From the IMG/VR virus record IMGVR_UViG_3300002122_000002: a stretch of 64,000 nt of DNA. The stretch is one strand, 5' to 3'. The DNA comes from an uncultured virus (IMG/VR IMGVR_UViG_3300002122_000002) (Duplodnaviria; Heunggongvirae; Uroviricota; Caudoviricetes). The translations under genes and the position numbers were made by a program. The notes beneath the pieces are model-generated. The model was not told where the DNA came from. It saw only the letters and a list, made by a program, of their open reading frames with translations, and made no database searches. Below are positions 1-64,000 of the stretch, one piece after another. Numbering within the stretch: the stretch's first letter is position 1; the number at the start of each line of letters is the position of its first letter.

Positions 1-49
1 GTACCCCGGTGTCTTCAGCACCATGCTCTACCATTTGAGCTAGAGCCGC
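1..49 (-). tRNA. tRNA-Phe(GAA), 3' part beyond window edge
   Basis: Revcomp GCGGCTC-TA-GCTC-AAATGGTA-GAGC-A-TGGTG-CT GAA GA-CACCG. Confidence 0.85.
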
Positions 50-50
50 A

Positions 51-126
51 TGGGGTGCCAGAGGAGAATCGAACTCCCGTAATCTGGTTCACAGCCAGAC
101 GCCTGAGCCACTCGGCTACTGGCAAC
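51..126 (-). tRNA. tRNA-His(GTG) with G-1 and encoded CCA
   Basis: Anticodon arm TCTGG-CT GTG AA-CCAGA; T-loop TTCGATT; 3' CCA. Confidence 0.92.
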
Positions 127-130
127 ATGT

Positions 131-202
131 ACAAGTCCCACGTCCTGCATTTAGACGATGACCCGATGGGCCAGAGTGTCGCTCACCCATTTTGGGACCC
201 GT
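131..202 (-). ncRNA. Circularly permuted tRNA-like structure (putative)
   Basis: 10-bp closing stem ACGGGTCCCA/TGGGACTTGT encloses a T-like arm, a loop-closed acceptor-like stem TGGCCC-ATC-GGGTCA and a Glu/Gln-type D arm GTC-TAAATGCAG-GAC. Confidence 0.4.
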
Positions 203-277
203 TGATAGGCTTTGCACACAACCCCTGCCTTCTATACGATCTATAATCCTCGGGCGGGCGGTACCTATCTTGAGTCA

Positions 278-366
278 GGCGGAGAGTGAGGGAGTCGAAC
301 TCTCAATACGGGTTTCACCGTACTACACTTTTCAAGAGTGCTACACACGCCGATGTTAGACTCTCC
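278..366 (-). tRNA. tRNA-Ser(TGA)
   Basis: GGAGAGT/ACTCTCC acceptor, GCACT-CT TGA AA-AGTGT, long variable arm, G73. Confidence 0.9.
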
Positions 367-369
367 GAG

Positions 370-442
370 TACCCCGCCGTCCTATAGGTTGGCGGAGCCT
401 TGCTATAAGCCGCCCAAGATGATAGCAACAAAATGGGCGGTC
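370..442 (-). ncRNA. Pseudoknot + hairpin motif, copy A (strand assumed from tRNA operon)
   Basis: CCGCCCA/TGGGCGG crossed by TTGCTAT/ATAGCAA, followed by hairpin CTCCGCC/GGCGGGG; homologous to 2160-2243. Confidence 0.55.
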
Positions 443-443
443 A

Positions 444-517
444 GGTCGGGAATGCAGGGATCGAACCTGCTACCACACCCTTCCAAGGGGCGCATGCAAC
501 CGTTACACCTATCCCCG
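444..517 (-). tRNA. tRNA-Pro(TGG)
   Basis: CGGGGAT acceptor, CGCCC-CT TGG AA-GGGTG, TTCGATC loop. Confidence 0.92.
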
Positions 518-565
518 ATAATTGCTGTGCCGTTTTTAAAGTGGTGACACAGGTTGAGGCCACTA

Positions 566-641
566 GGTACTCTCGGTAGGGTATGATCCTACAGTCTCCG
601 AGTTAGAAGCTCGGCGCGGTATCCATTTTTGCTACGAGAGC
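566..641 (-). tRNA. tRNA-Arg(TCT), variant T-loop
   Basis: CCGAG-CT TCT AA-CTCGG; T arm GTAGG-ATCATAC-CCTAC. Confidence 0.85.
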
Positions 642-642
642 A

Positions 643-740
643 TGGTTAACTGAGCATGGAGAGAGGTCACTCCGACATAGTAGCAACCGTCTCCGCTACT
701 ACCCTCTGGCTTATGGTTTTCCCTGTCATATGCTCAGTCA
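643..740 (-). ncRNA. Rod-shaped RNA ending in ACCA (putative)
   Basis: 11-bp terminal stem TGACTGAGCAT/ATGCTCAGTTA followed by ACCA; inner stems AGAGG/CCTCT and GTAGTAGCGG/TTGCTACTAT. Confidence 0.5.
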
Positions 741-814
741 GGTACAGGACCCCCGATTCGAACGAGGAATCTACGCTTTCAGAGAGCGGCGGCTTACCGT
801 TCGCCTAGTCCTGT
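741..814 (-). tRNA. tRNA-Gln(CTG)
   Basis: ACAGGAC/GTCCTGT acceptor; CT CTG AA loop; TTCGAAT. Confidence 0.9.
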
Positions 815-933
815 ATGAGCCTGCTCGGCCCTTTTCGCAGCAATGGGCCAGTAGATTAGGCTGAAAAAGCAGACGATGAAAGCGCGCCGGGTAATCTCAC
901 ACTTTGGTACCCTGGTTTAGAGTGGGCGCGCTA

Positions 934-1015
934 GGTGGGTCCTGGTAGAGTCGAACTACCCTCGCCCGAAGGCAACTGTTTTACAGACAGCGTAGCGTCC
1001 ACCGCCGTAAGACCC
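934..1015 (-). tRNA. tRNA-Tyr(GTA)
   Basis: GCTGT-CT GTA AA-ACAGT, long variable arm GCC-TTCG-GGC. Confidence 0.88.
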
Positions 1016-1016
1016 A

Positions 1017-1091
1017 TGGTTCAATCGGCTGGATTCGGACCAACATCCTCGGGTTCAAAGCCCGGTGGCCTGCCAATTAGCCTACGATTGA
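1017..1091 (-). tRNA. tRNA-Gln(TTG)
   Basis: TCAATCG/CGATTGA acceptor; CT TTG AA; CCA encoded. Confidence 0.92.
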
Positions 1092-1095
1092 ATGT

Positions 1096-1183
1096 GCAGC
1101 CCGGCGTCCCGCTTATCAGCAATTACGGGTCTCGATACTGGCTTGCTGGCTGACGAGCATCCTTCTCAGTTCCGCCGGGTTGC
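1096..1183. ncRNA. Structured element closed by an 11-bp inverted repeat, just downstream of an internal promoter
   Basis: GCAGCCCGGCG...CGCCGGGTTGC terminal stem with internal CCCG/CGGG stem; no credible ORF. Confidence 0.35.
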
Positions 1184-1198
1184 TTTACTACTATCTTT

Positions 1199-1226
1199 AT
1201 ATTACCACATCTTTCGGTCTTGTCAA
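1199..1226 (-). promoter_or_regulatory. sigma70-type promoter inside tRNA array
   Basis: TTGACA-16 nt-TAATAT with TG extended -10. Confidence 0.65.
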
Positions 1227-1239
1227 GTACCAGTTTCTA

Positions 1240-1313
1240 GGAGCGGGTGGGGAGATTCGAACTCCCGACATTCAGTTTGGAAAACTGACGTTCTACCACT
1301 GAACTACACCAGC
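1240..1313 (-). tRNA. tRNA-Gly(TCC)
   Basis: TCAGT-TT TCC AA-ACTGA; TTCGAAT; U73. Confidence 0.92.
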
Positions 1314-1319
1314 ACGTTT

Positions 1320-1520
1320 CTATTTCAGATAAGAACTATGTCTAATTAGATATTCATGCATAGCTTTGGCAAATCCTGGGGGAGCATATTCTGATTGCAT
1401 GGCTTTTAACTCCTCATCTGAGAAGTTGTAGGTTACATGATCTGCCCCCGGATCATTGGCTTCCGTAGTAAGGATGCCGGTTAGTAATGGATCAGTAGCG
1501 ACACGTATCACTATATTCAT
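1320..1520 (-). CDS. Hypothetical protein (66 aa, MNIVIRVAT...) embedded in tRNA array
   Basis: AGGAG RBS ahead of ATG at 1520; the longer track ORF runs through tRNA-Gly and is spurious upstream. Confidence 0.6.
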   Translation of the reverse strand: MNIVIRVATDPLLTGILTTEANDPGADHVTYNFSDEELKAMQSEYAPPGFAKAMHEYLIRHSSYLK

Positions 1521-1543
1521 TTGTAACTCCTTTATAATAGACA

Positions 1544-1617
1544 GGAGCGGAGAGCGGGATTCGGACCCGCGACATTCTCGTTGGCAACGAGACATTCTAC
1601 CACTGAATTACCCCCGC
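1544..1617 (-). tRNA. tRNA-Gly(GCC)
   Basis: TCTCG-TT GCC AA-CGAGA; T-loop TCCGAAT. Confidence 0.92.
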
Positions 1618-1618
1618 A

Positions 1619-1693
1619 TGGAGCCAGTGTTGGGGCACGATCCCAACTTTCGAACTTACCAAGTTCGCGTGTCGCCGCCTACACTTCACCGGC
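1619..1693 (-). tRNA. tRNA-Thr(GGT)
   Basis: CGAAC-TT GGT AA-GTTCG; T-loop ATCGTGC; CCA. Confidence 0.85.
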
Positions 1694-1694
1694 A

Positions 1695-1770
1695 TGGAGC
1701 TTCGGGCGGGCTACGATCCCGCGGCCCCCGCTTTACGAAAGCGGTGCTCTGCCAACTGAGCTACCAAAGC
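1695..1770 (-). tRNA. tRNA-Thr(CGT)
   Basis: CCGCT-TT CGT AA-AGCGG; T-loop ATCGTAG; CCA. Confidence 0.9.
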
Positions 1771-1771
1771 A

Positions 1772-1847
1772 TGGAGCCGCCGACTGGATTCGAACCAGCT
1801 TATTCCATCTTACAAGGATGGTCCACGTCCTAACGTGGTCCGGTGGC
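1772..1847 (-). tRNA. tRNA-Thr(TGT)
   Basis: CCATC-CT TGT AA-GATGG; TTCGAAT; CCA. Confidence 0.88.
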
Positions 1848-1851
1848 ATCA

Positions 1852-1925
1852 GGTCTTACCGGGTGGATTTGCACCACCGCTACCGCCTTCGCAGGGCGGG
1901 GTCTTGTCTACTCGACTACGGCAAG
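1852..1925 (-). tRNA. tRNA-Arg(GCG)
   Basis: CTTGCCG/CGGTAAG acceptor; CCGCC-CT GCG AA-GGCGG; T-loop TGCAAAT. Confidence 0.85.
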
Positions 1926-1926
1926 A

Positions 1927-2003
1927 TGGAGTGCTCGGTCAGGTATGATCTGACAATTTCCGCGTTCGAAGCGCGGCGTCGTATCCGTTTGGACTACGAG
2001 CAC
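1927..2003 (-). tRNA. tRNA-Arg(TCG)
   Basis: GTGCTCG/CGAGCAC; CCGCG-CT TCG AA-CGCGG; T-loop ATCATAC; CCA. Confidence 0.88.
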
Positions 2004-2079
2004 ATTGGGGCCGTAACGTGGCCCGGGCGGAGGACTTTCCTTTCCCCGTTAGGGTACTCGATGCGCGCCTCAATCCGCA

Positions 2080-2155
2080 GGTGGACCTCGCGAGATTCGG
2101 ACTCGCAACCTCCCCGGTGCAAGCGGGGCGCTCTCCCAATTGGAGCTACAGGCCC
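2080..2155 (-). tRNA. tRNA-Ala(TGC)
   Basis: G3:U70 pair, TGC anticodon, T-loop TCCGAAT. Confidence 0.92.
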
Positions 2156-2159
2156 ATTT

Positions 2160-2243
2160 GCCCCACCGTGTCATTCCGGTGTCTAACACGGGGGGGACTT
2201 GCGATTAGCCACCCACAATGAATCGCAACAAGATTGGGTGGTT
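2160..2243 (-). ncRNA. Pseudoknot + hairpin motif, copy B
   Basis: CCACCCA/TGGGTGG crossed by TTGCGATT/AATCGCAA, then hairpin CCCGTGT/ACACGG; covaries with copy A. Confidence 0.55.
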
Positions 2244-2244
2244 A

Positions 2245-2319
2245 GGCACTCAGCCGTGGATTCGAACCACGAACTCCCAAGTTAACAGCTTGGTACTCTG
2301 CCAATTGAGTTAGCCGAGT
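2245..2319 (-). tRNA. tRNA-Asn(GTT)
   Basis: CCAAG-CT GTT AA-CTTGG; TTCGAAT; G73. Confidence 0.92.
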
Positions 2320-2361
2320 GTATAAGGCCGGGGTTTACCGCCCTTAACCGGCCAAGGGCGA

Positions 2362-2433
2362 GGCGAAGGTGGAGGGAATTGAACCCCCTCGGCAAGGTTT
2401 TGGAGACCCGCCCGGTCCATACCTGTCACCAAC
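2362..2433 (-). tRNA. tRNA-Trp(CCA), degenerate acceptor/D arm
   Basis: CT CCA AA loop, GGGGG-TTCAATT-CCCTC T arm; two U-U mismatches in acceptor. Confidence 0.7.
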
Positions 2434-2438
2434 GTTTA

Positions 2439-2518
2439 GGAAGACAAGGGCCGGAATCCCACCGGCCCACATCACGCACGAGCTAATAGTCGTTGGAGCG
2501 TCACAGTAGTGCCTTGTC
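2439..2518 (-). ncRNA. D-armless tRNA-like element (putative)
   Basis: 7-bp acceptor GACAAGG/CCTTGTC plus T-like arm GCCGG-TGGGATT-CCGGC; preceded by the CCA-T junction used between tandem tRNAs. Confidence 0.45.
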
Positions 2519-2744
2519 ATGGTTGTCGGAGGAGGAGCTGCCTCGGTAATCTGCTTTGGCGTAACCCCCGGCATCACCCACATCGAAGTTGACAGTTCAG
2601 CCGCCCGGAGTACTGCCACCCGCCGGTGGCCCGGTTTACTCAGGGAACCCTGCCCCGCTAAGGGCTAGGCTCAACCATATAGGCCCGTGGAGCGACCCAC
2701 GGCTTCGGCAAGGGTTTAGCAGGTAGCTGTCTACCTACACTATT

Positions 2745-2773
2745 ATAGTACCATACTTTGTATTGGTTGTCAA
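2745..2773 (-). promoter_or_regulatory. sigma70-type promoter heading the tRNA operon
   Basis: TTGACA-17 nt-TACTAT with TG extension. Confidence 0.75.
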
Positions 2774-2780
2774 GAGGCAA

Positions 2781-3278
2781 CTACTCTCCTCCAAGTAGGG
2801 GTGGAGATGAGTGGCCCGCGGCCACGAAAGAAACGTTTATGCTTCTTGAAGCGTCAAGAGGCAGTTTTCTTAGGTATTCTAACAAGTCTTTTTCACCATT
2901 AAATACCTTATCTGCCATGAGATACATCACGTCAAACCGCTCTGGCTCTTCTGGATAGACTATGTAGCATTTACAGCCGCGCCCAATGAGATAACCTAGT
3001 TCTAGGTGTCCACTTTTTCCGGCGGGTAATAGGAGGATGCCTATGTCTGACTGGTCTAGGTGGCGCATGTCAAATCTGAATACATGGTCGGCGGCGTACC
3101 CTTCTAGAGCTTCTCTAAAGTTATGCCCCCGGGCTTTTTCATAGTCTCTCCAGGCGTCGTCGGCTAGTTCTCCGGCGGCATACCAGTCATCAAACACATC
3201 AAATTCTAGTTGTCTTAGGTTCTTGGCTAACTCTGGTACTTTTGGGTTTCTTAGGCTACCTATTAGATAGATTTTCAT
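2781..3278 (-). CDS. Nucleoside 2-deoxyribosyltransferase / nucleotide N-hydrolase-like protein
   Basis: KIYLIGS N-terminus, D...LDQSD..ILLLPAGKSGHLELGY motif with catalytic Glu. Confidence 0.8.
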   Translation of the reverse strand: MKIYLIGSLRNPKVPELAKNLRQLEFDVFDDWYAAGELADDAWRDYEKARGHNFREALEGYAADHVFRFDMRHLDQSDIGILLLPAGKSGHLELGYLIGRGCKCYIVYPEEPERFDVMYLMADKVFNGEKDLLEYLRKLPLDASRSINVSFVAAGHSSPPLLGGE

Positions 3279-3468
3279 CCGGCCCGCCTAGAGCATCTAG
3301 CCAGTCTGCTTCTGAACCTTCCCCAAAGTTCATAAACCACTGGACCGCCGGGGTAGCCATCCAAGTGCCATGCCAGCGGTCGTATAGTTCTGCTGTCATG
3401 GGGTAAACGGTGGCTTCACATTGATCGGCAAATCCCCACATCTCACCTATTTCTAGTTTATCGGTCAT
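3256..3468 (-). CDS. Hypothetical protein
   Basis: Overlap-coupled ORF in minus-strand run. Confidence 0.55.
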   Translation of the reverse strand: MTDKLEIGEMWGFADQCEATVYPMTAELYDRWHGTWMATPAVQWFMNFGEGSEADWLDALGGPDENLSNR

Positions 3469-3640
3469 ATGGTGAATCCTTTCTTCGTAGTGTAGAATTA
3501 TATATGGTCTGTTTTAGATTTTCAATTTCTGCTTCTAGGGTTTCAATACGAGTGTACAGAACATTTATTTTCTTTACTACTTCATCTTTAGGTCTATCAT
3601 AAATCATGTCTATCAATTCTTGCTGTTCACTTATATTCAT
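3458..3640 (-). CDS. Small coiled-coil hypothetical protein
   Basis: Heptad pattern IETLEAEIENLKQ; coupled to neighbours. Confidence 0.55.
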   Translation of the reverse strand: MNISEQQELIDMIYDRPKDEVVKKINVLYTRIETLEAEIENLKQTIYNSTLRRKDSPYDR

Positions 3641-3939
3641 TTCTTGGGCACTCCTTTTAGCCCTGCTAGTAGTTTTACACTTTTGCCGTCTACACCCATA
3701 TTAGGAAGGCTTCCTTTCGAGACCCGCGGCGGGTTTTCATCCGGCCAGTCAGCATACTCTTCTTCTGCATACATGTAGCTAGACAGGTCGCCTTGGGTGA
3801 ACTTTAGATATATGTCGCCTCCATCTACAGCAATAGCATAGCGTTCGTCATTGCATCCACACCATTCCATGTTATGATGACTCATACTTTGAATGGTATA
3901 TCCACAGGTTAGACAAGTAATCTTAGGTCCAGCTCCCAT
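3637..3939 (-). CDS. Zn-binding phage hypothetical protein
   Basis: CxxC...H...CxC...IAVDGG pattern common in phage proteins. Confidence 0.65.
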   Translation of the reverse strand: MGAGPKITCLTCGYTIQSMSHHNMEWCGCNDERYAIAVDGGDIYLKFTQGDLSSYMYAEEEYADWPDENPPRVSKGSLPNMGVDGKSVKLLAGLKGVPKK

Positions 3940-4216
3940 GTTATTATCCCCACGGAAAGAATATGGCTAAAGCTAACATTATAGCCAATGATACTGCTGC
4001 AGACAAAGCAACGAGTTTGAAGAACGTCCATAGGTCTAGGTAATTTCTGTTCATTACTTTCTTCCTTTCTTCCAGCCAAGTGGTCGAGCCGGCGTGGGTT
4101 CTATTACAGGTAAGGTACTGTTTGCGCAGTCATGGGGATAGTCATATAGAGAGAATACCCCGTGCTTTGGGCAGTATCTCATTCGATACTTACGCCCGGA
4201 GCTACACTTGAATAGA

Positions 4217-4834
4217 TTAGCCATTTGTCCACCTTTTCTCCCATAGTTTCCAGCTTTCGGCTAATATCTTAGCATCTTCTTCGCCTCGTATGCGGGCTTC
4301 TTCAGGGATAATAGGTTCCTTATCTAGCTTAGCCCACACATCTCCAATATACAGAGGGTAGTATCCGACCGCATCTACTCCTATGTCCATTGAGCGAGGT
4401 AGGCGCTGGTTCTCGATCTCTCCATGTGTATGTCCATATAGATGCATGGCTCCCTTGAAGTTTCCTTCCCAGCATCGAAGTGGGTAATGACATAGCCATA
4501 TTTTAGTGTGGTTGAAGTTCATTTTTGTAAGGTCAGGTAGAAAGTTCAGTTTGCTTCCCAGTTCATTGTCATAATGATCTAGCCATCGGTCATGGTTGCC
4601 GGGTATTAGATATATGGTTCCATTTAGTCCCTTAAGTATACCAATGGTTTCTCCCGCCTTGCCAAATGATATGTCTCCAAGGTGGTATATAGCATCGTCT
4701 GGTCGCACTACTGCATTCCAGCACATAATCATATGGCTATTCATCTTGTCTAGAGTATCAAATGGACGGTTGGCTAATAGGTTGGCTTTTGTGTGAAAGA
4801 AATGTTGATCTGCGGTAAAGAAAATTCTACTCAT
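4217..4834 (-). CDS. Calcineurin-like metallophosphoesterase
   Basis: DQHFFH, HLGD, GNHD, CHYP, GHTH motifs; start taken at MSRIFF. Confidence 0.92.
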   Translation of the reverse strand: MSRIFFTADQHFFHTKANLLANRPFDTLDKMNSHMIMCWNAVVRPDDAIYHLGDISFGKAGETIGILKGLNGTIYLIPGNHDRWLDHYDNELGSKLNFLPDLTKMNFNHTKIWLCHYPLRCWEGNFKGAMHLYGHTHGEIENQRLPRSMDIGVDAVGYYPLYIGDVWAKLDKEPIIPEEARIRGEEDAKILAESWKLWEKRWTNG

Positions 4835-5138
4835 CCATTCCTTCTTTCTCGGTATCCCAAAGCTCTCTCGTTCCCTTCCAGTCTTCAATAGCTTGTAGAC
4901 GAATAGTTCTTGCTTCTACTAATCGTCCCTCCCAGCCGCCGGTATTTGCCTGTACCTTTTCATGGCATTCATGGCAGACAGGAACGCTATTCAGGGGGTC
5001 ATCCCGCCAATTACGGTAGGTAGACCTTGGTTTGATCTCATGGAGGGTGACGGCGGGGGCATAGTTCAGAATACAGGGAGGCCCTTCCGCACCCTTTGGT
5101 GTCCAGAAATCCCATACCATTTCGTAAAATGTGCTCAT
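4827..5138 (-). CDS. HNH endonuclease-like protein
   Basis: HEIKPRS...N..PVCHECH. Confidence 0.7.
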   Translation of the reverse strand: MSTFYEMVWDFWTPKGAEGPPCILNYAPAVTLHEIKPRSTYRNWRDDPLNSVPVCHECHEKVQANTGGWEGRLVEARTIRLQAIEDWKGTRELWDTEKEGMDE

Positions 5139-5216
5139 TTTGCCCTTTGTTTGCGAACAGTAAACTAAGTACCAAGGGTTTCACCGGCTCAACTTACTGA
5201 TATTGTAGCATGTTTT

Positions 5217-5891
5217 TCAGGAAATGTCAAGCCCTAGTAGCCAATTGGGTGCAATTATAGGTTCCGCGATGCGAATATCTGAGTACCAAACAGTCGGGTC
5301 GTCTGGCTTCATGTATAGGGAGCGTGCGTGTACTATGAGATTATCCATGTTTTCGCCTATGAAAAAGACATACAGCCGGCCATACCATCCTTGTTCTGAT
5401 AGGGCTTGGAGTAGCTCCTTGAGTGGGCCAAAGAATGCGTCGGCTTCTTCATCGCTGGGCGTTACTTTTGTGTCATATAGTGATAGTCCTAGGCAGATTT
5501 GGCCGGCGGACCCTGTTACTAGCTCTGTGGCTGGGCATATATCAAAGAACGTTAGTTTACCCGTTACCATAAGGGGGTTATCTTGGATTTTGGTTCGAGT
5601 TGCATCAATTAGAGTCTGTGCGCCTTCTGGTAATGCTGGTAGGGGTGTTGGGCTTGGCCGTGGCGTTGGGCTTGGCCGTGGCGTTGGGGGTAAGGTTGGC
5701 TGGGGTGTTGAATCGGTAGGAATTGGTGTTGGTTCCCCTATGATTATGTGGATTGGTGGGATTATGCCCATTTCAGTTAGTTTATGGAAAGCCACAACTA
5801 GACTGAACCCTATGGCAGTGATTACGAATAGGCCTTTGAAGGTGTCTATCCAGCTAAATAGTCTGTTGTCTCGTCTTATTGGGTCGTTCAT
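5217..5891 (-). CDS. Membrane-anchored protein with Pro/Thr-rich linker
   Basis: N-terminal hydrophobic helix, PTP(RPS) repeats, RBS and own promoter. Confidence 0.7.
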   Translation of the reverse strand: MNDPIRRDNRLFSWIDTFKGLFVITAIGFSLVVAFHKLTEMGIIPPIHIIIGEPTPIPTDSTPQPTLPPTPRPSPTPRPSPTPLPALPEGAQTLIDATRTKIQDNPLMVTGKLTFFDICPATELVTGSAGQICLGLSLYDTKVTPSDEEADAFFGPLKELLQALSEQGWYGRLYVFFIGENMDNLIVHARSLYMKPDDPTVWYSDIRIAEPIIAPNWLLGLDIS

Positions 5892-5914
5892 GGTTCACTT
5901 TTCCTTATTTCCAA

Positions 5915-5944
5915 ATTATACCATTGACGTGGAGGCTATGTCTA
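5915..5944 (-). promoter_or_regulatory. sigma70-type promoter
   Basis: TAGACA-18 nt-TATAAT with TG extension. Confidence 0.55.
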
Positions 5945-6302
5945 TAGTATTATGAGGGTAGGGAGCACCCCGCTCCCATCTCTCTCCTTTGAGTCGCCGC
6001 ACGTGCATCCCCTGCCTTGCGGCGCTCGTATTTTAAGCCTTGGGTCGTGTCAAGTCACATATATATTACTGGTGAGTGGTGGCCGCGCGCATATAAGTTT
6101 CAGATATTGATGATAACTATTCTGTTGGGTTTTCTTAGGTAAAAGATTTAAATAGGTTGTAGTGTTTAGATTATTCTTTTTTCATTACATCTTAAACAGC
6201 GATAATGTTCGGGTCTATAGAGGATTTTTCCTGATTTTGTACTAAATTGGGCGGTTTTAAATAGCCACCAGTCGTGTCCTACTATTAAGCAGATTAGGTT
6301 TT

Positions 6303-6686
6303 TCATTGGTTTTCCATTAGAAATTTGCGGATTAGGATTGTAAGTTCTAGGGTTGTATATCCATGTTTTACGATCATTAGTGGTATTTTATTAAGCTCCG
6401 CCCAAGCTTTTTTTTGTTGTGTTCTTTCTAGTTCTGGTTTAGTTGGGCGGCTGTCCCAGTATCCTGGTTCGAAATCGAATAGGATTAGATTGTCATTATG
6501 TTGGCCGGCTAGATCGAACCAATGCCAGCGATTTGCTATTTCATCCCATAATCCTTCGGCTGGCCATTCTCTTTGGATATCTTTAAGGCCTGCTTGAAAT
6601 GCTGCTACTGTTAGTTGTAGGAGTTCTCGTCGGGGAAATTCTCTCATTCTATTGTGGTGTATATGGCTAGGGGTTGTTTTGGTCAT
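6303..6686 (-). CDS. Hypothetical protein, possibly restriction-endonuclease-like fold
   Basis: REW...FDLA...ILFDFE.GYW...KKAWA...IPLMIV resembles DUF559/PD-(D/E)XK pattern. Confidence 0.45.
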   Translation of the reverse strand: MTKTTPSHIHHNRMREFPRRELLQLTVAAFQAGLKDIQREWPAEGLWDEIANRWHWFDLAGQHNDNLILFDFEPGYWDSRPTKPELERTQQKKAWAELNKIPLMIVKHGYTTLELTILIRKFLMENQ

Positions 6687-7084
6687 GATTTGTATACATG
6701 TTTTATGTAAAGTATGTTTTTATTGTGAGAATTGTGGTTTATGAAAGAGCCAGTTAGTTTTTGCCATTTTTGTTTTATTAAACTATCTTTAATGTTTGTT
6801 TGCCATTGTGCAGCTAAATAGATTATAGCTGATTTTCTTTTTATTTTGGTTATTTCATATATTATTTTGAAGGCCAGTTCTTTATCTTTTTCTGTACTGG
6901 CAAAAAAATATAGTTCAGATGCAATGAATGTGCCACAAGTATTAGGAAAACTTTGGAGCATTATTTGGAAAATTTTTTGTTGATTTTTGAAAATGGTGTA
7001 TTTATTTCTATATGATTGAATAGTTGTGTTTTTTAGGTTTAATTTATTTTTTATAGCTAAAATTTGTTGATCTGTTAATGACAT
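6683..7084 (-). CDS. Hypothetical protein (possible degenerate GNAT-like fold)
   Basis: Long ORF in island; FPNTCG motif and terminal W..LTGSFINHNS.N...LY pattern; fold is a guess. Confidence 0.5.
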   Translation of the reverse strand: MSLTDQQILAIKNKLNLKNTTIQSYRNKYTIFKNQQKIFQIMLQSFPNTCGTFIASELYFFASTEKDKELAFKIIYEITKIKRKSAIIYLAAQWQTNIKDSLIKQKWQKLTGSFINHNSHNKNILYIKHVYKS

Positions 7085-7151
7085 TTAATACCCCCGCCTA
7101 CGCCGTTTTTCATGTCTTCAATTAGTATTTCTATTGTTTCTTGGTCTGTGC

Positions 7152-7802
7152 TCATATTGGCAACCTGAATAGATATTTGATTAGGTTGGGAGCTTCTGCA
7201 AATTCACGTATGTCTTCAGGATGACATTGTACAGCTCTTACTTTGTCTTGTAGATAGTCTATTTTTGTATCTGATTCTATTCCTTCTATTACTTCGGTAA
7301 GTGGATCAAATAGAGTTGCTTTTAATTCAGTTCCTATTTCTCGGATGGCTTGGTGATGATAACTATTGACTTCGAATCTGAGTTCTTTTATATATTTGGT
7401 GATTTCTGAGTTTGGGAATGGGGTGACATCATGTCTTATTTCGTGTCCTTTTTTGATTGCGTTTAGGTCTTGATGAAGAGTTCCATTGAAGATTGTATTG
7501 AGGAATTGATGGCCGCGACATATTCCCACATATTTGGTTCTTTCATTTCTCATGTATTGTAGTGCTATGGTTCTTTCTATGAGGTCTCTTTGGAGATTGT
7601 AGTGAGTATACCATTCTGGACGTTCTCCGTATAGGTATGGAGTTACGTCTGCGCCGCCATCGAATATGATGAGGTCTATGTTTCTATTGATTTTGCTGTG
7701 ATGTGAGATTCTGGTTATTTGTAGATCATTAATGAATGGTTTGAGTAATTTTTGCCATCGGGTTCGGGGTATCATTCCTGTATCGGTTATTCCTATTAAC
7801 AT
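7152..7802 (-). CDS. Class I glutamine amidotransferase / peptidase C26 (gamma-glutamyl hydrolase-like)
   Basis: GGADV, GICRGHQ, NSYHHQA, VQCHPE triad motifs. Confidence 0.93.
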   Translation of the reverse strand: MLIGITDTGMIPRTRWQKLLKPFINDLQITRISHHSKINRNIDLIIFDGGADVTPYLYGERPEWYTHYNLQRDLIERTIALQYMRNERTKYVGICRGHQFLNTIFNGTLHQDLNAIKKGHEIRHDVTPFPNSEITKYIKELRFEVNSYHHQAIREIGTELKATLFDPLTEVIEGIESDTKIDYLQDKVRAVQCHPEDIREFAEAPNLIKYLFRLPI

Positions 7803-8531
7803 TTAATATACTCCTGGGTAAAGTATGTTTAGTATTGCTTTGTAGGCGTAGTCGTATCCTATTGATTCTCTTATTTGGTGATTTTTTCTATAGTGTTGCA
7901 TTGCGTTTATTGTTGTCTTTTTGTTTAATTTCTTGTTAGGTTTACCAAAGATTGAGATGATGTTTTTGAAATATTCATCGGTGACTTCTGGGTGTCTGCT
8001 TAATCCACTATAGATGGCGTGAGAACTCCAACCTTCTTTATTAAAGGTGTATAAATCTTTTACGATTGTGACTATATTTGTTCGTTTACTAGTGGTAGGT
8101 AATTTTTCTAGTTTACGTATGTATTCAAAATCTATACTTCTTAGTAATACTCCGATTATGATGAATCCTATTTCTTCTAAGTTTTTGTCTATATCTTCGT
8201 TTATTGAATGGATTTCTACAAGGATGTAGTCTGAATTTAGATTTGTGTAGTTAATTGTGAATGTGTTTTTGAATATTTTTTGTAGGCTTTTTAGGGTTGT
8301 AAAGTATGCTATTTTTGTTTTTGCAATTTTCTTTAATAGGTATACCATGTTATGCTTGTCTTGCAATACACTTTTGAGTCCCGCAAAACATGCGAGTTGA
8401 CCTAATGTGTCTATTGAGTGGCCGTAAATTACAGAATAAGATATTCGATATTTGTCCACTTCAATCATTTCTTTTAGATGTGTATTATTTAGGAGTTGCT
8501 TTTTATATTCTTTTTTGTCCATGTTAGACAC
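7803..8531 (-). CDS. Hypothetical protein
   Basis: 242-aa ORF in AT-rich DNA, tightly coupled to neighbours. Confidence 0.7.
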   Translation of the reverse strand: MSNMDKKEYKKQLLNNTHLKEMIEVDKYRISYSVIYGHSIDTLGQLACFAGLKSVLQDKHNMVYLLKKIAKTKIAYFTTLKSLQKIFKNTFTINYTNLNSDYILVEIHSINEDIDKNLEEIGFIIIGVLLRSIDFEYIRKLEKLPTTSKRTNIVTIVKDLYTFNKEGWSSHAIYSGLSRHPEVTDEYFKNIISIFGKPNKKLNKKTTINAMQHYRKNHQIRESIGYDYAYKAILNILYPGVY

Positions 8532-9460
8532 CTTTGTAGTAGAGTTGTTGCTATAGTTTTATTTAGTGTTCGGATTGTTTTGTGCATTAATGGTATATCT
8601 TTTTCAAAGTGGGTGATGAATTTATCTCCCATGTCTTTTTCAATTACTGTAGCTGCAATGTCTAGTAAATGAAGAAGATTGTTTGTCATGTTTGGATAAT
8701 TTGTCCAAGAATTGGAAAGTGCTCTGTATTCTATTCCATATGTTTTTGGTTTTTCTTTGTAGAATTGCAATCTTATTCTACCTGGTTTTCCATAGTAGTT
8801 TAGTCTGAACTTTTCTAGCTTTCTAGTTTGGGTAGGTTTGGCGAATGATACGTTTCCTAATCCAGCTAGGAAGTCAAATACTATAGATGCTTTAGCCCAG
8901 TTATCTAGATAGATTTCGGGATTTTTTGTTGGTGCTTGGATGTGGATATGGCCGCCACCATAACGATATTTATGTGTTTCTACGTTTAATGTGTGTTTAT
9001 TTTCTGGATCATCTAGACCTAGTTCTATGTATTTATAAGGAAATTCATCGGGATCGCAACCGAAGATTACGCAACTTCGAAAGTCTTCATTTCTTTTCTT
9101 CCAGTATTTGTTTAGGTTGAAAAAGCCTACTGGAAAAGCTGTGGTTGCTTCTAAATTGAATTGTGAAAGGAAACTATTGAGTTCAATTTTTGCAAGAGCA
9201 ATTCTTGATAAGAATGTTGCTGAATCGTTTGTTGGATTCATTTGAAGTTCTATTGCTGCACCATCTTCTGACCATTGAAATTCTTCTGTTTTGATTAGTA
9301 CATTTTTACCTTTTATGGTTTCGTAGGTTGCTCCGAAGTCATGTACTAGTGCGATTGGAGGAATTATGTTTGGAATTAATCCTAGTTTTTCATCTTTTAT
9401 GAATTTGTCGAAGATGAATGCTTCTGGGTCTGTTCCAAAGATATGGTTTAGGTTATTCAC
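8489..9460 (-). CDS. phiEco32-like COOH-NH2 ligase type 2
   Basis: GTDPE, EDGAAIE, FGCDPD, RYGGGHIH, YGKPGRIR, YGIEYRALSNSW motifs. Confidence 0.88.
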   Translation of the reverse strand: MNNLNHIFGTDPEAFIFDKFIKDEKLGLIPNIIPPIALVHDFGATYETIKGKNVLIKTEEFQWSEDGAAIELQMNPTNDSATFLSRIALAKIELNSFLSQFNLEATTAFPVGFFNLNKYWKKRNEDFRSCVIFGCDPDEFPYKYIELGLDDPENKHTLNVETHKYRYGGGHIHIQAPTKNPEIYLDNWAKASIVFDFLAGLGNVSFAKPTQTRKLEKFRLNYYGKPGRIRLQFYKEKPKTYGIEYRALSNSWTNYPNMTNNLLHLLDIAATVIEKDMGDKFITHFEKDIPLMHKTIRTLNKTIATTLLQRCLTWTKKNIKSNS

Positions 9461-9869
9461 TTCGTTTCCAGTTTAGATCGTTTAAAGTTACTTTTACGAT
9501 TACTGTTTCTTCTTTCATTTTGTGTTTTTTCTTTATGTCATCTGGAGTTGTGTTAGATTTTTCTTGTACGAGATTATTCCAAGGTCGATCAGGAAATAGG
9601 AATATTTCGGCGTCAGATGCCTTTATTACTTTGTCATTTGTATTTGACCAGATGTATATTTCGTCTATTGATTTTACTTTTCTGCATGAATCACATCTAT
9701 AACTTATAATTTCTATAAGTGGATTTATGGCTGTTGTTCCATAGGCTTGTAGTTTTAGTTCGGCGGGGTTATTTTCAGATAGTATAAGTCTTACTTGTGA
9801 GTTTAGATTTTTAAGATTGATTTTTATGGATAGTGTGTGGTGACATTTATCGCAGATTAAGTTTATCAT
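9453..9869 (-). CDS. Zn-ribbon-containing hypothetical protein
   Basis: CDKC ... CDSC pair. Confidence 0.65.
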   Translation of the reverse strand: MINLICDKCHHTLSIKINLKNLNSQVRLILSENNPAELKLQAYGTTAINPLIEIISYRCDSCRKVKSIDEIYIWSNTNDKVIKASDAEIFLFPDRPWNNLVQEKSNTTPDDIKKKHKMKEETVIVKVTLNDLNWKRSE

Positions 9870-9872
9870 TAT

Positions 9873-11060
9873 TTATGCTCCTTCAAGAAGAAGGACTTGT
9901 CCTTTGATTTTATCAGACAATTTTTGTTCGTAGTCATAGCATAGATTGACTTTTTCAAATGTTGGTTGTTCTTCTTCTAGAAATTCGGAGACTATATTTT
10001 TTTCATTGGTGCTTAATGTTACATCATCTTCTAGTACTAACCATAGTTCTTCTTCATCTATGTAGGCGTACTTGAAATCTTTTGGTGTTAGGTTGATGAT
10101 ATTGTCTTTCATTTTTAATGTTATTTCACAATCGGGTACTACTAGTTCTGTAGCTACTAATGCTTCTATTGNTTCATCTGCGGATAAGTCCTTGCTTAGT
10201 AGTTTTGATAATGGCTTTATGTATGTTGTTAGATGAGCGAATTTGTCTGTTGAGATAGTTTTGTGTATGGTTAGTGTCTTGTCTGGTGTTGTTGTAGTTT
10301 CTTTTTGGGGTATGGTGGGATTGGAGTTAACTGCTGCAAATAATTTTATTAGTTTCTTGGTAGAGATGTCTTTTATGTATTTTTCATTAAAGGTTGTGGG
10401 TACATGTAGTAGTAGGTTTTTGTCTTTTAGTGATTTGTACATATATTCGACATTTGAAATTATAGATAGATTAATATTTAAGTTGCTTTCCAGAATGTTC
10501 ATCATTAGTACTAGACCGTTTATGGTTATTTCTTCATGAGTTTTGGTTTGGGTTACTGGGATATCTTTGTCTGCATATTTGTCTAGTATTAACAGGATTG
10601 TAGCGGGAGTTAAATAGGGTTTGTAGATTTGTATAAGTTCATTTCCGATAGTGATTAGAAATCCCCTGTGATCAGATTGTTTTGTTATGGCTTGTGTTAA
10701 TGTAGCTAATGTAAGTGGTTTCAGGCTGTNAGTTAGTGTTGAAGTAGCCATCCATTTTGAGTTGAAGCCATTTTTTATTTTGTATGCTATTGGTTCTATG
10801 GAGGTATTGAAAAGTATTTTCTCCATTGTTGCTATGTTTCTTATTGTGAAGTCTTTGATTTTGTTTAGTTCTAATTTGCTTAGTGGAATTTTTGATTGGA
10901 TCACAATTTCGTTTTTGTCGAATGAACTTGCTATGGGATATTCTAGGCTATGAGTTGAGTCGATTTTACAATCGCCCCATTTTTCTAATGAATGGATTAC
11001 GCCATTGAATTCATTTTCTGGCGGATTTACTAATGTTTGTAGGGATATGGTAGGTTGCAT
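9873..11060 (-). CDS. Hypothetical protein
   Basis: 395-aa ORF in AT-rich DNA, operon-coupled. Confidence 0.7.
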   Translation of the reverse strand: MQPTISLQTLVNPPENEFNGVIHSLEKWGDCKIDSTHSLEYPIASSFDKNEIVIQSKIPLSKLELNKIKDFTIRNIATMEKILFNTSIEPIAYKIKNGFNSKWMATSTLTXSLKPLTLATLTQAITKQSDHRGFLITIGNELIQIYKPYLTPATILLILDKYADKDIPVTQTKTHEEITINGLVLMMNILESNLNINLSIISNVEYMYKSLKDKNLLLHVPTTFNEKYIKDISTKKLIKLFAAVNSNPTIPQKETTTTPDKTLTIHKTISTDKFAHLTTYIKPLSKLLSKDLSADEXIEALVATELVVPDCEITLKMKDNIINLTPKDFKYAYIDEEELWLVLEDDVTLSTNEKNIVSEFLEEEQPTFEKVNLCYDYEQKLSDKIKGQVLLLEGA

Positions 11061-11061
11061 T

Positions 11062-11832
11062 TTATATTACCTGATTTAAGTGTTGAGCGTATAGTTCTAG
11101 AGTATTTGCGTTAAGGCCTGGTGCTGTGTTGATTTCCCAGATGATGTATTTTTTGTGTTCGTTTGACCATGCCATATCGAATGCGCCGAATCCTAGATTT
11201 ATTTGTTCTGCTATGTCATGTACTAGTGTTTTTGCTTGTTTGAATCTTTCTTCGTCATTTTCTGGTTTGATGCTGTAGTGCCAGCCAAGTCTGGCTGTTC
11301 TTATGGGTATTTCTGGTTTTTCATTTTGTGGGTGTTGCTTTAGGAATATTCTAATTATATTTTTATTTATATAATGTATTCTAATTTCATATTCAGTTGG
11401 AAAGAATTCTGTCCAGTATTCGTGATTGAATTCGTTATCGTATAAGTAGTCTGGATTGTAGGCAATTAGTATGTCGTTTCCTGCTCTGTGATATTTATTT
11501 CTTAGTAGTACTGGATAGTCCTTAGGATAAGTTAGATTATGTTCTATATTGATGTCGTTGTATATAGGACTAAGTATATTGTTGTTTTGGCAAAAATTTG
11601 AAAACGCCAAGCTGTTTGAGCAAAGTTGTATTACGGAGGTGGAGTTGAAGTTTGTATCTTGTTTGTGTGGTACATGGGAGTTTCCGTATCTTATTTTGAT
11701 TGGTAATCTTTTTGATAATCTCGCAATTGTTATGTCGTTCTTTATTGGTCTTAGGTTTAAATGCTTGGCTAGGGCTTTTGCTGAAATGAATGATTGTTCG
11801 TTGAAGACCAATAGCCCTTTGTAGTTATTCAT
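11062..11832 (-). CDS. ATP-grasp ligase (RimK/YheC-D-like, phiEco32 type)
   Basis: H.AG.DI loop, EYEIRIH, GFGAFD, WEINTAPGL (ExNxxPG). Confidence 0.88.
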   Translation of the reverse strand: MNNYKGLLVFNEQSFISAKALAKHLNLRPIKNDITIARLSKRLPIKIRYGNSHVPHKQDTNFNSTSVIQLCSNSLAFSNFCQNNNILSPIYNDINIEHNLTYPKDYPVLLRNKYHRAGNDILIAYNPDYLYDNEFNHEYWTEFFPTEYEIRIHYINKNIIRIFLKQHPQNEKPEIPIRTARLGWHYSIKPENDEERFKQAKTLVHDIAEQINLGFGAFDMAWSNEHKKYIIWEINTAPGLNANTLELYAQHLNQVI

Positions 11833-11833
11833 T

Positions 11834-13003
11834 TTATAGTGGGTATGATTTTTGTAGTTTCTTTAATGTGTTGTTGCTATTTAGAGTGTAAGGGAACTCT
11901 ATGTTTTTTGCTTGGTAGAGTTTTCTTTTGTCTGTTTTTTTGGTTAGAGCAATCCAAGTTTCAGTTTTGTTTTTATTGTAGTATTGTTTGTCTAGATATT
12001 CTAGGAATTGTTGAAGTTGATGGATTTCTGTTTCATCTAGTATGAAAATGTTTTTGCCGAGGCAAACTTCTGAGATTACTTGTAGTTCGGTATATGAGAT
12101 GTTAAGTTTGGCTAGCAAAGAGATTATTGGTTTATTGTCTTTTTGGTAATAATAAGTTGGTTGTTGTCGGTGGAATATGGTTACTGCGGTTTGTTTGTTT
12201 TCTGCTTTCTTTGTGGGGATTTCTTCAATGATTTCTGGGTATGCGTATGATCCTATTTTGTAGTTTAATATTTTTAAATCTGGGATTTTTTCTATTTCAT
12301 ATGTGATTTTGGTTTCATCTGCTAGGTCTAAGAAGCTTTCGATGATGCGTGCGATATAGTTTAGTTCGAATTCACCAGTGTTTATAATGATTCCTATAGG
12401 TTCTTTTTGATGATAGAAGGTGCAGCTATTTAGAGTTTTCTTGTCATCTTTTACTATGAATACTTGATTTTTTACTCGTTTATCTATTAGCATTAGAGCA
12501 TAAGTTCCATACCAATGATCTAAGGTTTTAAGTATGTGTTCTTTGGTTAGTGGCGGGTTTTGTTCAACGAAATGTTCTAGTGTATTTAAGAAGTTTCTGC
12601 TATCTGTGTTGTTTACATTTATTAGGTGTTGTAGTTCTTTATTTTCTTTATCGAATTTATTGATTTCTAGTGTTCCATTATGTATCTGGATTAAGTTTCC
12701 ATTGATTACTGGATGAGAATGTATAGGATCGTTTTTGGGCTGTCCTGGGCTACAGGCTCTTACATGATATAATCCGTTTATGTTTTTGTTGGGTTTTAGG
12801 AGTTGTGTTTTATTATCTGTCCACCAGTTTTGTGCACTTTCTTTTGTTTTAATAATGTTATCTAAATTAGAGAAGCAGACATATCCAAAACCATCGTTGT
12901 TGGCGAAGGTGGATATTCCAACTGTGTTGATTTCAGTTAATGGCCTGATTATCAGTTTAGCCAGGCGTTGATCTTTGAATTCAATGAGAGTTAGTTGGCA
13001 CAT
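11834..13003 (-). CDS. Class II (Ntn) glutamine amidotransferase
   Basis: N-terminal Met-Cys, NNDGFG, HVRA, HP, HNGT, TDS motifs. Confidence 0.9.
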   Translation of the reverse strand: MCQLTLIEFKDQRLAKLIIRPLTEINTVGISTFANNDGFGYVCFSNLDNIIKTKESAQNWWTDNKTQLLKPNKNINGLYHVRACSPGQPKNDPIHSHPVINGNLIQIHNGTLEINKFDKENKELQHLINVNNTDSRNFLNTLEHFVEQNPPLTKEHILKTLDHWYGTYALMLIDKRVKNQVFIVKDDKKTLNSCTFYHQKEPIGIIINTGEFELNYIARIIESFLDLADETKITYEIEKIPDLKILNYKIGSYAYPEIIEEIPTKKAENKQTAVTIFHRQQPTYYYQKDNKPIISLLAKLNISYTELQVISEVCLGKNIFILDETEIHQLQQFLEYLDKQYYNKNKTETWIALTKKTDKRKLYQAKNIEFPYTLNSNNTLKKLQKSYPL

Positions 13004-14166
13004 TATTGTTCGTCGTCTATGTCTGGATTTTCGTTTAGAAATTTTTCTACGTCATTTTCATGATCTGGGTCGTTGTTTCTTTCTGCATTTCTTACATCAA
13101 TTATTTTTGGTTCTACAATTTTTGTTTTCTTTGGTAGTGGAGTTGGTGCATATATTTCTGGGTCAAGTCTAGTTGGTTCTTCTAAATGGGAATACATCCA
13201 TTTGTTGTCAAAAATGGGTGTTGGAGATGTTTCCCATATTTCTATCAGTGTATTTAGAGTTGCTTCGTCTAGGTTTAGTGTTTCTATTCGATATATGAAT
13301 TCTCTTGTTGATATTGTTTTGTTGTCGGCTAATGGTAATGGATCAATAAGTTGGATGTCTGATGTGCTAAAGGCTCTTTTTACTATTGCTTTACAGAAGT
13401 TTGTCCAAGCTATGATATATCTGGGGTTTAGTGTTTTGTTGGCAGTTCTGAATTCTAAGGAGCCTTGAGTTAAGATTGGATAAAAATTTACACTCATGTA
13501 TCTGGGTGTAATGTATTTGGCTCCGTTTTCTGCTAAGTGATAGGCATTTCCGTATCTTGTAAAGAATTGCTGTATTGAGGTTGATTCAAGTAGGTCTTTT
13601 GGATTTAGAATTGGGTAATTTATGGTTCGTATATTTATTACTGGAGGACCATTTCCTAGATATGGTCTGCAGTAGGCATATTGATTTTGCTCGCCGCGTT
13701 GGCGTCTGCCCATCCCACCTAATCTGAATAGAATTGCTTCATATTCTAGTGTTAGTTTTAGGAGGTTTAAGATTACATATAGTGGGGCTTCTCGAGATAG
13801 ATTTATATGAACGTGGAAGCTTGCTCTAGGTGTGTCTTCTATTTCTCCATATTCTTTAAGTATGGAGCATAGTTTGTGAATTTCAAGAATCCAATCTGGT
13901 GAAATTGTATCTATGATTGGAGAAGCTAGTTCTCCACCAATGACTATTTTATTTGTTAAGTTTTCAAGTAGTTGTCTTGCTTTTTTGGTATCTAGTGTTA
14001 TTTCATGGTTTCCTATTGCGAAGATTGGTGTTTCACATGAAGCGTCATGTCCTAGTTTATAATTTCTTAGGTTAGTTCGTATTCTAGATATGAATCTAGG
14101 ATCGGTTCTGTTTATGTTCATGAATTCCATTTCAATGCCGACGCTATCGATTATTTGTTTAGCCAT
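13003..14166 (-). CDS. Putative amidoligase (glutamine synthetase-like COOH-NH2 ligase, Amidoligase_2 type)
   Basis: VGIEME, HDAS, GELASP, SFHVH, RY..VN, GSLEFR motifs. Confidence 0.88.
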   Translation of the reverse strand: MAKQIIDSVGIEMEFMNINRTDPRFISRIRTNLRNYKLGHDASCETPIFAIGNHEITLDTKKARQLLENLTNKIVIGGELASPIIDTISPDWILEIHKLCSILKEYGEIEDTPRASFHVHINLSREAPLYVILNLLKLTLEYEAILFRLGGMGRRQRGEQNQYAYCRPYLGNGPPVINIRTINYPILNPKDLLESTSIQQFFTRYGNAYHLAENGAKYITPRYMSVNFYPILTQGSLEFRTANKTLNPRYIIAWTNFCKAIVKRAFSTSDIQLIDPLPLADNKTISTREFIYRIETLNLDEATLNTLIEIWETSPTPIFDNKWMYSHLEEPTRLDPEIYAPTPLPKKTKIVEPKIIDVRNAERNNDPDHENDVEKFLNENPDIDDEQ

Positions 14167-14431
14167 GGGTGCATTTCATGCAGATGAGTATTGGGAGGCC
14201 ATGTGGGCAATTTGGGTGTGTTAGTTCATTAGGGCAAATTGTGCATAGATCGAGGGGTATACCATGTTCGCAGTCGTCTAGTTTGGCTATGTCTTCTATT
14301 ATGGCTTTTAGTCGGTTATTGTTGTTTGGTGTATCACATTCATAGAGTACGTCATTATCGTCTAGATTGTATTCGAATCCAAATAATTGCATTATTTTTT
14401 TATTGTTGCGACGAGTTTCTATAAAGTTCAT
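14159..14431 (-). CDS. Small Cys/His-repeat protein
   Basis: CEHG...CTIC and CPHG...CMKC tandem repeats. Confidence 0.6.
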   Translation of the reverse strand: MNFIETRRNNKKIMQLFGFEYNLDDNDVLYECDTPNNNNRLKAIIEDIAKLDDCEHGIPLDLCTICPNELTHPNCPHGLPILICMKCTHG

Positions 14432-14465
14432 TTTAGAAAGGGAAGTGGTTTTGTTTTTTTGTTAG

Positions 14466-14681
14466 TTAAAAATTTGCATGAGCCCATATTAAATTACAAA
14501 TATGTGAGTCAAATCTATTTGTAGGGATTTTATAGGGATATTCCATTCCAGCAATTGCACTTAAACAAAACCATGCTTCAGATTCTATAAATGCTTCTCT
14601 ATTATGACCTTCTGGATGTGTTAATATTAATGTAGAATCTGTAGGACCTTCTTTACCTAGAGAGATTGTCCAATTAGGCAT
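14466..14681 (-). CDS. Hypothetical protein
   Basis: 71-aa ORF in AT-rich DNA. Confidence 0.5.
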   Translation of the reverse strand: MPNWTISLGKEGPTDSTLILTHPEGHNREAFIESEAWFCLSAIAGMEYPYKIPTNRFDSHICNLIWAHANF

Positions 14682-14726
14682 TTTTTTTCTTTTTTGGTTA
14701 TTTTAGGTGTCTTTTTATGTTTTTTA

Positions 14727-14801
14727 GGTAGACCAGGATGGAATTGAACCATCTGTAAGACGGTTATAAGCCGCCTGCCGCGCCCGTTTGGCTTCTGGTC
14801 T
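14727..14801 (-). tRNA. tRNA-Ile(TAT), solitary
   Basis: AGACCAG/CTGGTCT acceptor; GCC-AAACGGGCGC-GGC D arm; GGCGG-CT TAT AA-CCGTC; GATGG-TTCAATT-CCATC; A73, CC. Confidence 0.88.
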
Positions 14802-15075
14802 GTGGTTGTTCTTTAAATAGTTTATCTGCGGCTGCTTGTTTATCTGCTTCAGATGCAAGCATTTCGCACATGGAACAAATGCCGGCGTGAATTACTCGGA
14901 TATTGTCGATTTTTGCTCCATTTTCTATTTTGTCTGTGACTAGGAGTATTACGTTGGTTGCCTTGTTTTTCATGCAATGAAAGCAGCCTAATGTGCCTGC
15001 GGCGATTCTTTCTTGTGCAAGTTCAATGCCTTTTAGTATTTCATTTAAGGCATCTTCTTCGGATACGAGTGTCAT
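14764..15075 (-). CDS. Hypothetical protein (CxxC...CxxC); 3' end overlaps tRNA-Ile
   Basis: CFHC and CSMC; stop codon TAA lies in the tRNA anticodon loop. Confidence 0.6.
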   Translation of the reverse strand: MTLVSEEDALNEILKGIELAQERIAAGTLGCFHCMKNKATNVILLVTDKIENGAKIDNIRVIHAGICSMCEMLASEADKQAAADKLFKEQPQTRSQTGAAGGL

Positions 15076-15076
15076 G

Positions 15077-15289
15077 TTATTCAGCGTTTAGGTCTATTGC
15101 GTGAGCGTAATCTCGAGTTGTATGAAATATTAGTGGGTTGCCATTTAATACTTCTGATGTGTGGCTGTCAGGTTGTTCAGATTCTTCGGCTCCACATTTT
15201 GGGCATTTAAGTCTTAGGTTTTTTGAGTGAATGTAAGCATTTTCGCATTCACAGTCCCAAAATAGGTCGTTGGTAAATGGTTGTGTCAT
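15077..15289 (-). CDS. Zn-ribbon hypothetical protein
   Basis: WDCEC..YIH...CPKCG..QPDS. Confidence 0.65.
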   Translation of the reverse strand: MTQPFTNDLFWDCECENAYIHSKNLRLKCPKCGAEESEQPDSHTSEVLNGNPLIFHTTRDYAHAIDLNAE

Positions 15290-15540
15290 TAGATTCCTTG
15301 CCAGTGGGCCGTTTTTCTGAATAGCGCCCAGAGTAGTTTTATTCTGCTTGGATAGAGATCAGTTACTAGCCAGTAGCCCATAGAATGTTGAGCTGCGAAC
15401 CATCGGCCATCATAGATTTGTATGATTCCTGTTCTTAGTGGTTTGAGGTCTTCGAGGAATCCGGCTTGGATTAGTAGTGTTTGTTCTGCTACTGAAGGTG
15501 ATTTTGGGAATTGTTTGTGTTTGTAGAATGAGTAATTCAT
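15289..15540 (-). CDS. Hypothetical protein
   Basis: Coupled ORF, start taken at MNYSF. Confidence 0.55.
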   Translation of the reverse strand: MNYSFYKHKQFPKSPSVAEQTLLIQAGFLEDLKPLRTGIIQIYDGRWFAAQHSMGYWLVTDLYPSRIKLLWALFRKTAHWQGI

Positions 15541-15651
15541 TTTGATAGGGCGTAGTAAATTAGCCCGGCGCTCCATATTAGGGTTAGTAACCACGGGTTT
15601 GTGGTGACGATGAAATAGAAGATGATAGCGGGGATTGTTGCCCAGATTATG

Positions 15652-16026
15652 TTAGCTATCAGTGTTATCATTGTCTTTGGCATATAGTTCTGGCCACCAT
15701 TGAGATAATGGAGTGTAGGCTCTTCCACCTACTGGGTGGTATGTTCTTGGTGCTAGTTCTGGTGTTGGTTGTATTAATCTTGGTGGCATGCAGATGGTAC
15801 ATACTCGTTCACTCTCGCCGGGTCCTGGCCGAAATTCTGATTTACATAGGGTACATTGAGTTATACCTTCTGTAATTAATCGTTGAGTCCAGTAGCTTTT
15901 AAGTTCATCTGGATTCAATAGGTCTATGATTGGTGTGTTTTCTCTCTTGGTTAGTGCTATACCAATTAGACCAAGTATGATGGCGCTGAACGCGCCGATG
16001 TAGAAAACTATGTAAGCTGTGCTCAT
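15652..16026 (-). CDS. Membrane-anchored Zn-finger hypothetical protein
   Basis: N-terminal TM helix; CTLC...CTIC. Confidence 0.6.
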   Translation of the reverse strand: MSTAYIVFYIGAFSAIILGLIGIALTKRENTPIIDLLNPDELKSYWTQRLITEGITQCTLCKSEFRPGPGESERVCTICMPPRLIQPTPELAPRTYHPVGGRAYTPLSQWWPELYAKDNDNTDS

Positions 16027-16127
16027 TACCAGACGATCTTGCTGGCAATTACGATTAATCCCAGCATGGTGAAGACTAGCAGCCAGATGCCGATGGCGAT
16101 GCGTGCTTCGAATGTCATGTTGTTCTC

Positions 16128-16883
16128 CTAGTTGCTTAGGTTGGCAAAGATTACCAGTCGTTGTGCCCAGGTATTGGTGATTGGATTATATCCGCGGCAG
16201 GTGATTAGCATTAGATCGAAGTCTGCCGCGCGTCCGATCAGTTCGACTTCGGTGGGATCGGCGATGATATATTCGATGGTGGTGTACCAAGCTCCATTGA
16301 ATTGGAACTCAAGTCCTTCCCACAACATCCACCATTGTCCAGCCGGCCAATCGCTTTGGTTGTGACCTGCCCATACGTAGCCGGGTACGGTTAGTTGCCA
16401 AGGTTCTCCGTTCATAATTTCGCCTTGGCTTACAAATCCTGCTTTTGGTAGTTCTGTATCTGTTGGAGTTGGTGAAGGAAGACTTTCTTCGGTAGGAGTT
16501 GGGGTTGGATCAAATTCATCAGTAGGAGTAGGAGTTGGGTCATCTACCGGGGTTTCAGTAGGTGTTGGTTCGTCGGTTGGGATTGGGGTTGCGGTTTCTT
16601 CTGGTTCAGGAATGAAATAGGCCCAGTGGCTTAGGCCGCAGGTGCCTTCTGGTTGAGGCCATGATTCGAATAGGCCGCCTTCGCAGCCTTGGCTGTTGGA
16701 GCTGCCGGCTTTGAAGCAGTATTCAGTTGCTCCATCTACAGGGTATAGACTGAGATCATCGCTGTCGATTTTGGTCCAACCTTCTGATTGTGGACAGGTA
16801 TCTTGTCCATTGGCTCGGGCTACGAGTAGTGGAGTCAGAAGTGCGGGAATACAGAAGATTAGGGGTAGAATATAACGCTTCAC
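16128..16883 (-). CDS. Secreted protein with PT-rich linker, LPKAG motif and C-terminal sortase domain
   Basis: Signal peptide; AGH...LMLITC...RLVIFA = sortase His/Cys/Arg triad. Confidence 0.72.
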   Translation of the reverse strand: MKRYILPLIFCIPALLTPLLVARANGQDTCPQSEGWTKIDSDDLSLYPVDGATEYCFKAGSSNSQGCEGGLFESWPQPEGTCGLSHWAYFIPEPEETATPIPTDEPTPTETPVDDPTPTPTDEFDPTPTPTEESLPSPTPTDTELPKAGFVSQGEIMNGEPWQLTVPGYVWAGHNQSDWPAGQWWMLWEGLEFQFNGAWYTTIEYIIADPTEVELIGRAADFDLMLITCRGYNPITNTWAQRLVIFANLSN

Positions 16884-17185
16884 TTTGGTTTTGTCCTTTC
16901 GGGATTGGGGATTGGTCCAGCACCATTATGGCTGCAGGTTGGATTGTCTTTGATGCAGAGTAGGAAGTCTAGATAGTCAGGGTCAATGTAGTTATCAGCC
17001 GCTGGGCCACACTGGTATTGTGACCATCGGCTATTACTGAAGTTTCCTGTGCCAATAAGTACTTGATCTTCTTGGCATTTGGGTATTGGTCTAAAATTTA
17101 GAAAGAAAAAGGTTAGGATTGTTATTAGTATTATTGATGTAGTCCAGAGTAGTAGGATTTCTAGTAGGATTTCTTTTAATTTCAT
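16880..17185 (-). CDS. Membrane protein
   Basis: Hydrophobic N-terminal helix followed by Cys-containing domain. Confidence 0.55.
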   Translation of the reverse strand: MKLKEILLEILLLWTTSIILITILTFFFLNFRPIPKCQEDQVLIGTGNFSNSRWSQYQCGPAADNYIDPDYLDFLLCIKDNPTCSHNGAGPIPNPERTKPK

Positions 17186-17332
17186 TAGGTTAGTCCTGCG
17201 AATAGCCAGATGGCAAGGAATGCAAGTGCCAAGATAAAGACTTCAAAGATGAAAGATTTGGGTGGTGTCCACATGTGTCTGACTAGTTTTATTATAATCC
17301 AGAAGTCAAGGATTGTTAGGAATGTAATTATA

Positions 17333-17569
17333 TTATTTATTTTCATTATCCCAAATAATTTCATCTAGTATAGCAAGAGCACTAATAAATTCATTTGCAC
17401 TATTTGATTCTACGTCATACATATTTCGATTTACATTCAACACCATATCTAAGTCTTCAATCTTAGATACTAATTCTACTAATGCTTCCCAAACTATAAC
17501 AGGAACTTTTTTAGCATTTGGGTCTTTTGTATTAATATTGTAGAGTCGTTGAGTAATTTTTGGGGCCAT
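17333..17569 (-). CDS. Hypothetical protein
   Basis: 78-aa ORF with AGGA RBS. Confidence 0.55.
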   Translation of the reverse strand: MAPKITQRLYNINTKDPNAKKVPVIVWEALVELVSKIEDLDMVLNVNRNMYDVESNSANEFISALAILDEIIWDNENK

Positions 17570-17861
17570 ACAATTTCCTGTTTTCTAATAATTATTGGGT
17601 AAGTTTTTTGTATTGGCAACCGGGCCCGCTATACGTTTTTGGATGGGATATGTTGCGGGCCCGGGTGCGGGGGTGTTACCGGGCTTTTCTGCCAGCGTTT
17701 TGCCCGGACCTAGCCTATGAGGTGCTGGTGCTAGTTGGTACCTGCACCACGAAAGCCCCTGGCAGATGTAAGTATCTGGGGGGCCTTAGTGGTGGTCGGG
17801 ATGTCGGTTCGCACCACAATAGCCACTTGTTTAAGGTGGCTATTGTAGAAGGAAGACTTAC

Positions 17862-18215
17862 TTAGGCTTCGGCTCGACCGAGGAACTGGACTCGGCGGGC
17901 TCTGACTTCGAACTTGGAGCCTGGACTGCCATCGTTGCGCTCGAAGATGCGGGGATTGCCGGCGTCATCCGGGATCAAGGACCCCTGAATGAGAACCTGC
18001 CGCCCGGTCTTGAGGTACTCGACGCAAGCTTCTGCTTGAGCGCCCCAGACTGCAACGTCGAACCAGATCGTTTCCTTGACTTCTACTTCGCCTTCGTCAA
18101 CCTGACGGGTGTAGCGACGATTGTCTGCTACACTTAGGTTCGTGACCTTGGTTCCGTTGTGTTCCCGAAGTACCGGGTCGTTTCCAAGGTTTCCTACGAT
18201 CGTAACTTCCTGCAT
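17862..18215 (-). CDS. ssb: Single-stranded DNA-binding protein (no acidic tail)
   Basis: VTIVGNLGNDP, WFDVAVWGAQAE..YLKTG..VLIQG, VQFL; AAGGAG RBS. Confidence 0.95.
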   Translation of the reverse strand: MQEVTIVGNLGNDPVLREHNGTKVTNLSVADNRRYTRQVDEGEVEVKETIWFDVAVWGAQAEACVEYLKTGRQVLIQGSLIPDDAGNPRIFERNDGSPGSKFEVRARRVQFLGRAEA

Positions 18216-18226
18216 GATGTGTCTCC

Positions 18227-18441
18227 TTGTCTCACACGCCCGGGAAGTGCCGGGTCACTTAGCTTGGAAATGTATTCTATAAGGTATTTTTCATTGCAAA
18301 ATTTGTTGTTGTTGTATATTATACCCTTTCTAGATGATTGATAGCCANAGTTAGGACANTCAAAATGGTCAGGGTAGATTTTTTGCATGTTTTTTTGAAT
18401 GTGTTTTCTTGTCTCACATGTCCGGGAAGTGCTGGGTCATT
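18227..18441 (-). repeat. Two copies (18227-18260, 18409-18441) of a ~33-bp leader element
   Basis: ttgtctcacacgcccgggaagtgccgggtca vs ttgtctcacatgtccgggaagtgctgggtca. Confidence 0.8.
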
Positions 18442-18443
18442 GT

Positions 18444-18537
18444 TTCAAGACTAACGCCTGGGAGTCAGTGTTTATCAGGATGTATTGCTACATCTGCTAA
18501 TGAAACATGCTGACTTATCCCAGGGGTTAGTCTTGAA
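18444..18537. other. Long interrupted hairpin
   Basis: TTCAAGACTAAC/GTTAGTCTTGAA, CCTGGGA/TCCCAGG, GTCAG/CTGAC, TGTTT/AAACA, GATGTA/TACATC nested stems. Confidence 0.7.
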
Positions 18538-18700
18538 GGGGTTTTCTTTCCTTTGAATTAGGTTTCGGGGCTCTTTTTTCGAGCCCGACGACGCCGACAG
18601 GCGGAGGGCGAGAAAAAAGGCCTGGGGTTTTCTTTCTTTTTCTTTGTTTTGATCTTCCAAAAATATAGCCCCGACGCCAAGGCGACGCCGGGGCTAGAAG

Positions 18701-18925
18701 TTACTCGTCAAGCTCTCTTAGATCGATGGGGTCCATGTCATTGTTATCCATGTAGTCCCCAGAGTTGGGATCAAAGCCCATGATGATGAGCTTTTCTCTT
18801 AGATCGGGTGAGAGCTTTTCGCCGTTGTGTAGGCGTTCTAGTACGTGATCGAGCCAGATTTCTTCTTGAACTTCTTCTAGCGTCGTCACGTATAAGCCAG
18901 CTTCGTCATAGTAGCCTGTGTCCAT
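18701..18925 (-). CDS. Acidic hypothetical protein
   Basis: AAGGAG RBS, 74 aa. Confidence 0.65.
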   Translation of the reverse strand: MDTGYYDEAGLYVTTLEEVQEEIWLDHVLERLHNGEKLSPDLREKLIIMGFDPNSGDYMDNNDMDPIDLRELDE

Positions 18926-18934
18926 GGTATCTCC

Positions 18935-19318
18935 TTAGTCCCACTTAGGACCGAAGTGTAGTTTAGCTTCGCCGAATTCGAAGTCATAGACATGTTTGAC
19001 TGCATCACATTTTAAGCATGTCATATGGTCATCAACGAAGCTGGTTTCAACGGAGCCGCAGCGATCACATGGAGCGCCTTGGGTTTCGTTTGTGCGCTCT
19101 ATGGGTTCGAACTGATCTTCTTCGGTGTGGATCATACCGGAGAATGTCAGGTCTGCATGCGCTTCTTCGCAGGAGTAGCAATGGACGATTAGCCCGGCGG
19201 CATTGCGGGTTACTCGCATGCAGTTTTCATGCTCTCGCTGAGACCTGTCGGATTTTGCACTTTCGANCAGGCGAAGCGATAAAGCACGTTGTCTATCGGC
19301 TTCCGTATTGTAGTGCAT
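18935..19318 (-). CDS. Zn-finger hypothetical protein
   Basis: AAGGAG RBS before MHYNTE; CYSC, CDRC, CLKC. Confidence 0.6.
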   Translation of the reverse strand: MHYNTEADRQRALSLRLXESAKSDRSQREHENCMRVTRNAAGLIVHCYSCEEAHADLTFSGMIHTEEDQFEPIERTNETQGAPCDRCGSVETSFVDDHMTCLKCDAVKHVYDFEFGEAKLHFGPKWD

Positions 19319-20402
19319 TTGATCTCCTTTTTGCTTCTTTNAACATGGTNGCCAGGGTACGTTCGGCCTTTTCGATTTCAAGTAACTCAAGTGTCAGTTC
19401 TTCGAGTTCTTGAATGGTGAAGCTGGGCTCCAAGCCGGGAAGATATGGCTGGAGATTCTTTGGTCTAACTTCCTTCTTCATCTTTGTCTCCTGATCCATA
19501 GNATNANTAGACATAGTGGTATAGTGATGGCCACTATGTCGGCTGCTGGGCGTCCGAATTGGTAATTTACTGCATTTACAACAGCAACCCAGCCGGCTGC
19601 TGCAAATTTGAACGAGTGCCATTTGAGACGACCTTCGAACCATTTCATTGAATTCTCCTTGTCTCCATCATGATGTGGAGCTGAATCCGCAGTTCAGCGG
19701 GTAGAGAATAGAACCAGAAGAACAGAGCTATTTGTAACATATGCTTATCTCCTTGCGGTTTTGAACTTTCCTGCTGCGAACCATGTATGTGCGACCTGTC
19801 AAGCTCGAACTTACGACGATAGAATTGAACGACTTCTTGAAGCGAGCGGCTTATGTTTGCTTTGGGTTTGGGGAGCGAGCAGTTCAGCTATCGTCGTTTA
19901 ATTCGTATCGGAGGAGCTTGACAGCTAGAGCACATAAAATGAGAGAGCAGGAAGGAATATGCAAGTCGTAGCGAAGAGCGCGTTATGAGCTGTTCTTGTA
20001 TAAACAAGGAGCGAAGCGACTGGTTCAGGATATGGTACGGGACAGCGAAGCGCATCTGAGACGAAGACTTGGCTTGGAAAAGGAAGACTTACTTGGGACT
20101 GCGGCGGGTATACTCTGGATAATACGATAGTAACAACGCCGCTAAACGGTTTTTATTCTTAGGTCTATGAGCGAGCTATAGGCGAGCGAATGGCTCTTTC
20201 TTAGATTATAGTGATTGATAAGGGTACAGTAGAGCGGGGTATGATATATTTAGAGACGTACCTGGACAACCGCCTTTCATACTCTATATTAGCATTAGAC
20301 TTGGTACTTAGACTGGTACTAGCATCGCCAATGAAGGAGCTATGGTCAGACAACACACTCTTACTCCCTACTCCAAGGACCAGGGCGGGGCATCCAACTC
20401 TG

Positions 20403-20430
20403 CACATATACACACATACACACACACACA
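20403..20430 (+). repeat. (CA)n-like microsatellite
   Basis: cacatatacacacatacacacacacaca. Confidence 0.8.
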
Positions 20431-20701
20431 GTAACCTACAATGTGCGGCGGGCTTATTACCCTGACCATCCAACCCTATTCGATCGATTATGGGGGGTAG
20501 GTACCATGAGGGGGGCGGTGTGTATGGGTGCGTGATCTGGCTTATTGGTAACATATTACGGTTTATTCGGTATTTGGGCGGACTACCCCTTACGTTCCTC
20601 TGAGACCCAAATTACCATGTTGCGGCCTTTTTCGTTAACTATTTGNGGGCGGGGTCGAACTATGGAATTTGGGTCCCATATTGGGTAATATAAGTTCGTA
20701 C

Positions 20702-20730
20702 TTGACACAATTACCGAAGTATGATACTCT
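20702..20730 (+). promoter_or_regulatory. sigma70-type promoter for the rightward arm
   Basis: TTGACA-17 nt-TACTCT with TG extension, then AGGAG RBS. Confidence 0.7.
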
Positions 20731-20749
20731 ATAAGTATAGGAGAGATAG

Positions 20750-20935
20750 ATGAGCAAACTTTTTGACCGCTATTTCGACTGGCTCTTTTCTGATGATCGA
20801 TCCACTCTTACTGTTANAATGCTGATATTCCCTACCCTCTTGGGGTTACTTTTCCTGACACTTTTGCCAATCGGCATTGTCGTAGCGATCGGCGCAGGGG
20901 TACTGGCGATAGTGGGGACCTGGATAGGATATTAA
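20750..20935 (+). CDS. Small membrane protein
   Basis: RBS; two hydrophobic segments. Confidence 0.65.
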   Translation: MSKLFDRYFDWLFSDDRSTLTVXMLIFPTLLGLLFLTLLPIGIVVAIGAGVLAIVGTWIGY

Positions 20936-20936
20936 C

Positions 20937-21167
20937 ATGGATCATCACCCAAGAGTCCGAATTCGTAAGTCCAACTATGGGGATTGGATGGTTGAAGAAT
21001 GGGCCTACTCCAGTTGGAAAGACACAAAAGACTGGGTACGTTCTGCGGAGTACTCGGGAATGTTTGCAAAGACTCGTGCTTATAACGACTATAACGAACG
21101 ACTAGAAAGATTTGGAAGGGCAACAAAATCCCAGTCTGCTGTGTGGCATGTAGTGGAGGAACAATGA
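20937..21167 (+). CDS. Hypothetical protein
   Basis: Coupled ORF. Confidence 0.55.
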   Translation: MDHHPRVRIRKSNYGDWMVEEWAYSSWKDTKDWVRSAEYSGMFAKTRAYNDYNERLERFGRATKSQSAVWHVVEEQ

Positions 21168-21454
21168 GCCACTGGACACCCGGATTAGTTCGCAGATTTC
21201 ATGTTGAGAATGGAGTGCTGCCAAAGATCGTAGCCGGTGATACTTTCCATTTTCGTAGTGCTCATTGGGGTCATCCACACAACGGAATTATCCAACAAGA
21301 CCTGGACGCGGCGGCTGTGCTCAACATGGCCTCTATTGGCTGTGATCCAATAGATAGTTCTGCTACTGAGTGGTGGCAGACGGTATTGGCGGTGGTGGCT
21401 ACTTTGGCTATGTTCTTGGGGCCGGTCATCTTGGCAACAATCTGGTTAAGATAG
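21164..21454 (+). CDS. Membrane-anchored hypothetical protein
   Basis: GGAGG RBS, ATGA overlap, C-terminal TM helix. Confidence 0.55.
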   Translation: MSHWTPGLVRRFHVENGVLPKIVAGDTFHFRSAHWGHPHNGIIQQDLDAAAVLNMASIGCDPIDSSATEWWQTVLAVVATLAMFLGPVILATIWLR

Positions 21455-21462
21455 GAGAGATA

Positions 21463-21735
21463 ATGAGAACCTTTACTATTATCCAAAAAGATGCGGCGGA
21501 GCGAGATATACTTATTGATCCTCTTAGGGGCAGTTATGAGGGGGTAGACATCGAATATAACTCTCTTGGAATGAAGTGGGAGCGCGGCGGGTATCAGTAT
21601 GGTTTTTGGTTAGAATATGCGGAAGGGCATTTCTTTGAAGCACTTCAGGCGCTTATTGACTATTATANACTAAACCCAGAAATAGAGTCGTTAGACAGTC
21701 CGAGCTTCGATGGGCCAATAGCGAGGATCGAGTAG
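21463..21735 (+). CDS. Hypothetical protein
   Basis: AGGAG RBS before MRTFT. Confidence 0.55.
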   Translation: MRTFTIIQKDAAERDILIDPLRGSYEGVDIEYNSLGMKWERGGYQYGFWLEYAEGHFFEALQALIDYYXLNPEIESLDSPSFDGPIARIE

Positions 21736-21736
21736 T

Positions 21737-21919
21737 ATGGATTGGTATNCTTTATGTCCAATCTGTCAGGGTATTGTGTTGCCAAACGTTGGGCATATAT
21801 GTTCGACATACAATAACAGTAACGTGATGTCGGGGACAGAAGAATATTCGGATACCGAACGATTGGCCGAAATAGATCGCAAATTAGATGTGATTATTAG
21901 GTGGATACAGTCACAATGA
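21737..21919 (+). CDS. Small Cys-rich hypothetical protein
   Basis: CPIC...HIC; coupled. Confidence 0.5.
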   Translation: MDWYXLCPICQGIVLPNVGHICSTYNNSNVMSGTEEYSDTERLAEIDRKLDVIIRWIQSQ

Positions 21920-22221
21920 AGAAACCACGACTTGTCTATATAAAGTGGCGAGACCCCGTTTCTTTAGTTGCATGGGCAACAGAGAAGGAAATCTTAGAGT
22001 GGGCCGCAGCGGCAGCTATGGATGGGGGAATGATTGAATCCGTAGGTTGGATTTTCTTTGTATCAGACAACTATGTAGTTTTTGCCCCGCATCGGGCACT
22101 TGGAGCAGACCAAACGGATCAACCCAATATGTCCGATGCACATAAGATACCCCTAACGAACATCCTGGAAGTCCGAACACTGTCGATTGGAGACAAGTGG
22201 AACGGCTGGAGACCAAAATGA
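21916..22221 (+). CDS. Phage hypothetical protein
   Basis: LVYIKWRD...W...SVGW...IP..I pattern common in phage small proteins. Confidence 0.65.
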   Translation: MKKPRLVYIKWRDPVSLVAWATEKEILEWAAAAAMDGGMIESVGWIFFVSDNYVVFAPHRALGADQTDQPNMSDAHKIPLTNILEVRTLSIGDKWNGWRPK

Positions 22222-22369
22222 GCAAGAAAAAAATAGAACCCATTAAGAAGTTTCTTTTTCCAGATAAGACAGATCAGCCGTTTGATACTTGGAACGAGAT
22301 TTGGCTGGCTTGGATTGGGATAATGCTAACTTCATTGGTGATTATAGCTATTTTGAGTATGCTAAAGTA

Positions 22370-22618
22370 ATGAATATTTATGCAGTTGATTTGGATAGCC
22401 CCGGCCAGTGGCGAGAAGCGGAACGTCGATTGGCTGTTCTCCTGCAANTGGGCGCTGTTGTAGACGCTGCCGAGTGTATATGTCCTAAATGTAGNAGATA
22501 TATGGGGCATCACCATAGAGAATATTGGGAAGACTCCCGGCCAAGATGGGCAACCCCAGTATGTCCGAGCGGTGAACGAGATTTTGGTGGATTTATAGAT
22601 CATACGAGGCATAAATGA
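22370..22618 (+). CDS. Zn-finger hypothetical protein
   Basis: CPKC...GHH...CP; TAATG coupling with upstream 50-aa TM ORF (22218-22370). Confidence 0.5.
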   Translation: MNIYAVDLDSPGQWREAERRLAVLLQXGAVVDAAECICPKCXRYMGHHHREYWEDSRPRWATPVCPSGERDFGGFIDHTRHK

Positions 22619-23340
22619 AAACCGTTCAAATCAATTTTGACTTTACCCGCCCTGAAATTCGCATTCCAGGTGCTGATTTTTGGTCTTGCAATGGTCTGCA
22701 TGTCCTTACGGAGCCCGTGGGCATAGTTCCGAATGCTTGGTTTCAGATACACCGGCTGGAAGATTTGCAAAAAGAGAAGCAAGAGCACCTTGATTGGCTC
22801 TTTTCCGAGCATAGTTTTCCAATCTTAGTGCAACCAGAGGTAGAAAAGGCATACGCTGATAATCCAGAGTTCAATTTTTGGGCACTACCGCTAGTAGAAC
22901 TGGATCATTTGTGGCGTTGGCCGTTTCCAGTGGGCTATTCTTGTACTTTCTCATACCAAATGGCCATGGCGATCCTCTTAAAGTTCAATACGATTGACAT
23001 TTCCGATGTTCGACTATCTTCTTTACGTGAAAAGAACCTCGAAGCCCCAAATGTACTGCTTTGGGCGGGTGAAGCACACCGCCGGGGCATCGAAGTCTTA
23101 CTTTCTGATGAATTTTGCTATCCGTTCAAGTATGGACAGGTAGAAAGATTGACAGATATTCCGTATTGGGCAAGTACAGAGGTTGTTAATGATATGTTCC
23201 CGGGCTGGAGCAGGGAAACTCGCGCGTTCTTCAGTGAATACCAGAAAAAGCACTCACAATGGGAGGGAGAACGCAATGAACGATGGCAACAGACAAGACA
23301 GAATATCGCTGAAAGAAACTCTGCAGTGGGTCACGGTTAG
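22615..23340 (+). CDS. Glycosyltransferase-like protein, paralog of 44279-45748 N-terminus
   Basis: WSCN...WFQIH...TFSYQMAMAI...W.G.A..RGI aligns with WGCN...WFQMH...TFAWMLAYAL...WVGQAMALGV. Confidence 0.5.
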   Translation: MKTVQINFDFTRPEIRIPGADFWSCNGLHVLTEPVGIVPNAWFQIHRLEDLQKEKQEHLDWLFSEHSFPILVQPEVEKAYADNPEFNFWALPLVELDHLWRWPFPVGYSCTFSYQMAMAILLKFNTIDISDVRLSSLREKNLEAPNVLLWAGEAHRRGIEVLLSDEFCYPFKYGQVERLTDIPYWASTEVVNDMFPGWSRETRAFFSEYQKKHSQWEGERNERWQQTRQNIAERNSAVGHG

Positions 23341-23604
23341 TTTACTGCCCCGTTGGTTGATAGAATGGTGTTTAATTCGGGCGTGGGCGGAGTTTAAACC
23401 AGAATATACTTGGGAGCAACATGAAACCGTTTCATATTGGCGTGTGTACGCCCGATGGATGGGGGATAGACATAATAGTGAAGATGACTGAGGGGGCCGG
23501 CTTTGGTAATATCCTTTATCTTCAGTTACCTAAACTCTATCTGAGCTTCTTATTTCTAGTGTTCGTCATGCAGATCACGATCGGAGATATCCGGGAGGAA
23601 CGCG

Positions 23605-23910
23605 ATGCCGCCATCAAAGCCATCGGAGGGTCTGAGCGTTAGTTATCTCGTAAATCACCTAGAAGATGGGTGGAGTACGATGAGTGCCCAATGGGAAAAG
23701 AATGGACATCCTGTTGGAGTGTTTGTTAAATATGGCCCTAATGTGAGCCATAGATATGCCTATTCTGTTCTTCAGCAAGGCGTATGGCGAGGAATGCAGG
23801 ACCCGGATAAATTTGATATTAGCAGAGATAAGTTCTCAACCCCGGATGGGAATCCAGAACCATTTGCCATCCTTACAATGGAACCAGAGGTACCTAATGC
23901 CAAAGACTAG
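23605..23910 (+). CDS. Hypothetical protein
   Basis: GGAGG RBS, 101 aa. Confidence 0.55.
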   Translation: MPPSKPSEGLSVSYLVNHLEDGWSTMSAQWEKNGHPVGVFVKYGPNVSHRYAYSVLQQGVWRGMQDPDKFDISRDKFSTPDGNPEPFAILTMEPEVPNAKD

Positions 23911-24211
23911 TGCACCCTACGATTCACCCGCCGGAAAGAAATGGTGTGCAAGACATAATGGGGGCAAGGGAGCCTTCTTGCCTGTTGATCGTTTTCCACC
24001 AAAGTATGGTTATTGCTTCGATTGCAAGCGAGAATACCAGCGAGAATGGGATAAGACCGTGCGAGTCCGGCCCGAGAAAGTTGCCGTTCCAGAGGCCCGG
24101 TTGTCTAAGTCTCAGACGACTATTATCATCCACCTGCCTAATGATGAGAAGGGTCGGAATTTAACTCGAATGGTTTTAGAGCATTACCCAGAAGGAAATT
24201 CTTATTTATGA
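23897..24211 (+). CDS. Zn-binding hypothetical protein
   Basis: KWCARH...F....YCFDC; GAGG RBS. Confidence 0.55.
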   Translation: MPKTSAPYDSPAGKKWCARHNGGKGAFLPVDRFPPKYGYCFDCKREYQREWDKTVRVRPEKVAVPEARLSKSQTTIIIHLPNDEKGRNLTRMVLEHYPEGNSYL

Positions 24212-24744
24212 GTCCGCGTTACATCCCCAATTTTCAGGGAAATTTGTATGCAACTTTGGACTTCATTGGGCGATTATACACTGGAGATCACATAGAAGTT
24301 GGAACTAGGCATGGAGCTAGTGCCCTAAAGGTAGCTGTAGCCCGCCCACTGGGAAACATATACTGTATTGATCCTCTAGAAAATCAGATGTTTAATCAAG
24401 AATACGGAAATGCGTCTGAAACAGGACATTCTGCAACACTTACTGCGATAATAGAGCGAGAAGGATTTGCAGATAGAATAAGGTTAATTCAGACATATTC
24501 TCAACCCTGGCCCTTACCGCCAGAACAAAGATTTGTTACTGGTTTAATTGATGGCTGTCATATTCACCCTGTTCCCATGTGGGATTGGGATGCTATGTGT
24601 AAAGTTGTAGACAATGCCATAGTTCTTGACAATGTTGATCTTCCTGGGCTTATTGGATGTCTTACTCGAATTCGTATGAATCCTGAATGGTTACTTAAAA
24701 GTACTAGTAAAAGGACAGCTATAGCATGGAAACTGCCGTTATAA
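24208..24744 (+). CDS. Class I SAM-dependent methyltransferase (Methyltransf_24-like)
   Basis: IEVGTRHGAS, IYCIDP, IDGCH, IVLDN. Confidence 0.82.
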   Translation: MSPRYIPNFQGNLYATLDFIGRLYTGDHIEVGTRHGASALKVAVARPLGNIYCIDPLENQMFNQEYGNASETGHSATLTAIIEREGFADRIRLIQTYSQPWPLPPEQRFVTGLIDGCHIHPVPMWDWDAMCKVVDNAIVLDNVDLPGLIGCLTRIRMNPEWLLKSTSKRTAIAWKLPL

Positions 24745-25436
24745 TCTGCAATGGGCCGTCCCTTAAGGCGGTTCCCAATGAATGGCTAGATCGATTCTAC
24801 ACCTTTGGGGCGAATCGGGTATTCTTGAAGTATACTCCGAAGCATATGACCGTTGTGGACGTTAAGATGGTTCATACCGCCAAACTTCAGAAAGAAATGG
24901 TGGTTGGATTGGCCGGGGCAGAGGAAGTCTGTCTTTCTGTTGATTCTTCAAAGATGCTGGCTAAACGATATCCCGATGGCTTTCCCCCAAACTTCGAAAT
25001 CTTAGAGTGGTGGAATTACTATGATGCTGAGCACGAAAATAGGCTTTTACCTGTTTTTGCGCAGAAGGCCGGAGAGCCCTTGGTTTCTGGTGGTACCGTA
25101 ACTTATGGGATGTTACAGCTAGCATGGCGGCGTGGCTTCAAACGAATATTACTTGTGGGCCTTAATCATACATTTAGAGACCCACGCGGCGACCACTTTG
25201 ATCCACGCTATAATGAGGGTGTCGGTATCCCCTATGATAAAGAGAATACCAAAGATGGGGAGTTTGGACGAGGCGCAGGTAAGTGGTGGTGGAGCGAGAA
25301 ACAGTTTGTAGCCAAGACCAACATGTTTTACACCGTGGCCAAACAATTCTATGCACAGAATGGTGGGGAAATTATTAACTGTACCCCTGACACTAAATGC
25401 CCCATTTTTCCAATAGATGACTGGAGAGCATACTAA
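24726..25436 (+). CDS. Maf/DUF115 (MptE-like, CstII-like fold) putative nonulosonate transferase
   Basis: IICNGPSL, FGANRVF, GGTVTY..LQLA...GFKRILLVG..H, HFDP.Y. Confidence 0.78.
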   Translation: METAVIICNGPSLKAVPNEWLDRFYTFGANRVFLKYTPKHMTVVDVKMVHTAKLQKEMVVGLAGAEEVCLSVDSSKMLAKRYPDGFPPNFEILEWWNYYDAEHENRLLPVFAQKAGEPLVSGGTVTYGMLQLAWRRGFKRILLVGLNHTFRDPRGDHFDPRYNEGVGIPYDKENTKDGEFGRGAGKWWWSEKQFVAKTNMFYTVAKQFYAQNGGEIINCTPDTKCPIFPIDDWRAY

Positions 25437-26053
25437 TGAGTGAATCTACTCTTAATAAGTCCACAGTGTCCCTTAGAGGGGAGTTTGTTCAAGGTTCTTT
25501 AGCCGGAGTGAAAATTGGGGCGGTTATTGGGTCTCTTGGGTTTGCAGAGGGACCGATAACTAGCCCAATGACTTGTGGATACATCATTCAGGCTCTTACT
25601 TTATTCCCGGGAGACTATATTGAGACGGGTACGCGATATGGCGGCAGCGCATTATTGGCGGCGCTATTTGCGAAATCTGTTATTACTATTGATCCCGCGT
25701 ATGAGGAAGAGTTCAAAAAAGTGATGGCAGAAGCAAAGTCTGACGTTGTAGAGAAAATTACTCGTATTGGGAAAAAGGCAGAAGAAGTAAAGAGGTTGCC
25801 CAAGCGAAAATATACGGTAGGATTCATTGATGGTTCCCACGAATATGATGACGTACTAATAGATTTCCATTTGTTTAAGGATAGAGTATCTAACTTCTTA
25901 ATCTTCGATGATGTAGATTTGTCAGGGGTCTATGATGCACTAAAAACCATCGTCTCAACGCAAGATGTCTGGCGATTGGCGGCATTTCAGCATCCTACTA
26001 CTGCCGTACTCGCTAAGGATTTCAATCTAGAAACAACAATAGGACCATTCTAA
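25436..26053 (+). CDS. Class I SAM-dependent methyltransferase (Methyltransf_24-like)
   Basis: IETGTRYGGS, ITIDP, FIDGSHEYDDV..D, IFDD. Confidence 0.85.
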   Translation: MSESTLNKSTVSLRGEFVQGSLAGVKIGAVIGSLGFAEGPITSPMTCGYIIQALTLFPGDYIETGTRYGGSALLAALFAKSVITIDPAYEEEFKKVMAEAKSDVVEKITRIGKKAEEVKRLPKRKYTVGFIDGSHEYDDVLIDFHLFKDRVSNFLIFDDVDLSGVYDALKTIVSTQDVWRLAAFQHPTTAVLAKDFNLETTIGPF

Positions 26054-26250
26054 TGCCTACATACCCCTACCTGTGTCCATACTGTGGACATCTAAATGAT
26101 ATAGTAATGTCTATTGCAGATTACGAGACCGTTGAGGCGGTTTGGTGTGGTCGATGTTTGCAGTTTGACTTGGATACAGAAATGGTACGGGTTTACACAC
26201 CTTTGGCGTTCCAGTTTGAGGGAGGGAAGCCAAGTGCGCGTAGGGACTAG
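26053..26250 (+). CDS. FmdB-type zinc-ribbon protein
   Basis: MPTYPYLCPYCGH...CGRC...MVRVY. Confidence 0.75.
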   Translation: MPTYPYLCPYCGHLNDIVMSIADYETVEAVWCGRCLQFDLDTEMVRVYTPLAFQFEGGKPSARRD

Positions 26251-27139
26251 AGAGATTGGGCCGGGCCACCCTTGCTATATCATTGCTGAAATCGGCATCA
26301 ATCACAATGGGGATGTGGAGATTGCTAAGCAGTTGATGCGCGCCGCCGCCGAGGCTGGGGTTGACGCAGTTAAGTTTCAGGTTCGACGAGCACTGGAAGA
26401 GTCTGTACCTAAGCATATGTGGGATATGCGTAAGGAAACTCCATGGGGGGAAATGTCCTACATGGAGTACAAAGAACGATTGGAGTTACCCAATGAGATT
26501 TATAGGGATGTTCTTTATCCGCTTGCTCGGGAACTGAATATCCATGTTGGCGTTAGTGTTTGGGACAGGTGGGCGGCACAACAGGTAGCCAATATTTGTA
26601 GACCGGATTTATATACAAGCATTTTTGATTTTTTGAAAGTGCCCTCTGCGCATATGAGCAATGAAACGGTAATGCACCACACCGCAACCCGGGGTCTACC
26701 CTTCTTTTGGTCCACGGGTATGCACGATCTTGGAGAGATACAACGGACGATTCGCTGGTTGGAGGATTACGGGTGTGATAACTGGGGTATTTTTCATTGC
26801 AATTCTTCTTATCCTGCGTCGAATAATGAGCTTAATCTCCGTGTGGTGTCTTCGTTTCAGCTATGGCGGACCCTTGCTGGGCACCCCGTTGGCTACTCTG
26901 GCCATGAAACTGGACTGGCTACGACTGTGGCTGCTGTGGCTCTTGGAGCACACATGGTTGAGAGGCATATTACTCTTGATCGGTCTATGTGGGGTACTGA
27001 CCATGCGGCCAGTGTGGAGCCGCAGGGTTTCGAGCGCCTTGTTAAGGACATTCGGGCAGTTGAAGAGGCCCTAGGTGACGGTATAAAGGTAGTCTTCCCT
27101 TCTGAGCTAGGGGTCCGTAAGAAACTAAGCTTGACGTAG
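26234..27139 (+). CDS. neuB: N-acetylneuraminate/nonulosonate synthase, short form lacking the C-terminal AFP-like domain
   Basis: IIAEIGINHNGD, DAVKFQ, KVPS, STGM, HCNSSYP, GYSGHE, VERHITLDR..GTDH.AS; GTG start after GGAGG. Confidence 0.93.
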   Translation: MRVGTREIGPGHPCYIIAEIGINHNGDVEIAKQLMRAAAEAGVDAVKFQVRRALEESVPKHMWDMRKETPWGEMSYMEYKERLELPNEIYRDVLYPLARELNIHVGVSVWDRWAAQQVANICRPDLYTSIFDFLKVPSAHMSNETVMHHTATRGLPFFWSTGMHDLGEIQRTIRWLEDYGCDNWGIFHCNSSYPASNNELNLRVVSSFQLWRTLAGHPVGYSGHETGLATTVAAVALGAHMVERHITLDRSMWGTDHAASVEPQGFERLVKDIRAVEEALGDGIKVVFPSELGVRKKLSLT

Positions 27140-27160
27140 CCTCTCGACGGGTGCTATAAT
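27131..27160 (+). promoter_or_regulatory. sigma70-type promoter for packaging genes
   Basis: TTGACG-18 nt-TATAAT with TG extension. Confidence 0.7.
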
Positions 27161-27207
27161 AAAAATACGGGTATATACCCGTAATTTGGTATTTCAGAGA
27201 GGTTACT

Positions 27208-27852
27208 ATGCCTATTGCACCCCCAGGTTCTGGTGGAGTTCCGCCCGGCGGAAACCTCGGCCAGACACTTTTAAATGCCCTTAATGAACTTTCTAGAATC
27301 AAGTCATTAAATTTACCAGACAGTCTAAGAAATAGACAACTGCTACAACAGGCTGAACAAGCGGTAGCACAAGCACGACTTGCTATTCAAATGGCTACAG
27401 GTTCTCAGCAAGGAATGGCTGCGGGAGCCGGTGGTGCGGGTTTGGGTGGTGCAGGTCAGGCCGGTTTTATTACTCCCTCAACGATTGGGAGTGTAGCCGG
27501 AGGGGCGGCGCTCGTTGGCGCTGGCGGTTTACTTCTGGGTGGAAGTAACCCTCGGTATACTTCTGAAGAGTTAGCGGCACGGGGATTAGGTTCAGCAATG
27601 CAAAGACCCAGTGTACTGCCGGGCACCTTCACATCATCGTACTTACAATCACCTTCTCAATCGCTTTCACCCCTTCCTTCGCGAGCAACTTCTTCTGAGG
27701 CTACAGTTGCTGCCAGTGAGGGTAGAAGATTAATTGCCACTCCACCACCTAATCCTACTTCACCCAACCTAACGGATATTCTTAATAGCCGCAAGCCGAT
27801 GACAAAATATTTCAAGTCGCGCGGCGTTAACCCTAGAGTTAGAGCTAAGTAA
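27208..27852 (+). CDS. Gly/Pro-rich hypothetical protein
   Basis: GAGG RBS, first gene after promoter. Confidence 0.7.
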   Translation: MPIAPPGSGGVPPGGNLGQTLLNALNELSRIKSLNLPDSLRNRQLLQQAEQAVAQARLAIQMATGSQQGMAAGAGGAGLGGAGQAGFITPSTIGSVAGGAALVGAGGLLLGGSNPRYTSEELAARGLGSAMQRPSVLPGTFTSSYLQSPSQSLSPLPSRATSSEATVAASEGRRLIATPPPNPTSPNLTDILNSRKPMTKYFKSRGVNPRVRAK

Positions 27853-28103
27853 TGGCTGGCGTATCGACGATCACTCAAAGTNTTACTCTAGATAGCCGCC
27901 GCCAAATGGGATGCGTAACGGCTACTGATTATGGCGATTTACAAACTCTAATGATCGACATTATGAGTTTAGCGGATGACCTAACTGGCAAGGGTGGATG
28001 GGAAATGAGTCAACTAATTATCCATCCAATTACGATGGGCGCAAACGTTAAATGGTTTGCTTGTCTTTGTTTCTTATTCGACAAAGATACAAGTATCTTT
28101 TAA
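27852..28103 (+). CDS. Hypothetical protein
   Basis: TAATG coupling. Confidence 0.6.
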   Translation: MAGVSTITQSXTLDSRRQMGCVTATDYGDLQTLMIDIMSLADDLTGKGGWEMSQLIIHPITMGANVKWFACLCFLFDKDTSIF

Positions 28104-28112
28104 GGAGTAAAT

Positions 28113-29765
28113 TTGAAGCCTTACGTAAAGTGGATCGAGGAAGGCAATTTCTGGATTCGCGGGGCCTATGATCCAGTTACCGATCTGGAAACACCGACGG
28201 GACCTCTAAAACTGGTTGTACACCAGAAGAGGATTCTTGCGCATTGTCTTACTCCATATCAGGAAAATGGGGTATGGAAGTTACCGTATACAACTGTTAT
28301 CTACTCTTGTCCAAAGAAGTCGGGGAAGACAACGATTGGCGCGAGTGTAGGTGGCTGGTTTAGTTCGGAAGCGGTGGATAACACGGAGAGTTTCTGCCTA
28401 GCGGGTGACTACGAACATGCTATGGGCCGAATGTTTGACGACCTCCTGTTTGACGCCACATACGGTAGGGACGATTTTCCAAACGGCAAGTTGTCCGAGA
28501 AGCCAAACAGAGACTTGCTGGTGTATCCCGGCGACAAGAGTATCCAGGCTATTGCACAAGAGTATAAGACCGCTTCTGGTTCTCGACACGCCTTGACCCT
28601 CTGGGACGAGTTGTGGACCTACACGTCAGAGGCATCCAATCGTTTGTGGGTAGAAATGACGCCGATCAAGATTCCCGGCGTCCCGATCTCGCTACGATTC
28701 GTTAGTACCTATGCTGGATTCGAGGGACAGTCGGACCTTCTGTGGAGTCTATATGAGCAGATTGTTCTGAATGGTGAACCAGTACCAGAATTGATCGACA
28801 TAACACATGCGAGCGGCGAGCCGACCTGCTGGAAAAATGGTCGTATGTTCGCTTACTGGGATAGTGCACACAGGATGCCATGGCAGACTGAGGACTACTA
28901 CCTAGAACAGCTTGCATCGGGAATGAAGCCGAACGAGTATGCCCGTCTGCATGAGAACAGATGGACAACTGGCTCGGAGCCATTCATGCCGATCTCTTGG
29001 TGGGATACGGTGGCGGTGCTTAAAGGGTCCTTGGAGTATGACACTAAGAATCCTCGCCGACAACTTCCCGTGGTCATTGGCTGTGATGCCTCTACTAAGC
29101 ATGACTCTACGGCGGTGGTTGGTGTGCAATATGACTATGAAGAGGACATGTTGTATGTGGCCTTCCACAAGATTTGGAGACCGTCTCCCACGGAGCCAAT
29201 GGACTTTGAACACACGTTGGAACGGTATATCCTAGAGCGCCATAACGAAGGCTTCCAGATTGCGGCAATAGTGTATGATCCAACCCAACTACACCGCTCT
29301 ATGACCCGTCTGGGTGTGACAATCCAGGGCGTTACTGAGTTTCCACAGACCCTGCGCAATATGACTGCAGCCAGCGAGACGCTGTATGGGTTGTTTAAGA
29401 ATCAGAAAATCCTGACTTATAAGGATGAAGAGTTCCGTGCCCATATGCAATACGCTATGGCAGAAGAAAAAGGTAAGGGTTTTCGCATCGTAAAGCCACC
29501 GCGAGCTTCGGCGCACCACACTGATGCGGCTATCGCCCTAGCGATGGCAACGTTCTATGCCTATAAGACACACGGTTACGACGTAAGTAAGCCCATTCAA
29601 ATCGAAGTACCGTTTGCTGAGGGCTCCCAGTTTCAAGAAAAATCTCCAGAACAGATACAGGAGGAGACTAATCTGCCCCCGCAACTTCGTTCTGGCGGAC
29701 TCACAGAAGAAGAGTTCGATGCACAATGGAAAAAGCATGTCAAACGTGAGGGCCTAAATGCCTGA
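28113..29765 (+). CDS. terL: Terminase large subunit
   Basis: Walker A PKKSGKTT, Walker B LWDE, RNase H-like GCDASTKHDSTAVV and HTDAAIALA; TTG start after AAGGAG. Confidence 0.92.
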   Translation: MKPYVKWIEEGNFWIRGAYDPVTDLETPTGPLKLVVHQKRILAHCLTPYQENGVWKLPYTTVIYSCPKKSGKTTIGASVGGWFSSEAVDNTESFCLAGDYEHAMGRMFDDLLFDATYGRDDFPNGKLSEKPNRDLLVYPGDKSIQAIAQEYKTASGSRHALTLWDELWTYTSEASNRLWVEMTPIKIPGVPISLRFVSTYAGFEGQSDLLWSLYEQIVLNGEPVPELIDITHASGEPTCWKNGRMFAYWDSAHRMPWQTEDYYLEQLASGMKPNEYARLHENRWTTGSEPFMPISWWDTVAVLKGSLEYDTKNPRRQLPVVIGCDASTKHDSTAVVGVQYDYEEDMLYVAFHKIWRPSPTEPMDFEHTLERYILERHNEGFQIAAIVYDPTQLHRSMTRLGVTIQGVTEFPQTLRNMTAASETLYGLFKNQKILTYKDEEFRAHMQYAMAEEKGKGFRIVKPPRASAHHTDAAIALAMATFYAYKTHGYDVSKPIQIEVPFAEGSQFQEKSPEQIQEETNLPPQLRSGGLTEEEFDAQWKKHVKREGLNA

Positions 29766-31614
29766 AGAAACCTTAGTTAATGAAACGTTACCCGTAATTC
29801 TTGATCGGTATAGACGCGCCAAAACTATGGCGATGCCTTGGCATAACCAGATCAAGCGTTGGCGGGATTTTTATGACCAGTCCCACTACAAAGCGCGGGC
29901 TAAGATTAACGAGACACAGTATCCCGATCCTACGCCCACTAATGTCGTTGATGTTGCTGTTGGTGTTCTTGGGTCTCATCCCCTAGAGTTTAAGGCAGTG
30001 GGGTGGTCTCCATCTTCAGAAGAGCAGAAGGCCACAGATAACGTAGAGAAGTTTCTTAATGGTGCTATTGATGTAGCCAACGATCGAGAGGATATGCTTA
30101 TTCCTTACATGGTGAATATGCACATGGTTCGAGACGGGGCCGCAGTAGTTAAGAGCGTCTGGGACCCTTACTTAGCAAATCGACACGCCGCCCTAATTCA
30201 ATTACCTAATCCCGATGCAGAGTTGGGAGCACCCCAGTCTATACCTATGCGGGCGTTCCTGGAACTGCCGCTTAGAACTCAGGTTATTGATCCGCTAGAG
30301 GTCTATATTGTCCCTGGCGGTAGACAGCGATGGCTTTATCTTTTTCACGCAACTCGCATGTCTGTGTATGACGCAGAAACCTTATACAACTTTAGAGACG
30401 AGACCTTTACCGGACGGGAAGCTGAGAAGATGTATGTGGAGTATGACCTAATTGATTATTGGCGGGTCGCACACTACCCTGACGGCGATTACATTATTAA
30501 TGCTGTTCTATTCAATGAGAAGTTCATTCCTGGGTTCACTCCCCGAGTTATGGAGGGTTACGAAGAACTTCCATTTACCATTGGATTCTTTAAGCCAGTA
30601 GACCTGAAAGAACCTGATAAGTGGGGGCACGGAGTTATCCGCCCACTTGAGCCTTCTATTGTGATGATCGAGCGGAACGTCAACCGGCGACAGCGCCAGA
30701 TTGATGTTTATAGCTCGTTACCTATGTTTGTTAAGGCCTTACCGGGCCGATCCGTGACGGTTGACTCTGGATTTGGAAAGTCAATTAGCCTAAGCGTAGA
30801 CGAAGAGATTGGGTTCCCAACATGGCCGGGTAATGCCCCGGACTCGAATCTGCAGATTGATTATTTGCGATCTCGTCTACAGCAATCTGGGTTCAGCGAT
30901 ATCCTGTTTGGTATGGAAGGACAGGGGGCCGGGTTTGCTATCAGCCAGATGACTGACCAGAACCGCATTCGCCTGATTGAGCCTATTCGACAGATCGAAT
31001 TGTTTTGGTCGAAGTGGGCGCATAAGGCGCTTAAATTGGTTCGCAATTTTGCTTCTAACTCTATGCTGCGGGTTTACGGGACCTTTAAAGGCAAGAACTT
31101 TGCCGACCAGATGATTGGTAGAGAGATTGCTGACTATAAGGTAACGGCCAAGATCAAGGCCGAGTTCCCTAATCAGCAAGTAACAAACGCTGCGCTATCA
31201 ACACAGTCCGCAGATACTCTATCTCTACGAACTAGGATGGAGCGATACTGGGATGTGGATCAGCCCGGCGATGAGTGGCAGCAGCGTATGATGGAAATGG
31301 CGGAACAACATCCGTCTATGGTTCAGTATGGGATTTTGATTGAACTACAAAAGCGCGCCGCAATGGGGGATCAGGCCGCCATGATGGTTATTCAGTTGAT
31401 GATGAATCAACAGGGCCAGAATGGAGGAAGACCGGCAGAGGGTGGGGGTGGAACGGCCCCAGGTAACGCGTTGGGTACGGCTAGTGCTACTGGCGCAAGA
31501 ACTCCACAGGAAGCCGGATTCCCCGCACCGGGTCAATCAACCCTTGATACAGTTAACCGACTTTCTAACCAACAACCGGGCCTTGATGGCTCGATAGGAG
31601 GAGCAATTGGGTAA
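29758..31614 (+). CDS. Portal protein
   Basis: 618 aa immediately after TerL; DG.AVVK..WD and WGHGVI..L motifs typical of podovirus-type portals. Confidence 0.8.
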   Translation: MPEETLVNETLPVILDRYRRAKTMAMPWHNQIKRWRDFYDQSHYKARAKINETQYPDPTPTNVVDVAVGVLGSHPLEFKAVGWSPSSEEQKATDNVEKFLNGAIDVANDREDMLIPYMVNMHMVRDGAAVVKSVWDPYLANRHAALIQLPNPDAELGAPQSIPMRAFLELPLRTQVIDPLEVYIVPGGRQRWLYLFHATRMSVYDAETLYNFRDETFTGREAEKMYVEYDLIDYWRVAHYPDGDYIINAVLFNEKFIPGFTPRVMEGYEELPFTIGFFKPVDLKEPDKWGHGVIRPLEPSIVMIERNVNRRQRQIDVYSSLPMFVKALPGRSVTVDSGFGKSISLSVDEEIGFPTWPGNAPDSNLQIDYLRSRLQQSGFSDILFGMEGQGAGFAISQMTDQNRIRLIEPIRQIELFWSKWAHKALKLVRNFASNSMLRVYGTFKGKNFADQMIGREIADYKVTAKIKAEFPNQQVTNAALSTQSADTLSLRTRMERYWDVDQPGDEWQQRMMEMAEQHPSMVQYGILIELQKRAAMGDQAAMMVIQLMMNQQGQNGGRPAEGGGGTAPGNALGTASATGARTPQEAGFPAPGQSTLDTVNRLSNQQPGLDGSIGGAIG

Positions 31615-31813
31615 TCCATTTGAGCAGGCAATGAAGAACACGTTGGATCGCGTTGGGGCGGAGACCGACCCAGCGTTGATTCAGTACAGCAAATTGCAAA
31701 ATACACACTTCCGGGCACTACAACGTCGTTTTGGATTTGACCATGTTCAGCGGTACATTAGAGTAATGGAAGCTAAACGAGCGGGCATTCCACGTCTGTT
31801 CGGGAGAAAGTAA
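31607..31813 (+). CDS. Hypothetical protein
   Basis: GGAGGAG RBS, TTG start. Confidence 0.6.
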   Translation: MGNPFEQAMKNTLDRVGAETDPALIQYSKLQNTHFRALQRRFGFDHVQRYIRVMEAKRAGIPRLFGRK

Positions 31814-31814
31814 C

Positions 31815-32786
31815 GTGCCCTACGGAATTAGCGATCAGGTTTGGCAGTATCTCGATCCCCAAACACAACAAGGTATAATTGATGCTTATGGAGGATCAAC
31901 TCAAGTAGGAGGTTCTGGTGGTGCTGTTCCAGGTAGCTGGCCCGACGACCAGCCGCTTCCTGATCCTTACCTTCTTGACTTAGGATATTCAACACCCGAG
32001 TCTCAGCAGCAGGCATTAGCCGAGATTATGGGCGCAGGATATACTTACGATCAGTTTATTGAGGAATTCTTTGGATCGGGTACATCAACATCTACTCAAT
32101 CGGGGAGTAGTGGCGGCGGCGGTGGGTTTATCCAGGATATTGGTCCCGCCGGCCCGCTTGCTCCGATATCTGCTACATTTAGTCCATACGAGCACCAGAT
32201 CGCGAGCGCGCCTGAGTGGTGGAAGGCTTTGGCACCGGATGTCATAAACCCAGTATCGGAATACCAGACTCTTTCTAACTTGCTGATTCCGTTTTTGAGT
32301 CCAGAAGACCAGAGAACCGTGGCGACGAACCTCTATCAATCTAACCCTACACAGTTCTCGCACTTGAATCCAGAACTCTTAGAAGGACTTCAGCCAGCCA
32401 CAGAAATTACCCCCCAACTTCGTACTCAATTCTTCACTGGGGAACGCGCACAGAACGCATTGACTGCATTTGATGAGCTTTTGAGTATTTCTGGAAAGAG
32501 CCCGGATGACTTTGGGCCGGGGTACAACTTCTTGCGGGGTCTAGCAGATACTGTTAAAGACTACAGGTTGACTTCTGGAGCTTCTCAACTAACTGAGACT
32601 CAGCAAGGACAATTGTTATCGGCTCTTGATCCGATGTTGGCACAGACTGAGAGTAGAGAATTAAGTGCGTTCGGGCCGTTAGCTCGAAGCTTTGTTAATC
32701 CGTTCTTTTCTGCCGGTTCCCTAACCGGACAGGTTCGAAACAAGTTTGGTGATTTGATTCGTCCGCCCAACCCTAGATACTTCTAA
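31815..32786 (+). CDS. Putative internal virion protein
   Basis: 323 aa, Gly/Ser-rich N-half, between portal and giant protein. Confidence 0.55.
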   Translation: MPYGISDQVWQYLDPQTQQGIIDAYGGSTQVGGSGGAVPGSWPDDQPLPDPYLLDLGYSTPESQQQALAEIMGAGYTYDQFIEEFFGSGTSTSTQSGSSGGGGGFIQDIGPAGPLAPISATFSPYEHQIASAPEWWKALAPDVINPVSEYQTLSNLLIPFLSPEDQRTVATNLYQSNPTQFSHLNPELLEGLQPATEITPQLRTQFFTGERAQNALTAFDELLSISGKSPDDFGPGYNFLRGLADTVKDYRLTSGASQLTETQQGQLLSALDPMLAQTESRELSAFGPLARSFVNPFFSAGSLTGQVRNKFGDLIRPPNPRYF

Positions 32787-32795
32787 GGAGATAAC

Positions 32796-33062
32796 ATGAA
32801 AGAGTATAAGTTTGCAAGTATAGGCGCTGGAGAGGTTGATATAGTTTGCAACAAGTGGTCCCGAGAGGGATGGGCTGTTGATAAACTATATAAAGAGAAT
32901 AACAAGTTCTACGTTTTGTTTATTCGAGAGGCCCTAGAAGACCCAGCATATGTGCCAAATCCTCCAAAGCCTCTGGCACCGAGAGGTAGACCAAGAATTA
33001 AGGCTGCCGAAGAGCAGGCCATGGATTTAGAAATAGGTGCTGAATCAATAATCGAGGGCTAA
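32796..33062 (+). CDS. Small hypothetical protein (DUF4177-like pattern)
   Basis: EYK...N.W.REGW....VLF.RE; AAGGAG RBS. Confidence 0.6.
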   Translation: MKEYKFASIGAGEVDIVCNKWSREGWAVDKLYKENNKFYVLFIREALEDPAYVPNPPKPLAPRGRPRIKAAEEQAMDLEIGAESIIEG

Positions 33063-36000
33063 TTGCCAACCTATCCTCCAACTTCTACCCCACCTCCGCC
33101 ATCATTTTCTACCACTAGTCCCGAAGATGTCTTTAGTCGTGCCTCAGCTATAACGGGCAGACAACCGGCATTCGGGGGAGGCGGCGGCGGAGATTTGCCC
33201 CCTCGCCAGAGTAACGAAGGTAGTGATATCTACTTCGTTACCCCTGGTGATTCTTGGGGTTCTATCGCTCTTCGAATATATGGAGACGAGCGGTACAAGG
33301 TAGACCTTCAGGGTTCTAACCCGGGCCGTCAAGTATTGCACCCAGGTATGACCTTGGTGCTGCCAGATAGAGTAGAAGACCCCCGAGTACCTACACTAGA
33401 GAGAGAAGATTTCTGGAATACTGACGCATTTGCGGATACTGTTAATGCCGCAGAAGAGACGCGTCAGATTTTGCCTATCTGGAGACACGCAGAGCAGAAG
33501 TGGCCGGAGTACGGAAATATTGTATTCCTGGGTTTTGATGAGAATAATGATCCGTACCCAACCACTGATCCGACCGGCATGCCCCTATTCTGGGACCCTA
33601 AGCAGCAAACATGGTCTATAGAAGACACCGGCATTTCCTACACAATGGGAATGATCGAGAATGATTTCATTAAGCCCCTGACTCTACAAGAGCGCCAAGA
33701 TTTGTACATAATGGGAGTAGAGCAGAAGCTGCAAGGAATTGAGCTTGGTGCCTATGATGCTGGTGGTACTCAAATGTGGCAGGATTCTATTACTAGAAAT
33801 CTACCCCAAGACACCGCGTTTGTTCCTACTCTGCATGATGTTCCACAACCTACTCCACTGAAACTTGCTTGGTGGGAAAGTGCTTTTGATGCCCTTAGAC
33901 TATTGGAAGAGCCAGTTCGCGGTTTAGCCAATGTTACAACCCGAGAATCAGAGGAAGGGCGTCCGGGTATTTCTCACATGGAGTTGGCGTGGGCCGGTAT
34001 TACAAGTCTTGGGAAGGTATTTGTTACCGGCTTAGGATATGAGTATGCCAATATGCGAGAGGTTGGCGCGGGCATATTTGGACAAGAGATTAAGCCATAT
34101 GGCGTTGATAAAGACACGAACACTAAGTATACAGAAGATGAAATAGACACACTCATCGCTAGTGGACGGGCCGATGAGATTACTTGGGTTACTCCCCCAG
34201 ATTATTGGCGGGGTGAGTTCGACCGCTCTATGGAAACCATGCTTGCCATTTATAGCCGCGGAGGCTTAAGTGGTCGAGTTGGGGACATGGGGATTTATCG
34301 AGATACCTTTGACTCTGATGAAGAGTTTGATGCCTACGTTCAGGGCATCTTTAACGCTGAACCTGGGTTACAACAAGAGGCCTTAGCGAGAAGTAATCGG
34401 GATAGAGATAGAATGGAAGAGACTCGCAAGGAAGCTCTCCATGAGAAGTCGAATTTAGAGTCGCAGGCGCATGCTGCTCTGGCAGAAGGAAAGGGGGGAT
34501 TAGCAGTTAGCCTTATGACCGAGGCTAAGCAGCTTGAACTTCGCGCGGCACATTGGTATAGCCCATTCTTTATGTGGTCTAGACTGGATGAGCCTTGGAG
34601 AGAGGAAGCCTTCCTTAAGGCCGTGGCTATAGCGGAACTTGAGAATATGGGTCCACTAGACCCGCGCGTAATTCGTACCATACGAGATAATTACGAACAT
34701 GCGGGCGTAAACCTTGCCATGGGTATTGCTTTCGACATATCCAACTTCATGGGCATTGGCACAGGGAAAAAGATTCTTTCAGAGGTGGGTGGAGGAATCG
34801 GTGATCTATTTAGACTAGGTGGCCGGGCGGTTAGGTCTACGGGCGTGCTTGAGACTAAGCCCATCAGAACTGTGCTAGATTTCTTCTTTGCAGAGGCTCA
34901 TAGCTCTGTTGCTGGAGTTTATAAGAGAAATGCAAGTAACTTGATTCAGAAGCTGGCGCAAGGTACTGAACAAACCTTGACAGGGCCTATTGGTACAACC
35001 CGTGGTTTAGACCAGATGATTGAAGTTTTGGCTTCGGCTGCTAAAGGCAACCCAGACGCAATCGCAGAATTACCTGCGAGTGTGACGCGAAGATGGCAAG
35101 TTCTTGCGCGCGGTTTACAGGACTTATACAATCCTAATATGTCCGAAGCATGGATGCAGCGCATTAACCCAGACAACTGGGGACAACTTATTGACGATGC
35201 CTATAACATCATCTTTCAGCGCAGTTATGACCGTGCGATCCGGGACACCATTCGAGATTTCCCTAATCTGCCAGTAGCTCAGCAGGTAAGTAAGGCTAAG
35301 GCTATTGCAGAAGAAATCGCATCTAAGCCACGTCTCGTTGCTGGTGAGTTTGCACAGAACTTTGAAACTGTCTATAGACGATTGCATGAAACAAAGCTAG
35401 GTCCAGAGACTTTGGACGACAACCCTATTTGGCAGTTTATGAAGCGCATTGGCGTGAATATGGAAGGCGACATGGAGTTGGGTCGCGGCGCGTTTAAACT
35501 GTTCTACGGATTCAGAAACCACTTGTTTGAGTGGTGGTTGGGATTGCGTCCGGGCTGGACGGCTATTAACTACCTGGATTCTACTGTACGTTTCTTGCTC
35601 TCGGGCGGTAAGTTGTATGATGACATGGGCACTCTACATAGCATCAATACTCGTCGATTGCTTGGTCGTAATCTTCTTCGAGAAGAATTTAAGACGGCAT
35701 TTAGTCGTGCTATCCACGAACTAGAAGGGGAATTAGATTACGTTGAACCCATTGTGGAGAGAGCACTGCAGGGCCAACGGTTTAAGTATGGTCCACTAAG
35801 TCTTCTAACTGACGCTCGGCGACAAATTATTGCAGAGAAGAGAGCAGTACGGCAGGCGCGCAGCGCAACAGATAACTTGTTGCAGAAGATTTTGCGCTGG
35901 TCTTGGGATCAAGTAGGTATGACCAAGAACATTCTAGCGCGTGGGGCAGTCAATACAAATGCACTGATAGAATTCGGGCTTCGAACTAGATTGTCTATCC

Positions 36001-39000
36001 AGAAGTTTGATTCTGTATTCTGGACAATGGATCAGTTTAATTTGGAGAAGATCGTCGATGACATGGTTCAACTGGGTGCGACTCCCGATACCATTTCTGC
36101 TTTTCGTAAAGCATGGTTAGCGTCCGCTGATGATGTAGAGAAAGCCGCAGAGTTTATGAACATACTGGGTGGCTCAGGTAGACGAAGCGAGCGTTTATTC
36201 TCGCAGATACTTCCAGATAACTGGGAAGATATACTTCAAAAGAACGGAGTGGACCGCCGGATGCGGGCGCTCATCTTCCGGCCTATTGTCGAGGATATTG
36301 AAGATGTACTGCGCAAGGTAAAGCCAGAAGGCAGAGTTCAAGCCGTCACAGAGTATGTAGATGAGGCAATCTACAAGATCAACTCAGAGTTAGTTGATCG
36401 TAGTAATGACCCAGCCCTAAGATCGCTTGCTGATGATATGCGACCGGGCGGCACTGCGGGCACTACACGACCAATCCCTGGAGTAGTAGAACCAGTAGTT
36501 ATTGACCGAACGCGCAGTGGTGCGGTTCGTGTTGGTGATGATTGGTGGCGTCCAGTAAAGGATGGTGAAGTATTCGAACCTGGACATGAATTTCGCATGG
36601 GGCTTGGCGACGGCGAGCAGACTTGGGTAAAGATGACTCCCGAGGAAGCTCGGGATGCCGTACGTACTCGTGGGTCCGGCGGCGTTCGGCTCGGCGTACA
36701 GGAAGGAGAAGTACGCCTAGGACTGGAAGGTGAGGAACTAACCGTAACTACCGAGCAAATGCGAGTAGGCAAGAAGATTGTCTACACCATGAGCGAGGAT
36801 TACTACCGCCTTGGAGAACTGCAACGTGAGTCTACCGCCCGGCTATTCGATGCCGAACGACAAATCTCTGAAGCCATAGACACGGCGGCTGGGACCGCTG
36901 AGGCACTTGCAAAGGGCACACAAAACCTTGCAGTTGCTAAAGCTCTGTTGCATCATGATGCACAACTTCGTCTCATTCGAGATAATGTTAAGAAGTTTTT
37001 CCTGCGCGTCTTCCCTGGTCCCTTAAGACTTGATCCAGGTCCTCTTCGAGCAGCGGCGTGGGAACATTTTGATCGCCTTGGTCAGCAAGTTTACGAAGCC
37101 ATCATCACTTTCAATGATGAGGCTATCGAAGCCGCTCTCCGGGGAGAGATCGTGGAAGTGCCGGGTCTTCGAGACATCCTGTTTAAGGCTGGCGTTGACC
37201 TAGACTTTGAGAATGGGGCACTGCGGGCTATTCGTCTAACCGACGCAGGCGCGGGTACGCGTGTGTCTTTTAGTTCTTGGCGGGGTACGGTGTACCTACG
37301 CAAACACCTGATTCAAAGCTTCTTTGGAAGAAACGTAACTATCAAGAACGCGGAAGCGGCCTTTAACGCCGCCTTTACTGCACAGCATGTAGCGTCTACT
37401 AGCGCGGCTCAGACCACCGCGGACGTAGCAAAGGTTGTGGCTAAGGAGTTTGGAGAGAACGCCGGGCAGGTTATTGACGATGCTACTCAACACGCAGATA
37501 ACTTGTGGGAAGCCTTCGCTACTCAGGCTGATGATGGTGGAGAGTCGCTACGAAGTCGCTGGGGGGCAGAAGCCACTCAAACTCGTCAGGGATTCATTGA
37601 CTTCTTAGAACAAGAAGTTGCTCGTCTAAGTGGCCTTTCAGATCAATTATTTGTTCAGGGTGAAGCATTAGGAAGATATGCTTCTGGATACATGTCCAGA
37701 TCGCAAATAGAAACTCGTTTAGCGCAAATAACAAGTGAAATCTTTGACATGCCAGCGGGCTCTTCAGAACTTCAATGGGCAAGAGCAGAACAGGGCGCAC
37801 TAAATGATGCTTTACGACGAGGGATTACAGAAGCAGCGGCACCTCCCGTACATCAAGATACCATTGGAGCCCTACGTCGCCTACAGGACGAAGCCCGAGC
37901 CCTGGCCGTGTCTATTGACATCGCTACTCTGCCCCCAGAATTAGTGGGGCACGCGGCGGGTCCGATCCCTCGCTGGATGCTATCTGACGGTATTCAGTCC
38001 TGGTTGCGAATTACGAATGACATCACTGCCCAGAGATCGGCGCTTACAAGAAGCTTGGAAGAACTGAAGCAGGGCATAGTAAAGGGCCTCGCTGACGGCA
38101 CAATGGATTTTGCCAACATCCCAGCCGACCAGAGAACGCTTATTCGGGGAATCCTTGATGAGGCTATTTGGCGAAAGGGAGCGGCACACGACGTTGCTAT
38201 GGATGGAACCAAGGCAATTGCGGATGTTAATCCAGGCCGTCTAGAAGAACTTTCAGCGATGACTAATGCTGCCACGGGCACAGACACATTTGAGGGGGCA
38301 GTTAAGTTTACGCAGGACCGGATGTTGGAATACGGTAGGAACTATCGTATTGACAACATGATAAAATCTGTCTCCCCATTCTGGATGTTCCAGAGTCGTG
38401 GACCGATATTTTGGATTAAGGCTTTTGCGCAGCACCCAGAATATTTGGCGTGGTGGAGTCGATATCAGAGAACCCAACGCAAGCACCAGATTGACAACGG
38501 TGCGACCGATAGTGCAGGCCGACCATTGCGCAGCCTATACGGATACTTTCGATTGCCCGGTACTGATCTATGGTTCAACCCAATATACTTTTCTTCGGGT
38601 AAATACGTATTGCCGCGGCCTTCTCCATATGCTGGAGAGTTTCCTGACAACATTGGACCATATGAAGAGGCTCTTAACTATGCTTACGAGTATGGACAGA
38701 TGTTTGGTTTCCGACCGGCCCCATGGATTCAATTCCTCTTGATTCAGGGAGGAATGCTTGATACTCAGAGATACCCTGTGGGCTCTTTGATTTCACAAGT
38801 GGATGTGGTAGTTCCTCCATGGATTCAGCGGGACATTCGACGCGCGCTTCGCCAGTCTCGTTACCCAGGAGACCCTGGCCTGTTTACTGAGGATGTAGGA
38901 TGGATGGACTTCTTGGTAGAACAGGAAATATATATGCGCGCCCTGCAGGAGCTTACGGAGAATCCAGATAATCTTGCCAAAGTGCAGAGCGAGATTTACA

Positions 39001-41141
39001 ATGCTCTTGGTTTCGTGGTTACTGGCTATGATGAATTTGGTGCGCCGACCTTTGATAAAGAACACATTACACGTAATCGAGAAAATCCTCGATGGATAGC
39101 GGCTCGCGACCATATCGAGCAAACCCAGTACTACTCACAGCTTCTGGGCTTCTTTACTGGAATCTATCCAAAGGAATTTTCAGACGCCGAAGCTCAGCTC
39201 ATGGCGGTTCGAGATAACCTTAACTTCTTGAAGGATTCTATTAATAACGTAACTGGTACCGCGATCTTCCAACTTGATCCTGTACCAGAGACTCGTATGG
39301 AGATTTACCAGAATATGAAGTGGGAAACCCCAGAGGGGTGGGTTTCTCAGCTTTATGGCGCTTCACGTTGGGTAGAGACGCAGGGCGGCGGACAGGCTTA
39401 TGGACAAGAGCGTATTGAACTCATGGCTCAGAGAATTCATGAGAATGAAGTCACTCAAGCCTACTATGATTCCTTGGCCTTGGCACACGATCAGCTTAAT
39501 GAGTGTCAGCTTAGCGGCGGTATTGGTTCAGACTCCGCGGTACGCCGAACCTGCTTTAAGAACTATTTCCGTACCCGCAAGGCTCTGGACGATCATCCTG
39601 CTTATGCTGTGGCACAGCGAGATTGGATCGTTGGCTACAAGACTGAAAAGACGATTGCAGATAACTTTGAACGGATGTGGTGGAGTTACATTGATGCCAC
39701 GATGCCTAAGTGGTATGTTGAAGATGAGGAACCATATGACAGTTGGGTTGCGCGCGTAGAGGCGTGGAAGGAAGACTTACCTGGAGTCGGAACCGATCTA
39801 GCTGGCGCATTCTTGGTTCACGAAGTTGCGGGTCGCGCTGGTTTTGAGGATGGCGAGAATCCATTAGAGATTCCGGGCCATCGAATAATCGTACCGGAGG
39901 CCGTGGTTAAAGGACTATTGAAGCAGACAAATGCCGAAGGCTATGACGCATATCGCTTAAAGAACGATACGGCATTTGAGGCCATGAATAACGCATTCAA
40001 GGCTCTACAGTGGGACCCATATATGGCTAAGCAGAAAGAATGGGAATCTTTGAACTCTTATGAGCAAGAAACTGCTGAGCAAGAATGGTTAGAAAAGGCT
40101 AAGGGTCTTGGGCTACCAGAACTTCAACGATGGATATTGGAGAATTACCCAGAGGGTAAGTTTACGCCAGCGCAGTTGGCGGAAGTCTTTGGTGCTACAT
40201 CCCTAAAGACTATTGAGGAAAGAAATCTTCCGAATAGTGAACGGGGAGTTGTAGAAAGCGAAGTGTGGGAAATGTTGGCAGCGATCGGCCCGGGCGAGAA
40301 CTTCGATGTATTCAAGGAAGCTTTCGTAAAGGCGGGCGGTGAGACTGACAGCATTACTGCTTGGTATGAAACCGGCGGCGGGTTTGAGGACTACGCTAAG
40401 CTTCAAGAGTTGCATGGCATAGTCAAGAAGACTGCCGAGGCCATGGGAGTAGGTACACCCACTCAGGCACAGTTAGTCGAGTGGGGAGCGGCCAAGCGGC
40501 TAAACGATGATTTCTGGAAGGGAATAACCAATACCTTCGGTGAGGATTTCCGACACCTATTGGCTGTATATGGCGTTCTATCTGGAGCCGATAAAAAGGC
40601 ATACAGAAAGGACAACCCAGAGATTGACGAATACTACGATATGCGAGACGCCTATGGCGAAGACAACCAACTTTGGGCTAAGTACTACAATCCAGAAGCC
40701 TACACAACCCAGACTGGCTTGGCCGGAGAAGGCGCAGAGAAGCGTGGAACTTCTGGTGGGGGTGGTGGCGGTGGAGGCCGAAGACAGACTTCCTTTAGTG
40801 GTGGTGGGGGTGGTAGCTTTACTCCAAGAGAAACAATGGTGGGGCAGGGTTATCGCTCTACCTATGATACTAATCGGCTGGCCGATCCTCGAATCTTGGG
40901 TTCTGGCGGCGTAGCAGGGTCTCCGTTCTGGCCGGCTGGGTTCGGCAAGGGTACTCCAAAGGGTGTATTGAATGAGATCGTGGACCTAAAGGCTGAGGGT
41001 AAGCCGCTATCTGGTCCAGCTTTGGCCTACTTGGGGGCCGTAAAGGCAGGGGAATGGGCCGCTTACATAGCCGAACTTATTGCCGAGAGCCAGAAGGCTG
41101 CAACAAAGGGTGGGGGCGGCGGCGTAGTTACGAAGGTCTAG
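33063..41141 (+). CDS. Giant 2692-aa putative ejection/internal virion protein with N-terminal LysM domain
   Basis: YFVTPGDSWGSIALRIYG...N....LHPGMTLVLP = LysM; rest mostly helical and acidic. Confidence 0.7.
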   Translation: MPTYPPTSTPPPPSFSTTSPEDVFSRASAITGRQPAFGGGGGGDLPPRQSNEGSDIYFVTPGDSWGSIALRIYGDERYKVDLQGSNPGRQVLHPGMTLVLPDRVEDPRVPTLEREDFWNTDAFADTVNAAEETRQILPIWRHAEQKWPEYGNIVFLGFDENNDPYPTTDPTGMPLFWDPKQQTWSIEDTGISYTMGMIENDFIKPLTLQERQDLYIMGVEQKLQGIELGAYDAGGTQMWQDSITRNLPQDTAFVPTLHDVPQPTPLKLAWWESAFDALRLLEEPVRGLANVTTRESEEGRPGISHMELAWAGITSLGKVFVTGLGYEYANMREVGAGIFGQEIKPYGVDKDTNTKYTEDEIDTLIASGRADEITWVTPPDYWRGEFDRSMETMLAIYSRGGLSGRVGDMGIYRDTFDSDEEFDAYVQGIFNAEPGLQQEALARSNRDRDRMEETRKEALHEKSNLESQAHAALAEGKGGLAVSLMTEAKQLELRAAHWYSPFFMWSRLDEPWREEAFLKAVAIAELENMGPLDPRVIRTIRDNYEHAGVNLAMGIAFDISNFMGIGTGKKILSEVGGGIGDLFRLGGRAVRSTGVLETKPIRTVLDFFFAEAHSSVAGVYKRNASNLIQKLAQGTEQTLTGPIGTTRGLDQMIEVLASAAKGNPDAIAELPASVTRRWQVLARGLQDLYNPNMSEAWMQRINPDNWGQLIDDAYNIIFQRSYDRAIRDTIRDFPNLPVAQQVSKAKAIAEEIASKPRLVAGEFAQNFETVYRRLHETKLGPETLDDNPIWQFMKRIGVNMEGDMELGRGAFKLFYGFRNHLFEWWLGLRPGWTAINYLDSTVRFLLSGGKLYDDMGTLHSINTRRLLGRNLLREEFKTAFSRAIHELEGELDYVEPIVERALQGQRFKYGPLSLLTDARRQIIAEKRAVRQARSATDNLLQKILRWSWDQVGMTKNILARGAVNTNALIEFGLRTRLSIQKFDSVFWTMDQFNLEKIVDDMVQLGATPDTISAFRKAWLASADDVEKAAEFMNILGGSGRRSERLFSQILPDNWEDILQKNGVDRRMRALIFRPIVEDIEDVLRKVKPEGRVQAVTEYVDEAIYKINSELVDRSNDPALRSLADDMRPGGTAGTTRPIPGVVEPVVIDRTRSGAVRVGDDWWRPVKDGEVFEPGHEFRMGLGDGEQTWVKMTPEEARDAVRTRGSGGVRLGVQEGEVRLGLEGEELTVTTEQMRVGKKIVYTMSEDYYRLGELQRESTARLFDAERQISEAIDTAAGTAEALAKGTQNLAVAKALLHHDAQLRLIRDNVKKFFLRVFPGPLRLDPGPLRAAAWEHFDRLGQQVYEAIITFNDEAIEAALRGEIVEVPGLRDILFKAGVDLDFENGALRAIRLTDAGAGTRVSFSSWRGTVYLRKHLIQSFFGRNVTIKNAEAAFNAAFTAQHVASTSAAQTTADVAKVVAKEFGENAGQVIDDATQHADNLWEAFATQADDGGESLRSRWGAEATQTRQGFIDFLEQEVARLSGLSDQLFVQGEALGRYASGYMSRSQIETRLAQITSEIFDMPAGSSELQWARAEQGALNDALRRGITEAAAPPVHQDTIGALRRLQDEARALAVSIDIATLPPELVGHAAGPIPRWMLSDGIQSWLRITNDITAQRSALTRSLEELKQGIVKGLADGTMDFANIPADQRTLIRGILDEAIWRKGAAHDVAMDGTKAIADVNPGRLEELSAMTNAATGTDTFEGAVKFTQDRMLEYGRNYRIDNMIKSVSPFWMFQSRGPIFWIKAFAQHPEYLAWWSRYQRTQRKHQIDNGATDSAGRPLRSLYGYFRLPGTDLWFNPIYFSSGKYVLPRPSPYAGEFPDNIGPYEEALNYAYEYGQMFGFRPAPWIQFLLIQGGMLDTQRYPVGSLISQVDVVVPPWIQRDIRRALRQSRYPGDPGLFTEDVGWMDFLVEQEIYMRALQELTENPDNLAKVQSEIYNALGFVVTGYDEFGAPTFDKEHITRNRENPRWIAARDHIEQTQYYSQLLGFFTGIYPKEFSDAEAQLMAVRDNLNFLKDSINNVTGTAIFQLDPVPETRMEIYQNMKWETPEGWVSQLYGASRWVETQGGGQAYGQERIELMAQRIHENEVTQAYYDSLALAHDQLNECQLSGGIGSDSAVRRTCFKNYFRTRKALDDHPAYAVAQRDWIVGYKTEKTIADNFERMWWSYIDATMPKWYVEDEEPYDSWVARVEAWKEDLPGVGTDLAGAFLVHEVAGRAGFEDGENPLEIPGHRIIVPEAVVKGLLKQTNAEGYDAYRLKNDTAFEAMNNAFKALQWDPYMAKQKEWESLNSYEQETAEQEWLEKAKGLGLPELQRWILENYPEGKFTPAQLAEVFGATSLKTIEERNLPNSERGVVESEVWEMLAAIGPGENFDVFKEAFVKAGGETDSITAWYETGGGFEDYAKLQELHGIVKKTAEAMGVGTPTQAQLVEWGAAKRLNDDFWKGITNTFGEDFRHLLAVYGVLSGADKKAYRKDNPEIDEYYDMRDAYGEDNQLWAKYYNPEAYTTQTGLAGEGAEKRGTSGGGGGGGGRRQTSFSGGGGGSFTPRETMVGQGYRSTYDTNRLADPRILGSGGVAGSPFWPAGFGKGTPKGVLNEIVDLKAEGKPLSGPALAYLGAVKAGEWAAYIAELIAESQKAATKGGGGGVVTKV

Positions 41142-41144
41142 CAC

Positions 41145-41174
41145 TTGACATGGGATGGTTCGTTTTGGTATTAT
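41145..41174 (+). promoter_or_regulatory. sigma70-type promoter for capsid genes
   Basis: TTGACA-18 nt-TATTAT with TG extension. Confidence 0.65.
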
Positions 41175-41259
41175 TAGGACAGTGGGCGTAAAGCTCGCTA
41201 TTTTTACGTACAANAATCTAATGGTAGACGGCACCCTTTAGCCGTCCGTGGAGGTAAGA

Positions 41260-42096
41260 ATGGAGCCAGAAATGGTAGCCAATTCTGCCGCACCGGGCAC
41301 ACAGCCCGTAGGCGGCGAAGCCGCGGACAAGGTAGACTGGGCAGCTCAAGCGGCGGAACTTAAGAGCACACTTGAAGCAACTCAGACTTCTCTTAACGCG
41401 ATGAAGACTGAGAATGATCGAAACCTGAGACGGCTGCAAAGCACGTATCAAGGGCAGATCAACTCTCTAAGTGCACAATCTGAAGAAGAGAAGGCACGAT
41501 GGGAAGAGGCTTACCACCGGGAGAAGATGGCCGGAATGGAAGAAGCCGAAGCGTTGCGTTACGATAACTCTCGCCTTTCTAAGTTAGTAGAAGAGCGCGA
41601 GTTTCGAATGCGCGCAATACAGCAGCAAGCGGCAGATGCCCAGGCAGCGGCTGGTTATCTGCAGCAATTTACCGCACTGGGCGTTCCTGTAACCAGTCTA
41701 AACACCAGTGGGTCCCTACAGGACCTTGCTGATAGTGGATGGAATGGACTGCAGGCAGTACGTGCTCAGGAACGTAAGACGATCACTGAGTACGACGGTA
41801 AGTTGTCGGCAATCCAGGCTCAGCTTGATACCTTAAAGAAGGGCAGCGAATCCTTGGACCCGAACGCGATTGCTCAACGTGCTGGGGACTTGACTCCTCC
41901 AAACGTGGCAACTCTTACTCACGGGAACCCAACAGTTCCTCGAACGGAGTTGCAGGCGCTGGAAGCAGCAGCCCAGTATTTCGGCGGCGTAAAGCCGACT
42001 TTGGAACAACTGTATCGTGCCGTTGAGACGAGACAGCTACCCGCATCAGTATTGCCGGGATTAGAGGGTATGCCCCTAGAAGAACCAAAGAGATAA
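41260..42096 (+). CDS. Capsid scaffolding protein (putative)
   Basis: Coiled-coil protein directly upstream of MCP; GGAGG RBS. Confidence 0.7.
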   Translation: MEPEMVANSAAPGTQPVGGEAADKVDWAAQAAELKSTLEATQTSLNAMKTENDRNLRRLQSTYQGQINSLSAQSEEEKARWEEAYHREKMAGMEEAEALRYDNSRLSKLVEEREFRMRAIQQQAADAQAAAGYLQQFTALGVPVTSLNTSGSLQDLADSGWNGLQAVRAQERKTITEYDGKLSAIQAQLDTLKKGSESLDPNAIAQRAGDLTPPNVATLTHGNPTVPRTELQALEAAAQYFGGVKPTLEQLYRAVETRQLPASVLPGLEGMPLEEPKR

Positions 42097-42149
42097 CGCA
42101 ATCTCTTCTTCGTAAGGATGCCATCTAAGCCTAGGCACAAGAGGCTAAA

Positions 42150-43154
42150 ATGGCGCAAGCAAGTGTTGCAAATTATGCAGGCGCGGTTAAGACAAACTTT
42201 TCCCGCCGACTCCTAAGCCGAGCACTACCTCGTTTAGTGCACGGTCGTTGGGCTACCCCAGCCACCCTAACTGGCTATGGTACTCTAGAGCTTCGCAGAT
42301 ACGAGTCACTTTCAGCCATCACAGTTCCGCTAGCACAGGAAGGTGTGACCCCGGTTGAAGGTTCTGCACCTACCTTGACTCAGCTTACAGTGACCCCTGT
42401 GTACTACGGTACATGGATGGGTTACACCCAGCGGATCGTAGAGCAGGGTTACGACCCTATTCTATCTGAAATGGTGGGTGTGCTAGGCGAGCAGGCAGGT
42501 CTTTCTGCGGATACTCTGCTTCGAAACGACTTGACAGACGGTGCAACCACTGACTTCTCAGCAGGTCAGACTGCAAGAACTTCTTTGGACAGCACCTTGT
42601 CACACGAAATCACGTTCGACGACATCCTAATTCAGCTTGCTGAGTTGGAGAATCAGAACGCGAGACCCGTGGAGGGTGGTCGCTTCGCATGTGTTCTACA
42701 CCCTTACACCTGGAAGAACCTGCTACAGGATGACACCTTCATGGCGGCATTCGTACAGGAAGCTCCGAACACCGCTATCCGATCGGGTATGCTGGGAACG
42801 CTTATGAACTGTGTATTCTACATGAGTTCAAACGCCCGCATCTACGTTGACGGTGGCGCAACGAACACGGATGTCTACGACATGCTGTTCATCGGCGCCG
42901 ACTCCCACGGTGTTGCCGGATTTGCAAGCCAGATGCCGAATCTAAACCCAACGGCTGCTCCTGCGGACTACAACCCAGGTGGAAACACCGGGGGCGGAGT
43001 TAACAGCGTGGAGATCATCCGCAAGGGCCTTGGTGAGACGGGCTTCGACCCATTGAACCAGCGAGGTACCTTGGCTTGGAAGTTCGCGTTCGACGTTCTA
43101 GTAACGCAGGCCAACTGGCTTCGAAACCTAGAGCACTGCAACGACTTCAGCTAA
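42150..43154 (+). CDS. Major capsid protein, N4-gp56 family (HK97 fold)
   Basis: LL.RA.P.LVH, RRY..L, EGVTP, YG, GEQAG, HP...DL-like, DPLNQRGT..WK motifs. Confidence 0.9.
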   Translation: MAQASVANYAGAVKTNFSRRLLSRALPRLVHGRWATPATLTGYGTLELRRYESLSAITVPLAQEGVTPVEGSAPTLTQLTVTPVYYGTWMGYTQRIVEQGYDPILSEMVGVLGEQAGLSADTLLRNDLTDGATTDFSAGQTARTSLDSTLSHEITFDDILIQLAELENQNARPVEGGRFACVLHPYTWKNLLQDDTFMAAFVQEAPNTAIRSGMLGTLMNCVFYMSSNARIYVDGGATNTDVYDMLFIGADSHGVAGFASQMPNLNPTAAPADYNPGGNTGGGVNSVEIIRKGLGETGFDPLNQRGTLAWKFAFDVLVTQANWLRNLEHCNDFS

Positions 43155-43187
43155 ACCTGAGTCAAATCCTGAATGAGGTAAACTAAT

Positions 43188-43718
43188 ATGGCTAGCAAGC
43201 AAATCCCTGTGGTGGGTGAGGCCTTTCTAGGTTCTGACCCACTAGTCCAGAAGATGATCCGAATTACCTTCGGTAGCTCGGGTTTCTCTGGCTCAAATGA
43301 TGTTGATGTTACTACGGCGTCTGTAGCCGCGGGTGTGGGTACTCTAGGTGTTGGTCAGCTTTTGACCTTTGCCGACAGCAACTATCGCCTACTTAACATC
43401 ATCTTCAACGTTGTTGAGGTGTTCTCTGTTGGAGCAATCAACGTTGGAGTAGACTCTGACCCAGTAGCGTTCGCTTCGGACACTGGTGCACATGCGGCAG
43501 ACTTTACCGCAGCAAGCATCTTCGATCTTCGCTATGGACAGAGCACTGGCGTTGGCGCGGGAATCCCGCTTTCAACGGTTTCCGTGCTATTCGGCGGAGC
43601 ATGGCCTGCGGACAGTGATGACTTCATCTCTTTGTCATTCTCTGGTGCCGCAACTCTGGGAACTGAAGGACACTGCGAAATGTATGTGTTCTACCTAGAA
43701 GTTCCAGACCAGCCGTAA
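43188..43718 (+). CDS. Putative capsid decoration protein
   Basis: Beta-rich, directly after MCP, GAGG RBS. Confidence 0.55.
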   Translation: MASKQIPVVGEAFLGSDPLVQKMIRITFGSSGFSGSNDVDVTTASVAAGVGTLGVGQLLTFADSNYRLLNIIFNVVEVFSVGAINVGVDSDPVAFASDTGAHAADFTAASIFDLRYGQSTGVGAGIPLSTVSVLFGGAWPADSDDFISLSFSGAATLGTEGHCEMYVFYLEVPDQP

Positions 43719-43738
43719 TCTAGACGAGGTAAACTAAA

Positions 43739-44212
43739 ATGGCTGCAAGAAAGATTCCTGCGTGGCCGAAAGGCATCGCTGGTAACGTATGGGCCAATAA
43801 GTTGGCAGACGCAAGTTTGTACGCTATTGAGTCCGACGTTATCAACTTTGACACGGGCACAGCCGTAAGAATTTTCTCCATCCCAGAGGATACAATCCTT
43901 TGGGCTGCCGGACTAGAGATCGTTACTGCCTTTAACAAACCTAACGGTTCCATTGTTCTTCGGGATACCGAGGTTGCCTTAGCAACTTTTGCTGGTCCTT
44001 CTATTGAGGCTACTGGTTTTGTTGAGCAGGTTCTACTAAAGCGATATGCTAGGTTTGCTGGAAGCGGCGTAGGTTCAGTCGGACTTCCTGGTAGACAACA
44101 GCGTGAACTTCAGGTAGACGTTAACGGTGGAGCCGGAACAACGGGCATAGCTCGTTGTTGGATCGTGATTAAGCCTAATCGGGCAGACGCTTTCCGCAAG
44201 GACTATGTTTAA
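43739..44212 (+). CDS. Putative virion structural protein
   Basis: IP..T....LEIVTAFN pattern of capsid cement-like proteins. Confidence 0.55.
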   Translation: MAARKIPAWPKGIAGNVWANKLADASLYAIESDVINFDTGTAVRIFSIPEDTILWAAGLEIVTAFNKPNGSIVLRDTEVALATFAGPSIEATGFVEQVLLKRYARFAGSGVGSVGLPGRQQRELQVDVNGGAGTTGIARCWIVIKPNRADAFRKDYV

Positions 44213-44278
44213 TCTGAGTTAACAATCTAGGGGGCGGAACAACCGCCCCTACTCACACTCGATGAAGGAGTTGATAAA

Positions 44279-45748
44279 GTGACTGAGACAGAAAACTCAA
44301 GTACGTCCGAGAATAGGGGCAATCTGGACGCGCCAACCCTTAAATGGGAAGACACGATATCCGCATTGCGCAAGACTCGGTTAACCGTACCGAAGACTGT
44401 GGCGTTATGCGGATTTGCTCTTTCTTCCAGACATCTTGCTCCATATGACAAGCGGAGCGTAGAAATCTGGGGCTGTAACGAAGCCTATAACGCCGACTAT
44501 ATGAAAACCAAGGGCGGCCTTTTTCGGGCTGATCGTTGGTTTCAAATGCACACTGAAGAAGATTGGGGCCGCAACAATAACCCAAATGATTTACGGCACC
44601 CGGAATGGTTAGGACTTGAACATAATTTTCCTATCGTTATGCAGGATAAGTTCGCTGTTGTGCCTAACGCAGAGTCCTTCCCGCTTAAAGAAGCAGATGA
44701 AATGTTCTTTAGTAACGTGTGGACAGTTGATCTAAGAACAGGAAAACGACGAAAGTGGTTAGACATCTACAAACACGGATATTATACTAGTACCTTTGCA
44801 TGGATGCTGGCTTATGCTCTTTGGCAGCGGAAATGGGAAATGGTAGAAGTTTGGGGCTTTAACATGGGAACTCAATCTGAGTACATGTATCAGAAGCCCG
44901 GCGCGGAATTCTGGGTAGGACAGGCTATGGCTCTGGGCGTGGGCCTAGCAATAGCAGATAATTCCCCACTCTTGAAGGGCAAGCTTTATGGGTATGAGAT
45001 TGCAAATGTTCTTCTACCTTCTCACTTACTTGCTCGAAAAGAAGAGATACAAAAAGAACTTTTGCCCCTAAAGGACAAGGCTATGCAGCAGCATGGGGCA
45101 AGACAGATGATAGAGCATTTACAGACTAAGCCTGAGTTTGTAACTCAGGCCGTGGAACTACAGAAGCAAGTTGAGATACAACATCAGGCCGAATTGGCTT
45201 CAACCGCTACAGTTAATTTCTACTTAGGTGCAAATCATCTTATTGAAATGTACCTACTTAATGTACATACCAGACATGGTGATGGTAAGACGGGCTTCAT
45301 TGATCGACTTACCCTAGAAGTACAAAAAGTTAAGTATCTAGATGAAGTAGAGGAAGCAAGAACATACATGGACGCTGTAGCCGGTGCGAAGATGGAAGTA
45401 TACAGAAATCTTGAGTTGTATATGCAGGACCCCGAGGCAATAGCCTCATGGAAAAATAGACTCCGAGCTTTACGAAACAAGGAAATCTATTGGACGGGAA
45501 TATTGAGTTTAGCCATGGGGCGTTTAAGTCAAGTTCAACAATTCATATTTGTATCTGAGAATAGAAATGCTAATATGATAGATGAACGGGATTACTCTAC
45601 CGTCATTGTGCCAGATTTGTATGCCAGAGATTCAGATGTTTTGAAATTAGGAGAAAAGAAAAATGACACGCAGAAGACGGAGCCGATCGCGACGCCGGAC
45701 ATTAGCGGAACAGGCGGAAATCCTAGCAAGTCCAGCCAGTCCGCATAA
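44279..45748 (+). CDS. Glycosyltransferase-like domain + coiled-coil protein
   Basis: VALCG...IWGCN and TST..WMLAYAL....VEVWGFNM align with Maf/DUF115 motifs of 24726-25436. Confidence 0.55.
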   Translation: MTETENSSTSENRGNLDAPTLKWEDTISALRKTRLTVPKTVALCGFALSSRHLAPYDKRSVEIWGCNEAYNADYMKTKGGLFRADRWFQMHTEEDWGRNNNPNDLRHPEWLGLEHNFPIVMQDKFAVVPNAESFPLKEADEMFFSNVWTVDLRTGKRRKWLDIYKHGYYTSTFAWMLAYALWQRKWEMVEVWGFNMGTQSEYMYQKPGAEFWVGQAMALGVGLAIADNSPLLKGKLYGYEIANVLLPSHLLARKEEIQKELLPLKDKAMQQHGARQMIEHLQTKPEFVTQAVELQKQVEIQHQAELASTATVNFYLGANHLIEMYLLNVHTRHGDGKTGFIDRLTLEVQKVKYLDEVEEARTYMDAVAGAKMEVYRNLELYMQDPEAIASWKNRLRALRNKEIYWTGILSLAMGRLSQVQQFIFVSENRNANMIDERDYSTVIVPDLYARDSDVLKLGEKKNDTQKTEPIATPDISGTGGNPSKSSQSA

Positions 45749-46481
45749 CGATCCTTTAGTCAAGGCCCTGTACGAGAAGCTACCTACTGCTACGAACTTA
45801 GAAGCAGCGCAGATTGGTTTGGCTTTACAGCGGGTTATTCGTGGGGAAAATTTGGAAGACACGAACCCAGATGCTGCTAACGCATATAAGCAGTTCATGG
45901 CTAATGCAGATAAGACTGCAGAGGCATATGAGCGGGATAAGGCGCGGTTCATTATTTCTAGCCTGGATGAGGCATTACAGTTAACAGACAAGCAGAAAGC
46001 ACGGCTTAACGAAGTAACTGGTCAAAGATATAAAGAAATCAAGAAGAAAGTTAGAACTAACACTAACCAAAAGAAACTGTGGATGCAGGATCAGATTAAG
46101 AATGGCCCGAAGGTTGAGGTGTATGTCGAACCCAAGCTTCAGATGGGTCGTGTTGGGGATGCCCAGACTATTCAAATGGAAGGAATTGTCATCGGGCTTA
46201 ACGGAGTCCGTCTATACTTCCCACCGGGGAAGAACATGATGCACCCTCTATTTGCTGAACGCTATGCACAGATAAAGAAGAGTAAAGAAGAAGCACTTAG
46301 ACGAAAAGCCGTACTACAAGGTACGATTGGCAGCGATGTAAATTGGCGGCCCGGGCAACCAGACGGCTGGTCAACCGTGGCCCAAGAAATGAACAAGATT
46401 AATAAGGAATACGGATCAAGTAGCGGCTCTGGAGAACAAGGAGATCGCTGGGATACGCCCGATTTGGGCGGTAATTTCTAA
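45663..46481 (+). CDS. Hypothetical protein
   Basis: AGGAG RBS, 272 aa. Confidence 0.65.
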   Translation: MTRRRRSRSRRRTLAEQAEILASPASPHNDPLVKALYEKLPTATNLEAAQIGLALQRVIRGENLEDTNPDAANAYKQFMANADKTAEAYERDKARFIISSLDEALQLTDKQKARLNEVTGQRYKEIKKKVRTNTNQKKLWMQDQIKNGPKVEVYVEPKLQMGRVGDAQTIQMEGIVIGLNGVRLYFPPGKNMMHPLFAERYAQIKKSKEEALRRKAVLQGTIGSDVNWRPGQPDGWSTVAQEMNKINKEYGSSSGSGEQGDRWDTPDLGGNF

Positions 46482-46492
46482 GAGGATAAACT

Positions 46493-46861
46493 ATGTTAGA
46501 TATGCAGCGTGGTAGAACTCTAGTAGCGGTTAGTACCGCCGCACAAGCCCAAGTAACCCTAACCGCCGTGGCAGGACAGCGGTGGAGTATTGGTGGTTTT
46601 GCTTGGAGTTATGAGGGTGGAACTTTGTCAACAGATGCAGAGTTGAATATCTGGGGAGGCTCAACCGCGGCGTCTACTGCTGGCGGTGCTCCCGATAGCA
46701 ACATCATGTTTACTATTGACATTAATGATGACGGAGCGGGATTCATTATTCCTTCCGAACCGATCAAGTTCCCAGCCAACATGACCATTATCTTTGAACT
46801 GACAAGCGGCGGTACCGCAGTCGTTGGAAAGATCAACGTCTTAGGCGCTAAGTTAGTTTAA
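46493..46861 (+). CDS. Virion structural protein (putative)
   Basis: Beta-rich, within structural module. Confidence 0.6.
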   Translation: MLDMQRGRTLVAVSTAAQAQVTLTAVAGQRWSIGGFAWSYEGGTLSTDAELNIWGGSTAASTAGGAPDSNIMFTIDINDDGAGFIIPSEPIKFPANMTIIFELTSGGTAVVGKINVLGAKLV

Positions 46862-46873
46862 GGAAGGCTTCCT

Positions 46874-48133
46874 ATGGGCGGACTTGGCGGCCTTGGCGGA
46901 TTGGGTGGTTCTGGTGGTGTCTTTAGAGATACGACGTTTTATTCCGTTTTAGATTCTTTTACTGATACGGATGCTACTGCTATTGCTTCTCATTCCCCTT
47001 CAATAGGAGGAGCATGGACTAGTGTTACTGGTGCCGCCACAATTGAATCCAATAAACTAAGTGATAATGGTGCAGATATTCAAGCCACCGTAAGCTCAGG
47101 TTTGGCCGACTGTACTATAGAAGTTAACCTAACAGCAAATAATGATGATTTTCAAGGCATACTTTTCAGGAAAGTTGACGCAAGTAATTACTACATTGTT
47201 GGATTAGACAACGATAATAATGTTCGTGTTTGGCGTCAGATTGCTGGAGTATGGAGTAATACCAATTCTTCTGCCCTTACTATAAATAGTGGCACTGTTT
47301 ATGCACTAAAGGCCGTACTTTCTGGAAATACCTTAACTTTTTCAGTTGATGGTACCGTTATTTTTGATGCTATATCGGTACCAAGTTTTACTTGGGCTAC
47401 TATTCATGGAGTGTATACCGACGGGATTACTTGGGATGGAGATGTTTTGTTTGATGATTTTAAGATTTCTAGATCAGACTCTTCTGATCTTCGTGTTCAA
47501 CTAGATAGTGCTTTAATCTGGCTAAAGGCAGATAGCCTAACTGGAGCCGATGGATCGGCTGTTACTACTTGGGCTAATGAAGGTACTGGACAAGATTTTA
47601 CTCAAGCCACTGCTGGCAATAAGCCAACTCTTCAAACTGCAGAATTGAATGGTTTAAGTGTGGTTAGATTTGATGGAACTGACGATGTTCTTCTGTCTGC
47701 TGCAGCTATGTCTGCCGATCAGCCATGTACTTTTTATTGTGTGGCAAAGAGAACAGGTAATCTTGCTGCCTATAATGTAATTCTAACTCAAGACCCAGAA
47801 GTTATAGCCGCAGGATATGCCAACTCCGCCAATGTTTGGTATGTGTATACTGGTACTGCTCTGACAACACAGGCTGCAACCGATTCTGCTTTTCATTATT
47901 TAACCGGCACATACAACGTAGCGGCTTCCATAATGCGGGCAGATGGAACCGCCGCTACCGTTACTTTAGATGATAGTGAAGTTACAGCAGATACCTGGGC
48001 TGTGGGTGCCACCAATGCCGCGGCGGCTCCGCTTGCTGGAGACATAGCTGAAATCTTGTTATTTACTGTTCTACATACTGCTTCACAAATAGCCGTGGTA
48101 CAAAATTACTTAAAAACCAAGTGGGGACTGTAA
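46874..48133 (+). CDS. Fibre/adhesin with two concanavalin/LamG-like domains (putative)
   Basis: WLKAD...V..W...P......NG...VRFDG.DD...GDIAEI....YL..KWG pattern. Confidence 0.7.
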   Translation: MGGLGGLGGLGGSGGVFRDTTFYSVLDSFTDTDATAIASHSPSIGGAWTSVTGAATIESNKLSDNGADIQATVSSGLADCTIEVNLTANNDDFQGILFRKVDASNYYIVGLDNDNNVRVWRQIAGVWSNTNSSALTINSGTVYALKAVLSGNTLTFSVDGTVIFDAISVPSFTWATIHGVYTDGITWDGDVLFDDFKISRSDSSDLRVQLDSALIWLKADSLTGADGSAVTTWANEGTGQDFTQATAGNKPTLQTAELNGLSVVRFDGTDDVLLSAAAMSADQPCTFYCVAKRTGNLAAYNVILTQDPEVIAAGYANSANVWYVYTGTALTTQAATDSAFHYLTGTYNVAASIMRADGTAATVTLDDSEVTADTWAVGATNAAAAPLAGDIAEILLFTVLHTASQIAVVQNYLKTKWGL

Positions 48134-49300
48134 ATGGCTGAGCCACTAACCTCCCGAGTAACCCTACGAAGAGAAATAGCCCGCGATCTGGGTATGCCAT
48201 TCTTCCGTCGGTTCCCGAGCGGTATTACTGTTCAGGACTCCGCGACCTCTGGTCTATCTAGTGGATCGGATAGCGCTGGCATTCGGGACTCACGCCTAAA
48301 CCAGCCGCGCGAATACTGGAAGAATACCTGGATTTACGACCCAGTACAGGCCGAGCAGCGCAAGGTCATAGATTTTATTCGCGACGCAAAGAAGCTTCTT
48401 GTGGAGTTTCCTTTCACTGTCGCGCCTACGACCGCTACGGCAATCGAAATCTTTAGCATTCACACGCCAGAAGAAATACACTTGGCGATTAATGATGCCA
48501 TTACTGACGCCTTCCCTGCGTTCTATGATGTCGTGACCTACGAGAGCATGATCGTAGAGGAAGACAAATTAGAGTATGAATTAGCAACGAATAACACGGA
48601 TGGTCGGGGAGTCCTAACCAATCCGTACAGAATTAAGAATGTCTGGATAGAGCGTACTGGCAGCGGCGGAACACATCAAGCCACCGCCGGGGATACATTA
48701 AGCATTTCAGATTCGGACGCAGACTTTAGTGGCGTCGATACTGGATGGAGTGTTGGTATTTACACAGGCGCGGGCGCGGGTCAATACGCCGTAGTTAGCA
48801 GCATAGACACTGCCAGCGGTAAGTTAAATGTTACCGGCGGCTGGCTGGTTTCTCCTAGCACGGCTTCTAAGTTCCGTGCATGGGATCGACTAGCTGAACT
48901 ATATCCTTGGGAGCCATTGACTGCTCTGGAGTTTGACGCCAAGGATTATCCAAACAAGATGCGACTGCTGGAGCGTATGCCGGACAAGGTTGGTTTGCGC
49001 TTCCGCATCCAATATGTAGGACAGCCGCAGGCTCTTACTGTGGACACCGCTGAAACCGCAGTTCCAAAGCAGTACGTCAAGCACGCAGTTATCGGTAAAC
49101 TGTTGGCCCAGCGTGCAAGATCAAAGCCCGGTGAGATCGAAAAGTACACTGGCTTGGCCCAGATTGAAGTCCAAATGGCAGAGAAGTATAAGCAGGATTT
49201 TGCCTTTGATCTTCCTGACCAGACTCTGTGGACGGAACAGACGCATAGCATGCGCGGACGCGCTGACTTCTTTGATGCTGATAACCCAATGGATTGGTAA
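48134..49300 (+). CDS. Head-tail adaptor protein (putative)
   Basis: LRREIA..LG N-terminus, AINDAI, EYEL, IQY; position before tail tube gene. Confidence 0.6.
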   Translation: MAEPLTSRVTLRREIARDLGMPFFRRFPSGITVQDSATSGLSSGSDSAGIRDSRLNQPREYWKNTWIYDPVQAEQRKVIDFIRDAKKLLVEFPFTVAPTTATAIEIFSIHTPEEIHLAINDAITDAFPAFYDVVTYESMIVEEDKLEYELATNNTDGRGVLTNPYRIKNVWIERTGSGGTHQATAGDTLSISDSDADFSGVDTGWSVGIYTGAGAGQYAVVSSIDTASGKLNVTGGWLVSPSTASKFRAWDRLAELYPWEPLTALEFDAKDYPNKMRLLERMPDKVGLRFRIQYVGQPQALTVDTAETAVPKQYVKHAVIGKLLAQRARSKPGEIEKYTGLAQIEVQMAEKYKQDFAFDLPDQTLWTEQTHSMRGRADFFDADNPMDW

Positions 49301-49303
49301 GCG

Positions 49304-51847
49304 ATGCAGACTCTAGGTGCATTTCCAATTAGGTTGGATGATGTTCCATACTCTATTATCATCGAGAGTTGGAAGGCTAGAGACATTACAGACTTTAGCC
49401 CAAAGACAAACGTACCGGGTACCGGCGCAGTCTTCGGGGACCTAAAGCTGCACCAACCGATCGCCATGAATAATTGGCAGCACGGTCTTGGCTATATTTG
49501 GCACGACGATGAAATGGGATATCTATCGTCTGAAGGCAACGTAGACACAAGACACAAGAACGCGGCTATGCTCTATACCAATACAACTTCTTCCGATACC
49601 AACAACAATATAAAGGAAGAAGGCATAGTTTTCAATGCGACTTTCTTTACTCGCGGTGATGCCGGTATTCGATACTACAGCGGTGGCTCTTGGACAGCCC
49701 TAAGTATTCAACGTCCTATATTTGATGCGGCTAGTGAGGGCAGCACTACTGCCGTTGCTACTGCCGGAACCGTTACAGTGTCACATACCGTAACTACTGA
49801 GGGCACTAACCGGGCGCTGTTTGTTGGGGTTATAATTGAAGATGCCACAAACGTAACGAACGTCACCGCCACCTATGCCGCAGTGGCTATGACATTAGTA
49901 ACTTCAAGTTCAGTAGGCACTACTCCTAACGTCCGGGCCTTTGTCCTGGTAGCCCCAACTACTGGGGCCAATAATATTGTAGTTACTTATACGCTGTCGT
50001 CAGGTACTGTGGAAACAGTTGTGCTGGGCGCATCCTTTATCTATGTTAACCAGGCTACTCCGTATGATGCTGTATCTACAGAAAATCCGACAGCAGTAAC
50101 AACGAACACAATCAGTCCTACCGCCACGGCCCGGGAGAATGTACTTGACTTCTTAGCTAAAGATGGTTCGGAGTCTGGGGATGCGGCATCCGTACAAAGC
50201 ACAGGCCAAGTACAGATCGCCCAAGACGACATGACTACGGCTAATGACATTCATGCGTGTGCTTCATACTTACTTGCTACTGCTGCAGATACTACTCCAG
50301 ACCTTCAATGGAATTGGACCAATGCTCGGGATATCGCACACGTAGGTATTCCTATTAACCCAATAGCAGAGACAACAATTACTCTCTTATTTGAAAATGG
50401 AGAGTACATCTTTGCGCAGCCTTCGGGACAGAGACTTCTAAAGTCTGTTACTGGAACTGGAGACTGGACTCCCGCAGGACTTAATAACGCATCCAACGAC
50501 TATTCTTGGCTTGAAATGCACGGTGGTTATATTTACGCTGGTAAGGTTTCTGAGGCACAAGTTTACTTTGATTCTAACTCAGACCTGTCTGCTCTGGCTG
50601 GTGATCCCGCCGATGATTCTGATGAGTTGGTGGCCGGACCCGGGACAGTAGGCACAAAGATTGGAATCTCATTCTTGGAAAAGTTGGCCGTATCTAGACA
50701 GGATGGATTATGGACGATAGATACGGACGACTCAACAACTACAAATTGGATTTCTAAGCGTACTCTAAACTTCAGAAATCTTAGACATGCTAATAACTTC
50801 CGTTCTACAGCAACGCATGGTGGTAGCTTATACTTTACACTACAGGATAGAATCCTATTCGAGTGGAACGGAGCGCGGCTACAAAACATTACCCCCGGCC
50901 CGATCACGGATAGTTGGGAGTACGTTAACTACTATCGCTTTGACAATCTAACCCCGTTCGGGGATTGGCTTCTATTCTCTGCTCGGACATCTGAGACTAC
51001 ATATACAGAATCTATCTTTGCCTGGGACGGCGTGGGTATTCACAAACTGCTGGACCCAATCACAGATGGCGATGGCTCAATAACCTTTATATCCATCGAC
51101 ACAAATAACTCTTATATCTGGTATCACGTAAACAAACCTACGGCTAACACTAATGTAACCTATTATCTAGAGTACCAGACTGCAACTGACTTTCCGTTTG
51201 CTAATTTTCCCACAACAGGAACACACAGAATTACCACAAGTCGAATTCACGCCGGCTACCGTCGAGTTGACAAGTCCATGCCGGCGCTATGGTTGGAGAC
51301 CGACAACTGCACGGCTACTCGGACCATACGAGTAGAATATGCCTTAGATACGGGCAGCTTCGTAGAGTGGGATACAATTACGTCTGATGGTGAACATCTT
51401 CTATACTTACCGCAGAATAAGAAGACGGAAGAATTTAAATACATCCGACTACGGTTTACTTTCGTAACTGCTACCGCCACTGAAACGCCTGTACTAGAAG
51501 GTTTCGCAATGATGGTTATGATGCGCCCAGACTTCTTAATGGGATACTCATTCAGCATCATCGGCGGTACCAATACTACTTCAGGAATGTTTGAAGACGA
51601 ACGAACCGGCTGGAGCATAATGCAGGACCTTAGAGCCGTTAGAGATCGCAAGGATACCATTTCTCTTATTACTCCTTTTGGGGACGAAGTTCACGGGTAC
51701 CTAACATCCATAACAGAAGAAGCCCTAGAATGGGAGCCAGAAGACTATGAGGGTGGCAAAGTCAATATCCTGCAGATTATTCACTGCAACTTTGCTGAAT
51801 CTATGCAGGTAGCGGGAACGGAGTTAGATGCCTTCCCAGAGTTTTAA
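49304..51847 (+). CDS. Tail nozzle/tubular protein with inserted beta domain (putative)
   Basis: 847 aa, beta-propeller-like repeats, C-terminal KYIRLRF...TPVL. Confidence 0.6.
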   Translation: MQTLGAFPIRLDDVPYSIIIESWKARDITDFSPKTNVPGTGAVFGDLKLHQPIAMNNWQHGLGYIWHDDEMGYLSSEGNVDTRHKNAAMLYTNTTSSDTNNNIKEEGIVFNATFFTRGDAGIRYYSGGSWTALSIQRPIFDAASEGSTTAVATAGTVTVSHTVTTEGTNRALFVGVIIEDATNVTNVTATYAAVAMTLVTSSSVGTTPNVRAFVLVAPTTGANNIVVTYTLSSGTVETVVLGASFIYVNQATPYDAVSTENPTAVTTNTISPTATARENVLDFLAKDGSESGDAASVQSTGQVQIAQDDMTTANDIHACASYLLATAADTTPDLQWNWTNARDIAHVGIPINPIAETTITLLFENGEYIFAQPSGQRLLKSVTGTGDWTPAGLNNASNDYSWLEMHGGYIYAGKVSEAQVYFDSNSDLSALAGDPADDSDELVAGPGTVGTKIGISFLEKLAVSRQDGLWTIDTDDSTTTNWISKRTLNFRNLRHANNFRSTATHGGSLYFTLQDRILFEWNGARLQNITPGPITDSWEYVNYYRFDNLTPFGDWLLFSARTSETTYTESIFAWDGVGIHKLLDPITDGDGSITFISIDTNNSYIWYHVNKPTANTNVTYYLEYQTATDFPFANFPTTGTHRITTSRIHAGYRRVDKSMPALWLETDNCTATRTIRVEYALDTGSFVEWDTITSDGEHLLYLPQNKKTEEFKYIRLRFTFVTATATETPVLEGFAMMVMMRPDFLMGYSFSIIGGTNTTSGMFEDERTGWSIMQDLRAVRDRKDTISLITPFGDEVHGYLTSITEEALEWEPEDYEGGKVNILQIIHCNFAESMQVAGTELDAFPEF

Positions 51848-51850
51848 TAA

Positions 51851-52492
51851 ATGCCGCCGGTAGGGAAGAAGCCGCAGTATTTTAGGGTAAAGAAATGGTT
51901 GCCCCAGAACCGGGTGCAACAGCAACGAATTCCTTTACCAAAGCTCGCCTATCGCCCGATCAGGATGAAGCGCCGCGACGTAGTTATGCGTGGCAGACTT
52001 AAGATGAGACCGGAATGGTTTACACTGCATCGCAGATTCTTTCCGGGGGATAGAATTAATCTTCAGAACGACCCCCTGGAAGCGCGGGCTATGCCGAAAT
52101 GGATGGTTAAGGGGTATCTTGAGGAACGTATAATCTACAAAGAACTATTGAAGCGCCGGTTTGTGCCGGGCATCGACTTCACCTTTCAGTCTTCTGCTGA
52201 AGGGGGAAGGACGGAATTGGGCGGAATCGTTGTAGACTTTCTGCTAGAGTTTCATCGCCTGATAATCCAGGTAGATGGTCCAACACACCAAACTGTCATT
52301 GGACGCGCGAGAGATAGAGAGCAGGCCGGCATTCTGGCTTCTATGGGATTTACGGTACTAAGCATTAATACAAACTTAATACACGATGCCGGTCGGCTAG
52401 AAGACTGGTTTCGTCAGCACGTTGATCCCGGGGTTGTGGACATTGGTGATCCTTTTGACACCTATGTCGATGAGGTAATTGCTTATGGCTAG
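51851..52492 (+). CDS. DUF559/Vsr-like endonuclease domain protein
   Basis: VDFL....LIIQVDG..H.....RD......L...GFTVL. Confidence 0.75.
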   Translation: MPPVGKKPQYFRVKKWLPQNRVQQQRIPLPKLAYRPIRMKRRDVVMRGRLKMRPEWFTLHRRFFPGDRINLQNDPLEARAMPKWMVKGYLEERIIYKELLKRRFVPGIDFTFQSSAEGGRTELGGIVVDFLLEFHRLIIQVDGPTHQTVIGRARDREQAGILASMGFTVLSINTNLIHDAGRLEDWFRQHVDPGVVDIGDPFDTYVDEVIAYG

Positions 52493-52955
52493 TGGACTGA
52501 CTAACAGAGGAAAAATCAGACTGTTGGAAATGGCGTTCCGCAATACTAAGGATACCGCCGCTGTTGACACGTCTCCTTTGTTTATTGCTCTAGTAACCAG
52601 CGCGGCCTCTTTGAGTGCCGAGACCACTACTTTCGACACTACCGTAGAGATTGCTGCTGGTAATGGATATGCCACTGGTGGCCTTGACCTTGACCGGGAT
52701 ACTATCGATTGGGACACATTAGCAATTTCGACGGCAACCGCCTATGGCTATATCCGTCTGAAGGATATTGTGTGGACGGCATCCGGTGGGTCAATCCCAA
52801 CCTCGGGTAACGGCGCTGCCTATGCTATCATTACTGATGACAACGCAACCGTGGGAAGCAGACAGGTATATGCCTGGATTGATCTAACAACCGCTCGAAC
52901 TATTGGCAATGGGGCAACTCTGACACTACAAGATATTGAAATCAGGTTGACTTAA
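52485..52955 (+). CDS. Tail-associated structural protein
   Basis: LFIAL...E...GNGY..GG...WTASGGSI...I..G.TL pattern. Confidence 0.65.
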   Translation: MASGLTNRGKIRLLEMAFRNTKDTAAVDTSPLFIALVTSAASLSAETTTFDTTVEIAAGNGYATGGLDLDRDTIDWDTLAISTATAYGYIRLKDIVWTASGGSIPTSGNGAAYAIITDDNATVGSRQVYAWIDLTTARTIGNGATLTLQDIEIRLT

Positions 52956-53810
52956 ATGGCCGATCCAGCATTTGCTAATTATAGCACACAAAGCTGGCAG
53001 GGGTACGGCGGTGCTAACTTTGCTCATAGTGTAGGAACAACTGACTATAGAATTCTCATTGTCTATTATGAGAGTTCGGATTGGGTCAACATAGCATTAA
53101 CTACAGCTACTTATGCTGGTGTAGCAATGACACTGCAGTTTTCGGGAATCACAAACTATGGTGGTACTCGACCAAGCGCAATAGCAGTATTTTATCTGGT
53201 TTCTCCAACTAGTGGGGAAAATACTGTAATAGTTAACACCAATGGCGGAAACTCAACTGGCCGACATTCTGCTGCTGCAGTTACTTATACTGGGGCTAGT
53301 ACAGATTCTTCTAATGTATTTAAGAGTGGACAAGAGAAAAGTACAGCCTTTGCAGATAACTCTACTGCATCTTTTTCACACTCACCAACTGCCGATGATA
53401 GTAGTCTAGTTGTAAATGCCTGGGCCACTATTTGGGCAAGCGGTCATGATGGTCGGGAGGCTGGGCAAACAGAAAGATTAGAGATTGGGGATGGTGGGGC
53501 GGGCGGTCTCTCTGTTACCGATAGAGACGGCACAGCGGCGGCAGTTACTGTATCGGGTAGCGATGGGTCTAGTGATGATGGAATTGCAGCATATTCCTGG
53601 TCGCACGTACTTCTTCCTCCGCAAAATGTAACGGTGGATGCTAGTGCTGTGCCCGCGTCCGTAGCGACTGCCGCGGCTATTGGGGCTGTAGATGATGGGA
53701 ACATTGGAATCAATGCAGATTTCCTTCGGGGGACTTTGAGTGTCACTATAGGAAGCATTACTGAAAGACCGCCCATTGAGGCGGATATGGTCGTGAGGAA
53801 CATAACATAA
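52956..53810 (+). CDS. Tail fibre/adhesin-like protein
   Basis: Ser/Thr-rich beta domain shared with 49304 insert and 55213. Confidence 0.6.
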   Translation: MADPAFANYSTQSWQGYGGANFAHSVGTTDYRILIVYYESSDWVNIALTTATYAGVAMTLQFSGITNYGGTRPSAIAVFYLVSPTSGENTVIVNTNGGNSTGRHSAAAVTYTGASTDSSNVFKSGQEKSTAFADNSTASFSHSPTADDSSLVVNAWATIWASGHDGREAGQTERLEIGDGGAGGLSVTDRDGTAAAVTVSGSDGSSDDGIAAYSWSHVLLPPQNVTVDASAVPASVATAAAIGAVDDGNIGINADFLRGTLSVTIGSITERPPIEADMVVRNIT

Positions 53811-54161
53811 ATGCCAACTTCACAAGGCAACATCGGTGTTATTAGAGGCGTGGCTGTAGGAAGCTATGGTCAAACCATTTTAGTTACGCTCAAGGACTTT
53901 GACGGGGTAGCGCAGAACCTGTCTGCTTATACTGGTACCCGGTCGGCTATTGCTTTGTCTCCGGACGGGGGCAAACGAGTTACTGCGACTGTATCATTTA
54001 GTACTGATGGCACAGATGGAATCATATCTTGGACTTGGGCCGCTGGAGACATAGATCGGCCCGGAGATTGGCAAGTCCAGGTTACATTGAATTCGGGTTC
54101 TGCCCGAATTAAGACTTATATTGCACAAATGCCAGTGATACCGGCGTTGGCGGAGGACTAA
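53811..54161 (+). CDS. BppU-like N-terminal Ig-fold structural protein (putative)
   Basis: D.DG...NLS...DG.I..TW.AGD.D.PG.W..QV. Confidence 0.6.
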   Translation: MPTSQGNIGVIRGVAVGSYGQTILVTLKDFDGVAQNLSAYTGTRSAIALSPDGGKRVTATVSFSTDGTDGIISWTWAAGDIDRPGDWQVQVTLNSGSARIKTYIAQMPVIPALAED

Positions 54162-54163
54162 CT

Positions 54164-54775
54164 ATGAACAGCACTATTGGACTGAAAGGAAGTCTTACTT
54201 GTAGGAAATTTAAGACCCATAGCATGGCTCCCTTTTCTTGGAAACTTAGAAATATTCTACGCTGGGCATACCTCCGCGGAGAAATTGCTTGGTATATCGG
54301 GCGGCCAATTGCTAAGGCACTTGGTCTAGTGTCTGTGATTGGTGAACTTCGGGCAATACACATTCGCAGAGATGGTACAACTGTTGACTATGGGCTACTG
54401 GGACGACGTAGCGTAACTACAGCATTTTGTGCATTTGCTGTGGATCAGCTACAGACAGAAACCTCCGTATGGGGGGACTTCAAGTTCCACGACTCTGGCG
54501 TGGGTACGACCGCTGAGAACGTGGCTAACACCGATATGGAAACCACAGATGGCGAGTCCCGGGCAACTGGTACCCAGACCGAAGGTACTAGCGTTGAATA
54601 CAAGAGCGTGGGCACAATCTCCTACACCACGACCAAGGCGATCACAGAGCACGGGTTGTTCAATGCGTCCACAGGTGTCACGCTGCTTGATCGCACGGTG
54701 TTCACCGCGCTTAACGTAGTTAACGGGGACAGCATTCAGTTCACATATACACTAACTTGGACCGCTGGTGGCTAA
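54164..54775 (+). CDS. Virion structural protein
   Basis: G.GTT.E...DT, AITEHGLFNAST...LDR..F..NV..GDSIQFTY. Confidence 0.7.
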   Translation: MNSTIGLKGSLTCRKFKTHSMAPFSWKLRNILRWAYLRGEIAWYIGRPIAKALGLVSVIGELRAIHIRRDGTTVDYGLLGRRSVTTAFCAFAVDQLQTETSVWGDFKFHDSGVGTTAENVANTDMETTDGESRATGTQTEGTSVEYKSVGTISYTTTKAITEHGLFNASTGVTLLDRTVFTALNVVNGDSIQFTYTLTWTAGG

Positions 54776-55226
54776 TCACTTTACATATAAGGATAGTGTG
54801 GCGCGCTTACGCCGATGGTCTTTGGATAATCCTACACTTATTGAGGCAGTAGAAAAGTTTGGAACTGGGGATGCAGGACCCTGGCTGCTGTTAGATGGTC
54901 GCTGGCTGACCTGCCCTATGCCTCACCATGTTGTTGGTGATCCACACAAGTTCATGGAAAAGACAGGATCAATACGATGGTTCTTAGCGGTNGATAAGAG
55001 TTTTGCGGCAGTAGAGTTCATAGGACCGCCGACAGTATCTCAGATCATTCAACTGAATGGTGTACTGCCATACTATCGAACCGAGGTTGACTTAACCTAT
55101 TATAGTCTACATACAGAGTTGGCTAGACTATTAGATACGACGATACTAGATCATCCCGCGCTTGGGGACTTAAATGACTTCTGGGTGTGGGTAGAGCGAG
55201 GGTTTAACATTTATGCCAACTTTTGA
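54768..55226 (+). CDS. Hypothetical protein
   Basis: Coupled ORF, 152 aa. Confidence 0.55.
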   Translation: MANHFTYKDSVARLRRWSLDNPTLIEAVEKFGTGDAGPWLLLDGRWLTCPMPHHVVGDPHKFMEKTGSIRWFLAXDKSFAAVEFIGPPTVSQIIQLNGVLPYYRTEVDLTYYSLHTELARLLDTTILDHPALGDLNDFWVWVERGFNIYANF

Positions 55227-56151
55227 TGCTGCGGCTTCTGGTGGCCACGATGTTGGATTAACTTGGTCTCATACGGTAGCCGTTCAGAATAACCGTATTC
55301 TTCTTGTATATCTTATTGACAATGATGGCTCGGGCGCGGCAACTAGTGTTGATTATAATGGCGACGCGATGACTCGTATACTCACGGCTGATTTTAGCTT
55401 TGAGAGTATTGATGTTTGGTATTTACTTGCCCCGGATACTGGAACAAATACGGTAACAGTTGTTGCAGGTAACTGGAATGGGAGCGCGCGAGGTTTTGTT
55501 TCCTTAAGCTATTATGGGGTAAACCAAACTACTCCATATTCAGATAGTGATAGTACAAATGGTCCTACTTCTCTGACCACTACCTTAACTACCAATTCAA
55601 CGGATATGTGTGTAAAAGTATATGGTCAAAGTGATAACGTTAATCAGTGGAATGAAGCTGCTCATGGTNCGGGCGAAACNGCTCGCGTGCACACNCACAC
55701 TGACCCAGGAAACCCTACAGGCNCCGCTTCTCTAGAAATAGTAGCATCAGAAAAGGCATCAACCACAACATCTACAGCTATGACTACGACTGTTGGACAA
55801 GATAGTGCCAACCAAGTAGTTATATCATTAGTGAAAGATATAATAGCCCAGGCTGCAGCAGGTGCTATCTCGTTTACTGGTACAGTTGTAAAGTCAACCA
55901 GCAAGGTAGTAGCCGGTGCACAAACTTTCACGGGAGTAATCACTAAAGCTATTACTCGAAGCTTTACTGGTGCTATCACATTTACAGGTGCTCTGGTACG
56001 CCAAGCTAATAAAGTAATAGCGGGAGCCATCAGTTTTATAGGTGCTCTTGTTCGACTAAGAAATACGGAAGATATCCCTAGCGTCTATCTGGATGTTAGC
56101 ATAAGCGCCGACGCGGTGGCTAGGGTCCAGCCCATCAATGAGGATGATTAA
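55213..56151 (+). CDS. Tail fibre/adhesin-like protein
   Basis: Shared beta domain plus C-terminal (GAI.FTG) repeats. Confidence 0.6.
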   Translation: MPTFDAAASGGHDVGLTWSHTVAVQNNRILLVYLIDNDGSGAATSVDYNGDAMTRILTADFSFESIDVWYLLAPDTGTNTVTVVAGNWNGSARGFVSLSYYGVNQTTPYSDSDSTNGPTSLTTTLTTNSTDMCVKVYGQSDNVNQWNEAAHGXGEXARVHXHTDPGNPTGXASLEIVASEKASTTTSTAMTTTVGQDSANQVVISLVKDIIAQAAAGAISFTGTVVKSTSKVVAGAQTFTGVITKAITRSFTGAITFTGALVRQANKVIAGAISFIGALVRLRNTEDIPSVYLDVSISADAVARVQPINEDD

Positions 56152-56855
56152 TGGACATACAAATTCTTGATGCAAGATATTGGAACGGAGCGATCCCGCC
56201 GGGCTATGAATACATCAAGGGGTACATCGCTAAGGTATCCGATGGGGATTACTTTACCAGTCCAAATTTTGCCAACCAATACCGCGCCGCCGAAGAGTTG
56301 TTTGGAATGGCCCGTAGCGCGTGGTCCTTCTTTAAAGGGGTCAGTGACCCAGTTAAGGCAGCAAAACGCTACCACGACGCAATGGTGGCCTCTGGGGGCT
56401 ATGGTGGCATACCTCCGATACTGGATATAGAAGATCGGTTTGCGGTTAAAGGCAAAGTAACAGTAGATAAGGCTTGGGTGCAGCTTCAGGAAATGGAGCA
56501 GCTTTCAGGCAGAGAAGTTATGGTATATAGCGCCGGGTGGTACTGGGACAGTTGGTGTTCTCCGTTCGTACCTCTATCACACTCTATCTATACTCGGGAC
56601 TTGTGGGAATCGGACCCCGCGCCGGATACTCCGATCAGGGGATGGCCCAATGGTGGGATTATGGTTCAGACAATTCTGGACTGGCGCGCGCCGGGATTCA
56701 TTGACACTGCCGGAAATCCTGGACTCATAGACATCAGTGATGTATCCGAAGAGGTGTTTAATACGTGGGTGGGGCCGGTGGCTCCTCCCGTACAAACTAA
56801 AACTATTACGTTATCTTTGTCCGCTTACGAGGAACTTAAAAGGGCGCTACAATGA
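56151..56855 (+). CDS. Endolysin, GH25 muramidase-like
   Basis: ILD...W, IAKVSDG, LDIE catalytic motif, MVYS. Confidence 0.8.
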   Translation: MDIQILDARYWNGAIPPGYEYIKGYIAKVSDGDYFTSPNFANQYRAAEELFGMARSAWSFFKGVSDPVKAAKRYHDAMVASGGYGGIPPILDIEDRFAVKGKVTVDKAWVQLQEMEQLSGREVMVYSAGWYWDSWCSPFVPLSHSIYTRDLWESDPAPDTPIRGWPNGGIMVQTILDWRAPGFIDTAGNPGLIDISDVSEEVFNTWVGPVAPPVQTKTITLSLSAYEELKRALQ

Positions 56856-56965
56856 ACAAGTCATCAGAACCAAAACTAACGAACGCGCAAGTCCTAGTAC
56901 AACTATGGGCTGGCATTTTTATTGCCTATGTCGCGTGGCGAATCATAGAGGTTATTTTGAAATGA
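56852..56965 (+). CDS. Small TM peptide (lysis accessory?)
   Basis: MNKSSEPKLTNAQVLVQLWAGIFIAYVAWRIIEVILK with ATGA overlaps at both ends. Confidence 0.5.
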   Translation: MNKSSEPKLTNAQVLVQLWAGIFIAYVAWRIIEVILK

Positions 56966-57111
56966 GCGCAAAATATTGGATAGCACTGTTTGCAATTGCT
57001 GTGATCGGTGGACTTGAGGCTTATGCTTTGTCTCAAGGGATTGATGGTACCTTGTTTAGTACCGCCGCCGCGGGTATCGGCGGCATCGCGGGTTACGTTT
57101 TAAAGAAGTAA
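56962..57111 (+). CDS. Holin-like small 2-TM protein
   Basis: MSAKYWIALFAIAVIGGLEAYAL..GIDG..F......IGGIAGY. Confidence 0.55.
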   Translation: MSAKYWIALFAIAVIGGLEAYALSQGIDGTLFSTAAAGIGGIAGYVLKK

Positions 57112-57128
57112 TCCATACACATGAAATG

Positions 57129-57165
57129 AAAAGGCCCACTTCATTCAAGGTGGGCCTTTTGTTTT
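57129..57165. terminator. Bidirectional intrinsic terminator between convergent arms
   Basis: AAAAGGCCCAC...GTGGGCCTTTTGTTTT. Confidence 0.8.
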
Positions 57166-57182
57166 CCGGGGAGGCCAGTTAC

Positions 57183-58040
57183 CTACAATGAGTTGCGCTT
57201 GGCACTAAAGTAAGGTAACAAAATCTTGTAGATTCCTTCTAGGTCCATTACATCTCGATCATTATGGTCGAGAACATAACCGAGCGCCGCCGGTTCGCCT
57301 AGACGTGCGCGATTCCATATCTCCATATTCACATGGTTCTTATAGGTATTTTCCTTCAGCAAGAATGCCCCTACTGCGGCCTGACTCTTGCGGTGAGTCT
57401 TCAATAACTTGCGGGCCTTGTAGAACATATCGACATGGTGCTTCTGCCCAAAAGTTGGGAAGGGTAGCCCCCACCATAAACATCTGGATAACATATATGG
57501 AACGTCTGTCTTGGTTGAATAATATCCAACCAGAGTATCTATGTCTTCGATTTCTTCTAGAAACTCTTCACAAAGACGACGATCCAGTTTGTCGTAGTTA
57601 ATTGCTTCGTCTCGGGTGATTACGCTGTGCACGATTGCTCCATCTAGATACTTGATACTCCAGCTAAGAAGAAAACCGAAGTCAGCGTCAAAGTTATAGA
57701 ACTCCAAATCGAAGAACGCTACGCGCTCATCCCGAAGCCATGCATTGTTACCAGCACCGGCCAACACTTCCGCGCGAGCTTTTAGGGCATCGATGGTGTA
57801 GCCCGGGAAAGCGGGTAGCATTTGTATATAAGTGTTACCGGCAATCCTCGCTCGAAGGATTCGAATGTCATCGCCCAATTGTCCATTCTCATCCTGCTCT
57901 GCCCGCCAAAATGCGCTCTCGCAACTCTTAGCGGTTTCTCCTAGCTCTTCTCCTACAGCAACCCAATTGATTCCTAGTGATCCAACGTTACGGGCCGCGG
58001 CGGTTACTAAGAGTGTCCGCTTTTCTTTCCATTTATTCAT
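57183..58040 (-). CDS. RNase H-like (YprB/DnaQ-type) exonuclease
   Basis: FFDLE, GYY...DVPY, HVDM, HN..DV motifs. Confidence 0.82.
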   Translation of the reverse strand: MNKWKEKRTLLVTAAARNVGSLGINWVAVGEELGETAKSCESAFWRAEQDENGQLGDDIRILRARIAGNTYIQMLPAFPGYTIDALKARAEVLAGAGNNAWLRDERVAFFDLEFYNFDADFGFLLSWSIKYLDGAIVHSVITRDEAINYDKLDRRLCEEFLEEIEDIDTLVGYYSTKTDVPYMLSRCLWWGLPFPTFGQKHHVDMFYKARKLLKTHRKSQAAVGAFLLKENTYKNHVNMEIWNRARLGEPAALGYVLDHNDRDVMDLEGIYKILLPYFSAKRNSL

Positions 58041-58100
58041 TAGTATCCTCGTATATCGGATAAGTTGGGGGCGAGGTTTTAGGCCCCGCCCCCTATTTCC

Positions 58101-58454
58101 TTACTCCGGGCTCAAGTCCTCTGATGAGAAACTTGCATCCGGGAACAGCCGGCTCAGGATCGGCTTAGCAAGATACTGATAACCATTAGCCGCGGCTGAG
58201 ACCGCTAACACTGTGGCGTATACGATCATACCCACTGGAATGAAGACCGGGAAGAAATACGCGGCCACCACCAGTGCGCCCTCAACGCCAGCAATTGCTA
58301 GGGCGATTCGGCCTGTAACCACCGGGTCATTCGCTACCCCCAAGACCTTTAGGGCCTGTGTGAGTGCGAAGATTCCCAGCGCCATAGCTCCGGCCAGGGC
58401 TACTACTGCATCGCCATCTACTTGTAGCGATGCCACCAACTCTGCTAGACTCAT
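58101..58454 (-). CDS. Multi-TM membrane protein (holin-like)
   Basis: Three hydrophobic helices, LTQALK, A.NG.Y; AGGAGG RBS. Confidence 0.6.
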   Translation of the reverse strand: MSLAELVASLQVDGDAVVALAGAMALGIFALTQALKVLGVANDPVVTGRIALAIAGVEGALVVAAYFFPVFIPVGMIVYATVLAVSAAANGYQYLAKPILSRLFPDASFSSEDLSPE

Positions 58455-58474
58455 AGTTTTACCTCCTATTTGTC

Positions 58475-58948
58475 TTAGCTACGGTCGTACCGATTCATAA
58501 GGACAGCCAGCACCCGAGCAGCATTCCACGCATCATCCTCGGCATGGTGCTGGCTTCCATAGAATCTTCCAGTTGTAATCTCTGCCGCCGCTTTAAGTCT
58601 AATGGGGCGGTCGAGACCATATAATGCGGCATACATTGGAGCGATGTCAATATGAAAGTAGCCGACGGGCATCGCTAACATCGCGTCTTCTGTCTGCCGC
58701 TTTAGCTCGTGGCGGTCGTTGGTTCCCCAACTCGCCCACATACGCTTCTCTGCACCCATGTTCTTTATCATTTCACATGCCTCGAACAGGGAGTGCTTTG
58801 GTGATTCCCCAAGTCGAATAAGATGGTTCGACTCAGGCTTTGCTGCTAGATACTTACCTTCTTCTGTTTCGATTACTAGGGCTACTCCAATTTCCTTGAT
58901 GTCGCCACTTTGACGATACTCTAGATCAAGGACGTAAATCGGCTGCAA
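58475..58948 (-). CDS. DEDDh 3'-5' exonuclease
   Basis: VLDLE, EIG, SWG..D, HID, HHAEDDA.N. Confidence 0.85.
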   Translation of the reverse strand: MQPIYVLDLEYRQSGDIKEIGVALVIETEEGKYLAAKPESNHLIRLGESPKHSLFEACEMIKNMGAEKRMWASWGTNDRHELKRQTEDAMLAMPVGYFHIDIAPMYAALYGLDRPIRLKAAAEITTGRFYGSQHHAEDDAWNAARVLAVLMNRYDRS

Positions 58949-59507
58949 GTGTCTGATCTCCTTTGGTTAATCCAGCCGCATAGAGCGCAATCGCGAGCGC
59001 ATCCGCAGCATTGTGGTTAATTTCCGGCCAGACTTCAAGCCCGCCCAGCTTCCCACTTCCAAGCGCCGCAGCGCGTATCGTAGCAGGGGGCGCAATAGCA
59101 ACAGAAACCCCAGTGTAGTGTAAGCCAAGAACAAAGCCCATACGTATGTGAGCCAAATCCGGTTGTCCATACGGTTCATTAAACGCTGCTCCTTCAACTA
59201 CCGCGGGTCCTTTCCCATGAAAGCGAGTGGGGTTGCTCATTAGTTCATACGCCGCAATCCCATATCGCCATTTCTCGTTTGGTTCTTCTTTGGGTAAGGC
59301 GCCCTGGAATATCCAGACCTCTCTCCCGTCTAGTGTAGCTATTCCGAAGTTCCTGCCCGGGTCTACCCCAACTCCTATCCACTTGCGCATTCCAGGAATC
59401 TTGGAGTAGGAAACCGTGACCTTAACTTCCCCCGAGGGGATTTGCCATACCTTCTCGCTAACGGTCTCAAACTTGAATTCGTCCAAGGCCAATGGTTTAG
59501 CTGTCAT
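58926..59507 (-). CDS. RuvC-like Holliday junction resolvase
   Basis: GVDPG, VVEG, P..IR...G.GK, ADALAIA. Confidence 0.8.
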   Translation of the reverse strand: MTAKPLALDEFKFETVSEKVWQIPSGEVKVTVSYSKIPGMRKWIGVGVDPGRNFGIATLDGREVWIFQGALPKEEPNEKWRYGIAAYELMSNPTRFHGKGPAVVEGAAFNEPYGQPDLAHIRMGFVLGLHYTGVSVAIAPPATIRAAALGSGKLGGLEVWPEINHNAADALAIALYAAGLTKGDQTLAADLRP

Positions 59508-59946
59508 CCGCCAATCTTAGGAGTGCGGCAACCAACGCCATTTCTGCCTTAGAGACTCCAAGCTCTTCCATGATCGACACTACGTTCTTGTCAGCTTCGT
59601 AGTACGCTTCCTTGGTTGTGTTACGTTCCTTCATAAGTTCTTGAAAGGCTGTATTCTCCTGAATCAAGAAGTTAGCAAGCATAGTACGATACTGTGCTTC
59701 ATACTCCGGCATTGGGGTAGTGCCGTCAGCCAGCAATACCGGGTTTGGGTTCTGCCATTTGATCTCAGGATTCTGCTGTAGGTTGGTGTAGATAAACGCC
59801 TGTAGGTCTTGGAGCCGCTGCTCGGCATCCTCGTAGGCATACTTAGCCTCAGCTTGTTTTGTGCGCGCGATCTTGACATCCACAAGCAGGGTCTCGACGC
59901 GCTTCATCAGTTCCCCTGCACGATTCTGCAATCCAGCTACATTCAT
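59497..59946 (-). CDS. Coiled-coil hypothetical protein
   Basis: Helical, coupled ORF. Confidence 0.6.
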   Translation of the reverse strand: MNVAGLQNRAGELMKRVETLLVDVKIARTKQAEAKYAYEDAEQRLQDLQAFIYTNLQQNPEIKWQNPNPVLLADGTTPMPEYEAQYRTMLANFLIQENTAFQELMKERNTTKEAYYEADKNVVSIMEELGVSKAEMALVAALLRLADDS

Positions 59947-60752
59947 TCTTCGTCTCCTCTTCTACGTTCGGTATAGTATTTTTCCCATCCGGGAATTTGC
60001 CAGCACACGTGTTTAAAATCACAACTGTTACAGGTATAGGTTCCGATATTTTTGGGGTAGTTACCTGTATCACGTGCATGCTTCATTAGCCCCGCCGCGG
60101 CTACCAAAGCTTGGTCGTCGTCGGCACTCTTGTAGTAGTCGTAAGCTTCGACAGTTTCGTACTCTGGAATGACCACATATTTCATCTTGTTTGGCCACTC
60201 TTTTAGTATATCACTCTTATAGGGTGGTGTCAAGTAAATAGGTCCCTGCCACCCTTTGGCCCCCACGTAAATGAGTTCCCCGCCGGGCAATTTGGTGGTA
60301 TTCCAGAGTTTACTACTCGTCTTCCAATCTATCAGGACACTCTCGCCTTCGGGAGTCTCGGCTATTACATCTATGATCCCAAAGAGTTGCATGTCTTCAG
60401 TCAGCGGCGCTATGTGCTTGACCTCAGTGGCGAGAATGCGATAGCCCTTTTTCTCTATCCAATTAAGTGCACGTTCAGCCCGCGTCATTACTTCCATCGA
60501 CGGTATAGATTCATAAGTTATGGCTACTGGAGGCTTGCCTTGCTCAAGACTTTTCTCGATAACCTCATGCACAGCTATGCCAAACTTCATGGGCGCGGGC
60601 ATGAACTCAGGCTTCAAACTCCAATGCCGATAGAGATATGCGCGGTATGCACATCCGCTGAAGAACTTCTCTAATGAAGACTTACTTACTGTGAACATCT
60701 GTTGAGACAACTCCTCTTCCAATTGTTGCTCCCAAAGCTTATGGAAAGGCAT
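59943..60752 (-). CDS. PD-(D/E)XK Cas4/RecB-like exonuclease
   Basis: S.S...C, G.AVH, E, GIID, IDWKT, Q..Y, C..C.FK..C. Confidence 0.88.
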   Translation of the reverse strand: MPFHKLWEQQLEEELSQQMFTVSKSSLEKFFSGCAYRAYLYRHWSLKPEFMPAPMKFGIAVHEVIEKSLEQGKPPVAITYESIPSMEVMTRAERALNWIEKKGYRILATEVKHIAPLTEDMQLFGIIDVIAETPEGESVLIDWKTSSKLWNTTKLPGGELIYVGAKGWQGPIYLTPPYKSDILKEWPNKMKYVVIPEYETVEAYDYYKSADDDQALVAAAGLMKHARDTGNYPKNIGTYTCNSCDFKHVCWQIPGWEKYYTERRRGDEE

Positions 60753-60753
60753 G

Positions 60754-61788
60754 TCACACTGGGTTCTCCTTATTGTATCGAGCCAACGCTTCATAGAAGG
60801 GCTCAAAGGTCTTCTGATGCTTCTCTGGTTCTAGTGCCTGCTCCGCCAGCGTACCAATCCTACCCTGTGACATCCATTTCCACTCTTTGTCGTCGCCATC
60901 CATAACTTCAAGTTTGATTGTATTATCAGCCTTCGCCAGCCCCAGCTTGATACAATCAGTTACGGCAGTCATTTCCCGACTAATCCCAAAGCCCGGGATA
61001 AAATATACCCAGCCCTTGCGGCCCTTGGCCCCATACTTTAACTTTTGTATGGCAACCTCGGCCACAAAGTTTCCGGTATCCTTTGGCCAGTCGCTCTCTA
61101 TGCGTCGAATCCACGCCCGCACAATAGCTAGGTACTTGGTCTTTCTGCCGCCGGGCGTAGAGAACCCCTGTCCACCGATATTGGGGCTGGTATGGTTGAT
61201 TACGAAGTACCACTTCGGGTCCTCGTTCAAGCGCAGCCACGTGTTAACTCGCTTGGCTACATCGTTTAGGGTCTTGGCTTCCTGTCCCATGGTACGTTCT
61301 CCAATTGGCTTGGCCCGAGCTACTTCGCTTGCAAATGCACCATAGGAGTCTACAATAGCTCCAGATACCTCGTCGTCCAGCAGATAGTCCACCGTTTCCT
61401 GTACCATCTTTTCATGGGGGCGGGGTACTTCCTGCTTCTTCTCAGTCTCCGTATAGTCCACCAAGAAAATCTCGCCGGTATGTCCAGCATTGTGGGTTAC
61501 GGCCTCAACATATTCTTTATTTATGGATGCTTCTAAGTCACAAACTACTATTCGTTTGTTCCCCGCACGACGTCCCACAAGATAGTAAGCAAGAGTGCTT
61601 TTTCCTGTGTGCTCATCCCCGTAGAGTTCAATAATTCCTCTAGACGGTGTTCCCAATTCGCCGCGGAATCCAACGGCCCGATCGAAGGACCAGAGACCGG
61701 ACGCAGTGCGTTCGACTGGCCGGAAATTCCCAATGACTCTTTCCGCGCGTCTTCGTATTTCTTCCATTCCTCGTATTTCATCGTTCAT
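60754..61788 (-). CDS. RecA/UvsX-like recombinase
   Basis: ELYGDEHTGKST, DLEAS, IVDS, INH, TPGG. Confidence 0.9.
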   Translation of the reverse strand: MNDEIRGMEEIRRRAERVIGNFRPVERTASGLWSFDRAVGFRGELGTPSRGIIELYGDEHTGKSTLAYYLVGRRAGNKRIVVCDLEASINKEYVEAVTHNAGHTGEIFLVDYTETEKKQEVPRPHEKMVQETVDYLLDDEVSGAIVDSYGAFASEVARAKPIGERTMGQEAKTLNDVAKRVNTWLRLNEDPKWYFVINHTSPNIGGQGFSTPGGRKTKYLAIVRAWIRRIESDWPKDTGNFVAEVAIQKLKYGAKGRKGWVYFIPGFGISREMTAVTDCIKLGLAKADNTIKLEVMDGDDKEWKWMSQGRIGTLAEQALEPEKHQKTFEPFYEALARYNKENPV

Positions 61789-62132
61789 TCCTCCACGCTC
61801 CGCCCAAGGGCTAGTTCAAGCAACATCGCCTGAACGTTGAATAGGATGGCACATAGTAGTGCCACAAGTTCCTTCGTGTTCTCTGGATCAGCCCGCCACG
61901 TGAACCACAAGTCCCAAGCATGTCGAACTAAACTCTTTATAAGTTGTCGGCGGGGCATCCCCTTCTGCCAATTGTCTGCGGTTCTTAGGGTTCCATCGGC
62001 CTGCAACCTATGCTTGTGCATGTATTCTGCGAATACCCGCATTGCTATTGGAGAAATAAATCCTTCCCAATCTAGCTTATTTTCATCGGTGTCGCGGGTG
62101 GCCCCGCTTACGAATGTTCTAATTTCTCCCAT
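61785..62132 (-). CDS. dATP/dGTP diphosphohydrolase-like (DUF5664-type) protein
   Basis: F.SGATRD, NWQKGMP, SL.RH, L.A..FN. Confidence 0.75.
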   Translation of the reverse strand: MGEIRTFVSGATRDTDENKLDWEGFISPIAMRVFAEYMHKHRLQADGTLRTADNWQKGMPRRQLIKSLVRHAWDLWFTWRADPENTKELVALLCAILFNVQAMLLELALGRSVEE

Positions 62133-62655
62133 CGTTAATAGCTCCTAACAGTTGATATAGGTCAGACCAGCTATTACCCCGCTTGTCCTGATTCCATGGC
62201 CATGCAAGATAGTGTACATCACAATCTTTAGATAAGGCAAAGTCAATGGTTATAGGTGAATCATCAATAACCAAACAACCTCGTTCAACAAATTCTTTCT
62301 TATTATGTCCAGTATATACCATCGAGTAGGGCTTTAGTTCATTTATTTCTAGCCACTTGGACAATAGGTGGGCGGTATTTTCCGCTCTATGTGAGGCTAC
62401 GCAAATTTCATACTCTTTTTGATTTAGGACATTGAACAGTTCTGTGGCACCTGAAAATGCTGGATAGTTTATTTGTGTCATATGAACTATATCAACTGCG
62501 GCATAGAACTGCTCCTTTGTCATATACTCAAGGAACCAGTTCCAGTTTGACATATCTGTGCCTATTGTTTCTGGGTACAACTTTTGTAGTAACTCAGTTA
62601 GTGGATAGTACAGATTCCAGAGAATTCCATCTACGTCTACTATAGCTCGTTTCAT
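62119..62655 (-). CDS. HAD-family 5'(3')-deoxyribonucleotidase
   Basis: DVDGIL, IDDSP, PWN motifs. Confidence 0.82.
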   Translation of the reverse strand: MKRAIVDVDGILWNLYYPLTELLQKLYPETIGTDMSNWNWFLEYMTKEQFYAAVDIVHMTQINYPAFSGATELFNVLNQKEYEICVASHRAENTAHLLSKWLEINELKPYSMVYTGHNKKEFVERGCLVIDDSPITIDFALSKDCDVHYLAWPWNQDKRGNSWSDLYQLLGAINDGRN

Positions 62656-63293
62656 TGATCGTGTATCCCCGACGCTAGTGTAGTTGCTACTGCGGCGTCT
62701 ATATCTTCATCTCCCGTTTCCGGGACAAGGAATCCAAACTGTTTAATCTTTCCGCGCGGGCCACGCTTGCAATAAAGCGTACCTTCCGGCGTTCTCCATC
62801 TATGAAGACGAGTATTACCAGAAGTATGAGTATCCCGAACCCGATCCCGTATTTCCAACATCGCTTTAACATCTGGAGCCATTTCGAGATCATCCCAATC
62901 CTCCTCTTCAAAGTCGCCCTCACGCGCCGCGGCGATCAACTTGATAAGCCCCTCAATTGGCTTGCCAGCCAACCTAGGATGGTCTAGGACAACGTACTGA
63001 AAAGCGTTAGCATACTTCATGAACGTGTCTTTGGGCACACCCATTTCCCGTTCAACCGCATCCTCTACTCGATCTCCGCCGGTTTCAAACTTGGGCCAAG
63101 CCCGCTTAAGTTCATAGAAGAGTTTGGCTAACTTAACTCCTTTGATACGCCCCTCTCGTATGATATTGCGCCCAAACTCAAATGCTACTTCCGGTGTTCC
63201 CGAGAGCAGTGAGAGTTCTATTGCGCGATCTGTGGTCTCTACTAGTTCCTCCCACTCGTTATTTGAAAGGAACAACGCCGCGTCATTTGCCAT
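62652..63293 (-). CDS. Hypothetical protein
   Basis: 213-aa coupled ORF with GGAG RBS. Confidence 0.65.
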   Translation of the reverse strand: MANDAALFLSNNEWEELVETTDRAIELSLLSGTPEVAFEFGRNIIREGRIKGVKLAKLFYELKRAWPKFETGGDRVEDAVEREMGVPKDTFMKYANAFQYVVLDHPRLAGKPIEGLIKLIAAAREGDFEEEDWDDLEMAPDVKAMLEIRDRVRDTHTSGNTRLHRWRTPEGTLYCKRGPRGKIKQFGFLVPETGDEDIDAAVATTLASGIHDQ

Positions 63294-63798
63294 GTGTCAT
63301 TTCTCCAAATCGGGTTATGGCTAACCTAACCTCGCCCAGCATATCGAATCCTGTAGAGGCCTTGACCATTGCCATAGCTTGTACATTGGCGGGCAAGACT
63401 TCCCTTGGTATCGGCAATCCATTAAACTCTGCAGCAGAAATGTTCTCTCCTAACAAGACCTGTAACGGATCAGTGCCGGCGATCAGGGCAAACTCTACGC
63501 GTAGTAACTCATTCATAAAGGCCGTAGCGTGAAACCCTGGCTCACATTCCCCCTTCTTCTTCTTGCCGTGTAACCAGAGGTTTGTGAATCTAACCCGTGC
63601 CGGGTTGATGCTCGCCCGTTCAAGCTCTCCCGCTATGATGTTCCCCGCTCGCACTTTCTTGTCTCCGCCACAGAAGGGTGTACCCATTAGCACGTCGAAC
63701 CAGTCAGGATAATCCCCAACTACTAGAATGTTAGTATTGATCGGGCCACGGGAAGACAGTAGAAAGTCTCCACAGTGTGGACACTGTTCTTTAGGCAT
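63283..63798 (-). CDS. Uracil-DNA glycosylase family 4-like protein (divergent)
   Basis: C..C, GP....LVVGD.P...D...G.PF.G..AG..., V.FTN. Confidence 0.7.
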   Translation of the reverse strand: MPKEQCPHCGDFLLSSRGPINTNILVVGDYPDWFDVLMGTPFCGGDKKVRAGNIIAGELERASINPARVRFTNLWLHGKKKKGECEPGFHATAFMNELLRVEFALIAGTDPLQVLLGENISAAEFNGLPIPREVLPANVQAMAMVKASTGFDMLGEVRLAITRFGEMTHGK

Positions 63799-64000
63799 TA
63801 AGGTCTCTCCAATTCGGTCCCGTTTTGATTACTAGTTTCGTCGGGACATTTGGCATAAGCTTATGTCCTGCCTCTAACCACGCTTCCGTTACGATTTCCC
63901 TGTACTGTGGTATCAGGCCTTTTGGTACATCCAATACCATTTCATCGTGTACCATAATGTTTACCAGAAATTCTAGTCCTTTGGCCTTGCATAATTCCCG
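63791..64000 (-). CDS. polA: Family A DNA polymerase, C-terminal fragment (continues beyond window)
   Basis: Own translation ...NIMVHDEMVLDV...VP......GPNW: motif C VHDE. Confidence 0.85.
   Translation of the reverse strand, partial: RELCKAKGLEFLVNIMVHDEMVLDVPKGLIPQYREIVTEAWLEAGHKLMPNVPTKLVIKTGPNWRDLNA

Follow-up and report, generated by a model that had tools for sequence, protein, structure and literature searches.

Phage HK022 encodes two paralogous cis-acting RNAs of about 70 nt, putL and putR, the fold of which was inferred from compensatory differences; each consists of two plain stem-loops located just behind a promoter, and both act on RNA polymerase. The type III antitoxins ToxI and CptI are knotted RNAs of 35–45 nt with short helices, which occur as tandem direct repeats beside a gene for a ToxN/AbiQ-type toxin and which phages can mimic. 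With respect to location, the excerpted text of PMC10879173 places theta ribozymes at the 3′ ends of phage tRNAs, allowing ±5 nt for the cleavage site, reports that the associated tRNAs mostly lack an encoded CCA, and assigns more than 80% of these ribozymes to gut phages. Two small RNAs transcribed from the tRNA region of T4 are given as being of unknown role in the excerpts of PMC3014915 and PMC9697503. The coremin motif (xrRNA-C), an exonuclease-resistant RNA that stalls a 5′–3′ exoribonuclease, starts, as outlined in the excerpt of PMC10321173, with a hairpin, hp1, whose loop of 4 or 6 nt (YGAD or YGNNAD) pairs downstream; a conserved spacer, about 10 nt long and including the letters CUAC, touches the loop, about 3 knot pairs are formed, and a second hairpin follows directly that is conserved in structure and not in sequence.

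We analyzed a window of 64,000 nucleotides from an uncultured virus of the Caudoviricetes (IMGVR_UViG_3300002122_000002). The phage is present in 21 sequencing runs, 20 of them DNA, with no RNA run listed, and its source runs are labelled soil and groundwater. The array of this lineage comprises 32 tRNAs; all 16 tRNAs at this end of the window are located on the minus strand, to which the coordinates of tRNAs, elements and promoter matches given below refer. Two tRNA–tRNA junctions are occupied by long spacers, also on the minus strand. Element A, a spacer of 77 nt (367..443), lies between tRNA-Pro(UGG) (444..517; RF00005, 48.2 bits) and tRNA-Ser(UGA) (278..366), which follows immediately in the 3′ direction. 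Element B, of 89 nt (2156..2244), is located between tRNA-Asn(GUU) (2245..2319) and tRNA-Ala(UGC) (2080..2155), again immediately 3′ of it. All four tRNAs were placed by ARAGORN, and tRNA-Pro, tRNA-Asn and tRNA-Ala by Rfam as well. Placement and minus-strand letters agree with the original prediction, which had put two homologous elements flush behind the 3′ ends of tRNA-Pro and tRNA-Asn. Both of these tRNAs end in N73-C-C, the next letter being U and not A. From this point element A reads U-G-A, a knot core, a GC hairpin and ACUC, and element B reads U-A-A, a knot core, a GC hairpin and AAAU.

Within the array of the nearest record, U follows 30 of the 32 tRNAs and all 19 tRNAs ending in CC, while each of the 13 tRNAs ending in CCA is followed by a 1-nt spacer. 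Spacers of 4 nt read UGAU in the array and UGAU or UAAU in relatives, and the starts of A and B fit this spacer grammar. Upstream of the array, a sigma-70-like consensus match at 2745..2773 (TTGACA-17-TACTAT with TG) is probably the start of the precursor carrying element B; an internal consensus match at 1199..1226 (TTGACA-16-TAATAT with TG) is probably the start of that carrying element A. The number of such matches is by itself near chance (2 observed vs 1.7 expected). A sequence resembling the internal match is present in relative L138. Elements A and B contain no promoter or terminator matches, and no terminator-like site was found in or beside them. At 1314–1543 the window also contains a small ORF that has a Shine-Dalgarno sequence.

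The knot cores of A and B are homologous, 44–46 nt long, and composed of two interleaved helices, S1 of 7 bp and S2 of 7–8 bp. In element A, the S1 5′ arm CCGCCCA (434..440) is paired with UGGGCGG (410..416), and the S2 5′ arm UUGCUAU (422..428), which is located within the S1 loop, is paired with AUAGCAA (400..406). In element B, the S1 arms are CCACCCA (2235..2241) and UGGGUGG (2209..2215), and the S2 arms are UUGCGAUU (2221..2228) and AAUCGCAA (2199..2206). The first letter of S1 is in both copies a C located 4 nt past C75 of the upstream tRNA. The S1 loop is 17 nt long in A and 19 nt in B; 5 nt (CAUCU in A, CAUUG in B) separate the S2 5′ arm from the S1 3′ arm, and 2–3 nt (CUU in A, CU in B) separate the S1 3′ arm from the S2 3′ arm. 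A clamp hairpin begins 1–2 nt past S2 in both copies and ends 4 nt ahead of the next tRNA. That of A (371..398) has 8 bp, two of them G·U, plus an inner 2 bp (−17.2 kcal/mol); that of B (2160..2198) has 13 pairs, with one C·U mismatch and one U·G (−19.8 kcal/mol). The clamps share structure and place, and their sequences cannot be aligned with each other. For A and B, respectively, S1 was calculated at −13.0 and −10.5 kcal/mol and the S2 arms, taken as a duplex, at −5.9 and −8.2 kcal/mol. The ends of the inserts are 5-nt inverted repeats, CCGCC..GGCGG and CCACC..GGUGG. In a coaxially stacked H-type knot, a third loop of 2–3 nt is too short to span a helix of 7 bp. S1 and S2 would therefore not build a classical H-type stack, and would be placed side by side or alternate; the two helices may form by turns and not simultaneously.

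Covariation in both stems had been claimed beforehand, and the alignment of the two copies (A4) bears it out. Standard pairs occupy 28 of 28 cells (14 aligned pairs in two copies), each helix carries one double compensatory change (G:C to A:U in S1, U:A to G:C in S2), and all four stem substitutions between A and B are compensatory; the arms of both helices are perfectly Watson-Crick, without G·U. When the 3′ partners were slid by 1–3 columns, 32–50% of the cells were paired and covariation was absent. The shuffle control on A4 (135/500) has no discriminating power, the alignment consisting of two sequences only. In a neutral simulation, in which the 44-nt core received 9 substitutions at random, zero disrupted pairs together with at least two double changes were obtained in 4.6 × 10⁻⁴ of 1,000,000 trials. 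Judged from the letters of the two copies, both helices are under selection, the covariation being that between two paralogs of one near-clonal lineage. Compact perfect 7+7 interleaved repeats occur at a mean of 0.295 matches per shuffled window over both strands, 28 of 200 shuffled windows contain at least one, and the window itself contains two more, both within ORFs. As such a repeat alone is not rare, weight is to be put on homology, compensatory change and position. With regard to position, four related arrays contain 49 spacers behind tRNAs that are 30 nt or longer, and among these A and B alone carry a compact knot whose start is no more than 8 nt from the end of the tRNA.

The strand had been considered ambiguous from the G·U pairs. 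This view does not hold: the clamp hairpins contain three G·U pairs when read on the tRNA strand, which become A·C on the opposite strand, and the corresponding folding energies are −31.6 vs −28.0 and −32.7 vs −32.0 kcal/mol (tRNA strand vs the other). Clamp pairing thus resolves the predicted functional strand as the minus strand, that is, the strand of the tRNAs. Contigs of four runs covering positions 1–2800 do not differ in a single letter within A or B, so they offer no population variation that could be used.

The fold of A and B belongs to no catalogued RNA family and is new to Rfam 15; the original prediction had not recognized the motif. Queries of 91 and 101 nt compared with the Rfam 15 families at E ≤ 10 yielded no family, and no match came near its gathering threshold: the best scores were 16.2 bits for A (E 0.95, gathering 55) and 14.3 bits for B (E 0.32, gathering 39.8), and the weak matches of the two elements concern different families, some on the other strand. 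No tRNA cloverleaf was detected in A or B by ARAGORN, in default or relaxed (-ps80) mode, nor was RF00005 at E ≤ 10; the -ps80 run did retrieve odd tRNAs in relatives. A literature search on knotted motifs in phage tRNA arrays gave nothing relevant among the papers listed.

In syntenic relative arrays, tRNA-Pro adjoins tRNA-Ser directly in three of three cases and tRNA-Asn adjoins tRNA-Ala in two of three. Elements A and B are therefore lineage-specific insertions, and they must be dispensable for processing as such, since relatives have the same tRNA pairs without them. Blastn of the nearest record's array against three relatives gave 39 matches, none of which extends over A or B beyond 1–3 letters. 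A covariance model (R1), run with filters off, retrieved A (69.8 bits) and B (74.1 bits) in the window and no further copy. Over 48 whole virus records (from 79 terminase relatives and G001; a set without the closer relatives of 81–87% identity), strong matches were found in G001 only; one weak match (E 0.016) falls at a locus devoid of tRNAs. Over 21 metagenome loci, matches occurred only in the near-identical L135 and L136. Pattern searches were also performed. In IMG/VR, S1-S2-S1′ retrieved 47 loci, with the S2 3′ arm in none of the matches listed; S2-S1′-S2′ with the covarying letters free retrieved none; and a pattern with loops and S2 ends fixed and S1 free retrieved 44, none with a 7-nt S1 arm, the best being two with a 6-nt arm and without the inner pairs of S2. 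In the GTDB genomes, S2-S1′-S2′ with free covarying letters retrieved 39 loci, and the S1 5′ arm was present in none. Megablast against a phage collection gave no match, and the best 25 of 100 blastn matches covered tRNA parts only. Within the relatives, IMG/VR and GTDB genomes searched, copies were found to be confined to near-identical phages.

We tentatively favor a reading in which A and B are structured spacer cassettes of the tRNA precursor, excised by tRNA-processing enzymes and acting as nuclease-resistant punctuation or yielding a stable small RNA; its transcription, cuts, stability and role are inferred as follows. One phage lineage would have gained paralogous cassettes, each a knot plus a GC clamp, at two tRNA–tRNA junctions. 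The cassette would be transcribed on the tRNA strand within a polycistronic tRNA precursor. RNase P would cut 4 nt past the clamp hairpin, where the following tRNA begins, and the enzyme that matures tRNA 3′ ends would cut the single-stranded N73-CC-U-R-A linker ahead of S1, so that a tRNA-sized RNA of 77 or 89 nt would be released with stable structure closing both ends. The role of the fold would most likely be mechanical: as punctuation it would confine the cuts to the linker, prevent mispairing of the neighboring tRNAs and halt exonucleases or scanning endonucleases. A stable small RNA would result, either as a by-product or as the purpose. The two small RNAs from the tRNA region of T4 are a precedent for such a product.

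That the excised knot and hairpin act in trans, by binding a host or phage factor, is a reading we consider unlikely. Candidate targets of such a small RNA or decoy would be a defence nuclease, a type III toxin or an enzyme recognizing the acceptor ends of tRNAs. Selection acts on the sequence although the relatives mature these tRNA pairs in its absence, and an array of 32 tRNAs is in itself often interpreted as a response to defences directed at tRNAs; both points speak for a role in trans, as does a likeness to acceptor ends. The motif CC-R-CC of the S1 5′ arm and its complement GG-Y-GG in the clamp 3′ arm differ between A and B by the same R/Y exchange as do the discriminator bases of the tRNAs that follow (CCGCC for tRNA-Ser, CCACC for tRNA-Ala), and the clamp 5′ arm of A equals the last 7 nt of tRNA-Ser(UGA). 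This likeness was, however, noticed post hoc, 5 complementary letters are also present in about 10% of mismatched leader/tRNA pairs, and the best tRNA alignments reach only the 95th percentile of shuffles. Moreover, a decoy of the antitoxin kind would lead one to expect tandem repeats, which are absent, the two copies being 1.8 kb apart; nor was a ToxN-like, RNA-ligase or reverse-transcriptase domain detected in the scan, which covered 58 of the 93 candidate ORFs. Pairing of leaders with tRNA 3′ ends was considered separately as a rule of the array and rejected: at least 5 complementary letters occur in 3 of 16 leaders of the nearest record vs 10% of mismatched controls.

There is an equally small chance that the elements are recombination scars, or a small selfish insertion useless to the phage, made of tRNA 3′ ends and GC palindromes copied between junctions, with pairing maintained for no other reason than that tRNA-like pieces, if left unpaired, would interfere with the folding of adjacent tRNAs. 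The insertion of both elements relative to three relatives would be explained by this, and junctions of such arrays do take up other inserts, as exemplified by the small ORF at 1314–1543 and by L138, whose junctions hold ORF-bearing inserts of 619, 446 and 431 nt. The clamp 5′ arms align with the 3′ ends of tRNA-Ser(GCU) (14/15) and tRNA-Glu(CUC) (15/17) of the same array, and the 5-nt inverted repeats at the insert ends would also be in keeping with a scar. The homologous core is nevertheless not tRNA-like, the relaxed ARAGORN run being empty in A and B, and its two helices have each undergone an independent compensatory event, which points to selection on the core itself. A target-site duplication is not visible at either element, and the searches of the window, relatives, IMG/VR and GTDB genomes gave no additional copies.

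We regard as improbable that A and B represent a new functional RNA class at tRNA ends, either a minimal self-cleaving or nuclease-stalling knot or an acceptor-end decoy. In the latter form, the S1 arm and the clamp would imitate the CC-N73-CC end of the tRNA that follows, with G in the case of tRNA-Ser and A in that of tRNA-Ala, and would offer it as paired strands to a defence nuclease or an enzyme of the host.

Quite improbable is a self-cleaving ribozyme, whether its class is new or it is HDV-like and radically reduced; it would cut at its own 5′ end and thereby release the 3′ end of the upstream tRNA, tRNA-Pro or tRNA-Asn. Location at a tRNA 3′ end is shared with theta ribozymes, and the absence of an encoded A76 with most theta-associated tRNAs, according to the excerpted PMC10879173. 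HDV-like ribozymes are nested double pseudoknots with P3/L3 placed between P2 and P1′, P1.1 and P4 between P1′ and J4/2, a catalytic C as the first letter of J4/2, and G1 where cleavage occurs. S1 and S2 follow each other along the strand as P1 and P2 do in HDV, and in both copies a C stands right after the S1 3′ arm, where J4/2 would start; there is, however, no P4 or P1.1 to define J4/2. It had been pointed out that there is no room for P3/L3, and we count 5 nt at that place and 2–3 nt for P1.1, P4 and J4/2, so that A and B cannot hold an HDV/theta core. Few unpaired positions are left for an active site, S1 begins with a C 3 nt past the U and not with a G at the junction, and no ribozyme family matched the 91- and 101-nt queries at E ≤ 10. 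Moreover, the remaining 17 tRNAs that end in CC in the array of the nearest record share the CC-U context without such an element, so a host enzyme evidently makes CC-U ends. Least probable is a DNA-level signal, in which the interleaved inverted repeats would be bound by a protein or folded as ssDNA, for example at a recombination or replication site: the perfect Watson-Crick arms of S1 and S2 would indeed pair in DNA on either strand, but one protein reading two sites should keep the half-site letters instead of letting them covary, the clamps with their three G·U pairs fold better on the tRNA strand, and the 58 ORFs scanned contain no integrase, HUH or transposase domain.

Annotations of phage tRNA arrays usually treat the spacers between the tRNAs as meaningless. 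A selected, knotted and uncatalogued spacer gained at two junctions suggests that arrays can carry extra RNA cargo by way of the tRNA-processing machinery. Should the knot turn out to block nucleases or to mimic the ends of tRNAs, it would provide a compact natural module for stabilizing RNA and would add something new to phage–host RNA biology; if it is punctuation only, it would still aid the correct annotation of such arrays. The reach is so far narrow, comprising one phage lineage.

When the locus is compared with the described systems, theta ribozymes are the nearest in position: A and B start at a tRNA 3′ end, within the ±5 nt given for cleavage sites, the helix order P1-P2-P1′-P2′ is that of S1 and S2, and the tRNAs upstream of them have no encoded A76. 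They differ from HDV-like ribozymes in lacking P3/L3, P1.1, P4 and G1 and in giving no HDV-like Rfam match, and their phage comes from runs labelled soil and groundwater, whereas theta ribozymes are mainly from gut phages. T4 RNAC and RNAD, as far as the excerpted reports describe them, are likewise non-tRNA RNAs of a phage tRNA region; no sequence relation to A or B was seen among the best 25 of 100 blastn matches. RNAC and RNAD are about 120–140 nt long, and thus longer than A and B, and they are not known as knot-plus-hairpin cassettes. Coremin xrRNA-C and its Watson-Crick variant, in the excerpted description, share with A and B the pairing of a loop with downstream sequence and the adjoining second hairpin. 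In A and B, however, the S1 loop has 17–19 nt and the contact is a Watson-Crick helix of 7–8 bp; the CUAC and loop motifs are absent from both cores, and the coremin target, Xrn1, is eukaryotic. In contrast to ToxI and CptI, A and B are single copies 1.8 kb apart in a tRNA array, with helices of 7–8 bp; ToxI-type tandem repeats were not found, A and B being the sole copies in the window, and a Pfam scan of 58 of the 93 candidate ORFs detected no ToxN/AbiQ-type toxin domain. The put RNAs of HK022 differ in being plain stem-loops near promoters, as opposed to a knot with a clamp; what they share with A and B is that one phage carries a paralogous pair of structured RNAs.

The window is a phage genome, with genes for a terminase large subunit (28113-29765) and a major head protein (42150-43154) and with densely packed small ORFs. 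ARAGORN found 16 tRNA genes at its left end (1-2319), every one of them on the minus strand. The nearest record to the window, G001 (L050), with which it has 82% of sampled words in common, contains the same array complete, with 32 tRNAs in 4.5 kb (3019-7534). The tRNA is followed by U in 30 of these 32 cases. All 13 CCA-encoding tRNAs are separated from the next tRNA by a 1-nt spacer, and all 19 CC-ending tRNAs have U, mostly in the form UGA, UAG or UAA, where A76 would be. This array grammar suggests one precise 3' cut ahead of U, with A76 added later.

Judged from their sequences, the homologous spacer elements A and B of this array constitute a structured RNA cassette that is real, under selection, absent from the catalogues and very narrowly distributed. 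On the minus strand, A (443..367, 77 nt) fills the entire gap between tRNA-Pro (444-517) and tRNA-Ser, and B (2244..2156, 89 nt) that between tRNA-Asn (2245-2319) and tRNA-Ala, both upstream tRNAs being ARAGORN calls; the letters behind them agree exactly with the reading in the original prediction. Each element starts with U-R-A, followed by the 5' arm of helix S1 (7 nt), a loop of 5-6 nt, the 5' arm of the interleaved helix S2 (7-8 nt), a loop of 5 nt, the S1 3' arm, a third loop of 2-3 nt and the S2 3' arm; 1-2 nt further on come a GC-rich hairpin (the clamp), 4 nt and the next tRNA. The strand had been considered ambiguous from G-U pairs. This holds for S1 and S2, which are devoid of G.U, but not for the clamps, whose three G.U pairs, of which A has two and B one, would turn into A.C mismatches if read from the plus strand and point to the minus strand. 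Taking together these pairs, the folding energies (minus vs plus strand, -31.6 vs -28.0 kcal/mol for A and -32.7 vs -32.0 kcal/mol for B), the tRNA orientation and two minus-strand sigma-70-like consensus promoter matches (2773-2745 and 1226-1199), we conclude that the RNA strand of A and B is that of the tRNAs.

The proposed homology was confirmed for the cores, with 87% column identity in the A/B alignment A4; the hairpins do not align to each other. Both stems covary, as had been claimed: A and B both form standard pairs at all 14 positions, with one two-sided pair change per helix. Slid-arm controls on the same alignment gave 32-50% pairing and zero covariation, and, when nine random substitutions per trial were simulated neutrally, a fraction of 4.6e-4 of a million trials retained every pair while showing two or more double changes. 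Compact perfect 7+7 interleaved repeats are not in themselves rare (mean of 0.295 per shuffled window; at least one in 28 of 200 shuffles), and the case for A and B therefore rests on homology, compensatory change and position combined. As to position, four related arrays contain 49 spacers of at least 30 nt that follow a tRNA, and a compact knot starting no more than 8 nt from the end of the tRNA occurs in A and B alone. Two more such repeats in the window, at 55934-55966 (plus strand) and about 13921 (minus strand), are AT-rich, lie within ORFs and probably arose by chance. The energies of S1 (-13.0 kcal/mol in A, -10.5 in B) and of the S2 arms as a duplex (-5.9 and -8.2 kcal/mol) would allow S2 to form in addition to S1. 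In a coaxial stack, a third loop of 2-3 nt is, as a general rule, too short to cross a 7-bp helix; S1 and S2 must thus either lie side by side, like HDV P1 and P2, or alternate.

Relatives were sought both through the terminase and through the SNF2 helicase gene following the array. Strong matches to the covariance model R1 were found only in G001 and two near-identical metagenome loci (L135 and L136), with letter-identical copies of A and B and equal bit scores. The array itself is lineage-specific, as a check for tRNAs in five near-complete or near-identical records gave none in three and one or two in each of the others. The syntenic array is retained in three relatives, L138, L147 and L151 (helicase identity 69, 54 and 53%). 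In all three, tRNA-Pro is followed 1-3 nt on by tRNA-Ser(UGA), and in two tRNA-Asn is followed 4 nt on by tRNA-Ala; in the exception, L138, an ORF-bearing insert of 619 nt takes the place of the 4-nt junction. Since these junctions are short and neither A nor B has a blastn counterpart in the three relatives, a single lineage has, on this comparison, gained the two elements as insertions, each at its own junction. Three IMG/VR pattern scans and one scan of GTDB genomes yielded no further members, four DNA runs no variants within A or B, and the sequencing runs containing the stretch include no RNA run.

Other features of these arrays deserve mention. L138 carries ORF-bearing inserts at 5015-5633 (619 nt), 6357-6802 (446 nt) and 7270-7700 (431 nt), those behind tRNA-Gln and tRNA-His having similar peptides at their start; they look like mobile small genes using the same junctions. 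In L151, a suppressor-type tRNA within the array (7217-7289; anticodon UUA, reading UAA) raises the possibility that this phage recodes a stop codon. The window spacer at 126-277 (minus strand), behind tRNA-Ser(UGA), begins UGACUCA and is common to L138 (76% over 84 nt), its start also to L151; we regard it as another candidate for a conserved spacer RNA, one that, unlike A and B, predates this lineage. Between two tRNA-Gly genes, the spacer at 1314-1543 (minus strand) has a Shine-Dalgarno-like AAGGAG, an AUG and a small ORF; no Pfam domain was found in a 91-aa frame overlapping it. A tRNA-Trp(CCA) at 2362-2433 (minus strand) escaped both ARAGORN with default settings and Rfam at its gathering score, and was called by ARAGORN at relaxed threshold; it carries a weak Rfam tRNA-clan match (2364-2434), and L138 and L151 have tRNA-Trp in the same place, ahead of tRNA-Asn. 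The roughly 300 nt from a promoter-like site to this tRNA (2434-2745, minus strand; L050 2578-2778) fold strongly with their surroundings (-173.5 kcal/mol for the 461-nt piece 2320-2780), are 73-74% similar to the region ahead of tRNA-Trp in L138 and may represent a further leader RNA or else a small ORF. Elsewhere, a low-GC block (6000-16000; 33-40%) encodes amidoligase-like, COOH-NH2 ligase-like and peptidase C26/GATase proteins; with the nearby nucleoside deoxyribosyltransferase-like gene (2781-3278) and a dATP/dGTP diphosphohydrolase N-terminal domain (61785-62132), it looks like a DNA base-modification toolkit. The structural module includes a 2692-aa ORF (33063-41141, plus strand).

A starts with U-G-A and B with U-A-A, in keeping with the array grammar, and S1 starts where the next acceptor stem would start at 4-nt junctions. 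The four unpaired letters ahead of the next tRNA would be a leader for RNase P, and the cassette would be excised in the manner of a tRNA. The 5' knot and 3' clamp would make it a closed, stable piece, restricting cutting to the linker and stopping exonucleases or scanning endonucleases. We infer excision, stability and nuclease blocking from sequence, and our tentative reading, a structured spacer cassette cut from the tRNA precursor, is weakened by the relatives doing without it and by there being two paralogs only.

The elements also echo tRNA ends. The S1 R/Y difference recurs in the clamp 3' arm (GGCGG in A; GGUGG in B, its U opposite C within the hairpin) and around the discriminator of the tRNA that follows (tRNA-Ser CCGCC, tRNA-Ala CCACC), and the last 7 nt of tRNA-Ser(UGA) equal the 5' arm of the A clamp. 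Within the array, the 5' arms of the A (hairpin 371-398, minus strand) and B (2160-2198, minus strand) clamps best match the very 3' ends of tRNA-Ser(GCU) (14/15 letters) and tRNA-Glu(CUC) (15/17), alignments at only the 95th percentile of shuffles; as a control, about 10% of mismatched leader/tRNA pairs have 5 complementary letters. The likeness may reflect a recombination origin from tRNA ends or a decoy role.

Comparison with Rfam 15 returned tRNAs alone at gathering scores and assigned A and B to no known family: none of 25 matches at E<=10 in window 1-3000 overlaps them, and queried singly they reached at best 16.2 and 14.3 bits, with different families and far below threshold. Theta ribozymes of gut phages are described as minimal HDV-like ribozymes with the cleavage site at the tRNA 3' end and a J4/2 that opens with the catalytic C (PMC10879173). 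A and B have in common with that description the position and the P1-P2 strand order; as originally predicted, the P3/L3 core does not fit, and with 5 nt at its place and 2-3 nt at that of P1.1/P4 the theta/HDV-like family is excluded. Coremin-type exonuclease-resistant RNAs, as characterized in PMC10321173, require a YGAD-type loop of 4-6 nt together with a CUAC spacer, both missing from A and B; one unusual trait, a second hairpin directly behind the knot, kept in shape and not in sequence, is common to the coremin type and these elements. That the elements are tRNAs was rejected, ARAGORN making no call in either even at the relaxed threshold that recovered odd tRNAs in relatives and the missed tRNA-Trp. 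By context, their closest analogues are T4 RNAC and RNAD, described in PMC3014915 and PMC9697503 as small RNAs from the tRNA region with unknown role.

Follow-up and report, generated by a model that had tools for sequence, protein, structure and literature searches.

The codon AUA is read in most bacteria by a single minor tRNA. Bacteria are generally without a tRNA carrying the UAU anticodon and use instead a CAU tRNA modified by TilS (PMC8007984, excerpt). A UAU tRNA that reads AUA without lysidine has been described in Mycoplasma mobile, where it depends on a co-adapted IleRS (Arg865) and on a ribosome that rejects AUG; the IleRS of E. coli charges the UAU tRNA poorly, and on E. coli ribosomes such a tRNA misreads AUG (PMC3575796, abstract). 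In the LEE island of E. coli, an extra AUA-reading tRNA has been suggested to raise the expression of AUA-rich genes (PMC3920477, in a passage citing unpublished data). Phages are part of the picture too: a putative lysidine-modified tRNA-Ile is ascribed to T4-like phages (PMC1524935, excerpt), and 10 tRNA-Ile genes, 7 of them CAU and 1 UAU, are given for prophages of Latilactobacillus curvatus, which use ATA more than their hosts do (PMC10688831, excerpt). The main text of Morgado and Vicente 2019 (PMC6409571) gives no Ile anticodon counts. Phage tRNA-Ile(UAU) genes are already known, for example in Streptomyces phage Daubenski (Samistivirus; one record examined of 43 matching Streptomyces phage records), whose tRNA-Ile is read as tat by ARAGORN and annotated as "codon recognized: AUA". 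Amidoligase, GATase and ATP-grasp genes occur in many phages as well, with a proposed role in cell-wall or peptide modification (PMC10580990, in a passage citing Iyer 2009). No report of a tRNA attached to an amidoligase cassette was found, in a literature search that was not designed to exclude one.

The locus described here combines the two elements. It lies in a stretch of 64,000 nucleotides, hereafter the window, from an uncultured virus (IMG/VR IMGVR_UViG_3300002122_000002), and its features, with positions counted from the first letter of the window, are as follows.

14727..14801, minus strand: tRNA-Ile(UAU) (ARAGORN, Rfam, fold, compensatory pairs against the related locus L022, identical copies in L003 and L006)
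14764..15075, minus strand: ORF of 103 aa with two CxxC motifs (no Pfam or PHROG match)
15077..15289, minus strand: small phrog_18262-like gene (PHROG; homologs in L005, L016 and L022)
14466-14681 and 14159-14431, minus strand: two small ORFs separating tRNA and amidoligase (without a Pfam or PHROG family match)
13003..14166, minus strand: Amidoligase_2 enzyme (Pfam PF12224, 1.8e-11; PHROG amidoligase; homologs)
6303..13003, minus strand: rest of the AT-rich cassette (Pfam, PHROG, synteny, codon usage)
11062-11832, minus strand: RimK-like ATP-grasp (phrog_2599)
8489-9460, minus strand: COOH-NH2 ligase (phrog_3815)
7152-7802, minus strand: Peptidase_C26/GATase (PF07722/PF00117)
within 6303..13003, minus strand: cassette proteins without an assigned family (389 aa, 395 aa, 138 aa, 242 aa and two small ORFs)
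51..2319, minus strand: 16 tRNAs of the phage array (ARAGORN), which runs past the left edge of the window

With its Amidoligase_2, Peptidase_C26/GATase, COOH-NH2 ligase and RimK-like ATP-grasp genes, the cassette resembles the Iyer-type phage cassettes as the cited passage presents them. The tRNA is phage-borne like the tRNA-Ile annotated in the tRNA cluster of T4, but it has a UAU anticodon and heads an operon at a distance from the array, whereas ARAGORN reads the T4 anticodon as CAT; the T4 tRNA-Ile therefore needs host TilS, and this annotated T4 gene is rejected as a UAU case. As in the excerpted account of the L. curvatus prophages, a phage-borne AUA tRNA goes together with overuse of ATA, although the prophage genes are mostly CAU. 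The LEE case, as given in the passage cited, concerns CAU genes that are TilS-modified and lie on a bacterial chromosome, while the window has a UAU gene inside a phage operon. The Daubenski tRNA, at 72% identity the best match to the window tRNA outside L022, lies among scattered tRNAs and small ORFs with no adjoining amidoligase cassette, and has T8 where the window tRNA has A8. With M. mobile the window shares a gene-encoded UAU, but the phage tRNA relies on whatever its host provides, and the poor charging by E. coli IleRS and the misreading of AUG set out in that abstract imply that its function depends on that host.

The gene at 14727-14801 is identified by ARAGORN as a tRNA-Ile with anticodon tat, and the region, searched alone against Rfam RF00005, scores 50.0 bits (E 5.6e-10) where the gathering threshold is 29. 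A gathering run over the whole region missed this tRNA together with 5 of the 16 array tRNAs, and since array tRNAs were missed too, the cause lies in the speed filters of that run. The fold has an energy of -27.2 kcal/mol (z = -3.5); the acceptor stem AGACCAG/CUGGUCU gives A1-U72 and is followed by the discriminator A73, and the encoded 3' end is CC, then T. The anticodon loop is CUUAUAA, which we take to be ordinary-looking, and its UAU, from position 34 onward, is encoded by the gene. A73, C4-G69, C29-G41, A37 and A38 correspond to identity elements recognised by E. coli IleRS. The complete cloverleaf with TAT and A73 that a sequence-only reading had described is thus found again by ARAGORN, by the Rfam score and by direct reading of the sequence. 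Position 8, a nearly universal U in tRNAs, is A in this gene (window 14794); the same A8 is present in the L022 homolog (8933) and in an Ile(UAU) gene of the array in another phage, G002 (L058 2103-2176), and four array tRNAs likewise have A or G at position 8. The exact 42-nt core of the tRNA had no match in viral contigs, nor did looser D-arm/anticodon-loop patterns, and a tRNA pattern search of bacterial genomes was likewise without a match.

Relatives of the locus were collected through the amidoligase, for which 49 homologs were found in a protein collection; a profile built from 19 of them recovered 2 viral and 23 metagenomic loci. L003 and L006 represent the phage of the window itself, with an identical tRNA. 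A distant relative is L022 which, with L023, forms one phage of 118.5 kb whose amidoligase is 56% identical to that of the window, and in which a tRNA-Ile(tat) lies at 8926-9001, co-oriented with the amidoligase and 985 nt upstream of it, at the exact point where GC drops from 0.41-0.48 to 0.27-0.33. The co-occurrence of tRNA-Ile(UAU) and island that the sequence-only reading had proposed to look for is therefore present in L022/L023, in the same position and orientation. The D arm, with its A8, is the same in both tRNAs, as are the anticodon loop and A73. Of their 20 pairs 6 are compensatory, against 0-1 such pairs in slid controls, and 39 of 40 cells are paired in these two distinct sequences. 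Judged by the sequences, 14727-14801 is a real tRNA whose cloverleaf is under selection.

The 5' half of the tRNA also encodes the last 12 codons and the TAA of ORF 14764-15075, the stop being made of anticodon base 36, A37 and A38, in agreement with the earlier description of an ORF that overlaps the tRNA and stops in its anticodon loop. In L022, a non-homologous ORF (8677-8964) stops at the same TAA of the tRNA. In both phages, the upstream ORF enters the tRNA by 38-39 nt, and the two ORFs have no homology except in the tail that the tRNA encodes.

The cassette occupies a low-GC stretch from about 6,000 to 15,000, with a GC content of 0.32-0.37 as compared with about 0.48 elsewhere in the window. 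Every island gene is on the minus strand, so that the tRNA is upstream of the island genes and co-oriented with them. Amidoligase_2 occurs in one operon with GATase/C26 and with further ATP-dependent ligases (Pfam, PHROG), which identifies a phage amidoligase cassette, and the gene order of the cassette is common to the window, L001, L002, L014, L020 and L022. Homologs of the phrog_18262-like gene at 15077-15289 immediately precede the amidoligase in L005 and L016, and in L022 the homolog is found at the opposite end of the island; as this cassette gene lies upstream of the tRNA in the window, the tRNA is inside the cassette head. The earlier placement of the tRNA at the upstream border of an AT-rich ligase island consequently stands as to its upstream position and orientation, but not as to the border itself. 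Between the cassette and the tRNA array, nucleoside deoxyribosyltransferase-like and metallophosphoesterase-like genes were observed at 2781-3278 and 4217-4888; in the late region, 33063-41141 is a single ORF of 2,692 aa; and the window contains 23 isolated N bases between 10172 and 55723, two of which (10172, 10730) are in the cassette. In public phage collections no match was obtained for 14300-15300 by blastn or for the amidoligase by tblastn, and a terminase search gave one match at 21%; the backbone gene at 16128-16883 had no match in viral contigs, and the cassette profile had none in bacterial genomes.

The surroundings of the tRNA have changed between the window and L022. An extra minus-strand ORF follows the tRNA in L022, and the phrog_18262-like gene has a different place, as stated above. 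These comparisons of gene order indicate that local gene turnover has taken place around the tRNA, which has yet kept its place at the cassette head in L022. The backbone genes of L022 are syntenic with those of the window at 31-63% identity, and the island proteins are 29-61% identical; since island and backbone have diverged to about the same extent, the island goes back to the split of window and L022, and its low GC has been maintained rather than recently imported. The description of the cassette as a foreign operon is for this reason doubtful. Just downstream of the cassette, L022 has an FtsH-like protein (AAA + Peptidase_M41) at 18836-20539, with no counterpart seen at the matching position in the window.

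Codon usage was assessed on gene calls made as greedy longest ORFs, with no trained gene finder, after six spurious ORFs over the tRNA array had been dropped. On these calls, the 11 island genes contain 159 ATA in 2,629 codons (60.5 per 1000) and the other 81 genes 259 in 16,594 (15.6 per 1000; Fisher p = 2e-36), so that the AUA enrichment on which the sequence-only reading depended is borne out by the counts. The island holds 38% of the ATA codons in 13.7% of the codons of the window, and 259 of 418 ATA codons (62%) are outside it. ATA makes up 55% of the Ile codons in the island (25 of 44 in the amidoligase) and 21% in the late genes, and AUA is the third most used codon of the cassette; in L022, the share in the island is 68%. 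The Peptidase_C26 gene starts ATG TTA ATA GGA ATA ACC GAT ACA GGA ATG ATA, as quoted before, and the Ile codons of the major capsid gene (42150-43154) are, again as had been read, all ATC or ATT (ATA 0, ATT 2, ATC 9).

The enrichment is strong but it is not peculiar to Ile, which qualifies the earlier idea of a cassette matched to this one codon. Third-position composition predicts an ATA share of Ile of 0.519 in the island where 0.552 is observed, so that no Ile-specific adaptation is needed, while elsewhere in the window ATA is mildly avoided (0.269 observed vs 0.326 expected); moreover, AAA is more enriched in the island (5.15x) than ATA is (3.87x). In the island, A accounts for 49.5% and G for 4.5% of third positions, and four-fold sites in the cassette are A 0.60, C 0.19, T 0.19 and G 0.02 (1.9%). 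NNG codons in general are close to absent from the island: GAG, CAG, CCG, GGG, GCG, CTG, TTG and GTG each account for 2-4% of their codon family, and ACG, TCG and CGG do not occur there. The bias is graded: the island shows it most, the adjoining minus-strand early genes less (G3 0.12), and the late genes not at all (G3 0.235). The A+C-rich, G-poor coding strand was noted in the minus-strand genes of the window from 6303 to 20554 and in L022 from 9500 to 18300. The four-fold sites of the L022 island are similar to those of the window (A 0.59, G 0.03), whereas the same cassette in other phages is A/T-symmetric (A about 0.46, T about 0.42). The cassette skew runs counter to the direction expected from transcription-associated deamination of the non-template strand; replication asymmetry or selection may be the cause. 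Most cassette genes (6303-14681) have no Shine-Dalgarno-like motif and have leaders with few G, and most late genes (27208-56855) have GAGG or AGGAG before the start codon. The most unusual feature of the locus is not the tRNA but the G-starved, A+C-rich coding strand of the cassette with its leaders devoid of Shine-Dalgarno motifs, kept in the L022 lineage and not in the cassettes of other phages.

The tRNA is one of many in this phage. ARAGORN finds 17 in the window, all on the minus strand, of which 16 form the array at 51-2319, at a distance of 12,408 bases from the solitary gene, in accordance with the 12 kb given earlier. A near-identical record, G001, has 82% of sampled words in common with the window, and over the array stretch of the window the two are identical in 2269 of 2269 bases. 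The array of G001 (L060 = G001:C1:38500-44500, 519-5034) has 32 tRNAs, for every amino acid but Trp, and the solitary tRNA-Ile(UAU) is also present there, 12.4 kb from the array; the set of the phage therefore amounts to about 33 tRNAs (about 32 in the array plus the solitary one), many with U34 anticodons. Arg-GCG instead of Arg-ACG, and paired U34/C34 tRNAs for Lys, Glu and Gln, were also observed in the G001 array.

In this nearest record the array includes an Ile(GAU), two untyped CAU tRNAs and a second UAU-type gene. The latter (L060 4458-4550, outside the window) is 93 nt long and is typed as Ile(UAU) by both ARAGORN and Rfam, with 37.9 bits in the latter, but a C-C mismatch adjoins its anticodon loop, and its extra arm, of about 20 nt, holds a CUGAUAA loop, a would-be GAU anticodon. 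The gene may be an unusual tRNA or a duplicate in decay. The tRNA at the cassette head can accordingly be called solitary by its position, as the sequence-only reading had it, but not as the only gene of its kind, given the Ile(GAU), the second UAU-type gene and the two CAU genes of the array. In sequence it is distant from every array tRNA, the best match among them being 66% as against 75% to the L022 tRNA. For each of the 12 sense codons most enriched in the island, the phage has a tRNA that is cognate or reads it by wobble; with a nearly complete tRNA set, however, this coverage does not single out the island, and the set includes a Thr-CGU whose codon is never used there.

The occurrence of the tRNA was compared with codon class across loci, the classes being taken from the amidoligase segments of 24 loci. 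An A+C type, ATA-dominant, with A3 about 0.5, C3 0.16-0.27 and G3 0.04-0.06, includes the window type, the L022 type, L008, L009, L011, L015 and L018; an A+T type (15 loci), with A3 about 0.37 and T3 about 0.46, is ATT-dominant except in L021, where 14 of 22 Ile codons are ATA. If a lineage is regarded as testable when it has at least 1 kb of upstream sequence (L008, L009, L011, L015 and L018 have less), an adjacent tRNA is found in 2 of 2 A+C lineages and in 0 of 9 A+T lineages (L001, L002=L013, L004, L005, L007, L016, L020, L021 and L024). The tree does not separate the four deep A+C lineages, which are 53-62% identical to one another, from an A+T clade made up of L004, L005 and L007 (joint group, support 86/96), so that the association between tRNA and codon class could rest on a single event; since the window and L022 are related, one evolutionary event may underlie the linkage, and one the codon class. 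Adjacency is not required in any case, because in G002, which is of A+T type, the Ile(tat) is within an array of 27 tRNAs that precedes the cassette by 10 kb. The contig of G003 has the array at its end and the island at its start, so that the array adjoins the cassette across the ends; no Ile tRNA was seen in the parts of this record scanned, which is 87% complete.

The reading that we favour, with a probability of about 60%, is that the solitary gene works as an AUA decoder, is transcribed together with the cassette and supplies a codon in heavy use there, as part of a match of tRNAs to codons that extends over the whole phage. The tRNA is predicted to be functional and would read AUA without host TilS. 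It is probably on the same leftward transcript as the cassette, as it is on the same strand, lies inside the cassette head and is separated from the rest by no strong terminator; the only convincing terminator candidate upstream of tRNA and cassette is a strong terminator-like hairpin at 18696-18666 on the minus strand (14 pairs, 9 of them G-C, then a T run), and promoter and terminator scans, informative only for this hairpin, gave counts close to those of shuffled sequence (43 vs 40.3 and 14 vs 14.2). From this transcript the tRNA would be cut by host RNase P and by 3' processing, its final A would be added by the CCA enzyme, and a host enzyme would charge it with Ile. We infer that its likely job is codon supply to the cassette, whose expression would benefit. 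It is, in any case, a facet of the general fit between the U34 tRNAs of the phage and the A-ending codons of the cassette, and not a private channel for Ile only, so that the interpretation given in the sequence-only reading is supported in part.

The position of the tRNA might instead be incidental, the gene being an array member split off by insertion of the cassette or by rearrangement, and serving all phage genes. In agreement with this, the tRNA and the array bracket the cassette, and other phages with the cassette have their entire array shortly upstream of it (adjoining it in G003, and 10 kb away, Ile(tat) included, in G002); the 62% of ATA codons that fall outside the island, and a tRNA set that extends to all amino acids but Trp and even to a Thr-CGU of no use to the island, also fit a general service. 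However, the tRNA held the cassette head in L022 despite turnover on both sides, it is unlike the array tRNAs and closer to that of L022, and the array already has an Ile-UAU-type slot, so that the outlying tRNA is an extra copy; on balance we consider a merely incidental position rather unlikely. A function in counter-defence is conceivable, in which the tRNA set would replace host tRNAs cleaved or depleted in infection and codon matching would be secondary. The phage, of roughly 59-71 kb, has some 33 tRNAs, which suggest broad independence from the host tRNA pool, several of them deviate at conserved positions (the A8 or G8 described above), and the hypothesis is in print (PMC10264068, abstract). 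Still, no nuclease specific for tRNA-Ile was identified here, the separate place of the tRNA at the cassette head is left unexplained, and the anticodon loop has, as far as we can judge, the look of an ordinary one; replacement of damaged host tRNAs as the primary role is improbable.

The sharing of a stop codon between tRNA and ORF, in turn, evokes a signal for RNA processing, by which excision of the tRNA would separate an upstream early mRNA from the cassette mRNA; as the overlapping ORF would lose its stop codon on excision, a given transcript would provide the tRNA or an uncut message for the ORF, but not both. That non-homologous upstream ORFs stop at the anticodon-loop TAA in both window and L022 would suit such a role, but the stop is set by the sequence of the tRNA itself, so that any ORF entering in that frame ends there, and with two cases chance is possible; the cloverleaf, the anticodon and A73 are, besides, all conserved, as for a decoding tRNA, and we regard a processing function as very unlikely. 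Bacterial genomic islands insert at the 3' ends of tRNA genes, and the low-GC block does start just 3' of the tRNA in both window and L022, as it would if the cassette were a mobile island inserted at that end. Against such a scar speak the divergence of the island, which equals that of the backbone, and the cassette gene homolog upstream of the tRNA. A second copy of the 3' 27 nt of the tRNA was not found in the window with up to 3 mismatches, nor were direct repeats involving the tRNA, and no island ORF matched an integrase or recombinase in Pfam or PHROG; without att repeat and integrase, we have rejected integration, which would be the least expected of these origins.

Returning to the co-transcribed AUA decoder, a stronger version of it may be put forward tentatively, although we think it unlikely to hold: the cassette and its tRNA could form a maintained translational channel, in which the cassette would be made efficiently only after the U34 tRNAs of the phage have accumulated, and in which low GC would have been selected for timing or insulation and would not be a foreign trace. 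This proposal derives from the G-starved, A-ending codon usage (2% G at four-fold sites), from the leaders without Shine-Dalgarno motifs and from the retention of the AUA decoder across a divergence of about 50% protein identity.

If the link between tRNA and cassette is functional, it would be a clear natural example of a tRNA gene that travels with the operon most in need of it, one that uses the rare lysidine-independent mode of reading AUA, with a bearing on how phages tune or time the expression of blocks of auxiliary genes; one would then also have to ask how an ordinary host charges a UAU tRNA and how misreading of AUG is avoided there. As it stands, it is one more well-documented case of codon compensation, within a fairly ordinary carriage of tRNAs by a phage, and what is more curious is the unusual composition of the cassette, which has been conserved across so deep a divergence.

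Two further RNA genes were noted at the other loci. The array of G003 (L059 4468-4784) includes a tmRNA gene for which ARAGORN gives the tag peptide AKDFITSLVTKITGAFAPVPQLAFA, and L025, a contig whose amidoligase match is weak and partial, has at 7853-7927 a tRNA that ARAGORN reports as Pyl, with anticodon cta, and that may be an amber suppressor.
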